The notes under the pieces are model-generated. The model saw only the letters and a program-made list of their open reading frames with translations. It was not told where the DNA came from and searched no databases. A DNA stretch of 63,632 nt, the filler included, from Octopus bimaculoides (taxonomy: Eukaryota), in assembly GCF_001194135.2 (NCBI RefSeq). It is 4 parts of 4 records of this genome, joined end to end, with 100 filler letters (N's around TTAATTAATTAA, not from the genome) between each part and the next. Parts side by side here need not be neighbours in the genome. Positions count along the whole stretch, not along the records: positions 39,939 to 61,279 come from NC_068997.1; 3 more parts are not named here. One strand, written 5' to 3'. A program made the position numbers and the translations under genes. Within the stretch, counting starts at the first letter, position 1, and the number at the start of each line of letters is the position of its first letter. Shown here in pieces: positions 1-63,632 of this stretch.

Positions 1-399
1 TGCATGAGGGTTGAGAGTTTTGTTAGGTTTAAAAAAAGGGTTAAAAGTTTGTGTTAAGCAGGAAATGCGGTGTCAAAACAGGAAGTGTGTGTAAGGGGAG
101 ACAAGTATTTTTAGTTGGAGTTATGAACTCTTTTTTTCCCAACAGGAAGTTTGTGTCTGTTCATAGAGGAATAAGGTCACTGAGGGGTGTGTGTGTTAAG
201 AAATGGTTGGAATTTCTCTCTCTCTCTCTATATATATATGTAGCAGCTGACCGACTGCTGCCCACCGTGGGATATGATAAATATTCAAGGTTGCAATACA
301 GGAATATTTTCACAAATCCGTCGGGAATGTTGAAAGTAGGCATACCTAATGAGTCCTTCGGTGTCACAGCTGTACTCAAAGAGAGGAAAGTGATTTAAT

Positions 400-986
400 A
401 TCAGCCATTGATGAAATTAGCTTAAACCCAGCTACACGCTCTGATGGATTCTTAGCAATCCTCCAAAAGAAATGCAAAGGGTTTCTTGCAAGACCGCTAC
501 AGATACCTTTCCAGAGCTTCCCAGTAACCGCGAGACTTCCCAGAAATGTGAAGCAAGGTACAATATGCCCAATCTATACGAGGAGAAGCGGAGCAGATGC
601 TGAAAATTATAGACCTATATCAATATCCTCTCACGTCAGCAAAGACATGGAACCCATAGTCCGGAGGAAAGTGGTGGCATTCTTCAAAGAAAGTGAGTTT
701 CTCCCTGACACCTAGAAGAAGCTGCCTTACATAGCTTTTACAGCATTGTTACTAGGAGTTAAAAATAATTAGTGAATATGATATATTATGACTTTGCAAA
801 GGCCTTTGATAAGCTTGATCGGGTTATTACAAGCTACGGAAACTCGGTATATTCGGAAAACTGGGAGAGTGGTTGCATGACTTCTTAAAAAACAGAAGCA
901 AGGCCGTGACAACTAGTGGATCCCTCTCCAAGGAGAAAGTAATAAAAAGCGAGTGATAAGTGACATGTGTTTTTAAGACACAGAGA

Positions 987-1042
<56 letters not shown>

Positions 1043-2240
1043 GAGAAAGAGAGAGAGAGAGAGCGAGTGATTGCTGTCTGCTACCTGCTGACTAACGCCC
1101 TTTCCCTCTTTCTTTACGGAAATTGCCGAATTGATGTAAACAAAGACGTTGACCATGTTGATAATCAGCAGGCAAAGCTGACTACTGGTTTGGCAATTAG
1201 CGCTGCTTGGCAATCAGCTGATTACAGATTTGGCATTTAGAGAACTTGTACCGAATGATCGCCAAAAGTACTTCTGAGAACTGTCTTGGGGCCGCTGTTG
1301 TTCATAGTGGATCTTTCAGACATGCCATCAGTTACACAGACAACCACGTTTAGTAGCTTTTGAGACAGCGCATAAGTAGTACAAACATCAAAAGTAGTAC
1401 AAACATCAAAAGGCCTCGATGAAATATTTATATATGTGATGAAGTAAATAATATGAAATTTAAAGTAAGTAAGTTAAGCTAGTGCCCATATGCCGCAACA
1501 ATGGCACACTAGGAGCGGCAATCCTGGAGACAACCGCTGTGTGATACGGGGAGTGGTATGAGTAAGAAAGCCTCGTACATATCACCAAGATGGTGGCAAA
1601 TTTCAGGTGAATAAGCGGATGGATTCTGAGAACCTTCAGAATAAGGGACCAGGAAACTATGCAGGTTATGTGGAGAGCATTTGTACTCAGCCAGCTGGAC
1701 TACTGCTCTCATATGTGGTCACCATTCAGTGTCAATTAATAGAGGGACTTGAAGCAGTTCAGCTATGTTACATGAGGAAGATTGCATCAATGGAACAGCT
1801 GAGCTACGATTCTACTACCTGCATCGACGATGGGAGAGGTATGCAGTCACATATATATGCAATACTATGGAGACGCTGGCACGAAACTTTGGCATCGAGA
1901 GTTATACCACCTGGACGTCACTGCACTTTTCAAGATGACTCACTTATCTAGTGTAGAATGAGGACCTAGTACAACTGTAGCTTGCAATTCCACTACCCAC
2001 AGATATTTAAAGCCTTGCCAAAATATCTGAGGTATCTTCAAAAAAGAGGGCTAGATGTTTTCAAAAAAACAACTTGACCTCCTTCTATCCAAGGTCCCGG
2101 ATGGACCTATATCACGGCAAGAAGCTCAAAAGAGGGCAACCATATCGAACTCCCTCCTTCCCCAAAAGCCAATTGCATACGAGTGATTATTGGAAAGGAT
2201 ATCACACTGGTGGTACTCCAACATGTCAAAAACCTAAGAA
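400..2240 (+). mobile_element. Degraded CR1/L2-type LINE (RT domain to 3' end), interrupted at ~945-1260
   Basis: Frameshifted translation shows ENYRPISISSHVSK, DFAKAFDKLDR, KLGIFGKLGEWLHDFLKNR, TVLGPLLFIVDLSDMP and C-terminal KQLDLLLSKVPDGP, typical of CR1-clade ORF2; many stops. Confidence 0.85.
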
Positions 2241-2303
2241 CCTTAAACGTATAAAAGAATAAAAGAATAACAGAATATGTAAGTATATCTATATCTATAT
2301 ATA

Positions 2304-2334
<31 letters not shown>

Positions 2335-2694
2335 ATCTATATATATATATATATACCAGAAGAGAGAGAAGGGTATAGACATATACATACACATTTCTTT
2401 ACAGGGGTGAATCATAGATATAACATGATATTTCCAGGGATATGATTAGTTAGTTATGTTTGCATCATTTTGTGAATATTCAAATGTATCATACATTGCT
2501 GAGCATACATGTTTGGTGCTTTCACGTACATATAGATTTGCACATCGAAATTAATTACTACCTGATAAAGGTTACGAATAGCCATTAATCATATGGAAGT
2601 CATATGGAAAACTAGATCTATAATGACCTTTACATACACACACACACACACATACACACACACATACATACAGCACACACATATTTATTTTATT

Positions 2695-2950
2695 TCTTTT
2701 ACTTGTTTCAGTCATTTCACTGCGGCCATGTTAGAGTACCGCCTTTAGTCGAAAACATGGCACCAGTCCTTATTCTTTCTAAGCCTAGTACTTATTCTAT
2801 CGGTCTTTTTTGACGAACGGCTAAGTTACAAAGAACGTAAACACACCAACATAGGTTGTCAAATATCGGTTGGGGGTCAAACACACACACATACACACAA
2901 ATATATACATTTGGTCGGCCCAAGGTGCCACGCAATGGCACTGAACCCGG
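2695..2950 (-). mobile_element. tRNA-derived SINE (CORE-like family), partial
   Basis: Shares motifs (agcctagtacttattctatcggt, cccaaggtgccacgca...tgaacccggaacc) with other copies in the window at 28575, 43585, 44021 and 61690. Confidence 0.8.
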
Positions 2951-3972
2951 AACCATTACTGGATCTTAAAAAATATGAAAAAGTCAGCAGCATTATTAAA
3001 AAAAAAACAATGAATTTAGCTGTAAAATGGTACCAGTTTCATCTTACTACCAATCATAGTCCAGCAGATATGAGGACTTGAAATGTGTCCAAGACATCTA
3101 GAACACTCTGTATACATATACATGTGTGGCTGTATGTATGTATCTATCGATATATATATAATGAGAAAGAAAGGCGGGATTGCTGTACGGATACACACAT
3201 ACTTTTCATTACATACTTTTACGAGTGCCAATCTATTAAGAATTCTGTATATCTTATTGCACCCTCTATATACACTTTCATAGATGTATTCATGCATGTA
3301 TACACAGATATTCTTAAGATCCAGACTTTCAGCCATTGATGACTACAGAAGAAAACTACAATGATTGAATATCAAGAAAAACGAAATAGATTAAATTCAT
3401 CCTTTTATTCTTTATGTACAATTGTACATCTTACTCATGCTTATTACTAAGTTATGTATGAATCTCTGTAAGTATCACATCTTCAGAAGACAAATAATTA
3501 TACGAATGGTATGATAAGACACAACTATATATGTATAAGACTTATTGTGTGGAAGGAAGCAAACGGATGTGGTATAGGAAAGCAGAGGGATATGTAGTTA
3601 CAAAAGTTTATATTCCAGTCAGATTAGTAAAGAAATGTAGTATGTCACAGAAAAACCTCCGCGACTAACACAGATTGTCACTGACAAACAAATAGATTAA
3701 ATTGCCGTTTTGAATAAACGTCTGAATGCAGTTTGGGAATAGATTAGGAGATATAAATCTTATTAGAAATACAATTACGAATAATGTCTCAGATACATAG
3801 GATCAAAAGCTAACATTAATTTGAAGAAGTATGTAACACTATGTAGAGATATTTCATCTACAAGATAGGCATAAATATCTTCACATAGACACACACACTG
3901 TATATACATACATAATACACACACATACACCCACAGACACAGAGACACAGAGACACACACACACACATACAT

Positions 3973-4003
<31 letters not shown>

Positions 4004-4207
4004 AATGATTTCTTGTGTAAGCGTATGTATAGATATACACATACTTACTGAAATGTTTGAGTCTGTTTGTATATATGATATAGTCTGGGGTAATATGCGT
4101 TTAAACATTGACAGCATACCATGGATGAACTATATACAAACAGACTATATTTAGGAAGAGGATTGGCTCGATGTAGCTTTTCACTTCTGGTATTATTCTG
4201 CACAATT

Positions 4208-4240
<33 letters not shown>

Positions 4241-4374
4241 ATATCTATCTATCTATCTATCTATCTATCCATTTGTATGTCTTTGAGTCTCTGTGTGTGT
4301 GTACCTGTCTGTGTGTCTCTCTGCCTGTCTTTCTGCCTGTCTGTCTAGCTGTCACTCTCTGTCTGTCTTACATA

Positions 4375-4536
4375 CAGGGGACTAAAAGTGTACGTACGCC
4401 GCTATAAGTATATACCAAAGAACAAAACAAAGAATGGAACACGTATGTAACATGCGACAATACCTCCCTCCCTGTTAGGTTCTTATATTTTTTTTATATA
4501 TACATATAGCGGCGAGCGTACACTTTTGGTCTCCTG
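4375..4536. mobile_element. Tc1/mariner-type MITE, 162 bp
   Basis: 40-bp TIRs CAGGGGACTAAAAGTGTACGTACGCCGCTATAAGTATATA / CAGGAGACCAAAAGTGTACGCTCGCCGCTATATGTATATA (35/40); TA on both flanks (4373-74, 4537-38). Confidence 0.85.
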
Positions 4537-4562
4537 TATGTAAGCGTATGAATATATATATT

Positions 4563-4594
<32 letters not shown>

Positions 4595-5514
4595 TATATA
4601 TATAAATTCTGTAGGACTCTTACTCCTTCTTTTAGCCCCACTTCACTTTCTTCGTTCTTTCCACTTTTCTCGCTCACCCTCTCTCATGTTTCTTGGCCTT
4701 CCCTTAATTCTCACTACTTTCCATCCTCTTTTACCTCCCTTGTATCTCACTCTGTCCCTTTCCTTTCTTTTTCTCTCTTTCTCGTCCCTCCATAATTCTT
4801 CAATCCCCCTGTCCCTACCTCTCTCCTCTCCTATCACGTGACTGGTTTCGGCAAGTCTGACGTTTCTTTCTTGGTTCGACTACCATTCATGTAGTATCTC
4901 TTATATTCCTTCTCATGACTTTCATCCATTATGTTCCTGCCGTAAGGCTTCACTCACGCCAGCTTAATTTAATTCGTCCTTAGTCGAACGACATTTGTTC
5001 TTCATGTCCTGTTGTGTGTATTTGTAATTGTGTACCATTTCTCCGTATTTTTGTCTTTGTTTTCGTATACATTCGCTTGCTTCCTTCCACAGAATCTACT
5101 GCTCTTAGCTTAAATTTTATTGGGGCCGGCCAGATTGGAGCAGTCTCGAGTGTAACCAACCGAAACTACAACAACGATCTGGAACTCGACGGACGATAGA
5201 AAGCTCCGAATGAGCCGTCCTTGATTTTCCAGTTCTTTTTCGTATCGTCTAACTGTTTGGTTATTTTCCTGTCGCCTGTTACGTTTTTGTTTTCATTTTT
5301 CGTTTTGTTTTTTATATATACATATAGCGGCGTACGTACACTTTTGGTCTCTTATATATATATATATATATATATACATACATACATACATACATACATA
5401 CATACATACATACATACATACATACATACATACATACATACATACATACGTATATAGATACGTACAGAGAAAACCTGGATGGAAAGCACTCAGTACACAA
5501 GAACATCTATGCAT

Positions 5515-6260
5515 GAGTATGCTGCCCGAATGCTTGAAGAATACAGTAGAATGACGTGAAGCGTAGCCTCTCTTGGATACAAGTCCACTACGTCAGCTCA
5601 CACATTGAATGGTATGCGTTTGCAATCGAGGCACAGGAGATTTCCACAAAGTACCTGATGAGCAAGAGACACAGTGACACACATGTAATTCCAAGGTGCA
5701 ACCGCATATGTTGGCTATGTCATGTTTCTGTGGCAGACATCACCCATGTGATTAGCAGCTGTCTTAAAGTGCCGTCACGGTACTACTTCCTTATGCGTCA
5801 CAATGTTTTTGCTACAACAATTTACAGTGCCGTCTACCAAAAGGACTGTCCTGAAATAAACTTAGAAAAAATCCCTCCGTTATGGAATACAAACATAAAC
5901 CCCAACTCAAAGAATACCGGTGGAATATTCCCATCAAAACTTCTGTCAGATCTAAACATAACAGACCGGATATTGTTGTTTGGGACAGAGGGGCAATGGT
6001 ATGTTCCATCATAGAGGGCAGCTGCCTTGCAGATATAAATATCTACTTGAAAATCAAAGAAAAAGAGGATATCTATGGACAACTCCTTCGAAACCTCCAG
6101 CTTCTATATCCAGACTATGAATCCATATATTCATACCAATAATAATTGGAGCTCTAGGTTTTGTTAGTAAATGCTTAAAGGAGAATCTGGATAAACTAGA
6201 ATTTTCAGAAAGAGAAATCAACGGGCTAATTCATATATTACAGGTGTTAACTACATTCCA
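5515..6260 (+). mobile_element. 3' remnant of restriction-like-endonuclease (REL) non-LTR retrotransposon
   Basis: CWLCHVSVADITHVISSC zinc knuckle, MRHN, KHNRPDIVVWD...IIEGSC (PD-(D/E)xK), PIIIGALG; frameshifted. Confidence 0.85.
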
Positions 6261-7699
6261 AAAATGGATTCTTGTATCTTTGTTGGAAACTGGCTCCCTC
6301 CTCAATGGAAGATTTATAATAATCAAAAAATAGAAGAGAAACATATATGTTTATATATATATATATAAGTGTGAGTGTATGCGTGTGTGTGTATGTGTGT
6401 ATGCTTGTGTGTGTAAGTCATGTACTAATGAAACTTTATACTCACTGTGAGAACAGCCTCCATCGATAAAGACTACATCAGTTGATAGTTTAATCGATGT
6501 GATTTTGTGTGATGTCTTCATGTTAAACTTGTAGGAAGCATAGCTGTCGAAAATATTTCATAATGTTAAAAAATCAACTATGTTGTTGATTTTGTTCCTT
6601 ACATAAGCTTATAAGCATAACAGTCGGACTCATATTGTGACAAGGAGGATCATTTTATATATCAAGACGAAATGAGTTGATGACGCTTTACTGAAAGTTG
6701 AAAATATAGGCCTTCAGTGTACGTGCTAAATCATTACCACGCTGTAGAGGTTCTATATCTAATTACACCTGCATTCACGATATAAATTTCATTAGTCTTG
6801 TCATAATCCAGTTTATAGTTTATATATTTATTTCTGTAGAGTTTAACCCAAGCAGCACGTAAGAAAAGATAAGCGATCCTTCATAACACTTTAATGGTAC
6901 AGGAAATTAATAGTTTCGGCCATGATTTCAGTTGCTCAAAGCTCTGTAATTGATCCTCAAGATCCATGTTCACAGAGTGTCGGAACATATGTTTATTAAG
7001 CACATCGTATATGACTCCTGTACACTTTAAGTTAGTATATTCAGATTATTATGCAATAAAACTAACTCGACGTAGTTAACAACACTAAAGTTACGTCTTA
7101 ACGATGCTAATATCATTTCACCTTGTTTATTCTGACGAAGTAGTAAGAAACCTTGGAATGAAATGCCAACCAATTCAAAATAAATATTCTTCCAAATTAA
7201 TGCCTGTTTTCTTTGAAACCGTGAATAATCTTTTAGAGACGTATACCAAATTAAAACCCAATATATAACGATTAATGAAGCCAATATTCATACAATTTGA
7301 AATGATTCCAATGATAAGCACTCTCGAATACACGCACACACACACACACAGACACACACATACACATATATTCGTACACACATACCAATCTATTATGTAG
7401 AATTCTGTATTAGTTGGGTGTCGATTTAAGTTCTTTGTATTCATGGTTTACTTTAATTAACTACCAACACAAGTGGAGTGAATTGACAGGAACTGGCGAG
7501 TGGTGCGCAAATGTTTATGAAGTATTCAGTTAAGTGTATTTACCTTGTGAGATCCAACACTGCTGAGCCGAGTTTTCCTTTCGGCCTTCTGGAGCTGATA
7601 AAATGAAGTAACACTTAACGATTCTACACTTCCACATAAGTGTTAGTATTCTCTCCATATTAGAAAATAAATCACCGCTAACATGAAAACACTTGATGT

Positions 7700-8207
7700 A
7701 AGAAACCTACTTGTAAATAAGATAATTACTGAGAGCCAATAAAATGCCCTGTACGTCGTCACTCGACCTGATAAAGATAATGTCGAATCTTCCTCTGTTT
7801 ATACTGTGAACATGGTAAGAGATTCCATCATGATATTGCTGCAACAAAGAAAAGATACCAAGGAAGATGGGTCACTGCTATGATGGGAGACTATATATGG
7901 GCACTGGTGCGTAAAGATGTAGATCACGGTAGGTGAGTACGACTTCGGTGCATTTCCAGTAAAATCTTATAATCTTATTGTAGTTATGCTTACATTTCTC
8001 ATTTGTTTAAAAATATTAGGACAGAATACTTTTAGCTCCTATTAATGTACAATGTGACTAAGTCGATATAAAGTAATATCGCTGCTAAATTTTGTTACCA
8101 TTCTCTAGAAAACCTCAATTATTGAAGGGTAGTCTTGTAATCGGTAGAAAACATTACCATAGAAACACTAAAACCATTTAGAAAAGCAAAACTTTTGTTA
8201 CACACTG
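7700..8207 (+). mobile_element. Chapaev3-like DNA transposon 3' remnant
   Basis: Encodes EHGKRFHHDIAATKKRYQGRWVTAMMGDYIWALVR, resembling the GERFHQDI..MEKRYQG.W...M.DY.W transposase C-terminus; ends ...ttttgttacacactg. Family assignment is from recall. Confidence 0.6.
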
Positions 8208-8641
8208 TTATCAGTTAGATGAATCTCATGCTAAGTAATATTACATATGTTTGACTATATTCCGCGTTCTGTTCGGCAGAGGTTATATTTCATAGAATCG
8301 ACTTCAGTATATTATATATACATACATACATACATAGACACACGCACACACATGCACAGTCACAGACACACATAATATATATATATATATATATATATAT
8401 ANNNNNNNNNNNNNNNNNNNNNNNNNNNNNNNNNNNNNNNNNNNNNNNNNNNNNNNNNNNNNNNNNNNNNNNNNNNNNNNNNNNNNNNNNNNNNNNNNNN
8501 NNNNNNNNNNNNNNNNNNNNNNNNNNNNNNNNNNNNNNNNNNNNNNNNNNNNNNNNNNNNNNNNNNNNNNNNNNNNNNNNNNNNNNNNNNNNNTATGTAT
8601 GTATATACATTTATATATGTATGTACATATATATGCATGTG

Positions 8642-8674
<33 letters not shown>

Positions 8675-9690
8675 ATGTGTGTATACCTATATATTTGTGT
8701 GTGTGTGCATGAGTGTATAGAGACACATACAGACACAGATACATATATAAGATAATCATGTGAAAATATTTAATAAGAGCATCCTAATATGTTACTGGTA
8801 TTGATCTTTCCCATGTTAATTAAAAACAATATTGCGCACAAAGTGCCAAAGGGGAGATTTGAACATAAAGAGATGAAATTAAATACTCTAAGTGACTTGA
8901 CGTGCCATTCAATATTACACACCTGACAAAGCTCTTAAGTAACCCAAAGCACTGGAAGTTATATGTGCATGTTGCTCTCTGTCTATCAACATTCGGCTCT
9001 CTTCCCCATTATCGTTTTACTTTCTTTTACTCATAAACTCCTACTCGTTAAACTTCTGTGTTTATGTACTTGTGTGTGTGCACATGTGCTTGTGCGTGAA
9101 TATATGGGTGTGTGGTGCATTTTCTTGAGTGCGTGTGAGTGTGTGTGTTGGTCTGTGTAGGTGCTTAGATTAGTCTTTAGAATACAGTCTGCATAAAGGT
9201 GCGTATATCCTACCTATTAATATGAAATGATGTGACCTTTATACTTTATCTCCCTTTCACTGTGTGCGTGTATATAAATATATATATANNNNNNNNNNNN
9301 NNNNNNNNNNNNNNNNNNNNNNNNNNNNNNNNNNNNNNNNNNNNNNNNNNNNNNNNNATATATTCATTCTTGAGTGTATGTTGTATATGTGTGCTCCTTG
9401 AGATTCTTTGTTGTTGGTATTTATATAAAAAAAATGTTCAAAGTAAATATTAATATTTAAAATTCTCCTTTGATATTTGTTAAGTTTTGATCAAATATAC
9501 CAAAATATTCGGCATAGGTTAAGCGCAAGTTATACCGTATAGATCGTAAAGACGTGTTTGTAAACACATTTATTTTCAACTCTAGTAAATGATAAACGAT
9601 TATTTGAATGACTCTTCATAACGAAGCTATACTGCCCCTCATTATTAATGGGGAGATTTAGTATAACATGATCTTATAAGTGTTAATATA

Positions 9691-9846
9691 GATTTCAAAT
9701 TTTGGCAAAAGGCCAGCAAATTCGGAGGTGGAGTTAAGTTAGTTACATTGACCTCATTGCGCAGCTGCTACTTATTTTATCGATACCGAAGGATGAATGG
9801 CAAAGTCAATCTCAGCAGAATTTGAACTCGGAACCCGAAGACGAAC
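9691..9846 (-). mobile_element. SINE, second family (Meta-domain-like)
   Basis: tacttattttatcga...gaaggatgaatggcaaagtcaatctcagcagaatttgaactc; related copies at 9890, 23435 and 7555. Confidence 0.75.
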
Positions 9847-9889
9847 AGTTCGCTGAATTAACTGCGTTTTATGGTATAACGAGGTAGGG

Positions 9890-10087
9890 AGAAGACAGAA
9901 TCGTTAGCACGACGGGCAAAATGATTAGCGGCATTTCATCCACCCATACTTTCTGAGTTCAAATTCCACCGATGTCGACTTTGCCTTTTATTGTTCTTGA
10001 ATCGATGAAATAGGGACCAGTTGAGCACTGGGAATGATGTAATCAACTTCTCCCCTCTTTGTTGGCCTTTTGCCAAAATTTGAATCC
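9890..10087 (+). mobile_element. SINE, second family (Meta-domain-like), inverted relative to the 9691 copy
   Basis: gagttcaaattccaccgatgtcgactttgcctttt...ggccttttgccaaaatttgaatcc is the reverse complement of the 9691-9846 copy. Confidence 0.75.
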
Positions 10088-11914
10088 ATTATTAAAAACT
10101 TTACATTTCAATGACTCAGAGGAAGAAATTCTGACCCTATATTTGGATGCCCAAATAGAGTGATGTGTCTGCTTGTTTGCCTCTTACGTTTGAGAAATCC
10201 ACGAATCATGAAATTCGTAGGAACACACAGCATGAAGGTACGGAGTTAGCGTTAGACTTTTCCACGATTGATTCAAAAGGGCACCCGAAATCAAGGTAAC
10301 TGTGTTACACTAGAAGGTTTAGCGGCACTACTCAAGAACATATGCAGTACATATGAAATATTTCGGCATAGTTTCTACCTACGTAATGTAACTTGATATT
10401 ATTTGGGGAGATTGAAATTCATGGTAAACGTTATATGCTGAAAATTCCATGCAGTGCAACTGACTCAAAAGCAACTTGATTGTCACCGATTCTCTTAACA
10501 AGAATTTATGGTTTCATTGCAAACTTAAAATGTTCAGATTGAAACGTGTCTGCACTATCGTGATATACGGCTTGTTTTGGGCATTTTTATTGAGAGCATA
10601 TCTTTCGAGGTCTAAGTACAGGCGATTTGTTACAGAAACATTGACAGCTAATCGGAAAGAACGAATGAGAATTGATTCAAGTAGGGGACTTGTAAATTGT
10701 ATATCGAAAACATAAAAGGCAACACAGATGCCGGGGCGAAATGAACTCAGAAAGACAAAATGATTAACGCAAAAAAAATTATTTGACATTCTACCTGCAA
10801 ACTCCACAAATTGACTACAATTTTCAACATAGTCTATCTTATGCCTCTCTTTTGATAGTGATGTTCTTTAGATACATCACGTTACATTCTGATTTCGAGT
10901 TGAAAATATATGAAGTTTTGTTGTGAGTATAACGATGAGGAAATTTATGATCTAAATTATAATGACTGAAGAAGTGCGGTACAATGTCCAGTTTATTTTT
11001 TTACCCCACGTTATTAAAAAAAGTCATATTACTTTGAAGAAATTATAAACGAATATTAAAAAGATTTTAAACTATCGAGTTTATTTGTATTTTAACCAAA
11101 TATCATAATGTTTAGTATTATACGATTCGCTTCTGTTTCAAATGTCAACTTCCGTTTGAATTCCATATGTAAACAATTAGCTTTACTTCACGTTCGTAAA
11201 AATTGTAATAAAACGAAAAAAAAACCCCCAACAAAACAAGTGAGTAAATAATTTTTAAAAGTATTACGTATTGCAAAAACAATAACATCTATCTGATAGA
11301 ATTAAATTGTCAAATTGTCTTAGACTGCGGTCATGCTGGAGTACCACCTTGAAATTATTTAGTCAATGATATCATCTTCCAACACAATTCTTGGTATGTG
11401 GTCAGATGTATATTGCATTATCAATATTAACCGAGATAAATGAAAAGGGCCCATTTAGTGACAGTTGTATCTGCAAAAAAGATTCTTCAGTGATGTGAGG
11501 CATTCATTATTCTCTTTTAATTGAGACGTATTTAAGTGTATTTTTAATTACTTTAAAGGGACACTAGAAACACTTAAGACGACTATAAGTGAATATAATG
11601 GAACAACAATATAGCAAAACTCAACTATTCCTATTGGTAAATGTAAATTATTAATTCCCACCAGAGCATCTATTTTCAGATTCACACCAATGAAGATTCA
11701 TGAACATTTTCCCTTGACAGTCTCATCTCTTTTCTAATCTTCATTATCGTCTTTTTAAATGTATCACGGATTATTTTACTGATTACAGAATAAACTACAA
11801 CAGAGTCCTTGTTCAATGTATGAGCATATTGTTAATTTACTCTATAATTTATGTGTCATATCTATATGTATATATAATATCAATATGCGCAACACATATA
11901 TTATTATTATTATT

Positions 11915-12131
11915 GAGTGAGAGAGCAGTGCATGCCATCAAAGTGACACTCCGGTAAAATATACGAAGCCCGTTATACCCATCATGACTACCCGTCTGAT
12001 AAGGGTACACCAGGCACATGTATCACAACCATATGTGCACGACATGGTGATCTCATATCAAGATAAACAACGCTTGACCTCTTAGGTGGGGCCCAGTTAG
12101 AATTTTCTTCAGGTCGAGTAGCCCATCCCGC
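11915..12131. repeat. Interspersed repeat flanked by (TTA)n, partial copy 1
   Basis: Shares caaccatatgtg..gacatggtgatctcatatcaagata...agaattttct.caggtcg.gtagcc with 15520-16050; (TTA)n on both sides. Confidence 0.75.
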
Positions 12132-13446
12132 TTATTATTATTATCATTATTATTATTATTTGACTTTACCTTGAAATCCCCGCTTCATGTTGCTTCCGTA
12201 AATCCTCAAATATCGTCGTCGCTTTCATGATTTCTGTAGTCCTTTATATAGAAAAGAGAAGAACAAGAGGACTGTAAATGCATAACTGTAAAATGCGTTC
12301 TTCTTCCCTCCCGTCGTCAAAAAGTTTGTCATAAACAAGAGGAAGTATTTCCAACACAGTTTGCAAGAACTGCAAAAACGACATTATCAGCATAAACGAC
12401 GTCAGTTGCAAATTTAACAAAAAACACCAACAAAGAACCCCTGGTTTGATAAATCCAAGTCAACAGCAGAAACCAGCAATTTGTTTTTAACAGCAAAAAT
12501 TTATTTATTTATTTTTAAACTCAAAGGAGCAAAATCAACAAACACAACTGACCTATTGACAAAATAATAATTAACTATAGCAGCATTTCAGCAAAGGTTT
12601 TGTCGAACATCAATCCATCAAACACTAACATTACCGTTAATGCTCACGTTGTTATCTGTGAAAACATCTCTGAGAAAGGCTTAACGACCACGCTTTTTAT
12701 GAACCTAGATCCAGTAGTGACTTCTACGTTTTCGTCATCCACAATAGCTTACATCTTTGGCGCAGTTTGCTGAAAGTAATGTTGTACACGTCAGTAACAA
12801 TGTTGTGACAGCATTTGGTTGAAGGGACAGTGGAACGGCGGTTTTATTTCGAAGTCACTTTTGATATACACACGATCTTCCTGCTCTGTTATAATAAATA
12901 GTTGATGTTGGATGTAACACGTTCAAAGGCAGTGGAATTAAGGACATCTTACACTATCTGAATCTGCTGACCTGACCTGACTATCTACAAGGTTAAAAAG
13001 TTAAGGAAATATTACATTTAAAGAGGAAGATGGCTATTACGTAGGATGAGCATCTCTCTAGTGTGATTAATGAAACTCGAAGGGAAATGTTCAGATTTAA
13101 AGTGTGATTAAATGTGCCTACACAGATTATACTCTCTACGTTTCTTGACCCTAGACTTATGTGACAAAAATATGGAAGAAAGGACGTTTAAGGTCTTGGA
13201 AAGGGCTGGCTAAACAGTGTTCGTGGGAGGGATTTCTATCATATTATTCAAACTGTTTCCCCAACTACAATTGGAAGATTCTCTTGCTGATATATTTTTA
13301 ACTCGTGTGTTTGTGATTCCGTTGTGCCTTAGATTCTGATGTAAAATTCCAGTATATTTTAATATTCTTGTACTACTCTCAACAACAGCGGTGATTGAAA
13401 CTCTTGAAAAAGCTATGCTCGTCCTCAATGTCATCATAAGAAGCTC

Positions 13447-13518
<72 letters not shown>

Positions 13519-13550
13519 TACATGTTTGACTTTTGCTTTGTATTTTTACA

Positions 13551-15341
13551 ATTTAGATCAGTCGAAAGCTTTCGATTGGACTGACCATCGCTACTTGGAA
13601 GCCGTCCTTAAAGCAGATCCGATAGGTGGCTATTTACTTTAACCACTTGCTCGGTGGTCAAAGTAAATTGCCACTTATCGGAACCATCTAGTATCGCATG
13701 TTCAATCCTTCAGGGCTGCCCGCTGTCACCTCTACTATATATGTTGGCTCTCGAGCCACTTCTGCGTAAGTTAGAACAGTTAAGAGGCCTCCCTTTCGAA
13801 ATAGGACTCGGGAGGACAGTGTCAGCCTACGCCGACAACGTCACAGTCATGGTATCGGACACAACCGAAGCGAAGACGGTCGGCTCCATTGTAAGGGAAT
13901 ATCAGTCGGTTGCAGGGGCCAAAATCAACGCCGACAAGTCGGTGGGATTGTGACTAGGCACCTGGAGAAGCAGATCGATGCCATCAAATGCCGTAGTTGG
14001 ACGCTGGACTGATGGTCCACTTAAACTGCCAGGGTTCTCTTTAGGTCTCGACCTCCAGGTGGGAAGAGGTGACGAACAGGATGGCCTGTTTTATCTAGAA
14101 ATGGACACACAGGAAGTTGTCCCTGAAAGTTCGGGCAGAAGTGGAAAATGCCTACATTGCCTCTGTTATTATTTATCGTGTGATCATAGTGTCTTGCACC
14201 AGTTACTGCTTCATGAGATAGGAGAGTATCCTGTTTATTTTCTTGTGGAAGGGACGCGTGCCAATGGTCAGGTGGTCAGTTTGTTGCTAACTTCCTCCGC
14301 GTGGCGGCGTAGGCATGCCATGGCTTTTGATGTGCACACACGGACTCAAGTTGTGCCACCTACAACGATTTCTAGAAGGTGGACGTGTGTGGGCTCCGTT
14401 TGTGAGACACGCCTTTGTGCAGCTCGTATCCTTGAAGGAGCTTAAATTTTGGGTAAAAGATAGGCCAAGACTAGGCGCCTGGCACTTAGAATGTCGTCAG
14501 GCGCTCACTATCCTCTACAAGTCGGGCAAAATCATAAGTGGATGTTCATACAGAGGATTATTAGCGAGGAAGTGCGACGACGTACTTAGGGAGACATTAG
14601 GTGCCGACAAAGACGAACTGGCAAGTCTATTCCAGAGGCCTTTTCTGTCGAGGACTATTGTGATAATTTCCATATGTCTTTGACCTGGCACTGCTATAGG
14701 GGGACGAAATCGGTTCGAGATAATCTCTACAGGCGTGGATGTGCTGTCAGACGGGCTTCCTCGAGGTGCTCGCAGAGCGATGAAACTGTTCTGCATGCAT
14801 TGGTCCAGTGTCCGGGCATTGCTGACGTAGGTAGATATGTCGAACATCTGCTCTCGCGTGTGTGGCAGCCGAGTCTATGACTGCCCCGCCGCCCTGCTTT
14901 AATCGGGCAGGCGATGCAGTTTTACTTTGTCTAGTGGCTGTTACGAAATAGGTTGTCTGGTTCTGGTGGATGAGGCTGAAAGGAACGAGGACAGAAACAT
15001 GCTTCTTTGGTAAAAGTCTCATAGACTTTTTCAAGTTTCACTTGAAAAGGAAAGTGAGGGGGGAAAGAGGGATGTGCAGTCCTCGAGTGAATTTATGAAA
15101 AAGATGAGTTTAAGTTTCGAAAATGGCAAGAGTGGATGGTACCACTCTGAGTGTAGACCTATAGGTCAGAAGAAAGGAATTTCGATTGGGTACCCGTGGT
15201 TGGTATTCAGGGTGATCTTCGATGGTGGGGTACTTCGATTTTCTCGAGATGTCCTCCTGTATCAGAAGATCAACACCACTCTCACTTTTTCTTTTTGTAG
15301 TGCTGTATACTAAATATACTTCTCTTCTTTTAATGTATACT

Positions 15342-15378
<37 letters not shown>

Positions 15379-15458
15379 CGATTGTATGTAAGCCCGCACA
15401 CTTTATGTCTGTCTTTGTATTGTCCTCCTCATTCTTCGCCCTGACGGCAAAGAAAAGT
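13551..15458 (+). mobile_element. 5'-truncated L1/Tx1-clade LINE (RT, zf-RVT, 3' UTR), frameshifted
   Basis: LDQSKAFD, SILQGCPLSPLLYMLALEPLLRKL, VSAYADNVTV (YADD box), GAKINADKSVGL, C..C...DETVLHALVQC; 3' UTR ends gccctgacggcaaagaaaag followed by (TTA)n. Confidence 0.9.
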
Positions 15459-15459
15459 A

Positions 15460-15515
<56 letters not shown>

Positions 15516-15519
15516 GTAA

Positions 15520-16050
15520 CAAAATAACGCTGGATTACGATGCGAAACCCCAAATACCCAACACGACTACCGTTTGAGAAGCGTACACCAATCACATGCA
15601 TCATAACCATATGTGCGTGACATGGTGATCTCATATCAAGATACGCAGCACATGACCTTGCAGGTGGGACTCTCAGAATTTTCTCCAGGTCGTGTAGCCT
15701 TTCCTGTTCAAAGGTTTGTTTAACTCCTGATTAAGAGTTGTTTAAAATGATGAACGAAACATATGTTAATTTTTCAAAATCCCTAAAAATTCCTCTCAAC
15801 ACACGGCTCTGATGTGCGCCCTCTACTTTTGCTCATTATCAGAAATGTACGTATCTCAGATCGTCAGCCACTAAGGGGCATTTTCAACTAGGTAAGTTCA
15901 AGCAGCTCACAAGCAAATCAGTTGTATTTAGCAGAATATTTGCTGTCGCCCATTTTTTACCCCGAAGCAAAATCATGTACATGATAACTCTTCTAATCAC
16001 TTAAAACCAAATGCCATGAGAGTCGCTCCCTGGTATTGCATCGAGGAATT
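15520..16050. repeat. Interspersed repeat flanked by (TTA)n, longer copy 2
   Basis: Direct-orientation homologue of 11915-12131, about 530 bp, bounded by (TTA)n at both ends. Confidence 0.75.
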
Positions 16051-18189
16051 TATTATTATTATTAGTCGTTTTCTACTGTGTGAATTATTTGTCGTTTATG
16101 ATTTCTTGGTTAAGACTTTCAGAAGTTTTATAAGATACTTTTGCTTCATAATTGAGTACACTGTATCATTTTCTCAATCCCCGAGAAGAGTATTTAACAT
16201 AGAATCTTATGAATAGATATCTTTTTGTGGAGCTTCATGCATGCGTGTAGGATTTTCCGTTGATATATACATTTATGGATTTCCATCTATATCTTAGTAC
16301 ATGTGTTAGTGACTCCTTTGTATGAAGCTGATCTCTTTTCACGTGTAGATTTTATTCTCTTCATTACTAAGTATGGAGATGAAGTTTTATTTCCGTTCTT
16401 ATACATAAATATATGTTTCTTTGATTACTTGATTCCGACCTCTGCAAACATCATCTTTATTTCGAATTTTTCTTTCTTCTTTGTGTCTGTTCATCTTTCG
16501 ATTTAGATCATTGTGGCGTTTTTACTTAAACTCCATGTTTGTCTGAGAACACATCTGTTGCATGTGTGGTACATGATTTCGTTTTTGGCTTCCTTCTTTT
16601 ATTGAGAATGTTTTTGCGTGGTGGAATAATGATATGATGCATTTATTCGTTTTCGGGAACTTATCTAGTGTGTGTCGTTTCAGCTACCTTGCACATTGTA
16701 TTATGTTTAATGTATTTTTAATAAGTTTATTTATTTCTGTTTCAGGTATTTCTTTTAGTTTTAACATGAACTTCGATACATTAACTATTGCCTTTTGAGA
16801 TATTTTACACCTAGCGTCTTGGTGTACATTTCTCCGTGACTTTTATAACTATTTTATGATGTGTTTCGAGTGGTGCTGCGTTGAATGAGGAATTAGTATT
16901 CATAGGTATAGCGTTCTCATTTAAGAGTGTATTTACTATACAAACAGTACGTGGCTGTTCCTTTTGATGAAAATATTCTGAGAAGTGAATGTGTCTGAAG
17001 CAATTGTTATATAGATTTCGAACCATACTTGTATTAAACACCCACTATTACATTTATCCTAAACCATGAGTCATAGAGTACTGTGTTTGTCACTGTTTCA
17101 AATGTTACATTTATTTCGCAGCCTGTTTGTATTAAACTCACACTATGACATTTATCGTACACCATGACCCAGGGGTTATTATATTTGTTGCTGTTTGATT
17201 TATGAAAGGAAATAATTAATCTGTTTTCAAATAGTATTGGCTATTACTTTAACTTGGCTCGTATCAATTTACTTGTCCCATTGCGTACTAGTTCATTATT
17301 TTCATACACGTAAATTATTTCAACAAGGTATTTTGTGTATATGATTCACATCTAGGATATAAGAGATAATCTTACGTAAGCAAATCTGTATAACATTATT
17401 TTCTACGGTTTTCGTTTTATATATTTAATTTCTTCTTGGAATTAATGATGTTAAATTTGTTTTATAGAACGGTAAATTTCTACGTTCACATAGCTATTCA
17501 TAAAAATTATCAGTAAAATAATAATCCACCTCCTTACTTTCCTTCTTCTCCACTCCCTCTATATCAATATCCTTCCTACCCTTCTGTTTCTCCATCTCCT
17601 CCCACTCCTCCTCATTATCATTTCACTTTCACCGTAATCATTATATGAAGTATTCACTGGTAGCAACGTGTGATTGATAGCACTACACAACAACTTGTTT
17701 ATCTACTCTAAAGTGTAACCTTACAATATCAGTTGTAATTAAATGTCAAATTAAATAATAACCACAGTATTAATTAAATCGTAATCGTATTAAAATCTGG
17801 AAAATAAAATTTAATTATATTAAATAAGATTCAAGCCGTTAAAATATATATTCGTATAACATTAGGAGAGTTATATAGTTTACTTTTGATAAAAACAGTG
17901 TATAATTTTTACTGTTAACATACCATAAATAGTAATAAAATATATTTTATGACTATCTAGTTCATAGAAATAATGCTGCAAAATGAATTAAATTTCGTGT
18001 TTATTGACAGCGTTTATCGGGAATATACAAGCTTGATAGTTGAAAGTAGGGAAGAATTCATTGCATCCATTCACACACCTCTCGCTGATGAATTAACACG
18101 AAAAACTTGCGATTGAATGAATCCTTTCTTCTAAAGACCAAGCAGAGGTCATCTAATGGACTTTGGTAAATCATTATCCTCCTAATTTC

Positions 18190-18412
18190 AGTGATGAAGC
18201 CTGGACTGACCCATGGCTATAGTAGAAAACTCTTGTCCAATGTGACTGATAAAAACGAGATGTTAGTGGCTATGATATTTGTGAACAGTCCAAAAAATTC
18301 CACACGATGTGCTTCTCTAGAACTAACCATACCAAAAACTTCATTGCAACGCCTAATGCATAAGCTGAAATTAAAACGTGATAACTCTAGACCTACTTTT
18401 GGGACACCCTTT
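18190..18412 (+). mobile_element. Internally deleted mariner/Tc1 fragment with right TIR
   Basis: SPKNSTRCASLELTIPKTSLQRLMHKLKLK (HTH region) joined to cctacttttgggacaccctt-TA (reverse complement of a CAGGGTGTCCCAAAAGT-type TIR). Confidence 0.65.
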
Positions 18413-18759
18413 ATATATGTATGCAACATATAAGATCTTCAGAAGTGTTGATCGGCTTTTTCAAAAGCTACCTGCATCTGTCGTACGAAAGGATCGTTAT
18501 TATGGTGAATTCTTTTAATAGGTATAGAGTTGTAGATATTTTGTAGGTGGGAGACAAATACCACTGTAGATCTGATGCAGGTGAGTGTCTCTTACTATGG
18601 AAAGAGAATTATTGAAGAGTAGTTTTATCTTCTGGGCATCCGAATTATGGAAGAACAAGAGATATATGTAGAGAAATGGATTCTTTCTGATGATAGATGG
18701 AGTATTATCTAGCTGAGATGTCTTGCTGCCTTGTTTCTTTAACATTCTAAGCATTTGAG

Positions 18760-19680
18760 CAACTTATCTGTTACTTGAGCTACTCCAGATCAGCTTGTTA
18801 TATACCAGTTTGCGTTTAAAAGATGGATGATTGTCACATTCGGAGTTACGTACGCGATTTTACCAAGAATCCTCAGGCAAATTGCCTCAATTTTATTTTC
18901 AGATTACTGCAAGGCATTTGAAAAGATCAACGAAAATGCCATATTACATATCCTGATGAATTATATGTCAGATGAGAATGTCAGAATTAATATAATCATT
19001 TGTGAAAATTAATCTAGATTTGAGCAACGTACAAACTGTTCATATAAACGGTTTCCAACAATAGCAGGAACCTTTGAGAGAGGCAGCCTGGCACTTTTTT
19101 CTCACAACACATGTCAGGGTGTGATTAGCACCTTGGGCCTTATGTTGCAATCTGTAGGGAAGTCTTCTAACTCGAAACAGACAATCCATGATTGCTTGAA
19201 ATATGTTCCAATACATCTAGCCATCAAGAATTTCAAAGTAAAACGACTCTTCCTTTGGGACAATTGTAAAAAGAAAATTCCTCTATGAACTTGAGGCTTA
19301 TACTAGGAGAAAAGTGCTTCAAATTCCCTTGATGTTAGGAAGACCAAGCTACTTAGAACTTCTCAAAACATCACAAAACCTAAATGGAGATTTATGGCTC
19401 TATTCCACCATTCTCAATATCTGTACGATTCCTTCTCAACGTAGGTTAGGTCTTGCTGTCCAAAGCCATGGTGCTGTATATCACACCCTATCACCATATC
19501 AGATGCCGTTTTTAAAAGTAACCTCCACTCCATGACAATGGACACAGACCATTTACTTGCATCGATATTATGAAACACAACACAAAATTGAAGACCTACC
19601 AAAGTTAATAGGTTAATAGGAAGCAGAGGTCTTCAGAGCAGAATGGTGAAAGGCAATTTGGTTGCAACTGCTTGAAGAAA
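18760..19680 (+). mobile_element. Old RTE-like LINE remnant
   Basis: ILFSDYCKAFEKINENAILHIL (RT DFxKAFD motif), with weaker downstream RTE-like motifs; heavily decayed. Confidence 0.5.
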
Positions 19681-20122
19681 AAAGTACACCATATTACATT
19701 TTCAAAATAGCTAATGGAATTTTTGGTCACTAAGAAACATAGCGAAAGAACTAAAATGTATAATTATAATGTTCTAGGAGAAATAGATTTATGTTTTGTC
19801 CGGTTTAATTCTGAGACAGATAAGAAGTTTAAATCAGGTGGGTGAATACACAGATGTGCTATTAAACTATATTGAATGCCCAAGGAGTGGGACGTGTATA
19901 AATAAGAGCATGTTTCGTAAAGCATCGAAATAAAATGGGATTTAAAAAATATATATACGTATATAGGGAGAAGAAAGAAGAGGAAAGGTAAAGAGATATT
20001 TTATTGATATATATATATAAGAACTGGTGGGAAGATGCAAAATTTTGAAGAGAAAATCTAACCAATGCATACAAACGTACATGCATATATGTGTGTGTGT
20101 ATGTGTGCGTGTGTGTGTGTAT

Positions 20123-20165
<43 letters not shown>

Positions 20166-20984
20166 CATACAGAGAAAGTGTTTCTGTGTATGTGTATGCA
20201 TAGAGATTTAAGTAAAAAAGAAAACAAATAGATGTATATATATATATATATACAGGGAAATTATAACCATCAACGTCGGAGTGTAATAAATAGAACAAAA
20301 GTGAATGATTATGTCAGAAGACAGTTTGTTGAGAATGGAAGAGTGTGAACTGTAAAGTACCTAGGGAGTGATACTTAAGAAAATATAAATAAGTGAAATG
20401 ATCGATGGAAGAAGAATTCCACAAGAAATAAAATATCTATCCCTATAAATCTATAGCGCAAGGAAAAAGTAACTGACAGTAGTAAGTAAATAGATAGACG
20501 AGAATTTTGTGACTACGTAAAAGTAGTATACAATGATTTAATATCACAGAGATTACCTATATTCCATGAAGTATGGAAGCAATTGAAAAAGAAATCATCA
20601 AATATAGACATAAGTACAAGTTTATATAAACTATTATATATATAGATGTACACACACAGATATATAAATATACTTAAAAACATCAGAAAAAGCATCTATA
20701 TTTATCGAACTATCTATTTATGCTTCAGACGAAATGAACTCGTGAATTGTGCATATATATATATATATATATATACACATACACACACATACATATATAC
20801 ACATATTTATATATACGTCTATGTATATATATATGTATCTATGGTAAGTCTATAAAGTCAGCTATTTGGGTTAGGGCCTCTTGTTCAATTTGAACGAGGA
20901 GCTCTAACCCCTGACCCGTCCAGCTTTGTTGGTGCAATTTATGCACCTCCATTATTATAATGCTATCCTCTATATCAATTTTAA

Positions 20985-21850
20985 TTTTAGTGACGCGCCG
21001 ACCAAGATATGTCGGCACGATCAGAAATTATTCAGTTGTTAGTGGCACTGTGGAATGTTCTCTTGCTTCTTCTTTCGTTGTAAAGCGCACTTCCACAGTA
21101 CGGAAGTATTTTCCTCTTGTTACATATGGTTACCTGTTCCATATTGCTTTAACGCAATTTCAATTGCTGTTGAGTCGCTCGTTTCACTCTTCTTTTCTAT
21201 AATATTTAATGTTCAGTAAATCACCGGTTTTTTCTGCGTTTGTTTTTGTCTGTTCTTGTGGGGTGTTAAGGAAGATGTTATTCTCTTCCTTCCTAAACAA
21301 CCTCTTAACATTTTTAAAGTCGTCAATAGTTAACAGAATTAACAGCCTTGTTTGTTTCGCCACCGAGGCGAAACTGTTGCCGCTTGGTTTGTCGTTGTTG
21401 TTCTTGTTTGACAGTTGGTTTTCGTTTGTATTGTGTGTGTTCATGTCGGTTTTGTCGGTGTTTTCTTCGCTTTTTCCATGTTGATGGTGGTGTTTTTTTT
21501 CACTATTTCCATGTTAATAGTGCTACTGGTCCTGTAAGTGGTTTTGATACTATTATTTGTGCCGTTCATAGGGAGGGGGAAATCTTTGCTGTACTGACCA
21601 TCACAACAGCCAATGTCACTCCCCTCGACAGAAGAAGCCATCTTGTTTTTCGTTCGACAAAAAACAAAAAAAGTATTTTTTAAAGGAGAAAAAGTCCAAA
21701 ATTCGCCCTTAAAAAGGAAAACTTTTAACAAAGAACCCACTCTGCACACCAAAAGTGGTTCAGAAAACAGAAATAGTAAAAAAATCTGCAACAAAATCCC
21801 AACTTACGGAGCGCTCAAAACACCTCTTACCACGCCGTTTAACCAATAAA
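20985..21850 (-). mobile_element. 5' UTR/ORF1 portion of an L1/Tx1-like element
   Basis: Low-complexity N/T/K-rich N-terminus, SFASVAKQ, then RTVEVRFTTKEEAREHSTVPL...PTYLGRRVT (ORF1 RRM-like); stops and frameshifts; no ORF2 follows. Confidence 0.6.
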
Positions 21851-21881
21851 CGAGGAATTTTGCTCAAGAACAAAATATATC

Positions 21882-21950
21882 ACCTGTTATAGGAATTGAA
21901 TCCACGAACACGCCATCGTGAGTACAACACTCTAACCATTAGGCCATGCG
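21882..21950 (-). mobile_element. tRNA-like SINE head
   Basis: Reverse complement gcatggcctaatggttagagtg (A box) ...ggattcaattcc (B box); no complete cloverleaf, so not called a tRNA. Confidence 0.55.
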
Positions 21951-21965
21951 TTCTCAGTTAATGTT

Positions 21966-22079
<114 letters not shown>

Positions 22080-22189
22080 AATAACAATAACAGCAACAAC
22101 AACAACAACAACAACAACAATAATAATAATAATAACGATAATAATAATGAAAGTAATAATTACGCGTTGCCTGGTAGATTCCCAAAGAT

Positions 22190-22915
22190 AGTTTCAGCAA
22201 ATAGTAGTAGTGAGACATGGTTATATCTGCTACAGGGAATGCTGAAGAGGGAGACATAAAGTCTGCTAGTAGCTTCATACGATGAAGTAATAAGGACTAA
22301 TTGGATAAAAGCCAAAATAGAAAGAAACCAAGTAGATTCCTAATGTAGATTATGCAAATCAAGAGAAGAAACCGTTACTTATATAGTAAGTGAATGTAGC
22401 ATGATGGCACAGAAAGAATACAAGAAAAGACATGGCAATTTAAGGAGAGCTATCCAAAACATACTGATAAATAGTAAAGTAATAAAAAGTAAGAAGTACA
22501 AGATGTTGTGGACTTTAACATTCAGACTGACAGAGTAACAGAAGCTAGAATGCTTGATTTGGTAATAGATAAAGAGAATAGAAAATGCCAGAATATTGAC
22601 TTTACAGTCTCAAATGATGAAAAGATTAATAAGAGAAGTATAGAAAAATAGCAAAGTACCAGGACCTAGCTATTGAATTACAGAGACTATGGAAAGTGCG
22701 GGTAAAATGTATCCCAGTAGTTATAGGTACATTGGGAATTATCCCTAATGATCTGAACAGATGGATAAAGGAAATAGGCATCAAACTCAATTTAGTACAG
22801 CTCCAAAAAAAAAACAAAAAAAACAGAGTTATTAAGGACAGCTAGAACACTTAGATGGATTCTTGGCATCTAGGGTTACTTGCTGTAATCCGATAGGAGG
22901 GTTCCTCAAATGTAA
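22190..22915 (+). mobile_element. R4/Dong-type REL LINE 3' remnant
   Basis: ETWLYLLQGMLKR, IRTNWIKAKIE, CRLCKSREETVTYIVSEC...KEYKKRH, KYQDLAIELQRLWKVRVKCIPVVIGTLG; between (TAA)n tracts. Confidence 0.85.
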
Positions 22916-22982
22916 GGCAACTAGTTGTAGCCCGATGTTAGGATTCTTTACTTTTCCAACAGTCTAATCTTTTGAATGTATA

Positions 22983-23022
<40 letters not shown>

Positions 23023-23434
23023 TAATAATAATAATAATATGGTACCCTAGGCATAACACCTACATGAACTTCTAACTTGTTGTCTCTTGAGGTCTCTGGG
23101 TGAGACTTGGATCCAGCTTGTACAAATGCAAAACAAAAGTCAAACATAAAATAATAATAATAATGATNNNNNNNNNNNNNNNNNNNNNNNNNNNNNNNNN
23201 NNNNNNNNNNNNNNNNNNNNNNNNNNNNNNNNNNNNNNNNNNNNNNNNNNNNNNNNNNNNNNNNNNNNNNNNNNNNNGGAGGAGGAGGAGGAGGAGGAGG
23301 AGGAGGATAATATCAGCAGCATTACAAGAACAACAACAACCACAACAACAACAACATTAATAAAAACAGCAACAACAGCATCAAAACACAACAACAACAA
23401 CAATAATAATAATAATAATCATAATTCTTTCCAT

Positions 23435-23590
23435 TATGGTGTAAGGCCTAAAAGTTTTAGGGAGGGAGCTCGCCGATTATATTGACACCCAGTGCTCAGC
23501 TGGTACTTATTTGATCTACCTCGATGGGATAACATGGAAAGTTGATTTCGGCAGAATTTAAAAACAGAACATGAAGCCGGACGACATGTG
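23435..23590 (-). mobile_element. SINE, second family, partial
   Basis: cccagtgctcagctggtacttattt...aaagttgatttcggcagaattt matches the 9691 copy. Confidence 0.65.
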
Positions 23591-23689
23591 GCTAAGTATT
23601 GTGTTCCGCTTACTAAGGATTCTGTCAGCTCACTGCCTTAGTAATAATAATAATTGTTCTGAGCATTCTATATCAGGAGTTATACTAAC

Positions 23690-24075
23690 CTGTTGTCCAG
23701 AAGAAAGGTTAGGGAGTGTTTTATGTTGTGTTAGGATTGTGTTGAATCAGAGGAAAACAGTTTACGGAAGTATGAAAAAATTGCTGTATAAACATTTTTC
23801 GTTATACATGATATTCGGCATAGCATGTGACAAGAGGATCGACGAGTAAAACGAAAAAGTGAACAACTATGATGAATTGAAGTGGGAAATACGCATTTTG
23901 TAAGAAATGAAGAGAGTGGACGTGATACCAACAGTGACTGGCACGCTTGGAAATATCAGCACGCAACTACCAACGTGGCTCAGAAAGATAGGAAAGAATG
24001 TAATGATAGAATATCTATAAATATTATCATTGCTTGAAACTGTAAGATTTTTCCATGGAGTTCTTGAAGCGTGGC
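23690..24075 (+). mobile_element. R4/Dong-type LINE 3' remnant
   Basis: NYDELKWEIRIL*EMKRVDVIPTVTGTLGNISTQLPTWLRKIG...LLETVRFFHGVLE. Confidence 0.7.
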
Positions 24076-24326
24076 TGGTAAACAAGTGCCACTTCAGTCT
24101 GCTGGCTGTTAGCAGCTGACACTTTTCCCAGCAAAATAAGCTGAGCGATTTAATGAAATAATAATAATGATTATAACGATGAATATAATGATAGCAACAG
24201 CAATAATGATAATGGGAAAACAATAAACATATTCTAGAGAGAATATAGGTAAAACTGGCTAGTATGGATGTGGTTGATGAAGGAACAATAAATTTTTTTA
24301 TGCAAGCCTTAGAGGGATGTAATTCT

Positions 24327-24534
24327 GAGAATGATAAAATTGACTTGGACAACTGATATGCATTCCATTGGAGCCTGTTTAACTCACAATGGTACGCTTA
24401 TGGATTATGATATATATACAAGCATAGAAGCACACACACATCACTATCTATAATTGTATCCATGTATTCATTGTGAAGCAAACAGGCTCCAATGCAATAT
24501 AATATCAGTTGTGCAAGTCAATCTTATCATTATC
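24327..24534. mobile_element. Fold-back element / MITE with ~65-bp inverted arms
   Basis: 24327-24391 (gagaatgataaaattgacttggacaactgatatg...ggagcctgtttaactcacaatg) is the imperfect reverse complement of 24469-24534. Confidence 0.75.
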
Positions 24535-26471
24535 ATAAGAAAACGACAAGTGAGAATAAGTAAGAAATTAAAAGGTTAAAAGTTAAAAAATGAAAATTAC
24601 ACAGATCTCATTGAAACGTTTGGATTAATAAATAATATTATTATATTTTATCGTATTGTACTGTTAAGAAAAAGAAGCAACTTATTCAGTAGTAACAAAT
24701 AACTTATATAAACTCTTGTTTCAAAAGCGTGCGAGTTAATGATATAAGAATCTCAATGACATACATGAATCAATAGGTGAGTTGGAAGGGAATTATAAAG
24801 GATTATAGTGAAACAAAAGTGATAGTATCCGATGCAATTTCAAACTGTAAAGTGAAAAAATCCTTGGACAAGTCTCGATACTAGTACATCACCTGCTTTG
24901 ATAGGATAATATGAAAACTGCATAGATATGGGACTGATCCTTGGATAACGATGGAGTGTAATATAAATAGGATTAAGGAAGGTGTGAATTAAAACAAAGA
25001 GGGAAAGAAATAAGGCAAAATATTGTTGTAACCTGAAGGTAGATGGTAAAGCGTGAGACAACGTGCTAATGATGGATAGATGTGAGGAGGTGAAATACAT
25101 CACTGTTCTTAAGATATATTATGTGAAAATGTGTATGAGGCGGCAAACAAAGTCGAAAGAATGACGATAATAGATTTCAGTAGAGATAGGTCAGTGATAC
25201 AGGATCAAAAGGTATATATAAACGTGGCGATTTATATTAACTCAGAAAGGCGTAATATCAGAAACTGATACGCCGAAAATGAGATGAGTTGTGTGAAGGA
25301 TTAATGGTTTCAAGGAGAATACACCACGGAAAAATTTAGAAATATTAATAACGAATACCACCTGACAACGTTAATAAAATTAAGTTTCATTGTTAAAGTT
25401 AAAATCGTTCCTATTTGGAAAGTGTTCAGACAAAATCTCCATGATCTCTAAAAAGAACTTCCTGCTAAATGGTAAATTCTACACCGGTAAGAAAGGATTA
25501 ACATATCAGCTAACGCAATACAAGTGATAAATATGTAAGTTGAATAATTAAAAAAAAAATAATTTGACAAATATAGAAGTTACAGGACATAAAATAGGAC
25601 AATATAATATTGTATATTTTATTTGTATTTCAATAGAAGCATATAAACCTACGACACAGACATAGGAGGGAAAAGACTATAAGGGTATAATATATTTTGA
25701 TATAATATACCAAACTTGGAGATATATAAATATAAAAACTGAAAAATATACAACCATAGCTATAAAAAAACACGATATAGTTATGTTAGATATACGACGT
25801 TAAAAATATTTAGAAATATTCAAATATAGAAATTTAAAGTAAAAACAGTTTAAAAATATGACAAAAATAAAAATGAAAATATCAGAATGATACCACAGCG
25901 ATGATAAGTCGTTTTACGATAAGAGCTTCATTTATTCGCCGGAATTTAAATATATTCATATGACGAATAATAATAAAGTCTATATGGCATAAATGATTAC
26001 GTTACCATTAGCTGATGGAATATCGAACCAAGAGTTTATGAGTTTATCCCCTGTGTGTTGGAGCAGGTCGAATGTCATTGGTCATTACACATATTAATTA
26101 AATTAATTATTTGTGACTGAAGATAAAAAGGTTCTGTCCTAAAGCATGAATATAGAGGATTAAAAAACCTCGGCTAAAGCAAGGGGGCTAAAGCTCTTAT
26201 TTATGATCCCATCGAATACAGATCACGTTACGCTTGTTTACTAGATTACAGTATCGATTTTCAATTCAAGAATTCACTACCCCTGGTTCTGGTTATTACG
26301 ATTATTTGTGTTGTGTCTCAGTGAGGGTAGGGGCGAGGTGGAGTTGATGATTATCGAGTGGTAGTGTGCATGTACATTTACAGTACTATTTCTAATATAA
26401 TAGTACTTTCATAATGCACAGAAAAGGCCATCACTCTCCCTCTTTCTCACTCTTTCTCTCTTTCTCTTTGT

Positions 26472-26530
<59 letters not shown>

Positions 26531-26811
26531 TGTATAATGCATACATATATATGTACATACGTACACGTATATACATGTGTGTCGACGTCAGTGTATGTGA
26601 AACAGATATTTTGATCAAGTGTAACAGATAATCAATAGCGATATAAAAAAAAATAGAAACTGCTTTGTTACGAATCGACAAAATCTAATTCGAGATTATT
26701 GTCTTTCTACATGATGGCCCAACGATACACAGCTACACGCATTGTCAACAGAAGTCAAATGTCGTAACATCTGACCATATTGTAACAAGACTAGAATTAA
26801 TTACGTCTGTC

Positions 26812-26873
<62 letters not shown>

Positions 26874-27655
26874 ACACACACACACATACACACTGACACA
26901 CACATACATGCACACATACTTACAAATGTATAAATATGTAAGTATATGGGTATATACTCTTTATATATATGCATGCAAATATATCGCTCGTGCATATATA
27001 TACTTTAGTCTTATTAGTCGGAAAAAATGATCGGCTCCTTTTGGTAGAATTGTCAAACACGTAACAATTTTTAACCTGTGGGTGGATTTCCAGTAAAGGT
27101 TATTTGATGCGATGGTAATTAAATTCGTTTCCAACTCTAGGAGTAGACAGTAACAGGCATTGAAAAGTTAAGGAGAAACGAAAGAGGTAAAGAGAAATGA
27201 AAAAGAAAAGTGTACAAAAAAAGACTGAAGTATTTCTATGACGGAATATATGTAGTAGCTTAGGAACGAAACGTAAGTGGTATGTATATATATATATGTT
27301 ATAAAAAGAGAAGAATAAAGAAAGATTATTGATAGATACGAAATAACCATTAGACAGAAAACTAGTTATCAGAATAAGCTTCTACGAAACTATCAATAAC
27401 AAGTTAGTTCTAAACGCAAGCCTCTATTTAGGGCCCGGTGAAACTTAAGAAAGTATAAATCAATGAAATAATCGGTGAAATAATATCCCTCTGATAAATT
27501 TATGAAGTAAGATAAAGGTATATGGTAACCATAAATAAATAAAAGGTAGTTAACTTTGTGCATTGTCTCTAACAATAAAGTGAAAAGAATTAAGATATAT
27601 ATTCAAATAAAGATTGCATATATTTTAACGTGTATGAGAAAGGCTATAGTAATCA

Positions 27656-27736
<81 letters not shown>

Positions 27737-27746
27737 ATATATATAT

Positions 27747-28056
27747 ATACAATTAAACCTTGGGAGAGGCATTATGCCGGTAATAAACACACGCACTGGT
27801 TCAATCCTTTATTAATTTATATAGTTTTTTGTTAAATTATTTCATTGCACTCTTGCAATCTCTTCAGTAACTTGTCTCTCCACTTCCATTTATTTTGAAT
27901 ATATTCAAAATAAATGGAAGTGGAGAGACAAGTTACTGAAGAGATTGCAAGAGTGCAATGAAATAATTTAACAAAAAACTATATAAATTAATAAAGGATT
28001 GAACCAGTGCGTGTGTTTATTACCGGCATAATGCCTCTCCCAAGGTTTAATTGTAT
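27747..28056. repeat. Perfect spacerless palindrome, 2 x 155 bp
   Basis: Centre between 27901 and 27902 (ttgaata|tattcaa); arms are exact reverse complements on manual comparison. Confidence 0.95.
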
Positions 28057-28213
28057 TTCTTTCCACACACGTATCCACATCAAGAATCTTGCACACGAAA
28101 TACACATACGAAATATATATATATATATATGTATATATGCATATATACTCACGCATAAGTACATACACATATTTGTACTCAGACACACACAGCAGGATAC
28201 ATGCGCACACACG

Positions 28214-28249
<36 letters not shown>

Positions 28250-28574
28250 GATTTACTCGCACATACAAGCGCACAGACACCAGATTCTCAGATATACACA
28301 CAAGCATGTATACACACAAGTATGGAGGACACAGGGTGAGAGATGAAGACGCGCAAATCATGTCAACATCTCTACAAAAAAAAAACGTAATTACATTTCC
28401 TGTGCTGTTCTCTCTCTCTCTCTCTTTTGATATGTGTACATACACGCATATACAAACACACACAAATACACGCGTAGGCATACATAGATATAAATACATG
28501 TATACGTATGTATGTGTGTGTGTATGTATGTGTCTGTGCGTGCGTATGTGCATATGTGTGTATGTGTCTGTATA

Positions 28575-28970
28575 GGCGAGGGTATGTGGTGAGAAGCTTG
28601 CTTCCCAACCACACGATTCCGTGTTCAGTTCCACTGCGTGGCACCGAGGGAGGATGTCTTCTGCTGTAGCCTCGGGCCGACCATGCCTTGCGAGTGGAAT
28701 TGGTCGGCGGAAACTGAAGGAAAGTAATCGTTTATAAATAGATATACGTTTGTGTGACTTCATGCTCTTGCTTGTCTTTCCTCACTGACTGCAGCAGGTA
28801 TTGGAGTGTTTACTTCCCCGTAACTTAGTAATTCGGCAAAAAACGAACGATAGAACAAGTATCAGACTTAGAAAAATGTACTAGGACCGGCTCATTCGAC
28901 TAAAAACTCTTTCAGGCAGTGCCCCAACATGGCTGTAGTCTAATGATTGAAACAAAGTAAAGATAAAAGG
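28575..28970 (+). mobile_element. Near full-length tRNA-derived SINE (CORE-like family)
   Basis: Head gtggtgagaagcttgcttcccaaccacacgattccgtgttcagttccactgcgtggcacc; body gtgtttacttccccgtaacttag; tail tgattgaaacaaagtaaagataaaag. Confidence 0.8.
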
Positions 28971-28981
28971 TAAAATATATA

Positions 28982-29196
28982 CGAGGGGTACTGACATATT
29001 CCTGGGTTTGGGTAAAAGAAAATACAGGAGGATCAGTTAATTATGTTTTTATTTAATATAACCCCTCTCCGATTCACACACTTGTTGCAGCGGTCTGTCA
29101 ATTTTCCTAATCCATGTAAAAGAATTCGGAAGTTTGGTCTTCCAACTAGGCCTTTCTCAACACCCTTAAAGCCAAGAACTTTTCAGCACCCGCTTG
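28982..29196. mobile_element. Mariner-type MITE, 215 bp
   Basis: TIRs cgaggggtactgacatattcctgggttt / caagcgggtgctgaaaagttcttggcttt; TA on both flanks. Confidence 0.75.
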
Positions 29197-31428
29197 TACT
29201 TATATATCAGTAAATGTAATTGAAGCAATACACAGCAAAATTTACGTTCAACTTAGTAATGCATCTGATTATGCATACAAAGTGTTACGACTCTTAGATT
29301 TTAGTGTGAAATAACTAAATTTAAGCGAGAGAATAATCAAATCCTTTGGATAATTCAACCCTCAAGTAATGAGTATGACACCTTACAGTTAAAGATAACA
29401 AAATAATGTTTTCTTATAAGGCGTACAATTAAAATCCGTTCCTAATAGAGAAGTGCTGCAATCTTGTGTGGCATTAATAATTCTTTTTTTTTTTTTCTAT
29501 GAACGAGAATTTCCGACTGATAACAAGTTTGTAAATAATGCGATTAAGATTTATACAATGAAATGCATCAAAATAGAACAAACGAAACTGTTTTCAATGC
29601 AATTGTATACAGAAATACAAGAGAATTAAAGTCAGATATCATAGTATTTAATATCACAAACTTCATTTTCATACAATTAAAGAATCTTACAAAAGTGTGC
29701 CACAAATACTAGGTGTGGTTCATAAAGAAAACCTGTGAAGTAATACATCGAATAATCTAGAACAATTCTTTATATGTAATTAAATGCTGAAGCAAATCCA
29801 CGTTCTCAAGTTGGTAGAAAATCACCTGCTGATAAATCAACGCAAGCAACCTAACAAATTTAATCAATACAACGTCTTTATTAGAACGTGTAGATAGCAG
29901 GTCCATTGTTAAGAAAATATAATATAGAGAGGAGACTCTTACAAACCCTTGTAAATATGAGCAAAATCTTAACTTAATGAGGTCAAGAATTGAAAATTAC
30001 CTAGTGTAGAAGTGTTGCTTAATAGATAATCAGAGATGTCACTCTGTTGTCACCGAAGGCTATTTCTTTAGCAGAAACTCATAGCATGAAATCTCTTAAA
30101 AGCTCCTAAAATCTCCTAAACTGTTCCGTTTATTTAAATCATTTTACTAGTCCTCTTGTCTTACCCCAAGCAAATTTTGCAATCTTATCGTTTTATTGTC
30201 ACTGTAAATTTCTAAGAACTACAAAAAAAAAAAAAAATAATAATGTTAGCTTTTGGTACTGTAACTACCCGCGAGGTTTCGACATAGTCTGGAAGACTAC
30301 CAGTGGCGGAAATATCTAAGTAACAGCCGAGTGAATCATCAGTTGTATCATTAAAAGTCTAAAATCAACAAAAAAGTCAAAGAAATCTAGAACGCTATTA
30401 AACATCATATTGAAAAATACTTGCTGTGCTTAAACCTTCCGAGTCAACACTAGATATAAGATATTTCCTATATGTAGATATTTTCATGTGTCGCAGTAAA
30501 TTTCATTAGCAAGAAGCATGTCTCCGTATTTCCGTTTGGTCTAAACACAAGTTTTCTTTCAAATCAAAATAATAATTTATGAGCAAAAATATTCATGCAA
30601 TATGAAAATGTAATCTCTTTTCGACAATACATTCAATAAAAATAAAAATAAGTTGTCTAAATTATGCAGACTGTAAGTGATCATTTCGCAGGTACTAAAA
30701 ATTCCGCCCAATCACATTCACGCAAAACTTATTTGTCTATATTAAATCGAAATTAGATTTGGCTTGAATTGGAAATAATTGAAATGCATCACCATAGCAT
30801 TGTTGCTATGACAACTGATTATCAACATTTCATTTAGAATTTCTCTACTTAGGTGTTAACATCAGGATGTTGTTTACGTCAATGCTAATTTCATTTCTTG
30901 AAAACAAAAACATCTCGTTTGTGTCTGATGATTGATTAATTTTTTTCTCAAAAATTATTTCTTAAAGGATGGTGGGGGAGAAATAAACAAAAAATAATAA
31001 ATAAATAAATAAAAGATATGATGAAATAAAAATTCACGTACATAAATCTTCAAGATGAACAATATTATATCTAAAATACCAGAAGCAATATTTTTATGGA
31101 CAGTCCTCGCCAACATTAAACTTTTGACTAAAATTATTTCTTTGATTCAACGAAATCCAGTTTTGTATTTAGTACGGTTAGTTATAATAAATGAAACGCC
31201 CTTATTTTCTTAATAACTAACATTGCTTAAAATGAAATTGTGACGTATGTGTACATTAAAGAGTGCGTAAACAATTTTAAGTTCATGAGAGTATTTTTTA
31301 TTCCATTCTCATTTCAGTTTCCTATTACTGCCCAGTATTCAGCCGACGCTTCGTTCTGAATGATATGAATTCTGAGTTTTAGCATCAGATTATTTGTATC
31401 TCTTTGCCTTACCCAAATAATCATAATG

Positions 31429-31520
<92 letters not shown>

Positions 31521-31926
31521 TGAAAAGAAATATAACAAGTAACTGTAGAATATGTGGAGATGNNNNNNNNNNNNNNNNNNNNNNNNNNNNNNNNNNNNNN
31601 NNNNNNTTAATTAATTAANNNNNNNNNNNNNNNNNNNNNNNNNNNNNNNNNNNNNNNNNNNNATGAAACACGTGTAATCTTTTTATTATATTTATCTTAT
31701 GATATTTACTTTACTTTATATTATACTCATTTATTGTGCTTTTAATTATTAATTTTTCTATATGTGATAGTGGATTTTCATCGATGAGTTCTTGAAAATT
31801 GGTTATTTTCCCTAAAACTATATATATTTTATATATACTTTATCTATAAGGCTCAATTTAATTTTTTATAAATTGATTTTAATTGAGTTTTTTACCTGTA
31901 ATTTTGGATTTTGTCCCTAATAATAT

Positions 31927-31962
<36 letters not shown>

Positions 31963-34818
31963 TTACTAGTTTCAAATCGACATGGTTGAGCACGGCACGG
32001 CTGTTGTGTATATATATATACAAACACACACACACTCACTGACACATACACACACGTGCAAACACACACACATACAAAACACACACACGCTCACTCACGC
32101 ATATAAATGCACACGCAGAAACACACACACACACGCACACGTACAGGCGCAAATGCATACCGCTGAAAGACCAAATGGAATATAATGAAGGACAAACGTC
32201 CACGCGCGCGCTCACACACATACACACACATGATTTGGTCATAAACCAAATATATTTATGTAGCACTGATCGAGTTCCATGTAGCTGTGTGCCATATTTG
32301 AATTTCCGATTATCCTTAATGAAGTAGTTCTTTACAAAATTAAAACTCATTCAGAATAACTGCAATGGATACATGTAGCATTCTCACTTCTATCCACGAT
32401 CAGTATGGTTGTTATGTTGACAAGACTAGATTTAATACTCCAATGTAATTTCTATTTTCGTTGGTAAATTATTCAGCGCTTCTCTATAGCGAATGGTATT
32501 TAAATCGTAGATTGATATTTTCTGAACATTTGATTTCGTGGAAATTAGAGCAATCAGATATTATCACATTCTCTGTGCGACCTCTAATTATCTATCTAAA
32601 TGAAAAAATAAAAAAATGTCATTAATTACTTTCTTTAGAAATATGTTGTTCTTTGTGAAAGTGCCATGGCCATTTTCCTAAATCCCATTTCAATGCCAAT
32701 CTTAGAATTTACAATACAATGAAATTGCGTTGCAGTTTTACGTCTTATCTATGTCTTCAAAATTTTATTTATAATTTTTATCTTTAGTCACATTTTCGGA
32801 TATAAAGCAATCACTCTGAAAGTACAAACTCTCTTTCTCTCTGGCTCTGTTTCTCTCCCTCACACACAAAAACATACACACACACCTACATACATTCATA
32901 CACACACACTCACACACACATGCACAAGCCTCTGACAAAACTATCTAAGTGATCTGTAATAAGACAAGGTGGAGGCCTCTACGCAGGGGCTTCCCTCGCT
33001 GGAAATTGCATGTAGATCTACCTCGGTTTAGATTCTACCGTCTTTGCATAGCACGCGCATATTGAATAATAATATCTTCAGAGAGCCAGTATGTGTATAA
33101 AAAAAAACCCCAAAAAAACCCAAGACATTGATAACCGTAACTACTATTACTTTGATCAGCAGTCTGCTTAACACGAACTAAACATTACAACTTAAGATGA
33201 ACTAAGCATTGACAACTAACCAGCGGAAAATGTCACAGTCTATCGTACGATGAAATAGAACTGAAATAAACCTATTGGAGAAGATGTGTGTCGAAGCATA
33301 TAAAACACGGTGAGTGACACTGAATAACAGAAACGATATAGTCAATACCTTCTCTAGAAACATTACGAATGTGGAATCATATGCTAATACTATGTAATAA
33401 ATTAAAATGCTTCTCATTGCAGATATCGCATTTGTCATAATAAAAATATTCTAAACAGCCAGCAAACATTTAAGACATGAAAAACTGGAACGCTACTAAT
33501 ATTCAGAAATTTAATAATATTTATTGTATTAGTTTTAAAAGAACTGAAGTTATTTAGTAATATATTTAAATTGAAATATTTGCTACATATGCACACACAC
33601 ACATATATAGTTTTTATAAGATATATATTTATATTATCATGTCCAATACATGACTAATATATATACATATTTGTATTTGCATGTAGGTAGAGATCTATAT
33701 GAAGATAAATAATTGTATGCATACACACACATACACACCACACACACACGCACACGCTCGTACACATACACGCACAAACGCGCGCGTACACAAACTCACA
33801 CACACATATATCTGTGGGTATATGTGGAAGACAGAGGAGAGACAGAGGAGACAGAAAGAAACAGACAGATAATTTGAACGGTGGAAAGAAAAAAATAATA
33901 AAAAAAACAAATGCAGCTGAAATCATTTTGTTTCATCTCATCTGTATTAAAACCAGTCTTTAATAGATCGAATTATTGAAGATAACATTTTCTCCCCACC
34001 CTACACTAACGTTTATTTATTCAATGTAAAGAAAATCCGAGCGTATAGTTTCTTTCTCGTTGAAATATTGCAGACGGAGGTGTATATGCTTTGATATGTT
34101 TACCAGATATTGTCTGACAAAAGGTTTTTATTCAAATATATTATATCATAATCATTATCGTTGCTTCCATGTTTCCCGTCTAATGTTCTTTTTATATAAC
34201 AATACTTTCCTATTTTATGAATATTTATTTATTATCTTTTTTTAAAGAAAAAATAAAAGTTGCTATATAAATGTATTCAGAATTTCACAATTCATTCAGC
34301 AAACGTAATTTCTAAACAAAATATTTCTTCTTCATTTACACGAGAATTTATATTTATTTTTCTGAACAATATTATACGTCATGGTTTTGTTCATCTTTTC
34401 AACGATTTTACTTTAGTTTCAGTCTGCAAAGGCCTTACAGCCTGATATTTTTGCTTGATTTCTTTCCGTGCAGATGGCTTTAAAAAGACCATGCTTGAAG
34501 CATTATTTTTCTTTCCACAACGTTTTCTAATTTTGTAGCCTGACCTTGCATGAATTCCAAAACACTATAGCACCCTTCCCGTTTGATTGTTCAGATTATC
34601 TGGCAATGGTTCTACCAAAGGAAATATATCTCTTATCAATTCGTTAATGTTTCCTGTATTTCAAGCATTAGTCTTTGTCTTCAGTTATTGACTAACATCC
34701 AAATGTTTCTTCACCTATCTCTAACACATCGCAATGCCTACAAATGCATACGTTTTTATACATATACACACACGACAACAAACACACACAATCGCTCATT
34801 CATGTGTATGCATATGTA

Positions 34819-34856
<38 letters not shown>

Positions 34857-35463
34857 AGAGTGTGTGTATATACAGTAATATTTGAATAACCCCACGCGCG
34901 CACATACACACATACACACACACACAAAACACACACACACATAAAACACTCATATGAACATATAATACATGAACTCCTTATATGTAGGTTTTTATTTCGA
35001 TACCGTTGTTAACCTTTGCAACGCTACCGTATTTTCTACATTCTTCTTCGTCTTCCTCATCATTATTGTCCTCTTCCTCTTCTTTTTCTTCTTCTTATCA
35101 TTATTATTATTGCCTTTTTTCCAAATCTAACACCTCTCTTTTATTCCTGCTGCTATCATCGGTGTTTTTATCACCAGCAAAATTAAAGGATGCATTAATG
35201 ATAATAATACTAATATTACTAATAGAAGGTATAGATATTCTAATAAAATTATTGAAATGACGTAGAAAGACAGCAGTAGTGTTATTATTGTTTTAATGGT
35301 CATAGTAAACTGTTTTGTTTTTTGCGTGAAGTTATAACTAATAGCTCAGTAAATCCGTTATCTTGAAAACGTCTGAATAGTCAGTACCACATTTATTAGA
35401 TAAGAGCTAAATCTTATATGAAAAACACATTCCCCATTGCTGTACACAACACACGATATACAT

Positions 35464-35516
<53 letters not shown>

Positions 35517-35637
35517 CATGTGTGTGTTTTCTATATACATGTATACACTTTGTTGTGATATGTGTGTGTGTATATATAATAGACATATGCATTACAGTTA
35601 CAAAATATATTTATAAAATGTGTCATATTTGTATATA

Positions 35638-35960
35638 CGATAAATGTCCCAAAAGTAATGAAACATCGGGCATAAGTTTTCTATGTATTAACCAAATCCA
35701 ACTGGCTCCGACCAGTGACTGGTCCAAATTGCCGATAGCATGTTTTGTTGCCAAGGATATGCACGGCTGCGCATTTTAATGGTGAACATGGATAGTTCTC
35801 AGAATCTTCTGCCGTCACTTGCTCCTTAGGACTTTTCTGAGATTTTTGAATTGTCTCAATATACCTTTCGCTTGCACGGGACAGAATAGTTCTAGAAAAA
35901 CACAGAGAATAACGCTCATTCTCGGTGATTTTCTAAAGCTAGGGTGTATCGAGAGCGCTA
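35638..35960 (+). mobile_element. Mariner left-end fragment
   Basis: TA-cgataaatgtcccaaaagtaatgaaac TIR-like start; no right end found. Confidence 0.45.
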
Positions 35961-36934
35961 CATATGAAGCTGGGCCAAATCGAAGGTATTAGATGAGATC
36001 ATTCCATCGACATTTCCAGAGCCTTCGATTACTGACCAAATGAGGCTAAATCTGCTGGGAGTCATTAGTTTTCTGTAATAAATAACACAATGAAGTGTTG
36101 TCATAGACCAGTACATATATACACATATATATACATATATATTTATGCATATATAATTATACATCTATATATATGTATACACATATATGAGTGTGTGTGT
36201 GGGGAGGACTAAAATCGTATTTATAATGTTCATGTATACTTGGAGCAAAAGGCGACTACGCTTTCTCTCTCACACACACACAATCATATACGTCGCTTAT
36301 ATTTTGGCGTGTGTACGTTAATATGCTGTCGTTTAACTTGAATGAGTTCTAGTCGACAAATTTTATCTGCCACGCCAATCTCTTGGAAGGTAAGCTCGAG
36401 TACGTTGTCGAGGGTGGGGAATGCCGTGAGTGGTTACGAATGGTATACAGATGGGGTCTTTTAGTTGGTAAGGTATGTTGGTTCGTGCTGGTAATTTTGA
36501 GTTTCTTGTACGTCGGAACGCAGTGATGCGGACAAGAGGCTGTGCAATTTTGGCATAGTGAATCTGTTGCGTGAGAACATATAGTATGTGTCAATATGAT
36601 ATTGTGAAATAATTTAAAGTTAGTACAGTATAAGCCAGTTCGTCTAATAACTCTTTCATCAGTTGTCTTTAATTGTGCCAGTCAGTGAGCCGCCGCCAGG
36701 ATGAGGTACCATATTGGAGGGCGGAGTCGACAGTTGTTAATTATTTAAAATTTATTGCTTACTCTATCTTTCTTGTTTGTGGAATCAGTTATTTACGAGA
36801 GAGTAAACGGAGCATTAGCGGTTCCGATGTGGTGGATAGGAACAAATTCCAAAATCCACGAGACACAAATAAAAATAGACATATATATACATGGCGGGAT
36901 TGCACACACTTTCCCACTACTGAACTCAGTCACA

Positions 36935-37060
36935 ACACATTGGTCGGCCTGGGGCTTTAGGAGAAGACATTTGTAGAAACAGTCGCATTATAGACGGGAA
37001 CCTGAGGCTATGTGACTGCAAAGCTGGCTTCTTAACCACACAGCAATGCCTGTACCTATA
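36935..37060 (-). mobile_element. CORE-like SINE head, degraded
   Basis: ttggtcggcctggggctttaggagaagaca...cttcttaaccacacagc resembles the other copies. Confidence 0.6.
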
Positions 37061-37091
37061 AATACATACACACATAGACAGATCGACTGAC

Positions 37092-37167
<76 letters not shown>

Positions 37168-37170
37168 TGG

Positions 37171-37207
<37 letters not shown>

Positions 37208-38995
37208 TAGCTAGATAAATAGATAGAATAGATTAGCTAGATAGATTGATAGATAGATATACTAAAATTGGAAAACTGGAAAAAAAAATGCAAATATAAT
37301 TGCTGTTTTCCCAAGAGTGCATTGAACAACCAGAAACACACACAAGAGCAAAAGCAATTATCTTTTATGTACCTGAGTAATCGGTTACATAATTGTACGT
37401 TGACTGTATATTTTACATGTATTCAAAAACAGACGAAGACACACACACACTCACACACATACACACACACACACGCACACATGTGAATGCACGCGTGCAT
37501 TTGTATTGTGTTTGATTAATAGAACGCTACACATATACACACGAACCACCCCATACAAGCATATATAATATTATCATGCATAAATGTATGCGTATATATA
37601 TANNNNNNNNNNNNNNNNNNNNNNNNNNNNNNNNNNNNNNNNNNNNNNNNNNNNNNNNNNNNNNNNNNNNNNNNNNNNNNNNNNNNNNNNNNNNNNNNNN
37701 NNNNNNNNNNNNNNNNNNNNNNNNNNNNNNNNNNNNNNNNNNNNNNNNNNNNNNNNNNNNNNNNNNNNNNNNNNNNNNNNNNNNNNNNNNNNNNNNNNNN
37801 NNNNNNNNNNNNNNNNNNNNNNNNNNNNNNNNNNNNNNNNNNNNNNNNNNNNNNNNNNNNNNNNNNNNNNNNNNNNNNNNNNNNNNNNNNNNNNNNNNNN
37901 NNNNNNNNNNNNNNNNNNNNNNNNNNNNNNNNNNNNNNNNNNNNNNNNNNNNNNNNNNNNNNNNNNNNNNNNNNNNNNNNNNNNNNNNNNNNNNNNNNNN
38001 NNNNNNNNNNNNNNNNNNNNNNNNNNNNNNNNNNNNNNNNNNNNNNNNNNNNNNNNNNNNNNNNNNNNNNNNNNNNATATATATATATATATATATATTT
38101 ATATATGTATATATTTCTATCTATATCTTTATATATATATGTAAGTATATATATAATGTAGATAAGAGGGAAGGAGAGAGAATTACATAATCCGTAGTCG
38201 ATATATGTCCTCATGGCTCTTTGACTCTTCGATGCAATTCTGACGTTATCTAATTTAAATCATATGAAAAGCCACTGAGAATGTATTTCCTATCATAATT
38301 CTCAGCTACACCGAGTAAACGTTCCATTGATAGATCCTTGATAAGCATCCTGTTTATATGAAATAGTAATCAAAATCTGGTACCATATGTCGTTGAACTG
38401 TAGCAGAAATCAGATGTTGTAAAGCCTGAAACTATATGAGAGATATAGAAATGAGAAAAGAAAAGTAAGCTAGAATGGGGAAAGGGCTAGAGATCAATAT
38501 TGTTAAATTCCACTCGAAATCATGGATAAAGTGAAGCAAAGAATATATATTACTTATAGGAAATGCTCATATTTATCACCATTAGCGTGTGAGTGTCTAT
38601 TTTGACAAGTGATAGTAGGTATAATAACTCTAAGCAGATGGGAAAATCTTTCTTAAAAGGTAATGGTGTTATAAAATCAGAAAGAACTGTATGGTTAAGA
38701 AATTCACTATTCAACTCCATCGTTTCAATTCTGACCGAACTGTACAGGATTACATGGTAGGCATTTTATTCTATAGTGTGTTGGGATCGACCATAGTCTG
38801 TGGCGTAAGATTCCAATGATATCTTTGTTGAACCACTGATATGGTAAGAGAACAATTGGCAGCAACAACAATCATTCTATCAAGATATGTGACTTGAAGG
38901 CATCATTCTCACTGCCTACCAACATTACTGAGCCATAAATCTAAATCTCTTCAACATATATATATATATAGTCTTCGATACTCTCGCAAACTCAC

Positions 38996-39105
<110 letters not shown>

Positions 39106-39199
39106 TCTCCTTCTCTGAACATTTCCGCGCACTCTCTCTCTGAAATTTATTCTACAACAAATCAATGTTCATGAGTGAATCGAGAAGTTTAAAAGTGGC

Positions 39200-39830
39200 C
39201 CGACAAGCGTGCCGCACGAAGAGATAGCTTGAAGCCCGTCAGCCACCATCACTAACGAGAAGATCCAGTATGCTCGAAAAATGGTAATGGTGAACCGGCG
39301 TGTTCTCACCAGGCAGATTAGTCATGGTTCTGCCTATAAAATCATCCATGGTGATGTATCTGTGTGTACCTGTACGCACAAAGAGAAGACTAGAGCTTGG
39401 CTGGGCGGCCTTTGGGAGGGTACGAAACATCTTGTAAAATTCCCAGGGCATCCATGAAAAATATCTTCATCCTGCCAGTGATGTTTTTCTTTAGTGAAAT
39501 ATGGGGACTTAACAGTACCTTCATGAACGCCCGCATTGTACCCAACGCAAAACGGAAGCAAGTATGCTAGCATTCACATTGTAGCACAAGCAAATCGACG
39601 CCTGGATTCGATCGCACACTAGGGTCAACGACATCATAAAATCTTTAAAGGAAAACAAATATAGATAGTCTGACCACGCCACATGTCTAAGTTACAACAA
39701 GATGGAAAATCACGGTGACGGGAGGGGTACTAAGACAAAGAGCAAAATCATGAGATAATGGACAAGATGATGAGGCCGAGACAATGGATGAGGCGAGAAA
39801 GTTCTCACCGGCTATCTGGGGCCTACATGG
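39200..39830 (+). mobile_element. Mariner HTH fragment (~39200-39355) fused to an RTE-like 3' fragment
   Basis: PATITNEKIQYARKMVMVNRRVLTRQISHGSAYKIIHGD (mariner), then KRRLELGWAAFGRVRNIL (RTE). Confidence 0.5.
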
Positions 39831-39938
39831 CCACAACTNNNNNNNNNNNNNNNNNNNNNNNNNNNNNNNNNNNNNNNNNNNNTTAATTAATTAANNNNNN
39901 NNNNNNNNNNNNNNNNNNNNNNNNNNNNNNNNNNNNNN

Positions 39939-40262
39939 TCTCTCTAAAGGAGACTACGGCAGCGGTACTGGAAATTAATAGTTATCGCCAAGCCAACATG
40001 GCAGTCCCAAAATTAGGACGAAAGCTGCCGTGAATTAGCTCCAAGCAGCCATCGCCTCTAGCTAGCTATGTGACACACGAAACCTGTGTCCTTTATAACC
40101 TTCGAACAGGGGAGGTCAGCAGCGTCCCCCTGCTGGTTTGGCATCTGCAGACTAGTTTCAGGGTGTTGCCCCTTGTCAATGCAGAGCAGCCAAGCCCTAG
40201 CCAGGCGGCGCTGCTGACTATCTGTTCGAAGGTTATTTATCTAATTTCAGTGGAATCTATCC
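39939..40262 (-). mobile_element. Hammerhead-bearing ~325-bp repeat (Penelope pLTR/retrozyme-like), copy 1
   Basis: Reverse-complement homologue of 49012-49338; internal inverted repeat ataaccttcgaacag...ctgttcgaaggttat encloses the ribozyme motif; left end abuts an N gap. Confidence 0.75.
40144..40185 (-). ncRNA. Minimal type I hammerhead ribozyme motif (U3-A8 variant core)
   Basis: UCUGCA-UUGACAA-GGGG caaca CCCU-GAAA-C ua G-UC-UGCAGA: 6-bp stem I, 4-bp stem II, GAAA, palindromic ACUAGU stem III, GUC cleavage triplet. Confidence 0.7.
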
Positions 40263-40508
40263 ACTGGTTTTCATATATATATATATATATGTCTGGATGT
40301 ATGTAAGTGTACGTATATATATACGCACAAATATACACATAGACATGCACACATACATATATGCGTGCATACAAACACACATATACACGTGCAGACATAC
40401 ATACATACGTACATACAGACATACATACAATCCTTATAATGTATTGCTGAACAGATTTACCCTACTATATCAAAGGATATAATGTTAGTTTAATATCACT
40501 TTATAAGA

Positions 40509-41423
40509 TTAATTTATTTCAGTTAACTCGTGCGAGGGATGACCGTTAGATTTTGTATATTTCCTTGAACATAAATTCCGAATACTTTGTCTTATAGTGG
40601 CATCGAAAAGCCACAGAAACGGTAAAAGCAGGAAGATGACAATATTTGTAACCCGATCAATGACAAAAAAATTAGCATGCATTAGTCCCACAAACCCAGC
40701 AACAATCATATTGTTTAGAAAGTATAAAATTACAGTCACTATTGTAATAATAATCAAAGTTATCACTTGTGATTTCATCATCTCTTGTTCTTTACTCTTG
40801 ATGGCAATGTAGATCAGGAAGCCTATAAAGACTAACATTGCAATCAACAACAGAATACTTATTACAAACTGAGCAACAATGGCACTGTTATAGTAGGAAA
40901 CATAGCAGCCATTTGAAGGTTGGTGTGAAAAAGCTAGAATGATTACCAAAGTTTTGATACTAATAAAGACCCACAAAATTCCTATCAATACGGATTGGAT
41001 AATTAGGAAAATTTGATTTTCGTATCTGCTTGGCCTAAAATACTTCACGATAAACTCGCAGCAAAGAGGTATAAGGAAATACTTATCACCTTCGTTAACC
41101 GTGTAAGCTAATATAACGATGAATAGGCAATGAGATTTTGGCAAATCTCGAACTATAAAGACATGCAAACTCTGGAAATAAGCAAACAAAGCAACGAGAG
41201 CATAGTTCAGAAAATAGTTCAGTAGTGACAAAGAGCGCGTTTTCCCATGAGATTTACGATCTAGGAAAACGGCGACTATTAGAAATATGTCGAACAGGAC
41301 AACTATGATAATCGATATACACATGAATATGTTCAACCGTCCAAAGGCATCATTTCGGAAAACTTCGTATTCGTATTCGTATTCGAAATGGTAATCGTAG
41401 CTCTGGTTAGTCGTCACTTCCAT
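40509..41423 (-). CDS. Divergent rhodopsin-like 7TM receptor, paralogue 1 (304 aa)
   Basis: Seven hydrophobic segments, Cys at the start of TM3 (HCL) plus ECL2 Cys, W4.50 (GILW), CEFIVKYFRP at the DRY/ICL2 position, LPFLW at NPxxY, helix-8-like TIRQSIRNL, NQS sequon. Start placed at ATG 41423 by alignment with paralogue 2; the ORF-track start 41471 is a TTG within a probable intron. Confidence 0.9.
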   Translation of the reverse strand: MEVTTNQSYDYHFEYEYEYEVFRNDAFGRLNIFMCISIIIVVLFDIFLIVAVFLDRKSHGKTRSLSLLNYFLNYALVALFAYFQSLHVFIVRDLPKSHCLFIVILAYTVNEGDKYFLIPLCCEFIVKYFRPSRYENQIFLIIQSVLIGILWVFISIKTLVIILAFSHQPSNGCYVSYYNSAIVAQFVISILLLIAMLVFIGFLIYIAIKSKEQEMMKSQVITLIIITIVTVILYFLNNMIVAGFVGLMHANFFVIDRVTNIVIFLLLPFLWLFDATIRQSIRNLCSRKYTKSNGHPSHELTEIN

Positions 41424-41456
41424 ATTGCTTTTTAGGTAGTTAAAATCGTCACAAGT

Positions 41457-41475
41457 CTGAAATGGAGACAATTAA
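41457..41475 (-). promoter_or_regulatory. Probable 3' splice acceptor of a 5'-UTR intron (paralogue 1)
   Basis: ttgtctccatttcag| lies 33 nt before the ATG, the same spacing as ttcctttactgtcttcatttcag| in paralogue 2 (47734). Confidence 0.65.
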
Positions 41476-42037
41476 AGCAATCAAGATACCAACCAGTTAA
41501 ATTCTATATCTTTATATACTTACAATGGTAATTGAATTATAATAATAATTATTTAATAAAATAAAACAATGAGAGATAGCAATTAGCAAGAATTAGTTAT
41601 AGACACATTTAATAAAGGTCTGTTCTTACTATAACTATGTGTGTGTGAGTCTAACTGCAAAACATACATTGTAGTCTCGTATAACCAAATTTTATTCTCG
41701 TTGAATCTGATATATCAGAAAAATGGATCAAAGAAATGAAAATAAAGTGAAAAGCCCCTCAGTTGAACACAGTTTATCTGCAACCCCCAAATTCTAGGAA
41801 AACAGAGCATAACATTGACTTTTATATTGTAGATTTCCTTGTCGGCTAGTCGAAGTAAACGACTTTTGGATGTAATGAACTAAAAGGGATAGAGACTGAT
41901 GAAATCTCTACGGCACAGTTTAGAGTCTCGCATGAAGAAATGTAAAATTTTTTGTGTCTCTGGCTTTCAGAAAGTTAGTTAACATAATACAGGTAGAACG
42001 AGGAAGTGCTTTGTTAAGCACAATTTACGAGGCAAAT

Positions 42038-42287
42038 TGTTATGTTTCCCTCGGGTGACTCGCAGAGATAACACAACGAGTTATACATTTATTGTTCAAT
42101 TACATACAAAGAACGCACTCACCCAATGTTCGTTATGAATAAACAAAAGTCATGTCCGCCATATATATATCAATGACCTTTTACTACGACAGTCCCACAA
42201 GACAACAACAATGAAACAATGAACTCAGACGAACCACATGACACACGGAACGTCAGACGAATTACATATCTAACAGTCCATATAACA
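42038..42287 (-). mobile_element. Solo LTR, 250 bp
   Basis: TGTTAT...ATAACA termini and an exact 5-bp target-site duplication CAAAT (42033-37, 42288-92). On the minus strand a TATATATA (~42162-69) precedes AATAAA (42088-93). Confidence 0.85.
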
Positions 42288-42578
42288 CAAATAATTTCAC
42301 CACATGCATATCTAAAACTTATCCAGACAAGGGGGTTGAACTTAAAAATAGAGGACTAAAAACCATCGCTACTTGAAAACAGGCAATGAACTGGTGCCAC
42401 CAGGAAATCTTTTGAACGGATTAAAAAGCTTTATACAAAAATTAATCCTTACGTGGATTACTGTTTTGTAAAAAAAAGTTGTATTGTTGGAGAAAGCATC
42501 AAACGTTTATACGTTGAAGAAAAAGACATGCAGCATAACGTTATCTTATAAAATTAATATTTAACCCCCCCTTCCTAC

Positions 42579-42622
<44 letters not shown>

Positions 42623-42949
42623 ACAAGGGGTAAGTCTGGTCCCAAAATATAGAATCTCTTACAGATAGAAGCTAAATAAATCGCCGCTCCCCTAATTAGC
42701 ATTGTGACCTTTAATAAGCGGTGTGTAATAAGTGACATGGATGTGACAAAATATTCTACAAAAAAGCTTATTTAGTCACTCCCCCAACAAGCCTGATTAT
42801 TCTTGTTATCTCAAATACTGGGTAATCAGTCTCCGAAGAACCGAATTGCGTATAGCTCACAAGGATATTCTAGATATTTAAATACACTTGATAAAATATC
42901 AAACATTATTTATAGAATAATGCTCCGTAACGTGAGCCTCAAGACTCCT

Positions 42950-43300
42950 CACAGGCGCCATCTCCAAAACATACAATATAACCCATAATTCTACTTACAA
43001 TGCCATAAACACAGAAACAAAGGAGCTAGCTACCCGCCTTAATACAGAGTATCGCATGGACTGGCTTGCTAGGCGACTCCCCTGCCCATATATTACCCTT
43101 AAGGACCGTAATCCCAAATGCAGGCTGATCAACCCCTCCAAAACGAAATAAGTACCGTTAGCAAGTGTTATGGGTTCAGTGGCCATCTGTCGTTCATCAA
43201 CACTGTATTTAAGACTCGACTACTACAAGATGATCTAGCTAAGATAATGAGCGAAATGTCATTTATGTACCCTGAAACCATGCTGTGTTACCTCTCAAAG
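42950..43300 (+). mobile_element. Penelope-like element RT N-terminal remnant
   Basis: INTETKELATRLN and YITLKDRNPKCRLINPSK..EISTVSK resemble the PLE motif FITLKDHK..NPKCRLINPSKSEIG.ISK. Confidence 0.6.
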
Positions 43301-43584
43301 TTTGCTTTCCTGCCATGTGATAACGATTACAAATAAAATAGTTATTTCCCCCTTTAAGAAAAAAAAATTAAATTGAAAATGTCGACACTTCAAAAAGTCG
43401 TCGGTAGCTACCGCTGTCCGCCCTTTTCTCTTTTTTCTTCCCTTAATCATTAATACAACTTTCGTGTCACGTAGACTGAAAGAAAGAAATTTATGAGATA
43501 TTTTTGGAATCACGGGTACTTGATATTTTTTCCTTAAAGGGGGAAAAATTACCATTTTATTCAAAATAAAATATTTATCTTATC

Positions 43585-44125
43585 TTAGTCAAGAGGCAGT
43601 AAAAACAGAAACCATTTCGAACAAATGAACCCTAGGACTTATCATTTTTGAAGCCTAGTACTTATTCTATCGGTAACTTTTGCCGGACTGATAAGTTACA
43701 GGGACGTAAACACACCACCACCGGTTGTCAAGCGGTGGTGGAGACAAACACAGGCACAGAGACACACACACATTGACATTGACATAAAAATACATATATA
43801 GCTTAGACAACTGAGGTTTCGGCCAGTATAGGCCCATGCCATGTCTAACATAGCACTACTTGGTGAAGTCTTTTAGTCATACGTGGGGCACCATGGCCCA
43901 TTCTAGCAAAGAGTTATTATTGTTGGAGACATTTTCGGATGTAGGAGGTTGGTCCGGGATTTTTTTGAGAAATTTGTCCAGAGAACTTTTGAATTTTATG
44001 GGATCAGTTTCCGTTTTGATGCGTCTACCAAATCCCCTCACAATGCTTTGGTCAGCCTGAAGCTACTGTCGAAGGTGCCACGCAGCGGGACCCAACCTGA
44101 ACCATGTGGTTGAGAAGTAACCCCT
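43585..44125 (-). mobile_element. CORE-like SINE interrupted by a 5'-truncated CR1 3' end (~43797-44020)
   Basis: SINE head 44021-44125 and tail 43585-43770; the insert translates IKTETDPIKFKSSLDKFLKKIPDQPP...NSLLEW (CR1 C-terminus). Confidence 0.75.
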
Positions 44126-44242
44126 CGATATAAAGTATGGGGGATTACATATGATGGAAAAAAAGAAAAAAACGTATATACGGTATACATTAAGAGAAGG
44201 GAAGTATACATAGTATACGGCATCAGAAGAAGAAGAAGAAGA

Positions 44243-44301
<59 letters not shown>

Positions 44302-44580
44302 AAGAAGAAGAAGTAGTAGAAGAAGAAGAAGAAGAAGAAGAAGAAGAAGAAGAAGAAGAAGAAGAAGAAGAAGAAGAAGAAGAGAGTGAGGTGCTGTCCT
44401 CGAGAGAATTTATGAAAAAGTAGGTGAAAATTAGGAAAATGACAAGAGTGGAACCATTCTCAGTGTAGATCTTTGAGTCGGAAGAAAGAAGCTGGAGAGG
44501 ATACTCGTCCTTGGTATCCAGGGTGATCATGGATGGTAGGGTTCCACGATTATCGCTGGAGGTCCTCCTGCATCAGAAGG
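44125..44580. mobile_element. L1/Tx1 3' fragment with internal inversion and microsatellite expansion
   Basis: 44389-44580 (+) matches 15073-15270; 44388-44125 (-) matches ~15281-15400, with (TTC)n(CTA)n expanded in its pyrimidine tract. Confidence 0.75.
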
Positions 44581-46794
44581 AAACCTATCCTGATTTGGTG
44601 TGAATTAATAATCGAATTTCTTGGGAAGACCTTTGTCGTCTTACATTTCATTTCCACTAAATATATCTATTTCCATGCCTTTAAGCTTTATTCTAATTCA
44701 CCTATCGCTCCATATCTCTCCACTATTAGTTTTCTGCTAATTTCTTTCTTTCTCCTTCTCTTTCTATAAACCACCTTGACGTTGTATCTACGAACGGTTT
44801 TTTAAGAAAAACTTGCTTGCATTCCCTTCATCATATACGCAGTCATCACATTCCGTTAAAATGCCTTATTGATGTGTTTGGTTTCTTTCTTTCCCTGATA
44901 AGAAGATTGCATTGTTTTACACCATTTTATTCCTTCTGGAATAATACCAATGTTTTCTTCAAAACATATGTCGGAAGTAAAAGGATTTGAATAACACCTG
45001 TGTTTCACTCTATTCATTTATTTATTCATTTATTTATTTATTTATTTATTTATTTATAATATACAAAAAAAATTAATCTAAACCTGGAGTTTCTACCTTT
45101 ATAAGTAGGCTGTTACATCCTTGGTACTTGCGTGAATTTTTGCTACACTGGTAACTATTTATTTATCTTTTCCGTGTAATTTGTAAACATTGAAAAAACA
45201 CTCATACATACATACATACATACATACATACATACATACATANNNNNNNNNNNNNNNNNNNNNNNNNNNNATATATATATATATATATATATACATATAT
45301 ATTTATATACATGCATATATGGTACATATATGAAATTAAAATTCAATTCATGGAGAAACATTTTCCTTAATAGGGATGGAAATCATCCAATTTTTCCCTG
45401 GTATGGCAATATGACAGAGATTTAAAACGCTTTCACAACTTTAATGGGCATATATTCAATATACAAAAATTAAAAGAAAACGGAGAGTTACGACTGACAT
45501 ATTTTAATTTATTAACATATTTTTGTTACTATTATAATATAATATAACATGAATACGAATATTAATCCTACATATTGTTTCGATTCAGACCCAATAATGA
45601 ATTTATAAAAAATCCGTGTTTATGGGTAAAAATCTCATTTGACAAAATTTGACAAAAATTTCATATGTGCGATGTTAGATCCTAGAATCGACTGAATTAA
45701 ACTTGCTTATGTTTATAAGCAAGAGCGTCGATAATTTATATAGCTAACAAAAATTAAAAAAAACATTTTTAGATATATAATAAAAATATATAATAAAAAT
45801 CAAAAATCAAAATAAATAAATAAAATAAATAAAAATAATATAATGGTTGTAAAATATGATAAGAATATTAATCTAAATATATTCCTGCGCATTATTTTTT
45901 TTATCTAAAAAAGAACCTAAATAATATGCTAAGAATTTATGGCGAAGTAGGAAATATCTTCCATACTATTAGGAAAAATGCATGTTATTCATACAGTATA
46001 TTCTGAAAAATTCGTTAATCTCAAAAAAAACAACGTGTTATTAATCATGGCTAAATAGCAAAAAAAACCCAAAACAATTAAAGTACTTCATTACCAATAG
46101 GTTAACACTAAATGATATTATAAATTACACTATATTCATTATTTATAATCACCTGTAGTAGAAATGCAATCAAAATTTAAAATTACGTAGTTTTATTAAG
46201 AAATCATAAATACATATTATATAATAACATTATTATAATATAATTGTATACATTTTCTAAAGTCATTAAAAACTTTTAATCAACTATTTATTCATTCAAA
46301 AATTTTTTATTCTAAATACGGCGATATTAATTTTATAAACTTATGATTATTTATTACCTATACTAACTTGTACATAAAGAAATAAATGAATTATCAACAA
46401 TATATAGGTGTATGTGTGTGCGTTTTAATAATTAAGCCAGAGAAATTATAAAAACGAATAACGCAGCTCAATAGCTTGTATATTTACTTGCTATATACAT
46501 GTATGCGTATCATATGGCCATCATACATGTAACGAATGACTAACTATAGGTAGTCCTATAATTCTAATGCCTATAAGTTCCATTTACGTGCAGCTTTATA
46601 TATATATATATATATATGTATTGGAAAGCCTTTGTGAACAATTGGCTAATACAGGTTTTAAGTATAAAAGGGAGCTTTTAAAAAGTATTAGTTTTTAAAA
46701 AATGTTATAAATCTTTTATCAGGATGTTACTAACCATTGTTAGAAGACGTTTTTTTTCCTAGATACAATGCTATTTTCACATCGCTTTATAAGA

Positions 46795-47700
46795 TTAATT
46801 TATTTCAGTTAACTCGTGAGAGGGATGATCTTTATGCTTTTTACATTTCTCTGAGCATAATTTCCGAATACTTTGTCTTATAGTGAAATCAAAAGACCAC
46901 AGAAACGGCAAAAGCAGGAAGCTGCCAAGACTCATGACTCGATACATGACGAATAAAGGAGAACGGTAATGCCCCATAAACCCAGCATCGTTAAGAGTGG
47001 TTAAAATTAACAAAATTATAGTCACTGCAGTAATAATAATCAAAGTTATCAATGGTGATTTCATCATCTCTTGTTCTTTACTCTTGATAGCAATGTAGAT
47101 CAACAGGCCTATAAACACTAACATTGCAATCAACAACAGAATACTTATCACAAATTGAGCAACAATGGCATTAATATATAAGTAAAAAAAGCAACTATTA
47201 GTAGAAAGGTTGGAAAAAGCTAGTATGAGTACCAAATTTTTGATACAAATAAGGACCCACAAAATCCCTATCAATACGGATTGGATAATTAGGAAAATTT
47301 GATTTTCATATTTGCTTGGCCTAAAATATTTCATAATAAAGTCGCAGCAAAGTGGGATAAGGAAATACTTATCACCATCGTTAACCACAAAAGCTAATAT
47401 GGTGATAAATAAGCAGTGAGATTTTGGCAAGTCTCGAACTATAAAGACATGCAAACTCTGAAAATAAACAAACAAAGCAACGAGAGCATAGTTCAGCAAA
47501 TAGTTCAGTAGTGACAAAGAGCGTGTTTTCCCGTGAGACTTGCGATCTAGGAAAATGGCAACCATTAGAAATACGTTGAACAGGATAACTATGATAATAG
47601 ATATACAGATGAATATATTCAACCGTCCAACTGCATCATTTCCGAAGACTGAAACTTTGTAGTCGTAATCGTAGCTGTAATTAGCTGACATATTTTCCAT
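46795..47700 (-). CDS. Divergent rhodopsin-like 7TM receptor, paralogue 2 (301 aa)
   Basis: Intact ORF, colinear with paralogue 1 over 284 aa (217 identical by hand count); N1.50 (LFNVF), C3.25, CDFIMKYFRP, W4.50, ECL2 Cys, LPFLW; NMS/NYS sequons. Confidence 0.92.
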   Translation of the reverse strand: MENMSANYSYDYDYKVSVFGNDAVGRLNIFICISIIIVILFNVFLMVAIFLDRKSHGKTRSLSLLNYLLNYALVALFVYFQSLHVFIVRDLPKSHCLFITILAFVVNDGDKYFLIPLCCDFIMKYFRPSKYENQIFLIIQSVLIGILWVLICIKNLVLILAFSNLSTNSCFFYLYINAIVAQFVISILLLIAMLVFIGLLIYIAIKSKEQEMMKSPLITLIIITAVTIILLILTTLNDAGFMGHYRSPLFVMYRVMSLGSFLLLPFLWSFDFTIRQSIRKLCSEKCKKHKDHPSHELTEIN

Positions 47701-47733
47701 ATTATCTTTTGGGTAGTTAAAATTGTCTCAAGC

Positions 47734-47756
47734 CTGAAATGAAGACAGTAAAGGAA
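47734..47756 (-). promoter_or_regulatory. Probable 3' splice acceptor of a 5'-UTR intron (paralogue 2)
   Basis: Polypyrimidine tract + CAG, 33 nt upstream of the ATG, conserved with paralogue 1. Confidence 0.65.
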
Positions 47757-48134
47757 ATGAAGAAATCTGAAATGAAGAAAAATTTCATTATATAATTGTA
47801 ATGGTAATTGAATTATTAGAAAAATTATTTAATAGAGTAAAACATTGGGAGTCATTCATTAATAATAATTAGTTATAGATGCGTTAAAGTAAAATCTGTT
47901 GTTGCATTATGTGCGTGTGAAACTAATCACAAATTTGTTATTATGGCTTCATTTCTATAAAGGGTTGAAACCATTCCACAAAACATACATTGTAAATAAT
48001 CTTAGGAAACGCATGAATGTCAAAACATAACATTGACCACATCTATAAAGTATAATGGTATGTGGCTTAGGCGTAGAAAACGAAAATCTGCATTGAGGAA
48101 ATAGTGTTGTAAACGTGGTTAAGAAGATGAAATG

Positions 48135-48191
<57 letters not shown>

Positions 48192-48521
48192 CAAATTTGA
48201 TGTTGGAAATGCACCTAAATTTGAAAAACTCGTAACTGTTTAAAATACATTTATTTACATATATACCAAACTAGTTTTAACAATATTGAGTGCAAAGGAT
48301 ACAGAATATGTGTTTATATGTCAGTATACACTTGAACTCGCGCGAGCAGACACACACGCACACACACACACTCTCTCACACACAAAAACACTCACACACA
48401 CACATATATATGTATATGTATGTGTGTATCTGTGTACATATGTATGTGCGTATATATATGTGTGCGTGTGTGTGTGTAAACATATGCGTATATATATATG
48501 TGTGCGTGTGTGTGTGTAAAC

Positions 48522-48569
<48 letters not shown>

Positions 48570-48579
48570 NNNNNNNNNN

Positions 48580-48619
<40 letters not shown>

Positions 48620-48913
48620 GCGAGAGAGTTAGGGGTTGAGACTTTAACCCACTAAGGGATAGTATCAATCCAATATACTGCTGGGAAGGTACCCAATTAT
48701 TGTTACACTAGTGTTATACCAAGTGTAATAAGTGGGTGCGAGTAAAAAGGGGTTATTTTACCCTAAATTTATATAGCAATAAGAAAATGGAGAAGAATAT
48801 TCTGTATCCATCGACTTGCAGACAGTGTATTCCATTGAATTAATTTGTTCATTTTGTAACTAAAATGACAAAAACCACAACATACAGATGCTAATGACAT
48901 ACCATGTCATATT

Positions 48914-49009
48914 AACAATTAAGGTTACAAATATAAGTTGCCGAAACAATTAAGGTTACAAATATAAGTTGCCGAAACAATTAAGGTTACAAATATAAGT
49001 TGCCGAAAC
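48914..49009. repeat. 3 x 31-bp perfect tandem repeat
   Basis: aacaattaaggttacaaatataagttgccga starts at 48914, 48945 and 48976, directly abutting the hammerhead-bearing element. Confidence 0.95.
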
Positions 49010-49011
49010 CC

Positions 49012-49338
49012 AACAGATGTATTCCACTGAATATAAGTAAATAAACCTTCGAACAGACGGTCAGTAGCGATGCCTGCTGGGTTTCGGCTACTCTACATTA
49101 ATAAGGAGTAAATACCCCGAAACTAGTCTGTGGATGCCAAACCAGCAAGGAGAAGCTGCTGACCTCCCCTGTTCGAAGGTTATAATGAACACAGGTTTGT
49201 GTGTCACATAGCTAGCTAGAGGCGATGGCCTCTTGGAGCTAATCAACGGTAGCATTCGTCCTATTTTCCTGGACTGCCATGTTATCTTGGTGATAACTAT
49301 TAATATCCAGTACCGCTGCCGTAGTCTCCTTTAGAGAG
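49012..49338 (+). mobile_element. Hammerhead-bearing ~325-bp repeat, copy 2
   Basis: Homologue of 39939-40262 in the opposite orientation; ends gtagtctcctttagagag. Confidence 0.75.
49092..49134 (+). ncRNA. Degenerate type I hammerhead motif (G5A, probably inactive)
   Basis: UCUACA-UUAAUAA-GGAGU aaau ACCCC-GAAA-C ua G-UC-UGUGGA; stem I kept with different pairs (incl. U-G); U3/A8 shared with copy 1. Confidence 0.55.
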
Positions 49339-49361
49339 ATTTAGAAATATTAATATTTCGA

Positions 49362-49392
<31 letters not shown>

Positions 49393-50519
49393 GAGTAAAA
49401 ATAAATACAAAAAAGGTGGGGGTTTTTGTATGATTGTGTATAGAGGAATATATTATTTTGTTTAAAAGAGTTCCAACACTGTCTGTTTTTTATGTTTTAT
49501 TTATATTNNNNNNNNNNNNNNNNNNNNNNNNNNNNNNNNNNNNNNNNNNNNNNNNNNNNNNNNNNNNNNNNNNNNNNNNNNNNNNNNNNNNNNNNNNNNN
49601 NNNNNNNNNNNNNNNNNNNNNNNNNNNNNNNNNNNNNNNNNNNNNNNNNNNNNNNNNNNNNNNNNNNNNNNNNNNNNNNNNNNNNNNNNNNNNNNNNNNN
49701 NNNNNNNNNNNNNNNNNNNNNNNNNNNNNNNNNNNNNNNNNNNNNNNNNNNNNNNNNNNNNNNNNNNNNNNNNNNNNNNNNNNNNNNNNNNNNNNNNNNN
49801 NNNNNNNNNNNNNNNNNNNNNNNNNNNNNNNNNNNNNNNNNNNNNNNNNNNNNNNNNNNNNNNNNNNNNNNNNNNNNNNNNNNNNNNNNNNNNNNNNNNN
49901 NNNNNNNNNNNNNNNNNNNNNNNNNNNNNNNNNNNNNNNNNNNNNNNNNNNNNNNNNNNNNNNNNNNNNNNNNNNNNNNNNNNNNNNNNNNNNNNNNNNN
50001 NNNNNNNNNNNNNNNNNNNNNNNNNNNNNNNNNNNNNNNNNNNNNNNNNNNNNNNNNNNNNNNNNNNNNNNNNNNNNNNNNNNNNNNNNNNNNNNNNNNN
50101 NNNNNNNNNNNNATTTTTGATACACACAGAACAAAAAACAGTAGAGAAGAGTAAAAAAACCACCTGCCTTTAGTTAATTTAGTTAGTACGATCGTTTCAC
50201 AGTTAAGAGTAAAGAATACTCTATTCTGATCTTCAGCTAAATATTCTAATAAATTTGTTAATGTCTAAATAACTCACGTTAATTTTGACCATGCGACATC
50301 AATACCACGTGAGGAAGACGTTAAGAAATTTATCGGCCAGTGAGTTCAAAATCTCTCACCCTAATGAATTCAATTCAGTGTGCATCACAAATAGTCCCGC
50401 ATAGAAAAGAGACCCGTACGAACTTCTTGCGGTTTAACTATTCACCTTAGAGGTATTATTAAAATATAGATATGCAGGGCAGGGAATCGTCAATAAATAG
50501 AATAAAGAAACTAAGTAAA

Positions 50520-51140
50520 ATCTTTCTATTTATATACTAACAGAATTGCTACAATTTGATAGAGTAAAACACTGGCATGTAATAATAATATTTAGTTATA
50601 GTTGCATTAATATAAAACCTGTTATTACTATAACTTTGAAACTAGTCACAACGTTGTTGATAGGGTTGCTTGTCTAATGATCGAAAAAATAAACGATGGA
50701 AACCATTTACTATATATCCATCGCTGGTAATCTAAGGAAATGCATGGACGTCAAAACATAATACTGATCACGACTTTAAAGTATTTTACTATGTAGTTTA
50801 GAAAGAGAAAATGAAAATCAATCTCAAGAAAATAATATTGTAAACATGTTTGAAAATGATGAAGTGCAATTTTTAGTCTCGTATGATAAAATGTAATTCT
50901 CGTGGGAAAAATGGGATAAATGTAATGAAAATTAAGTGAAAAGCTTCTAGGCTAAGAACAGTTTACAACCCCAAAATTCAAGGCAACAAAACATATTAAC
51001 CTCTTTTATAATGCGCCAAATTTGGTTTAGTCGAGGAGAACAAAACTAGTGTTTTGGGTGCATTGAAGTAAACGTGACAGACAGTGTTGAAGACTTTAAA
51101 GCACAGATTTTAGTCTCGCATGACGGAAATGAATTTTTCT
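50520..51140 (-). other. Third copy of the receptor upstream (intronic) region, with no visible CDS
   Basis: Shares blocks with 47820-48140 (atagagtaaaacac, ttagttatag, ggaaa.gcatg.acgtcaaaacataa) and 41660-41960 (tagtctcgtat, caacccc.aaattc, agtctcgcatga). Confidence 0.65.
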
Positions 51141-51369
51141 GACGCTTTTGAAAACCCGGGTAAATGAATGAATGTCACATCGTTTTTTTTTTTCAAATTT
51201 CTTAGCATACAAGAAACTCAAGACGATCTATATACGTGACCGCTCGATCTCTTGCAAATAACGGATAAATTTCCTAGTGCCTTAAAAATGAAGAACGATG
51301 TTTGGTAATGTGGCATTAGATAAAAAAAGAAAAGAGCCGCCAATCGAGTATATGACTTGGTAGAATGTA

Positions 51370-52440
51370 TAGGGTGCCAACGGTATTCAAGGACATAGAT
51401 TTTTTGTCATTATTTTATTTGACTAATTTTTATTGAACTTCTATTTCAGAAAATAATAATGACATGCCCTAGGCTTACTAATGAAATGAAAGGGCATTCT
51501 GTAATTGTGGCTTTGAAGGCTAAGCATGATAATTTTGAAATTTTTCGTTTTCTGAAAGTTGCAAGATCTTTTGTCCACAAGATTCAGTGTAAGTTAGACA
51601 AAGAAGATAGAAGCGTATTACCTGTATCAAAACGTAAAAAAGCATTCCAAATGCTCTGATTCTATCAAGACATCGGAATTTATTCAGGAAGTAAAGCAAA
51701 ACATTGAAGACTACCCAGAAAAGTCAATGAGGTCAATTGCAAAAGAATTTCGTGTCAGAAAACACAATAAAAAATGTTGTGCAGGAAGACATCAGATACA
51801 AATTTTATGTGATGAGAAGTCAATTCATGTGAAAGAAAAAAAAAACAAAACCTTTTACTCAAATCTAAAAGACTTTTGAACAAACTTAAAAGTCCATCAG
51901 AGGATGGTATCATTTAGTTTTTCTCAGACGAGAAAAACTTTGACTAGGACCAGAAAACTAACAGAAGAAATGACAGATGACTATGTGCAGGCCCTTCTGA
52001 GGTTCCAAGAGTAATGCACACAAAATTTCTTGCAAGTGTCATGGTTTTGGGTGTTGTAAGCAATGAAAGACATGTGATGCCTCCTCACTTTTTCCCACAA
52101 GGCCTTAGGGTGAATGCTGCTGCATATATTGAGGTTATAATTAAAGTTGTTAAGCCTTTATCCAACAGTGTATGCAGTGGAAGGCCTTATGTATTTCAAC
52201 AAGATTCTGCTCCTTTACACAAGGCTCAAACGACGCAAGAATGGATGGCCGACCATTTGCATGATCACAACACTCCCAACATTTGGCCTCCTAATTCTCC
52301 AGATCTCAATCCACTGGACTATTATGTATAGGGCATTGTTGAAAAAATATGTCATTGAACGCCCCCAGAGCACCATAGATTTTTGAAAGCTGCCATATTT
52401 CGAGTCATGTCCGATATGAACAAGTATCACTTGCGTGACT
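51370..52440 (+). mobile_element. DD37D (maT/Bmmar1-like) transposase remnant
   Basis: KFLASVMVLGVVS, GLRVNAAAYIEV, FQQDSAPLHKAQTTQEW, WPPNSPDLNPLDYYV; left TIR-like tagggtgccaac; frameshifts. Confidence 0.85.
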
Positions 52441-53172
52441 GAAGAAATCAACTGAGTAACAAACATTTATATCGGCTCTTATTATATACAGATTAAACTT
52501 TAGCAAATTGTAGATGCATCATGTCACCGTATGAGTTTTCTCCCCTGTAATAACAGGGCAGTGGTAGAGGAAATGACTCTAGAGAAGCTGCAATGTGTTA
52601 AAGGTTAATAAGAAGCAGTGTTTTAGCAGAAATAATGGAGTGTGCTCGATTCGATCTCTATTCACTTGTACCGCTAGTAATACCGAGGCAAAAAATTGAA
52701 TAATCACAGCAACAGTCATTTCAACTGACGACAACAGTCTTCTGAATTTGTTGCCTCGAAAAGAGAGAAAATAATTATTCCGTATTTGAATTCTTACTGG
52801 TGGTTACCTCACAGGAATCATTTTAAACATTTGTTAGATGCAAGCCTAATCAATTTCAGTTTTGGGTTGTATATATAATTAGAGAATGAATGTAATAATT
52901 AGCTGAAATAGGGCTGTTTACAAAAGTTAAATATCACATTGTCAAACAAAGGAGAACAATAATTAATTACAGTTAGAAGAAAGGAATCACGGTAAAAAAT
53001 AATGACGGTCAAATTTCTCTGGGTGGATTCAGTTATGACAAAAATCGGCAATTATAAGGCTGGTATACTGGAGCGGGAGGAAACTACATGCATGCATACA
53101 TACATACGTACGTACATACATACATACATACATACATACATACATACATACATAGGTATATACATACATAAA

Positions 53173-54037
53173 CAAGGTGTTAGGGCAAAATTTGACAGTT
53201 TGCACAAAAGGAAAGGAAAACACAATATTTAATCAAAAATCAAAGTATTAAAAAAATCAAAAAACATTTCAATTAAATTATGGCTGAGAAATAACAATCT
53301 ACTCAAAGTGGCAGCCCTCAGCTCCCACCATGGTCTCATAACGGCTCCATAACCTGGCGCATGTGTTCTCTGTATCTCTGGGAAGATCTTTGAACACCGC
53401 CTTGATCTTGGCCACCAGCTCGGCGTTGGTGGTGCAGGTAGAGTATTTAATATCTTTCTCAATCGCAGCCCACACAGTAATCCTAAAAATTACTATCGGG
53501 GAATAAGGGGATCAGAAATCGGGGATTGGTGAAGTAGTACAAATTCTCCGATAATCACTTCTGATTCTTTCCGGAAGCATGTCAAGAAGCCGAATGCAGC
53601 TGTCACACATATGGCCTCCAGCAGCAATCCTCTCCAGCCAGGAATTGACCACAAACACCAGCTACTTTACATAAGCGTATGAACTGAGCCTAAGGCCCTG
53701 TTCAAAGATGTTAAGGTAAACTCCCGCGTGTGGAAGCAGTCAAAACTCATACAGTGCTCCTTCCTGTTGATCACGGCTTCGTAATCTCTATTGCAGCTGT
53801 TCAGATCACACCTTCGCAGTGTTTACCGGCATTTTGATATCCAGTATCAATCATCATGATACAGGTAACTCTTTTCCTCTATTGAGATGACTTCCATTCT
53901 TGCATGTCCGCTAACTTTTTCTCAACTACAACGCTAATCTGTATGCTCTCTAATGCCGTTGACTGCTTCCCAATACATCAAGCTGTTCCTAAAGAGAAGG
54001 AGACATATGAATCGTCAAGTTTAGCCAGAACGTTCTG
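53173..54037 (-). mobile_element. Internally deleted DD37D mariner-like element
   Basis: Minus strand FEQGLRLSSYAYVK...WLERIAAGG and VWAAIEKDIKYSTCTTNAELVAKIKAVF; degenerate TIRs caaggtgttagggcaaaatttgac / cagaacgttctggctaaacttgac. Confidence 0.7.
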
Positions 54038-54059
54038 TATGTACATATATATGTATATA

Positions 54060-54942
54060 CGCGGTTTGATCAATAAGTATCCGGACTGTTGCCATAGTAA
54101 CGAAGCTAAAGCACGCAGAGTAGAGCCGCCTGGCACAGATTGATCCTGGACTCTGCTGTGCATGCGCACTAAGTTTTAATGTTGTAACTCACTACCGTTG
54201 TTTACATCAGTGCTTAGAAGGAAGGTTTGTAGCGTGTGATTGTTGCATTGACCATGAATCTGCATCAAATTTTGTCAAAAGCTTGGCGATATCTGTTCAG
54301 AAGCCTACGCAAGGTTGCAGCAAGTGTATGGAGAGGAGTGTATGAACCGAAAAAATATCGATAGTGACGAACGTTCAGAGAGACCCGCAACCAACGGAAC
54401 GGAGAAAAGCGTCGCAGATATGCGTGCAGCTGTGAGGGGAAATTATCGAGTCACCAACTGCGAGTTATCAGAGGATGTGCAGATTAGTTACGGTTTGGTT
54501 CAGTCCATTATCACTGAAGATTTGAGTATCAAACGCGTGTCTGCCTAGTTTGTGCTAAAACTGCTTTCAGCTTGCAACGCACCTGCCCATTCACCGCAGT
54601 TTATGCAGCAGTTTTTGGCTAGGCACAGCATTCCCCAGGTCCGACAACCACAATATCCCCCAGATCTTGTCTCTTGCGACTTTTACGTCTTTCCAAAAAT
54701 CAAATCCTGCTTGAAAGGAAGAAGATTTCAGGACGTTGAGGAAACCAAAGGAAATGCGACGATGCAGTTGCTGATTAACCCAGAAAACGAGTTCCAGGAA
54801 GGCTTCCATCAAAGGAAACAGCGCTGGTTTACGTGTGTGGTTTCTGAAGGGGACTACTTTCAAGAAGATTAAATGCCAAATTGGTGCGTGTTGTAATTTT
54901 GTTTTTATAGCACCAATCTGGATACTTAGTGATCAAACGTCC
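54060..54942 (+). mobile_element. Internally deleted DD34D mariner
   Basis: TIRs cgcggtttgatcaataagtatccgga / ggacgtttgatcactaagtatccaga with TA flanks; QQVYGEECM, QPQYPPDLVSCDFYVFPKIKSCLKGRRF (YSPDLAPxD-like). Confidence 0.88.
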
Positions 54943-57109
54943 TATATTTGTATATATTTACATACATATATGTACATATATGCACTGATTGATATTATTT
55001 GGAATGTGAAGTTGTATTAAAATGGAGGAACACTCAGTACTGTTTAGTAAAGTACATATTTATTAGAAATGCTATATTATTAGCATTATCCTGCGTTTGA
55101 GAATTTTAAAAAAATCACTTCTTTATCTTTCTAAGACATCTCAACGCTTCTAAAGCAAACTTCGTTTGTTTGTTTACCTTCATCGTAATTTGAATTTAAC
55201 ATATTTATTAATTTTTACATGGAAAAGGTTGAGAGTCACTTCGAAATTTTGGCTTACCAAACGGCACCACTGTTTTTTCTGGCTTTTATATAGTTTTTGA
55301 CTAACCACCCTTTAAATTAACGTATGAGTATCTGTTTTATTTTTATTATCGACGCGACGTTCCCTGAGTGGCCTGACATTAACTAAGCAACAGAGAACTC
55401 TGTTGATAGACAATTATATGAAAATGCATCCCAGCATATAAATGTATATAATGTATAAATATATTATTTGAAGTGTAGCATTCCCGTTATTTGTTTATAG
55501 AAACACGGTTGAAGAGGAATGGTATGGCAGTGACTGAGTGGCATTTGCATGAGCCAAGCCAGTTCCAAGAAGCAAAGACTATTATAACATTTCATATATC
55601 TTTCTATTCTTCGTATAATGTATAGACTTTACTACTGTTGATCAGGGTTTATCCTGTTTCTAGTCGCTGCTACTTACACTTCGGTGCTATACCCTACATT
55701 TTACTTCTAATATTTAATATTTCTTTCTGTCATGTCTTACTACATGTTGGTCGAAATGGCGTGCATTCATTTCTCAATGATATTAACAGAGTTATCAATA
55801 TCATTTCAACTTATTTTGGTTATTGTCTTGCTATGAACACCTAGTTCTTTGTCAGCAAATATCTTTCTGCTGCTATAAAGTGTATTAAAAAAAGATATAT
55901 ACATACAACGTATAAGAGCTTTAGAAAGAAAAAAAAAACTGTACCAAATTTCTATCGATATACACCGTTGTTTTTTCAAAACATTTTGTAAATAATGAAA
56001 AATTTAGTTACATAATTTTGCCTTAATTTAGTTGGTATTTGGACCTAAATAAACATGAAATTTTGATGAAAGGTTTTATGTTAGTCAGCATTAATCATTT
56101 AGAAACACGAAAACATTTAATCTTTCTAAAATGTTTAGTTTTGCAAAACGGTTTACCTACGCATCCCCCCACTAGAATTCACTTCGAGTTTTATAGCAAA
56201 TACATGATTTGTTCCACTAAAAATATAAATGAAAAGAGTTACATAATTTATATATATANNNNNNNNNNNNNNNNNNNNNNNNNNNNNNNNNNNNNNNNNN
56301 NNNNNNNATATATATACATATATACCCTAGCGGTTTTTGCAAATTCACTGGAAGGTAAAACTTCCCCCTCTATCCTCACTTTCCTCTCCAAGTGGACACC
56401 TTCCTCATTCTATTTAAACCCATCCACCACACATCTTTCACCATAGCCACTAGACAAAAAGACACTGCCTGCTCTGTCTCGTTGTCTTATAGTTGAGTGG
56501 TGGTGTGATCCTCACAATAGGTTCAGCTGATAGTCGGATTCATCCTACACGTGATAGCAGCTGTTCACCATGACTGCACAAGGGAGAAATGCTAGAATAT
56601 TGCATGAGTGCGTGTAGTATGGTTTCGTTGCACTGCGCGCATTTCGGACAGTCTCACCCGGTGCTGCTTCCATACCTGTAGGGTTTATCTCGAATCGACA
56701 GTGATTCTCGGTAGCACTGATAGGTCAGTGATTTCTAGAAGTTATCCATGGTAGTTCCGAACACGAAAGTCTTCCGAAACAGACCAGCAAGTGCATCCTC
56801 CTCGAAACCCAGGGTTTTCCCGAGAACCTCATCGTACTTACCAACCACTAGACTTCAATATATTGCTAATATAGATGTACAATGGGTGCATTGATCGACC
56901 GGTAGACGGCGGTTTAGCGCCTGACGGTATTCCAGTCACCAGGCGTCCAATCTTGATTATTTCGTGACTCAGGATTGCATGTCCGTCAACGAGATGAACT
57001 GCGGAAAGGTGTACCTTACGAATGAACCATACTGGCTCACCGTCCAGGAAAATCTGTCAGTTGTGTAGCTACAGTGCATGTCTGCGCATCAGCAGCGATG
57101 ACAACAACA

Positions 57110-57560
57110 AAATGGCAGCGTGACACTGAAGTTATTAGAACGCCCGATAAAAATGTTTTGCAGTATTCGTATTACGAAGATCAGCAGGGAGCGTTCTTTG
57201 ACTTGATGACTTTAGGAAGGTATTTTCGAAGGCGTATGCCCTACTTAACTGCAATGTGGTGGAGCTCCCTGGCTTTTCGACGATCTTAATATTGAGTTTG
57301 GTCTCCTTCAGAGCTTTCCTAAATCTACAGGCTAGTTCTCCATGGGATGTGGCCTCTACAAACATCATCTCTTGATATTTGTCAGTCCTGTGCTATGTGT
57401 TTATGTTGTTTGTTTTGCCATAAACTCTCTGTATATTATTCTAGCCTTCACCTCTGTATCGAGGGCGGGTACCACCGGCTTCATATCGTATAATGCTATT
57501 TAACTTCTTTCAAGCTCCCCTGTATATATGAATCCTATCTTTCTGGTTATATTCAGAGAA
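57110..57560 (-). mobile_element. Penelope-like element remnant (RT / GIY-YIG linker)
   Basis: MFVEATSHGELACRFRKALKETKLNIKIVEKPG resembles the PLE linker LFV..TP..EL...L...I.VVEK.G.SL. Confidence 0.55.
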
Positions 57561-58259
57561 TTGCATGACATGTTTCCCCAGTATTTATACACCGGTCTCT
57601 GGAATAGTTGCTAATTCATCCTTACAACTGGAAAGGTTACAGAACGAAACCATTTGAACTTAATTGCATCAATTATGATATTCAGAACAGATTGAATGTC
57701 ACAACATCGCATTCGGCCATGTCCACAGATTTTTAAATGTGCTGTCTCGTGTTTAAGTGATAAATTATTATTCCTTCTTTGAGTTCTCAACGACCATTAT
57801 TTCTCTGAAAAAAAAGTTTATATTAATGTGTTATTTCTTTACTACCCACAAGGGGCTACACACAGAGGCTACACACAGAGGGTAGACAAACGGATTAAGT
57901 CGATTATATTAATGTGTGTTATACGAGAGTTTAATTATTTCCAGTTCTGGGTTATGTATAATTAGAGAATAAACAAGAACATTTACTAAAGCAAAGGTCT
58001 CTACGCATGATCAATAATATATTTGACATTTGCATAATACAGTATTTTACATGTAAGCAAGATCAGTATAAAATAATTATACTTGGGCTGTTCGGGCTTA
58101 GCCCGAGAATAAATTTAGTAAAGCGAACGTGTAACTGCAAGCTGATTTAATTTCTGACAACACTGATTTCATGTAGTTGCAGCCCATAACTCCGGCTCCT
58201 TTTATTAAACCTGGGTGCAGTTCATTTATTTTCGTTCAGTACTTGATGTACAAAAGGGA

Positions 58260-58865
58260 TAGAGATGCAGGAAAAGCCGTAAAATGTGACAACCGATGCA
58301 GACTTTCTGGAGTTCACACTGAAGATATCACCCACATCATAAGCAGTTGTTTGAAAATGTCATCACGGTATTATCTACTGATGAGACATGACGTTGTAGC
58401 GAGGGCACTCGATAAGGAAATCTTTCGGAAGGATAATCCCCAGGACAAAGAAATAAAACCCCCACAATATGGTAGAAGCCATAGCCACTCATAATGAAAA
58501 GGAATACTGGCGGAATGTACCGGTGAAGACCTTAATAAAATGTAAGCACAACAGACCTGATATAATGATTTTGGATAGAGAAGAGAAACTGTGAACAGTT
58601 GTGAAAATTAGCTACTTAGCAGATGTTAACATAAAGAGAACACCTATGCTGAACTATTGAGAAATCTACAGTTACTCTACCCAGATTACGAGTTCAAGTT
58701 TATACCTGTAATTATTGGAGCGCTGGGATATGTAACACACTGCATAAATACCAATCTTGAGAAATTAGGCTTCTCAAAAGCAGAAAGTAGAAAGCTAATT
58801 CGAAAACTACAGATCTAATCCATCACTGGAACTGTAAAAATCTGTAAAACTTTCCAGAATTTTAT
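58260..58865 (+). mobile_element. REL non-LTR retrotransposon 3' remnant, related to 5515-6260
   Basis: CRLSGVHTEDITHIISSCLKMSSRYYLLMRHDVVA, CKHNRPDIMILD, ELLRNLQLLYPDYEFKFIPVIIGALG; ends in (TA)n. Confidence 0.85.
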
Positions 58866-60304
58866 AATTTATATATATATGAGCATGTCTATATATGTAA
58901 CTCTATGTATGAGAATACATACATAAAACATACGAATCTGCACATACATACATACATACATACATACATACATACATACATACATACATACATACATACA
59001 TACTGCATATGTGTGGATATATGCATGTGTCTCTCTGTGTATATATATACACACATATATATATATATATGAATGTACGGATAGATATATTTATGTGTGT
59101 ATATGCATGTATATGCGTACTTGCATATATACAAACTTTCATACTTCCATACTTTATAAACGAATATTCCATTCTTTTATTAACTATAAACTTCCCTTAT
59201 TTATATTTAAATTTCCTCTATCACCACTATTTAATCTATTCTTTTATTGTTCTAATTCTATTTACCTACTCTATCTTAACCCCAGTGAACCTATAACCCC
59301 ATCGCCCGAATATGTAATGATATAAATCATAAACCATGACATTCATTCTGCTATAATGAATCCATAAATACATATAAAACATCCAAGAGCATAGTTTTTT
59401 TCCTCTGAAGATATTATGCTTAGTTCATATAATTATAAATTTAATATGTACTTAATATCTAGTGAGCATTAATTGAAACAGCTGTAAGTGAAGATGATGA
59501 ATTTGTTGTTAATAATGAACAATTATTAGCTTCCCAATCTCAATTTTCTTCTTCTTCTTCTACATATATATANNNNNNNNNNNNNNNNNNNNNNNNNNNN
59601 NNNNNNNNNNNNNNNNNNNNNNNNNNNNNNNNNNNNNNNNNNNNNNNNNNNNNNNNNNNNNNNNNNNNNNNNNNNNNNNNNNNNNNNNNNNNNNNNNNNN
59701 NNNNNNNNNNNNNNNNNNNNNNNNNNNNNNNNNNNNNNNNNNNNNNNNNNNNNNNNNNNNNNNNNNNNNNNNNNNNNNNNNNNNNNNNNNNNNNNNNNNN
59801 NNNNNNNNNNNNNNNNNNNNNNNNNNNNNNNNNNNNNNNNNNNNNNNNNNNNNNNNNNNNNNNNNNNNNNNNNNNNNNNNNNNNNNNNNNNNNNNNNNNN
59901 NNNNNNNNNNNNNNNNNNNNNNNNNNNNNNNNNNNNNNNNNNNNNNNNNNNNNNNNNNNNNNNNNNNNNNNNNNNNNNNNNNNNNNNNNNNNNNNNNNNN
60001 NNNNNNNNNNNNNNNNNNNNNNNNNNNNNNNNNNNNNNNNNNNNNNNNNNNNNNNNNNNNNNNNNNNNNNNNNNNNNNNNNNNNNNNNNNNNNNNNNNNN
60101 NNNNNNNNNNNNNNNNNNNNNNNNNNNNNNNNNNNNNNNNNNNNNNNNNNNNNNNNNNNNNNNNNNNNNNNNNNNNNNNNNNNNNNNNNNNNNNNNNNNN
60201 NNNNNNNNNNNNNNNNNNNNNNNNNNNNNNNNNNNNNNNNNNNNNNNNNNNNNNNNNNNNNNNNNNNNNNNNNNNNNNNNNNNNNNNNNNNTATATATAG
60301 GGAG

Positions 60305-60490
60305 AATTCATAAAAAAAAACAACAGACGAAGACAGGTGGTGTTGAAAACAAATAGATGTATTAGTATAACGCTCGGGAATTGAGAAAGTCTTTAACGTT
60401 TCGAGCCTACGCTCTTCTACAGAAAGGAACACGGAAAGAAACAAGGAGAGAAAAAAATGTGCGTAGTGGTCAGCGATCGATCATGGCGAA
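60305..60490 (-). repeat. Second hammerhead-like repeat family, copy 1 (motif 60391-60426)
   Basis: Minus strand CUUU-CUGUAGA-A-GAGC guag GCUC-GAAA-CG-UU-AAAG; flanks are homologous to 61920-62110. Confidence 0.55.
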
Positions 60491-60508
60491 TGCGAAATTA
60501 CGCGAAAC

Positions 60509-60539
<31 letters not shown>

Positions 60540-60574
60540 ATTATTATTATTATTATTATTATAGATGTCGAACA

Positions 60575-61182
60575 GTATACAATATCGTGAGATTGTTGAT
60601 TGAAGATATTGTGTCTACTGGGGGATGTCAAGTCACAAGGAGCTCAGACAAACAGTACTTTACGCAGTATGCGTACAGTTCCAAGTAATGTCGACTTTTG
60701 CAATCCATCTAGATTGCAGAGTATTTCTAAGGCTCCAAGAAATTTTTTTCAGATTGAGTGGTATTGAATCCAATTCTCCGATGACAGTAGGGATAACCTT
60801 TATGTTTGACTCTCGTAGCTGCCACATCTTAGCGATCTCAATTCTCAGGTCTTTATATTTATCGACTTGTTCTCTTTCTTTCATGATGATATGTTGATCT
60901 TTTGGCACTGCCACATCCATTATTAGGCACTCTTGTTTGTCCCTCCTAAAGGTTACTATATCCGGCCTTCGGTGCTCTAACACCTTGTCTGTCAAGAAGT
61001 CAGAGTCCCAGAGGATTTTTGCCTTCCTCTTTTTGTCCATTACCTTTTCCAGTGTATGTTGGTATCAAGCACTCCTAAACTCGTATCCATAGTTACGGCA
61101 CAGTAGCCAGTGGAGGTTTTGGGCTACCTTGTGTCTACGCTTGTACTCTTTCTGCGCAAGACTTTCACAAGCACTAACAAAT
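60575..61182 (-). mobile_element. R4/Dong-type LINE 3' remnant between (TAA)n tracts
   Basis: VSACESLAQKEYKRRH, KILWDSDFLTDKVLEHRRPDIV, LIMDVAVPKDQ, DKYKDLRIEIAKMW, IPTVIG; (TTA)n at 60508-60562 and 61183-61205. Confidence 0.88.
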
Positions 61183-61379
61183 ATTATTATTATTATTATT
61201 ATTGTTATGTATATATGAATGAAATTTATTGGAAGCTTTATATAATTTTAGTTATATATATATATATATATATATATATNNNNNNNNNNNNNNNNNNNNN
61301 NNNNNNNNNNNNNNNNNNNNNNNTTAATTAATTAANNNNNNNNNNNNNNNNNNNNNNNNNNNNNNNNNNNNNNNNNNNN

Positions 61380-61421
<42 letters not shown>

Positions 61422-61431
61422 CACACACACA

Positions 61432-61669
61432 GAGTAATCCCTCACCATATTGCGGTTCACTTATCGTGGTTCACCTATCACGGTTTATCATTTAAGCTTA
61501 CGTCAATTCCTCCGTGGTGTTGTTTTGCATTTATAATAAAATAAATATATACAAACTATAAAAATAATTTTTAAAATATACAGTACAGAACTGTTTCTAT
61601 TTCATGGATTTTCACCTATCATGGCGGTGGGCGTAGAACATAACACCCACAATAGTAGGGGGATTATTG
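61432..61669. mobile_element. pogo/Tigger-like MITE
   Basis: Ends gagtaatccctcaccatattgcgg / cccacaatagtagggggattattg-TA. Confidence 0.65.
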
Positions 61670-61689
61670 TATATGTGTGTGTGTGTGTG

Positions 61690-61855
61690 TAATAGGCTTC
61701 TTTCATTTTCCGTCAACCAAATCCACTCAGAAAGCTTTGCTAGGCCCAAGGCTATAGTAGAAGACAGTTGCCCAAGGTGCCACACCACGGAACTGAACCT
61801 AGAGCCATGTGCCATGTGGTTGGAAGCAAATTTCTTATCACACAGCTACACCTGC
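61690..61855 (-). mobile_element. CORE-like SINE head
   Basis: ccaaatccactcagaaagctttgctaggcccaaggctatagtagaagacagttgcccaaggtgccac. Confidence 0.75.
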
Positions 61856-61870
61856 ACATACAAACACACA

Positions 61871-61908
<38 letters not shown>

Positions 61909-61919
61909 AGGTTCAAATT

Positions 61920-62110
61920 TACAGAAAACAAAGATGAAAACAGGCATAGGAACAGCAAGCAGGTGTATTAGCTTGACGCTTGGGAAGAATGGAAAAGTCT
62001 TTTATGTTTCAAACCTTTGCTCTTCAACAGAAAGGATTAAGAGGAAGTAAAATGGAGAGAGAATGAAAAAAATTGAGAGAGAAAAAATGTGCAGAGTTCA
62101 ATGGTCCAAC
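61920..62110 (-). repeat. Second hammerhead-like repeat family, copy 2 (motif 61999-62034, decayed)
   Basis: Minus strand CUUU-CUGUUGA-A-GAGC aaag GUUU-GAAA-CA-UA-AAAG. Confidence 0.5.
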
Positions 62111-62153
62111 ATGGCGAGATGACTGGAAAAAAAGAGGCTGAATGAAAGGGAGA

Positions 62154-62203
<50 letters not shown>

Positions 62204-63376
62204 TAATAATAACAATAACAATAACAACAACAACAACAACAACAACAGTAATGGTAATCTCAATGAACTAAGGTGTGCAAGCATGTATGTGTATGTGACA
62301 GTGGTGTGTGTGAGAGTGTATGTGTGAATGAGGGCGAGTGAGTACATATTTGCAGGAGAGTGTGTGTGTGTGCATATGGACTGTGTATATGTGTGAATAT
62401 GCATATGGACACATGTGTATGTTTGTGGGACTAACATGTGTGTGTGTGTGTGTGTATGTGTTGTGTGTGGCAGTTGATGTGTGCTTGTTCAGGTGGTGTG
62501 TGCACATGTGTATGTGTGGGTGTGTGTCTGTGACGAAACAGTGTGCATGTGTATAGTCTATGTTTGTGGACAAAAGTTTCATTTGTTTGTTTTTGTTGTA
62601 TGTGTGTGTGCGTATATTGTCTGTGTTCAGGTATTGTGTGCTTGTGTTGGTGTGGGAGTGTGCATGACAGTGTGTGGTGTGTGTACTGAGGTAAACTGTG
62701 TGTGTGGCTGTTTATATAGTGGTATGTGTGGTGACATTATTGAAGATTGTGTGTGGGTGTGTGGCTAATGGTGTTTGGTGTGGGTACTGAGAAGTGTTCA
62801 GAGTTAGTGTGTGTGGAGTAGGAAGGTATTTGTGGGTGTGTGAATTGTGTAATGAGTTAAACAGTGTGCCAAGGTGTTTGTATAATGGTGTGCGTGTGGT
62901 GAGGGTACTGAGATAGGTGGTATGCAGGTGTGTAGGTTGAAGGGGGGACTGTTGAATGTGGGACGTCTGAGGGAATCCATGTGGGCTTTCTGTCAGATGA
63001 AAAGAGGTTGTGTGTTGAGCCCATACGGCACAAAGGAATGAAGGGAGAAGATTCATTCCTGTTCACAGTGAAGGCAGAGTCCGGTGGGCGGGGCTGATAT
63101 ATGTTTATGAATTTGTGGTGCAAAATTCCTGATGTGAAACCTTGTCTTAAAACAGATATTGTTACCTTTCAGGAAGGATATTTTGTTTGCCAAATAAACA
63201 CATGCACTATATATTTGTAAATTGTCACTGAAGAGGTCACAGATGTGTGATGAAAGATTTCCGGGCAATAGACATGAGTTAAAATAAGAACAGTAATAAA
63301 TGAGTGAAAAATGAATATATAGTGTGTATGTTTATTTGGCAAAAAAAAAAAGACTTTCCCGAAACATAACAATATA

Positions 63377-63413
<37 letters not shown>

Positions 63414-63414
<1 letters not shown>

Positions 63415-63632
63415 TCTATGCTGATGACCTTGCCCTAATTGCGGAGTCACTATCAGAACTAGAGGAGAAGTTTCAGGTGTGGAAGCAAGGTCTAGAATTG
63501 AAGGGCCTTAGAGTCAACCTAGCTAAAACCAAAATCCTAATAAGTAGGAAGGTAGATAAACCACAAACCCCTTCAGGTAGATGGCCCTGCTCAGTATGTA
63601 GAAAAGGAGTAGGTAGTAACTCTATAAGATGT
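63414..63632 (+). mobile_element. RTE-clade LINE RT fragment, open to the window end
   Basis: LYADDLALIAESLSELEEKFQVWKQGLELKGLRVNLAKTKILISRK...RWPCSVCRKGVGSNSIRC with no stops; 5'-truncated at a (GT)n tract. Confidence 0.85.

What the first reader, a model, noticed from the sequence alone, without database searches (positions are those of the whole stretch)
40509..47700. Tandem pair of highly divergent 7TM receptors, a candidate lineage-specific chemosensory or ligand-scanning GPCR family
Seen: two intact ORFs (304 and 301 aa) on the same strand, ~5.4 kb apart, with 217/284 identical aligned residues, seven hydrophobic segments, the TM3-ECL2 cysteine pair and W4.50. Known: single-coding-exon tandem arrays of divergent class A GPCRs are the usual architecture of animal chemoreceptor families. 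Inference: this is part of an expanded, poorly annotated cephalopod family; I cannot assign it to a named receptor.
Basis: partly seen in the sequence, partly recalled or inferred. Interest (0 to 1): 0.75.

Follow-up and report, generated by a model that had tools for sequence, protein, structure and literature searches.

The report
Octopus-only orphan receptor gene pair
Two neighbouring intact octopus genes encode small membrane receptors with the fold of ordinary G-protein-coupled receptors but without their usual activation residues; they belong to a small family so far named only from octopods, and neither its ligand nor its tissue of expression is known.

Summary
Two intact same-strand ORFs (301 aa, 46795-47700; 304 aa, 40509-41423) are 74% identical. 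The N-gap (45243-45270) lies in an intergenic microsatellite, touches no reading frame, and its flanks are colinear with Octopus sinensis.

The window is Octopus bimaculoides chromosome CM046617.1. The pair is two-thirds of a three-gene array. O. sinensis has at least six genes in about 50 kb, and Argonauta hians has three in 14 kb.

No member matches Pfam 7tm_1. A family profile hits only class A GPCRs in PDB (E 0.005). An AlphaFold model (pLDDT 77.5) matches 579 PDB chains, and the top 50 are all class A GPCRs (TM up to 0.77).

The Cys3.25-ECL2 pair, W4.50 and P7.50 are kept. Across all 21 members 2.50 is never Asp, 3.50 never Arg, TM6 has no CWxP, and NPxxY reads LPxxW.

The cytoplasmic loops are nearly frozen, while the outward half changes about three times faster.

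Each copy has a conserved splice acceptor 33 nt before its ATG. A transcript-like contig from a distant member uses the equivalent site.

Fold and lineage restriction are supported. "Expanded" is modest and "chemosensory" is untested. Only 7 true relatives exist among 1.84 billion representative proteins.

The parts
46795..47700 (-). Gene A coding sequence (301 aa plus stop; protein P0001). It is a single coding exon and the orthologue of O. sinensis XP_036366295 (88% aa identity).
47701..47733 (-). Gene A: the 33-nt 5' UTR part of the coding exon, between the acceptor CAG and the ATG. It contains an in-frame TGA, so no upstream exon can extend the protein.
47734..47747 (-). Gene A: conserved 3' splice acceptor TGTCTTCATTTCAG (pyrimidine tract plus CAG).
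   Evidence: The equivalent site is used in transcript-like contig L008.
47782..47794 (-). Gene A: conserved TATA-like element TATATAATGAAAT, about 35 nt upstream of the acceptor tract. Its role is undecided: intron 3' region, or a core promoter.
46762..47926 (-). Paralogous block A. This is the only stretch alignable to copy B (81% nt): CDS plus about 226 nt upstream and 33 nt downstream.
40509..41423 (-). Gene B coding sequence (304 aa plus stop; protein P0003). It is a single coding exon and the orthologue of O. sinensis LOC118766725 (P0005, 76% aa identity).
41424..41456 (-). Gene B: the 33-nt 5' UTR part of the coding exon.
41457..41470 (-). Gene B: conserved 3' splice acceptor TGTCTCCATTTCAG.
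41506..41518 (-). Gene B: conserved TATA-like element TATATAAAGATAT.
40476..41654 (-). Paralogous block B, the counterpart of 46762-47926.
45243..45270 (.). Assembly gap inside an intergenic microsatellite, (CATA)n on one side and (AT)n on the other. It is not part of either gene, and its flanks are colinear with O. sinensis.

Best explanation
The two ORFs are genes A and B of a same-strand tandem array on Octopus bimaculoides chromosome CM046617.1. Gene C lies about 15 kb further on, outside the piece. The array encodes an orphan family of about 300-aa seven-helix receptors that is so far named only from octopods.

Gene structure. Each gene has non-coding leader exon(s) spliced to a conserved acceptor 33 nt before the ATG, followed by one terminal exon that holds the whole coding sequence.

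Protein (structure predicted, function inferred):
- The N-terminus faces out.
- The N-terminal tail is short, acidic and tyrosine-rich, with N-glycosylation sequons.
- A TM3-ECL2 disulfide is expected, with a beta-hairpin ECL2.
- ICL3 is very short, helix 8 is present, and the C-terminal end H-E-L-T is conserved.

Most likely mechanism (inferred). The paralogues recognise different extracellular ligands through the fast-changing outward half: N-tail, ECL2, outer TM6, ECL3 and outer TM7. All of them report to the same intracellular partner through an almost invariant cytoplasmic face:
- ICL1, DRKSHGKTR, with D52-R53 invariant in 21/21
- ICL2, KYFxPSKYE
- ICL3, KxKExEMMKS
- helix 8, DxTIRQSIRK

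The canonical class A switches are replaced in every member: 2.50 is Asn, 3.50 is Phe or another hydrophobic residue, there is no CWxP, and NPxxY reads LPxxW. Activation and coupling must therefore differ from textbook class A receptors. The partner could be a G protein engaged non-canonically, an arrestin-like protein, or something else; this is not known. The acidic Tyr-rich tail and hairpin ECL2 favour a peptide or protein ligand over a small amine. Whether the ligand is environmental or endogenous is open.
For: Real, maintained genes:
- Five ORFs (A, B and C in O. bimaculoides; A and B in O. sinensis) are intact at dS 0.08-0.34.
- The probability of escaping a stop codon under neutral substitution alone is 0.05, 0.003 and 0.00025 for the three divergence levels.
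- A-versus-B dN/dS is 0.45, Fisher p = 2e-5.
- Thirteen columns are invariant across 18 members that go down to 26% identity.

GPCR fold:
- The family profile hits only class A GPCRs in PDB: 12 of 12 hits at E <= 10, HCAR2 best at E 0.005.
- The register is correct. C96 aligns to C3.25, D120 to D3.49, P128 to P3.57 and C170 to the ECL2 Cys. N42 aligns to N1.50, N70 to D2.50, and LPFLW to NPFIY of A2A.
- Spacings are canonical: 1.50 to 2.50 is 28, 3.25 to 3.49 is 24, 3.50 to 4.50 is 27.
- AlphaFold2 with 18 sequences gives pLDDT 77.5 and pTM 0.76.
- Foldseek gives 579 PDB hits at E <= 1e-3. The top 50 are all class A GPCRs, with TM 0.57-0.77 over about 263-299 alignment columns.

Topology: K+R count is 17 inside against 5 outside.

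Motif replacement across the family.

Outward-versus-inward asymmetry:
- Non-synonymous differences are about 3-fold enriched in the extracellular half (p = 9e-4, 1e-5 and 2e-7).
- Pooled pN/pS is 1.08 for ECL2, 1.89 for TM6 and 1.19 for ECL3, against 0.15 for ICL1, 0.25 for ICL2 and 0.29 for ICL3.

Arrays: O. bimaculoides has 3 genes, O. sinensis at least 6, and Argonauta 3 in one 14-kb array.

Splice acceptor:
- It is invariant in 9/9 Octopus copies and occurs only twice in the window, against 0 expected.
- It is also present in L004, L007, L009, L010 and in front of the two near-identical copies in L013.
- It is used. L008 and L009 are 100% identical over 1,560 nt starting exactly after L009's CAG, and L008 carries an unrelated 219-nt leader with no ATG.
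Against: - There is no expression, ligand or coupling evidence for the two window genes themselves.
- The only transcript evidence is one Logan contig from an unidentified species, encoding a member about 25% identical to gene A.
- Orthologue dN/dS (0.76 and 0.79) is not significantly below 1 taken pair by pair (p = 0.4 and 0.28).
- Synonymous differences are also about 2-fold higher in the outward half. This is not significant, but part of the asymmetry could reflect mutation-rate heterogeneity or gene conversion of the inward half.
- Nothing shows dN/dS significantly above 1, so diversifying selection is not demonstrated.
- The structure is a prediction from a shallow alignment. The first attempt, with 10 sequences, reached only pLDDT 49.
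- The TM5 and TM6 register rests on one weak profile alignment.
- Loss of R3.50, N7.49 and Y7.53 could mean the proteins do not signal at all.
Confidence: 0.6

Rival explanations
1. External chemoreceptors. The array encodes contact or distance chemosensory GPCRs expressed in suckers, the olfactory organ or skin, and each paralogue is tuned to different environmental molecules.
For: - The genes form a tandem same-strand array with a single coding exon behind a non-coding leader, and the family is lineage-restricted.
- dN/dS is high and change concentrates on the ligand-facing half.
- This is the architecture reported for lophotrochozoan chemosensory class A lineage-specific expansions (PMC11886862).
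- A cys-loop receptor gene lies about 6 kb beyond gene C. Octopus chemotactile receptors belong to that superfamily, but I could not show that this neighbour is one.
Against: - Copy number is small for a chemoreceptor repertoire: 3 to about 7 per genome.
- The A and B orthologue pairs are retained one-to-one between O. bimaculoides and O. sinensis, unlike rapid birth-and-death families.
- No tissue expression data were reachable.
- The lophotrochozoan lineage-specific expansions described in PMC11886862 keep DRY and NPxxY. This family does not.
- The sulfotyrosine-like acidic tail is more typical of protein or peptide receptors (my own knowledge of chemokine and complement receptors).
Confidence: 0.25
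2. Receptors for an endogenous octopod peptide or protein signal (neuropeptide, reproductive or immune cytokine-like factor) that co-evolves with its receptors.
For: - The N-terminal tail is acidic and Tyr-rich in most members: net negative in all 21, with Y next to D/E in most.
- ECL2 is predicted as a beta-hairpin, as in peptide and protein class A receptors.
- One-to-one A and B orthologues are retained across Octopus species, and the family persists to Argonauta.
- The small copy number is stable.
Against: - No candidate ligand is known.
- The high dN/dS is unusual for neuropeptide receptors.
- No canonical G-protein switch residues are present.
- There is no expression evidence.
Confidence: 0.3
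3. Atypical, non-G-protein 7TM proteins. They would act as a decoy or scavenger, an arrestin-biased receptor, or an accessory or trafficking subunit for another receptor, rather than as a ligand-activated G-protein switch.
For: - R3.50 is absent in 0/21, Asp2.50 in 0/21, N7.49 in 0/21 and Y7.53 in 0/21. There is no W6.48 or P6.50.
- ICL3 is only about 10 residues.
- The cytoplasmic face is highly conserved but non-canonical, with an invariant D52-R53 and a conserved C-terminal HELT motif.
- Altered DRY motifs are the hallmark of atypical chemokine receptors (my own knowledge). ACKR3 topped the fold search run with the low-confidence model.
Against: - Motif loss does not prove loss of coupling. 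Other divergent chemoreceptor families signal without these motifs (my own knowledge).
- Strong conservation of the whole cytoplasmic face fits a specific transducer equally well.
- The ACKR3 match came from a poor model and is not specific.
Confidence: 0.15
4. Decaying duplicates, or chance ORFs in AT-rich DNA, with no function.
For: Orthologue dN/dS of 0.76-0.79 is not significantly below 1. I could not see any annotation name for the two window proteins, because the tools withhold source names for window-encoded proteins.
Against: - All copies are intact.
- ORF survival under neutrality has probability 0.05 down to 0.00025 per comparison.
- Structural residues are invariant down to 26% identity.
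- The splice acceptor is conserved.
- Substitutions are distributed non-randomly.
- The family persists from Octopus to Argonauta.
Confidence: 0.03

Closest known systems
Class A (rhodopsin-like) GPCRs, Pfam PF00001 / PROSITE PS50262. The best structural matches are adenosine A2A, beta1/beta2-adrenergic, D2 and CCR5. The best sequence-profile match is HCAR2.
   Same: - Seven-helix fold plus helix 8, with TM-scores of 0.57-0.77 over the whole domain.
- Cys3.25-Cys45.50 pair, W4.50, P7.50, an acidic 3.49, P3.57, and N at 1.50 in 12/21.
- Canonical inter-motif spacings.
- UniProt names paralogue C 'G-protein coupled receptors family 1 profile domain-containing protein'.
   Different: - No member reaches Pfam 7tm_1 even at E <= 1.
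- 2.50 is Asn/Thr/Ser, 3.50 is Phe/Leu/Ile/Tyr/Val, 3.51 is an invariant Ile.
- TM6 has no CWxP.
- NPxxY is replaced by [LVMIS]-P-x-x-W.
- There is an invariant D-R at the TM1/ICL1 boundary and a conserved E/D3.37-G-x-K3.40 cluster in the TM3 core.
- There is no specific subfamily affinity.
Lineage-specific expansions of class A GPCRs in Lophotrochozoa (Nath et al. 2025, PMC11886862), and the cephalopod GPCR expansion groups 1-4 (Ritschard et al. 2019, PMC6408891).
   Same: - Tandemly arranged and taxon-restricted.
- No one-to-one orthologues outside the clade.
- The extracellular halves of the helices are more variable than the rest.
   Different: - Ritschard et al. collected GPCRs by Pfam PF00001, and the annotated paralogue A0A0L8HQ02 is absent from their tables. 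The family was therefore not in that survey.
- The expansions described by Nath et al. retain DRY and NPxxY.
- This family is much smaller than the listed expansions (21-63 genes).
- Whether Nath et al. captured it cannot be checked here, because no supplements are held.
Atypical chemokine receptors (ACKR1-4) and other class A receptors with altered DRY motifs.
   Same: - A class A fold with a non-canonical 3.49-3.51 motif.
- An acidic, tyrosine-rich N-terminal tail and a disulfide-stapled hairpin ECL2.
- This is a resemblance partly from my own knowledge. ACKR3 and CCR5 appear among the fold matches.
   Different: - No detectable sequence relationship beyond the generic class A signal.
- ACKRs keep D2.50 and NPxxY (my own knowledge), whereas this family has lost both.
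- No chemokine-like ligands are known in cephalopods.
Vertebrate odorant-receptor gene structure: non-coding leader exon(s) spliced to a single coding exon, with genes in tandem arrays.
   Same: - Leader plus single coding exon, shown by the L008/L009 splice junction and the conserved acceptor.
- Same-strand tandem arrays.
   Different: - Copy number is lower by orders of magnitude.
- The two families are unrelated in sequence.
- Vertebrate odorant receptors keep the DRY-like (MAYDRY) and NPxxY motifs (my own knowledge).

Membership tests
Class A rhodopsin-like GPCR (Pfam PF00001, 7tm_1) | Significant match to the PF00001 profile (gathering threshold) | tested here: not met
   Neither window protein has a 7tm_1 hit at E <= 10. 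None of 18 family members has one at E <= 1, and P0022 has none either.
Class A rhodopsin-like GPCR (Pfam PF00001, 7tm_1) | Seven-transmembrane helix bundle with class A arrangement plus amphipathic helix 8, N-terminus outside | tested here: met
   By prediction only. The AlphaFold2 model has pLDDT 77.5 and pTM 0.76. Foldseek gives 579 PDB hits at E <= 1e-3; the top 50 are all class A GPCRs, with TM up to 0.77. K+R count is 17 inside against 5 outside.
Class A rhodopsin-like GPCR (Pfam PF00001, 7tm_1) | Remote sequence homology to solved class A receptors | tested here: met
   The family profile against PDB gives 12/12 hits that are class A GPCRs, with HCAR2 at E 0.005 and TM3-TM7 in register. 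This is weak but specific. The single sequence reaches only E 6 to A2A.
Class A rhodopsin-like GPCR (Pfam PF00001, 7tm_1) | Cys3.25-Cys45.50 (TM3-ECL2) disulfide pair | tested here: met
   C96 and C170 are invariant in 21/21. They align to the corresponding Cys of HCAR2. Bond formation itself was not tested.
Class A rhodopsin-like GPCR (Pfam PF00001, 7tm_1) | W4.50 | tested here: met
   W148 is present in 19/21 and lies 27 residues after position 3.50.
Class A rhodopsin-like GPCR (Pfam PF00001, 7tm_1) | E/DRY motif with Arg3.50 | tested here: not met
   3.49 is D (17) or E (4). 3.50 is F16/L2/I1/Y1/V1, with Arg in 0/21. 3.51 is Ile in 21/21.
Class A rhodopsin-like GPCR (Pfam PF00001, 7tm_1) | Asp2.50 (sodium / activation site) | tested here: not met
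   Position 70 aligns to D52 of A2A and lies 28 residues after N1.50. It is N18/T2/S1, with Asp in 0/21.
Class A rhodopsin-like GPCR (Pfam PF00001, 7tm_1) | CWxP in TM6 (W6.48, P6.50) | tested here: not met
   The columns aligned to HCAR2 6.48 and 6.50 hold no Trp and no Pro in any member. The register rests on one weak alignment, but TM6 (residues 216-239) of gene A has no Trp at all and its only Pro (P216) is at the cytoplasmic end, not at 6.50 (read directly from the sequence).
Class A rhodopsin-like GPCR (Pfam PF00001, 7tm_1) | NPxxY in TM7 | tested here: not met
   7.49 is L15/V3/M/I/S, with Asn in 0/21. 7.50 is Pro in 18/21. 7.53 is Trp in 20/21, with Tyr in 0/21. The register comes from the A2A alignment.
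Class A rhodopsin-like GPCR (Pfam PF00001, 7tm_1) | Ligand-dependent activation of heterotrimeric G proteins | not testable with these tools
   This needs heterologous expression and signalling assays.
Opsins | Retinal-binding Lys7.43 | tested here: not met
   Position 258 (P7.50 minus 7) is L/M/I/F/V/T, with Lys in 0/21.
Animal chemosensory GPCR repertoire (functional category) | Tandem arrays of single-coding-exon genes restricted to one lineage | tested here: met
Animal chemosensory GPCR repertoire (functional category) | Large, rapidly turning-over repertoire (tens to hundreds of genes, pseudogenes, few one-to-one orthologues) | tested here: not met
   I found 3 genes in O. bimaculoides and at least 6 in O. 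sinensis. There are no pseudogene fragments in the piece. A and B have one-to-one orthologues between the two Octopus species.
Animal chemosensory GPCR repertoire (functional category) | Expression in chemosensory cells and response to environmental chemicals | not testable with these tools
   No RNA-seq for O. bimaculoides could be queried. No paper mentions the gene identifiers.

The most novel reading that the evidence does not exclude
The array may work as one or a few transcription units in which a shared non-coding leader exon is spliced to one of several alternative terminal exons, each holding a complete receptor coding sequence. Receptor choice would then be made by promoter or splice selection rather than by independent genes. 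The receptors themselves would form a motif-less class A branch that signals through its invariant, non-canonical cytoplasmic face (D52-R53, KYFxPSKYE, HELT tail) to a partner other than a conventionally engaged G protein.

Hints:
- Paralogue homology covers only the acceptor, the CDS and about 230 nt upstream. No duplicated leader is visible.
- All copies lie on one strand.
- NCBI models two separate O. sinensis coding exons, D and E, 7 kb apart, as isoforms X1 and X2 of one gene, LOC115220941.
Probability: 0.12. Interest if true: 0.7.

Novelty: new variant of a known kind. Interest (0 to 1): 0.42.

Why it matters
Octopus chemosensation is currently explained mainly by cys-loop 'chemotactile' receptors, and cephalopods are reported to have reduced lineage-specific class A GPCR repertoires (PMC11886862).

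A conserved family named only from octopods, with the class A fold but none of the canonical activation switches, escapes Pfam-based surveys; it is absent from the tables of Ritschard et al. 2019. It is a concrete, small and tractable set of orphan receptors to test in sensory, immune or reproductive tissues.

It is also a natural experiment in how far the class A scaffold can drift while the cytoplasmic face stays under strong constraint. R3.50, D2.50, CWxP and the N and Y of NPxxY are all replaced.

If the shared-leader reading is right, it would be an unusual way to diversify receptor expression.

If expression turns out to be weak or ordinary, this is simply one more orphan invertebrate GPCR clade.

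Tried and rejected
1. Single-sequence searches gave only noise. Pfam returned TgpA_N and FixQ below threshold, and PDB phmmer returned A2A at E 6.
2. The first AlphaFold run, with 10 close sequences, gave pLDDT 49. Its Foldseek matches were all class A GPCRs but weak (TM <= 0.45). I used them only as a hint and replaced them with the 18-sequence model.
3. Word-indexed profile searches added almost nothing. The A2 profile found nothing new, and the most divergent member P0017 found only P0022.
4. P0018, the weakest exhaustive-search hit, is a 58-aa tandem-repeat artefact with no family features. I rejected it as a member.
5. I first placed 2.50 at L76 by eye. The A2A alignment and the 28-residue spacing from N1.50 put it at N70.
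6. I tried to reach O. bimaculoides DNA beyond the piece, to see whether orthologues of O. sinensis genes D-G exist, through the ORF at 60660-61040. It is not on record. By colinearity, a D orthologue would lie at about window 62 kb, just outside the piece. This stays unresolved.
7. The species behind the Logan and ENA members could not be identified.
8. The L008 leader exon could not be located in the genomic contig of its relative, L004.
9. Literature searches for the gene identifiers found nothing. No supplements are held for PMC11886862.
10. An opsin reading is rejected because there is no Lys7.43.
11. A haplotig or assembly-duplicate reading is rejected. The copies are 81% identical in DNA and the pair is conserved in O. 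sinensis.
12. The 155-aa ORF at 44063-44530 is an (AGA)53 microsatellite, not a gene.

Full report
**1. What is in the sequence**

The piece 39939-61279 holds two intact minus-strand ORFs. Gene A is 46795-47700 (301 aa). Gene B is 40509-41423 (304 aa from its first ATG). The 320-aa version starts at a bacterial-style TTG and is irrelevant for a eukaryote. BLASTP gives 222/299 identities (74%), no gaps, E 6e-137. tblastn with all family members finds no further copy or pseudogene fragment in the piece.

The assembly gap was tested first.
- The Ns at 45243-45270 lie between a (CATA)10 run and an (AT)n run.
- They sit 1.5 kb downstream of A's stop and 3.8 kb upstream of B's ATG, so no reading frame crosses them.
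- Both flanks align colinearly to the orthologous O. sinensis intergenic region, with 68 nt between the blocks here against 60 nt there.
- The gap is therefore short and the flanks are continuous. The quoted 5.4-kb spacing (5,371 nt) is only slightly uncertain.

**2. Where it comes from and how large the family is**

Exact look-ups place both proteins on Octopus bimaculoides chromosome CM046617.1 of GCA_001194135.2 (window coordinate = record coordinate minus 190,700).

O. bimaculoides:
- A third paralogue, C (P0004, XP_052830115 / A0A0L8HQ02, 68% identical), lies about 15 kb beyond B on the same strand, outside the piece.

O. sinensis:
- At least six members lie on one strand within about 50 kb, in the order G, F, E, D, A, B.
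- The A-B pair therefore predates the split of the two species. Orthologue identities are 88% for A and 76% for B.

Argonauta hians:
- Three members lie on one strand within 14 kb of one contig. Two of them are 97% identical.
- Two further members lie on another contig.

An exhaustive phmmer search of 1.84 billion representative proteins found only 8 hits at E <= 1e-3. One of them (P0018) is a tandem-repeat artefact. Every member that carries a species name is an octopod. The others come from unnamed sequencing runs.

The region upstream of gene A is colinear with O. sinensis. By that register, an orthologue of gene D would lie just beyond the end of the piece. I could not fetch that DNA.

**3. 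Are they GPCRs?**

By sequence the signal is faint.
- None of 18 members scanned hits Pfam 7tm_1 even at E <= 1, and P0022 has no Pfam hit.
- A profile of 18 members hits only class A GPCRs in PDB (12 of 12). HCAR2 is best at E 0.005, aligned from TM3 to TM7.
- In that alignment C96 falls on C3.25, D120 on D3.49, P128 on P3.57 and C170 on the ECL2 cysteine.
- The weak A2A alignment puts N42 on N1.50, N70 on D2.50 and L264-P265-x-x-W268 on N-P-x-x-Y.
- The spacings are canonical: 28, 24 and 27 residues.

Structure prediction depended on alignment depth.
- With 10 close sequences the model reached pLDDT 49.
- With 18 diverse sequences it reached pLDDT 77.5 and pTM 0.76.
- The better model shows seven helices, a beta-hairpin ECL2 (163-174) and helix 8.
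- Foldseek with that model gives 579 PDB matches at E <= 1e-3. The top 50 are all class A GPCRs, led by A2A, beta1/beta2-adrenergic, CCR5 and D2, with TM-scores of 0.57-0.77 over about 263-299 alignment columns.
- The positive-inside count is 17 against 5.

The class A fold is well supported as a prediction. No particular subfamily is indicated.

**4. What is unusual**

Across 21 members:

| Position | Residues found | Canonical residue |
|---|---|---|
| 2.50 | N18 / T2 / S1 | Asp, 0/21 |
| 3.49 | D17 / E4 | acidic, kept |
| 3.50 | F16 / L2 / I / Y / V | Arg, 0/21 |
| 3.51 | Ile 21/21 | Tyr |
| 6.48 and 6.50 | no Trp, no Pro | CWxP absent |
| 7.49 | L15 / V3 / M / I / S | Asn, 0/21 |
| 7.50 | Pro 18/21 | Pro, kept |
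| 7.53 | Trp 20/21 | Tyr, 0/21 |

Retained class A features are C3.25 and C45.50 (21/21), W4.50 (19/21) and N1.50 (12/21).

Family-specific invariants are:
- D52-R53 at the TM1/ICL1 boundary (21/21)
- Y71, Y79-F80, C118 and S277
- an E/D108-G109-x-K111 cluster in the middle of TM3
- the C-terminal H-E-L-T motif

The N-terminal tail is net acidic in all members and rich in Tyr flanked by Asp or Glu in most of them, with one or two N-x-S/T sequons. There is no Lys7.43, so these are not opsins.

**5. Selection**

Pairwise Nei-Gojobori dN/dS is 0.45 for A against B. It is 0.76 and 0.79 for the A and B orthologue pairs, and 0.62-0.76 for the other pairs. Only the paralogue comparison is significantly below 1 (p = 2e-5). 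The orthologue pairs are not (p = 0.4 and 0.28).

Function is still supported.
- The chance of keeping an open frame under neutral substitution is 0.05, 0.003 and 0.00025 at the three divergence levels.
- All copies in three species are intact.
- The substitution pattern is strongly structured. Non-synonymous differences are about 3-fold enriched in the outward-facing half (p = 9e-4 to 2e-7).
- Pooled pN/pS is at least 1 in ECL2, TM6 and ECL3, against 0.15-0.29 in ICL1, ECL1, ICL2 and ICL3.

Caveats:
- The pooled pairs are not independent.
- Synonymous differences are also about 2-fold higher in the outward half (not significant).
- Nothing shows dN/dS significantly above 1.

I read this as relaxed-to-diversifying evolution of the ligand-facing side on a frozen cytoplasmic side. 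It is not proven positive selection.

**6. Gene structure**

Aligning 320 nt upstream of nine Octopus copies shows an invariant T-x-T-C-T-(C)-C-A-T-T-T-C-A-G about 35-40 nt before each ATG. In the window it is at 47734-47747 and 41457-41470. These are the only two matches, against none expected. The motif has the form of a 3' splice acceptor.

Direct support comes from a distant member.
- Contigs L008 and L009 encode the identical protein P0022.
- They are 100% identical over 1,560 nt starting exactly after the CAG of L009's TTTTTTTTATTACAG.
- Upstream of that point L008 carries an unrelated 219-nt sequence with 47% GC and no ATG.
- L008 is therefore best read as a spliced transcript: a non-coding leader joined to one long terminal coding exon.

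Acceptors are also present in front of the ATG in L004, L007, L010 and the two near-identical Argonauta copies. In gene A the 33 nt between the CAG and the ATG contain an in-frame TGA, so the ATG is the true start.

A TATA-like element, TATATAA[AT]GA, about 35 nt upstream of the acceptor tract is conserved in 7 of 9 copies. Whether it belongs to the intron or to an alternative proximal promoter is open.

Homology between paralogues A and B covers only 1.18 kb: about 226 nt upstream, the CDS, and 33 nt downstream. No duplicated leader exon is visible. NCBI models the separate O. sinensis coding exons D and E as isoforms of one gene. Together these hint at shared leader exons. This is a hypothesis only.

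**7. Mechanism**

Shown here:
- intact, conserved, arrayed genes
- a predicted class A fold
- replaced switch motifs
- the outward/inward asymmetry in substitutions
- a conserved acceptor that is used in a relative

Inferred:
- The paralogues bind different extracellular ligands and share one intracellular partner.
- Activation is non-canonical.
- The acidic Tyr-rich tail and the hairpin ECL2 favour a peptide or protein ligand.

Not known: the ligand, the tissue and the transducer. The chemosensory reading remains possible, at about 0.25, but rests on architecture alone.

**8. Relation to the literature**

Ritschard et al. 2019 gathered cephalopod GPCRs through Pfam PF00001. The annotated paralogue A0A0L8HQ02 is not in their tables, so this family was outside that survey.

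Nath et al. 2025 used more sensitive searches on 19 cephalopod genomes. They report few, tandemly arranged lineage-specific class A genes that keep DRY and NPxxY. Whether they captured this family cannot be checked here. No paper in the library mentions the gene identifiers.

**9. Verdict**

This is a small, octopod-named, motif-less branch of the class A fold. It is a new variant of a known kind, of moderate interest until expression and ligands are known.

Noticed in passing
L001 16629-20918 (O. bimaculoides CM046617.1, about 205.5-209.8 kb; outside the window piece): A gene with Neur_chan_LBD and Neur_chan_memb domains (cys-loop receptor, 563 aa) lies about 6 kb beyond paralogue C on the opposite strand. 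Octopus chemotactile receptors belong to this superfamily. The stretch is gap-rich and I could not read its coding sequence.
   Followed up: partly
L006 2882-3796 and 10001-10903 (O. sinensis CM016875.1): NCBI annotates two separate complete coding exons 7 kb apart, E (P0007) and D (P0006), 66% identical, as isoforms X1 and X2 of one gene, LOC115220941. That implies shared upstream exon(s). Paralogue C in O. bimaculoides also carries isoform labels.
   Followed up: partly
window 39939-40272 and 49005-49339: A 337-bp inverted repeat pair (84.6% identical) brackets the A-B gene pair. One copy lies about 1.3 kb upstream of A and the other just downstream of B. These are probably two copies of a short interspersed element.
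   Followed up: no
window 52014-52331 (+) and 52433-55842: An ORF with a DDE_3 transposase domain (Tc1/mariner-like, E 1e-7) sits just below a 3.4-kb stretch (52433-55842) that is 90-92% identical and colinear with the O. sinensis intergenic region. If the ORF belongs to the same old block, the insertion would predate the species split.
   Followed up: partly
window 44225-44383: An (AGA)53 microsatellite creates a spurious 155-aa Ser/Thr-rich ORF (44063-44530, minus strand). It is not a gene.
   Followed up: yes
window 47782-47794 and 41506-41518 (- strand): A TATA-like element, TATATAA[AT]GA, is conserved in 7 of 9 Octopus copies about 35 nt upstream of the splice-acceptor tract. It could be part of the intron's 3' end or a proximal core promoter, which would allow unspliced transcripts.
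   Followed up: partly
window 48101-47701 versus 46621-45309; 42037-40272 versus 43608-42288: Divergence from O. sinensis is about twice as high around gene B as around gene A. For B, dS is 0.164 and the intergenic identity about 80%. For A, dS is 0.079, the intergenic identity about 89%, and the 400 nt upstream of A are 95% identical. The cause is unexplained: regional rate variation, gene conversion or paralogy are all possible.
   Followed up: no
L013 2791-3819 (Argonauta hians BAAFZT010000203.1): A third, 342-aa array member is 60% identical to P0015. It has a long poly-Glu C-terminal tail and reads N-R-D-L-E-S-Y-R-K where the other members have L-D-R-K-S-H-G-K. An Abi (Abl-interactor) gene lies next to the array.
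   Followed up: no
window 48570-48590, 49505-50100, 56260-56310, 59560-60290 (approximate): Several further N-gaps in the piece are all embedded in AT- or CA-type microsatellites. The O. bimaculoides assembly is gap-rich here, so absence of further family copies upstream of gene A is not proof of absence.
   Followed up: no
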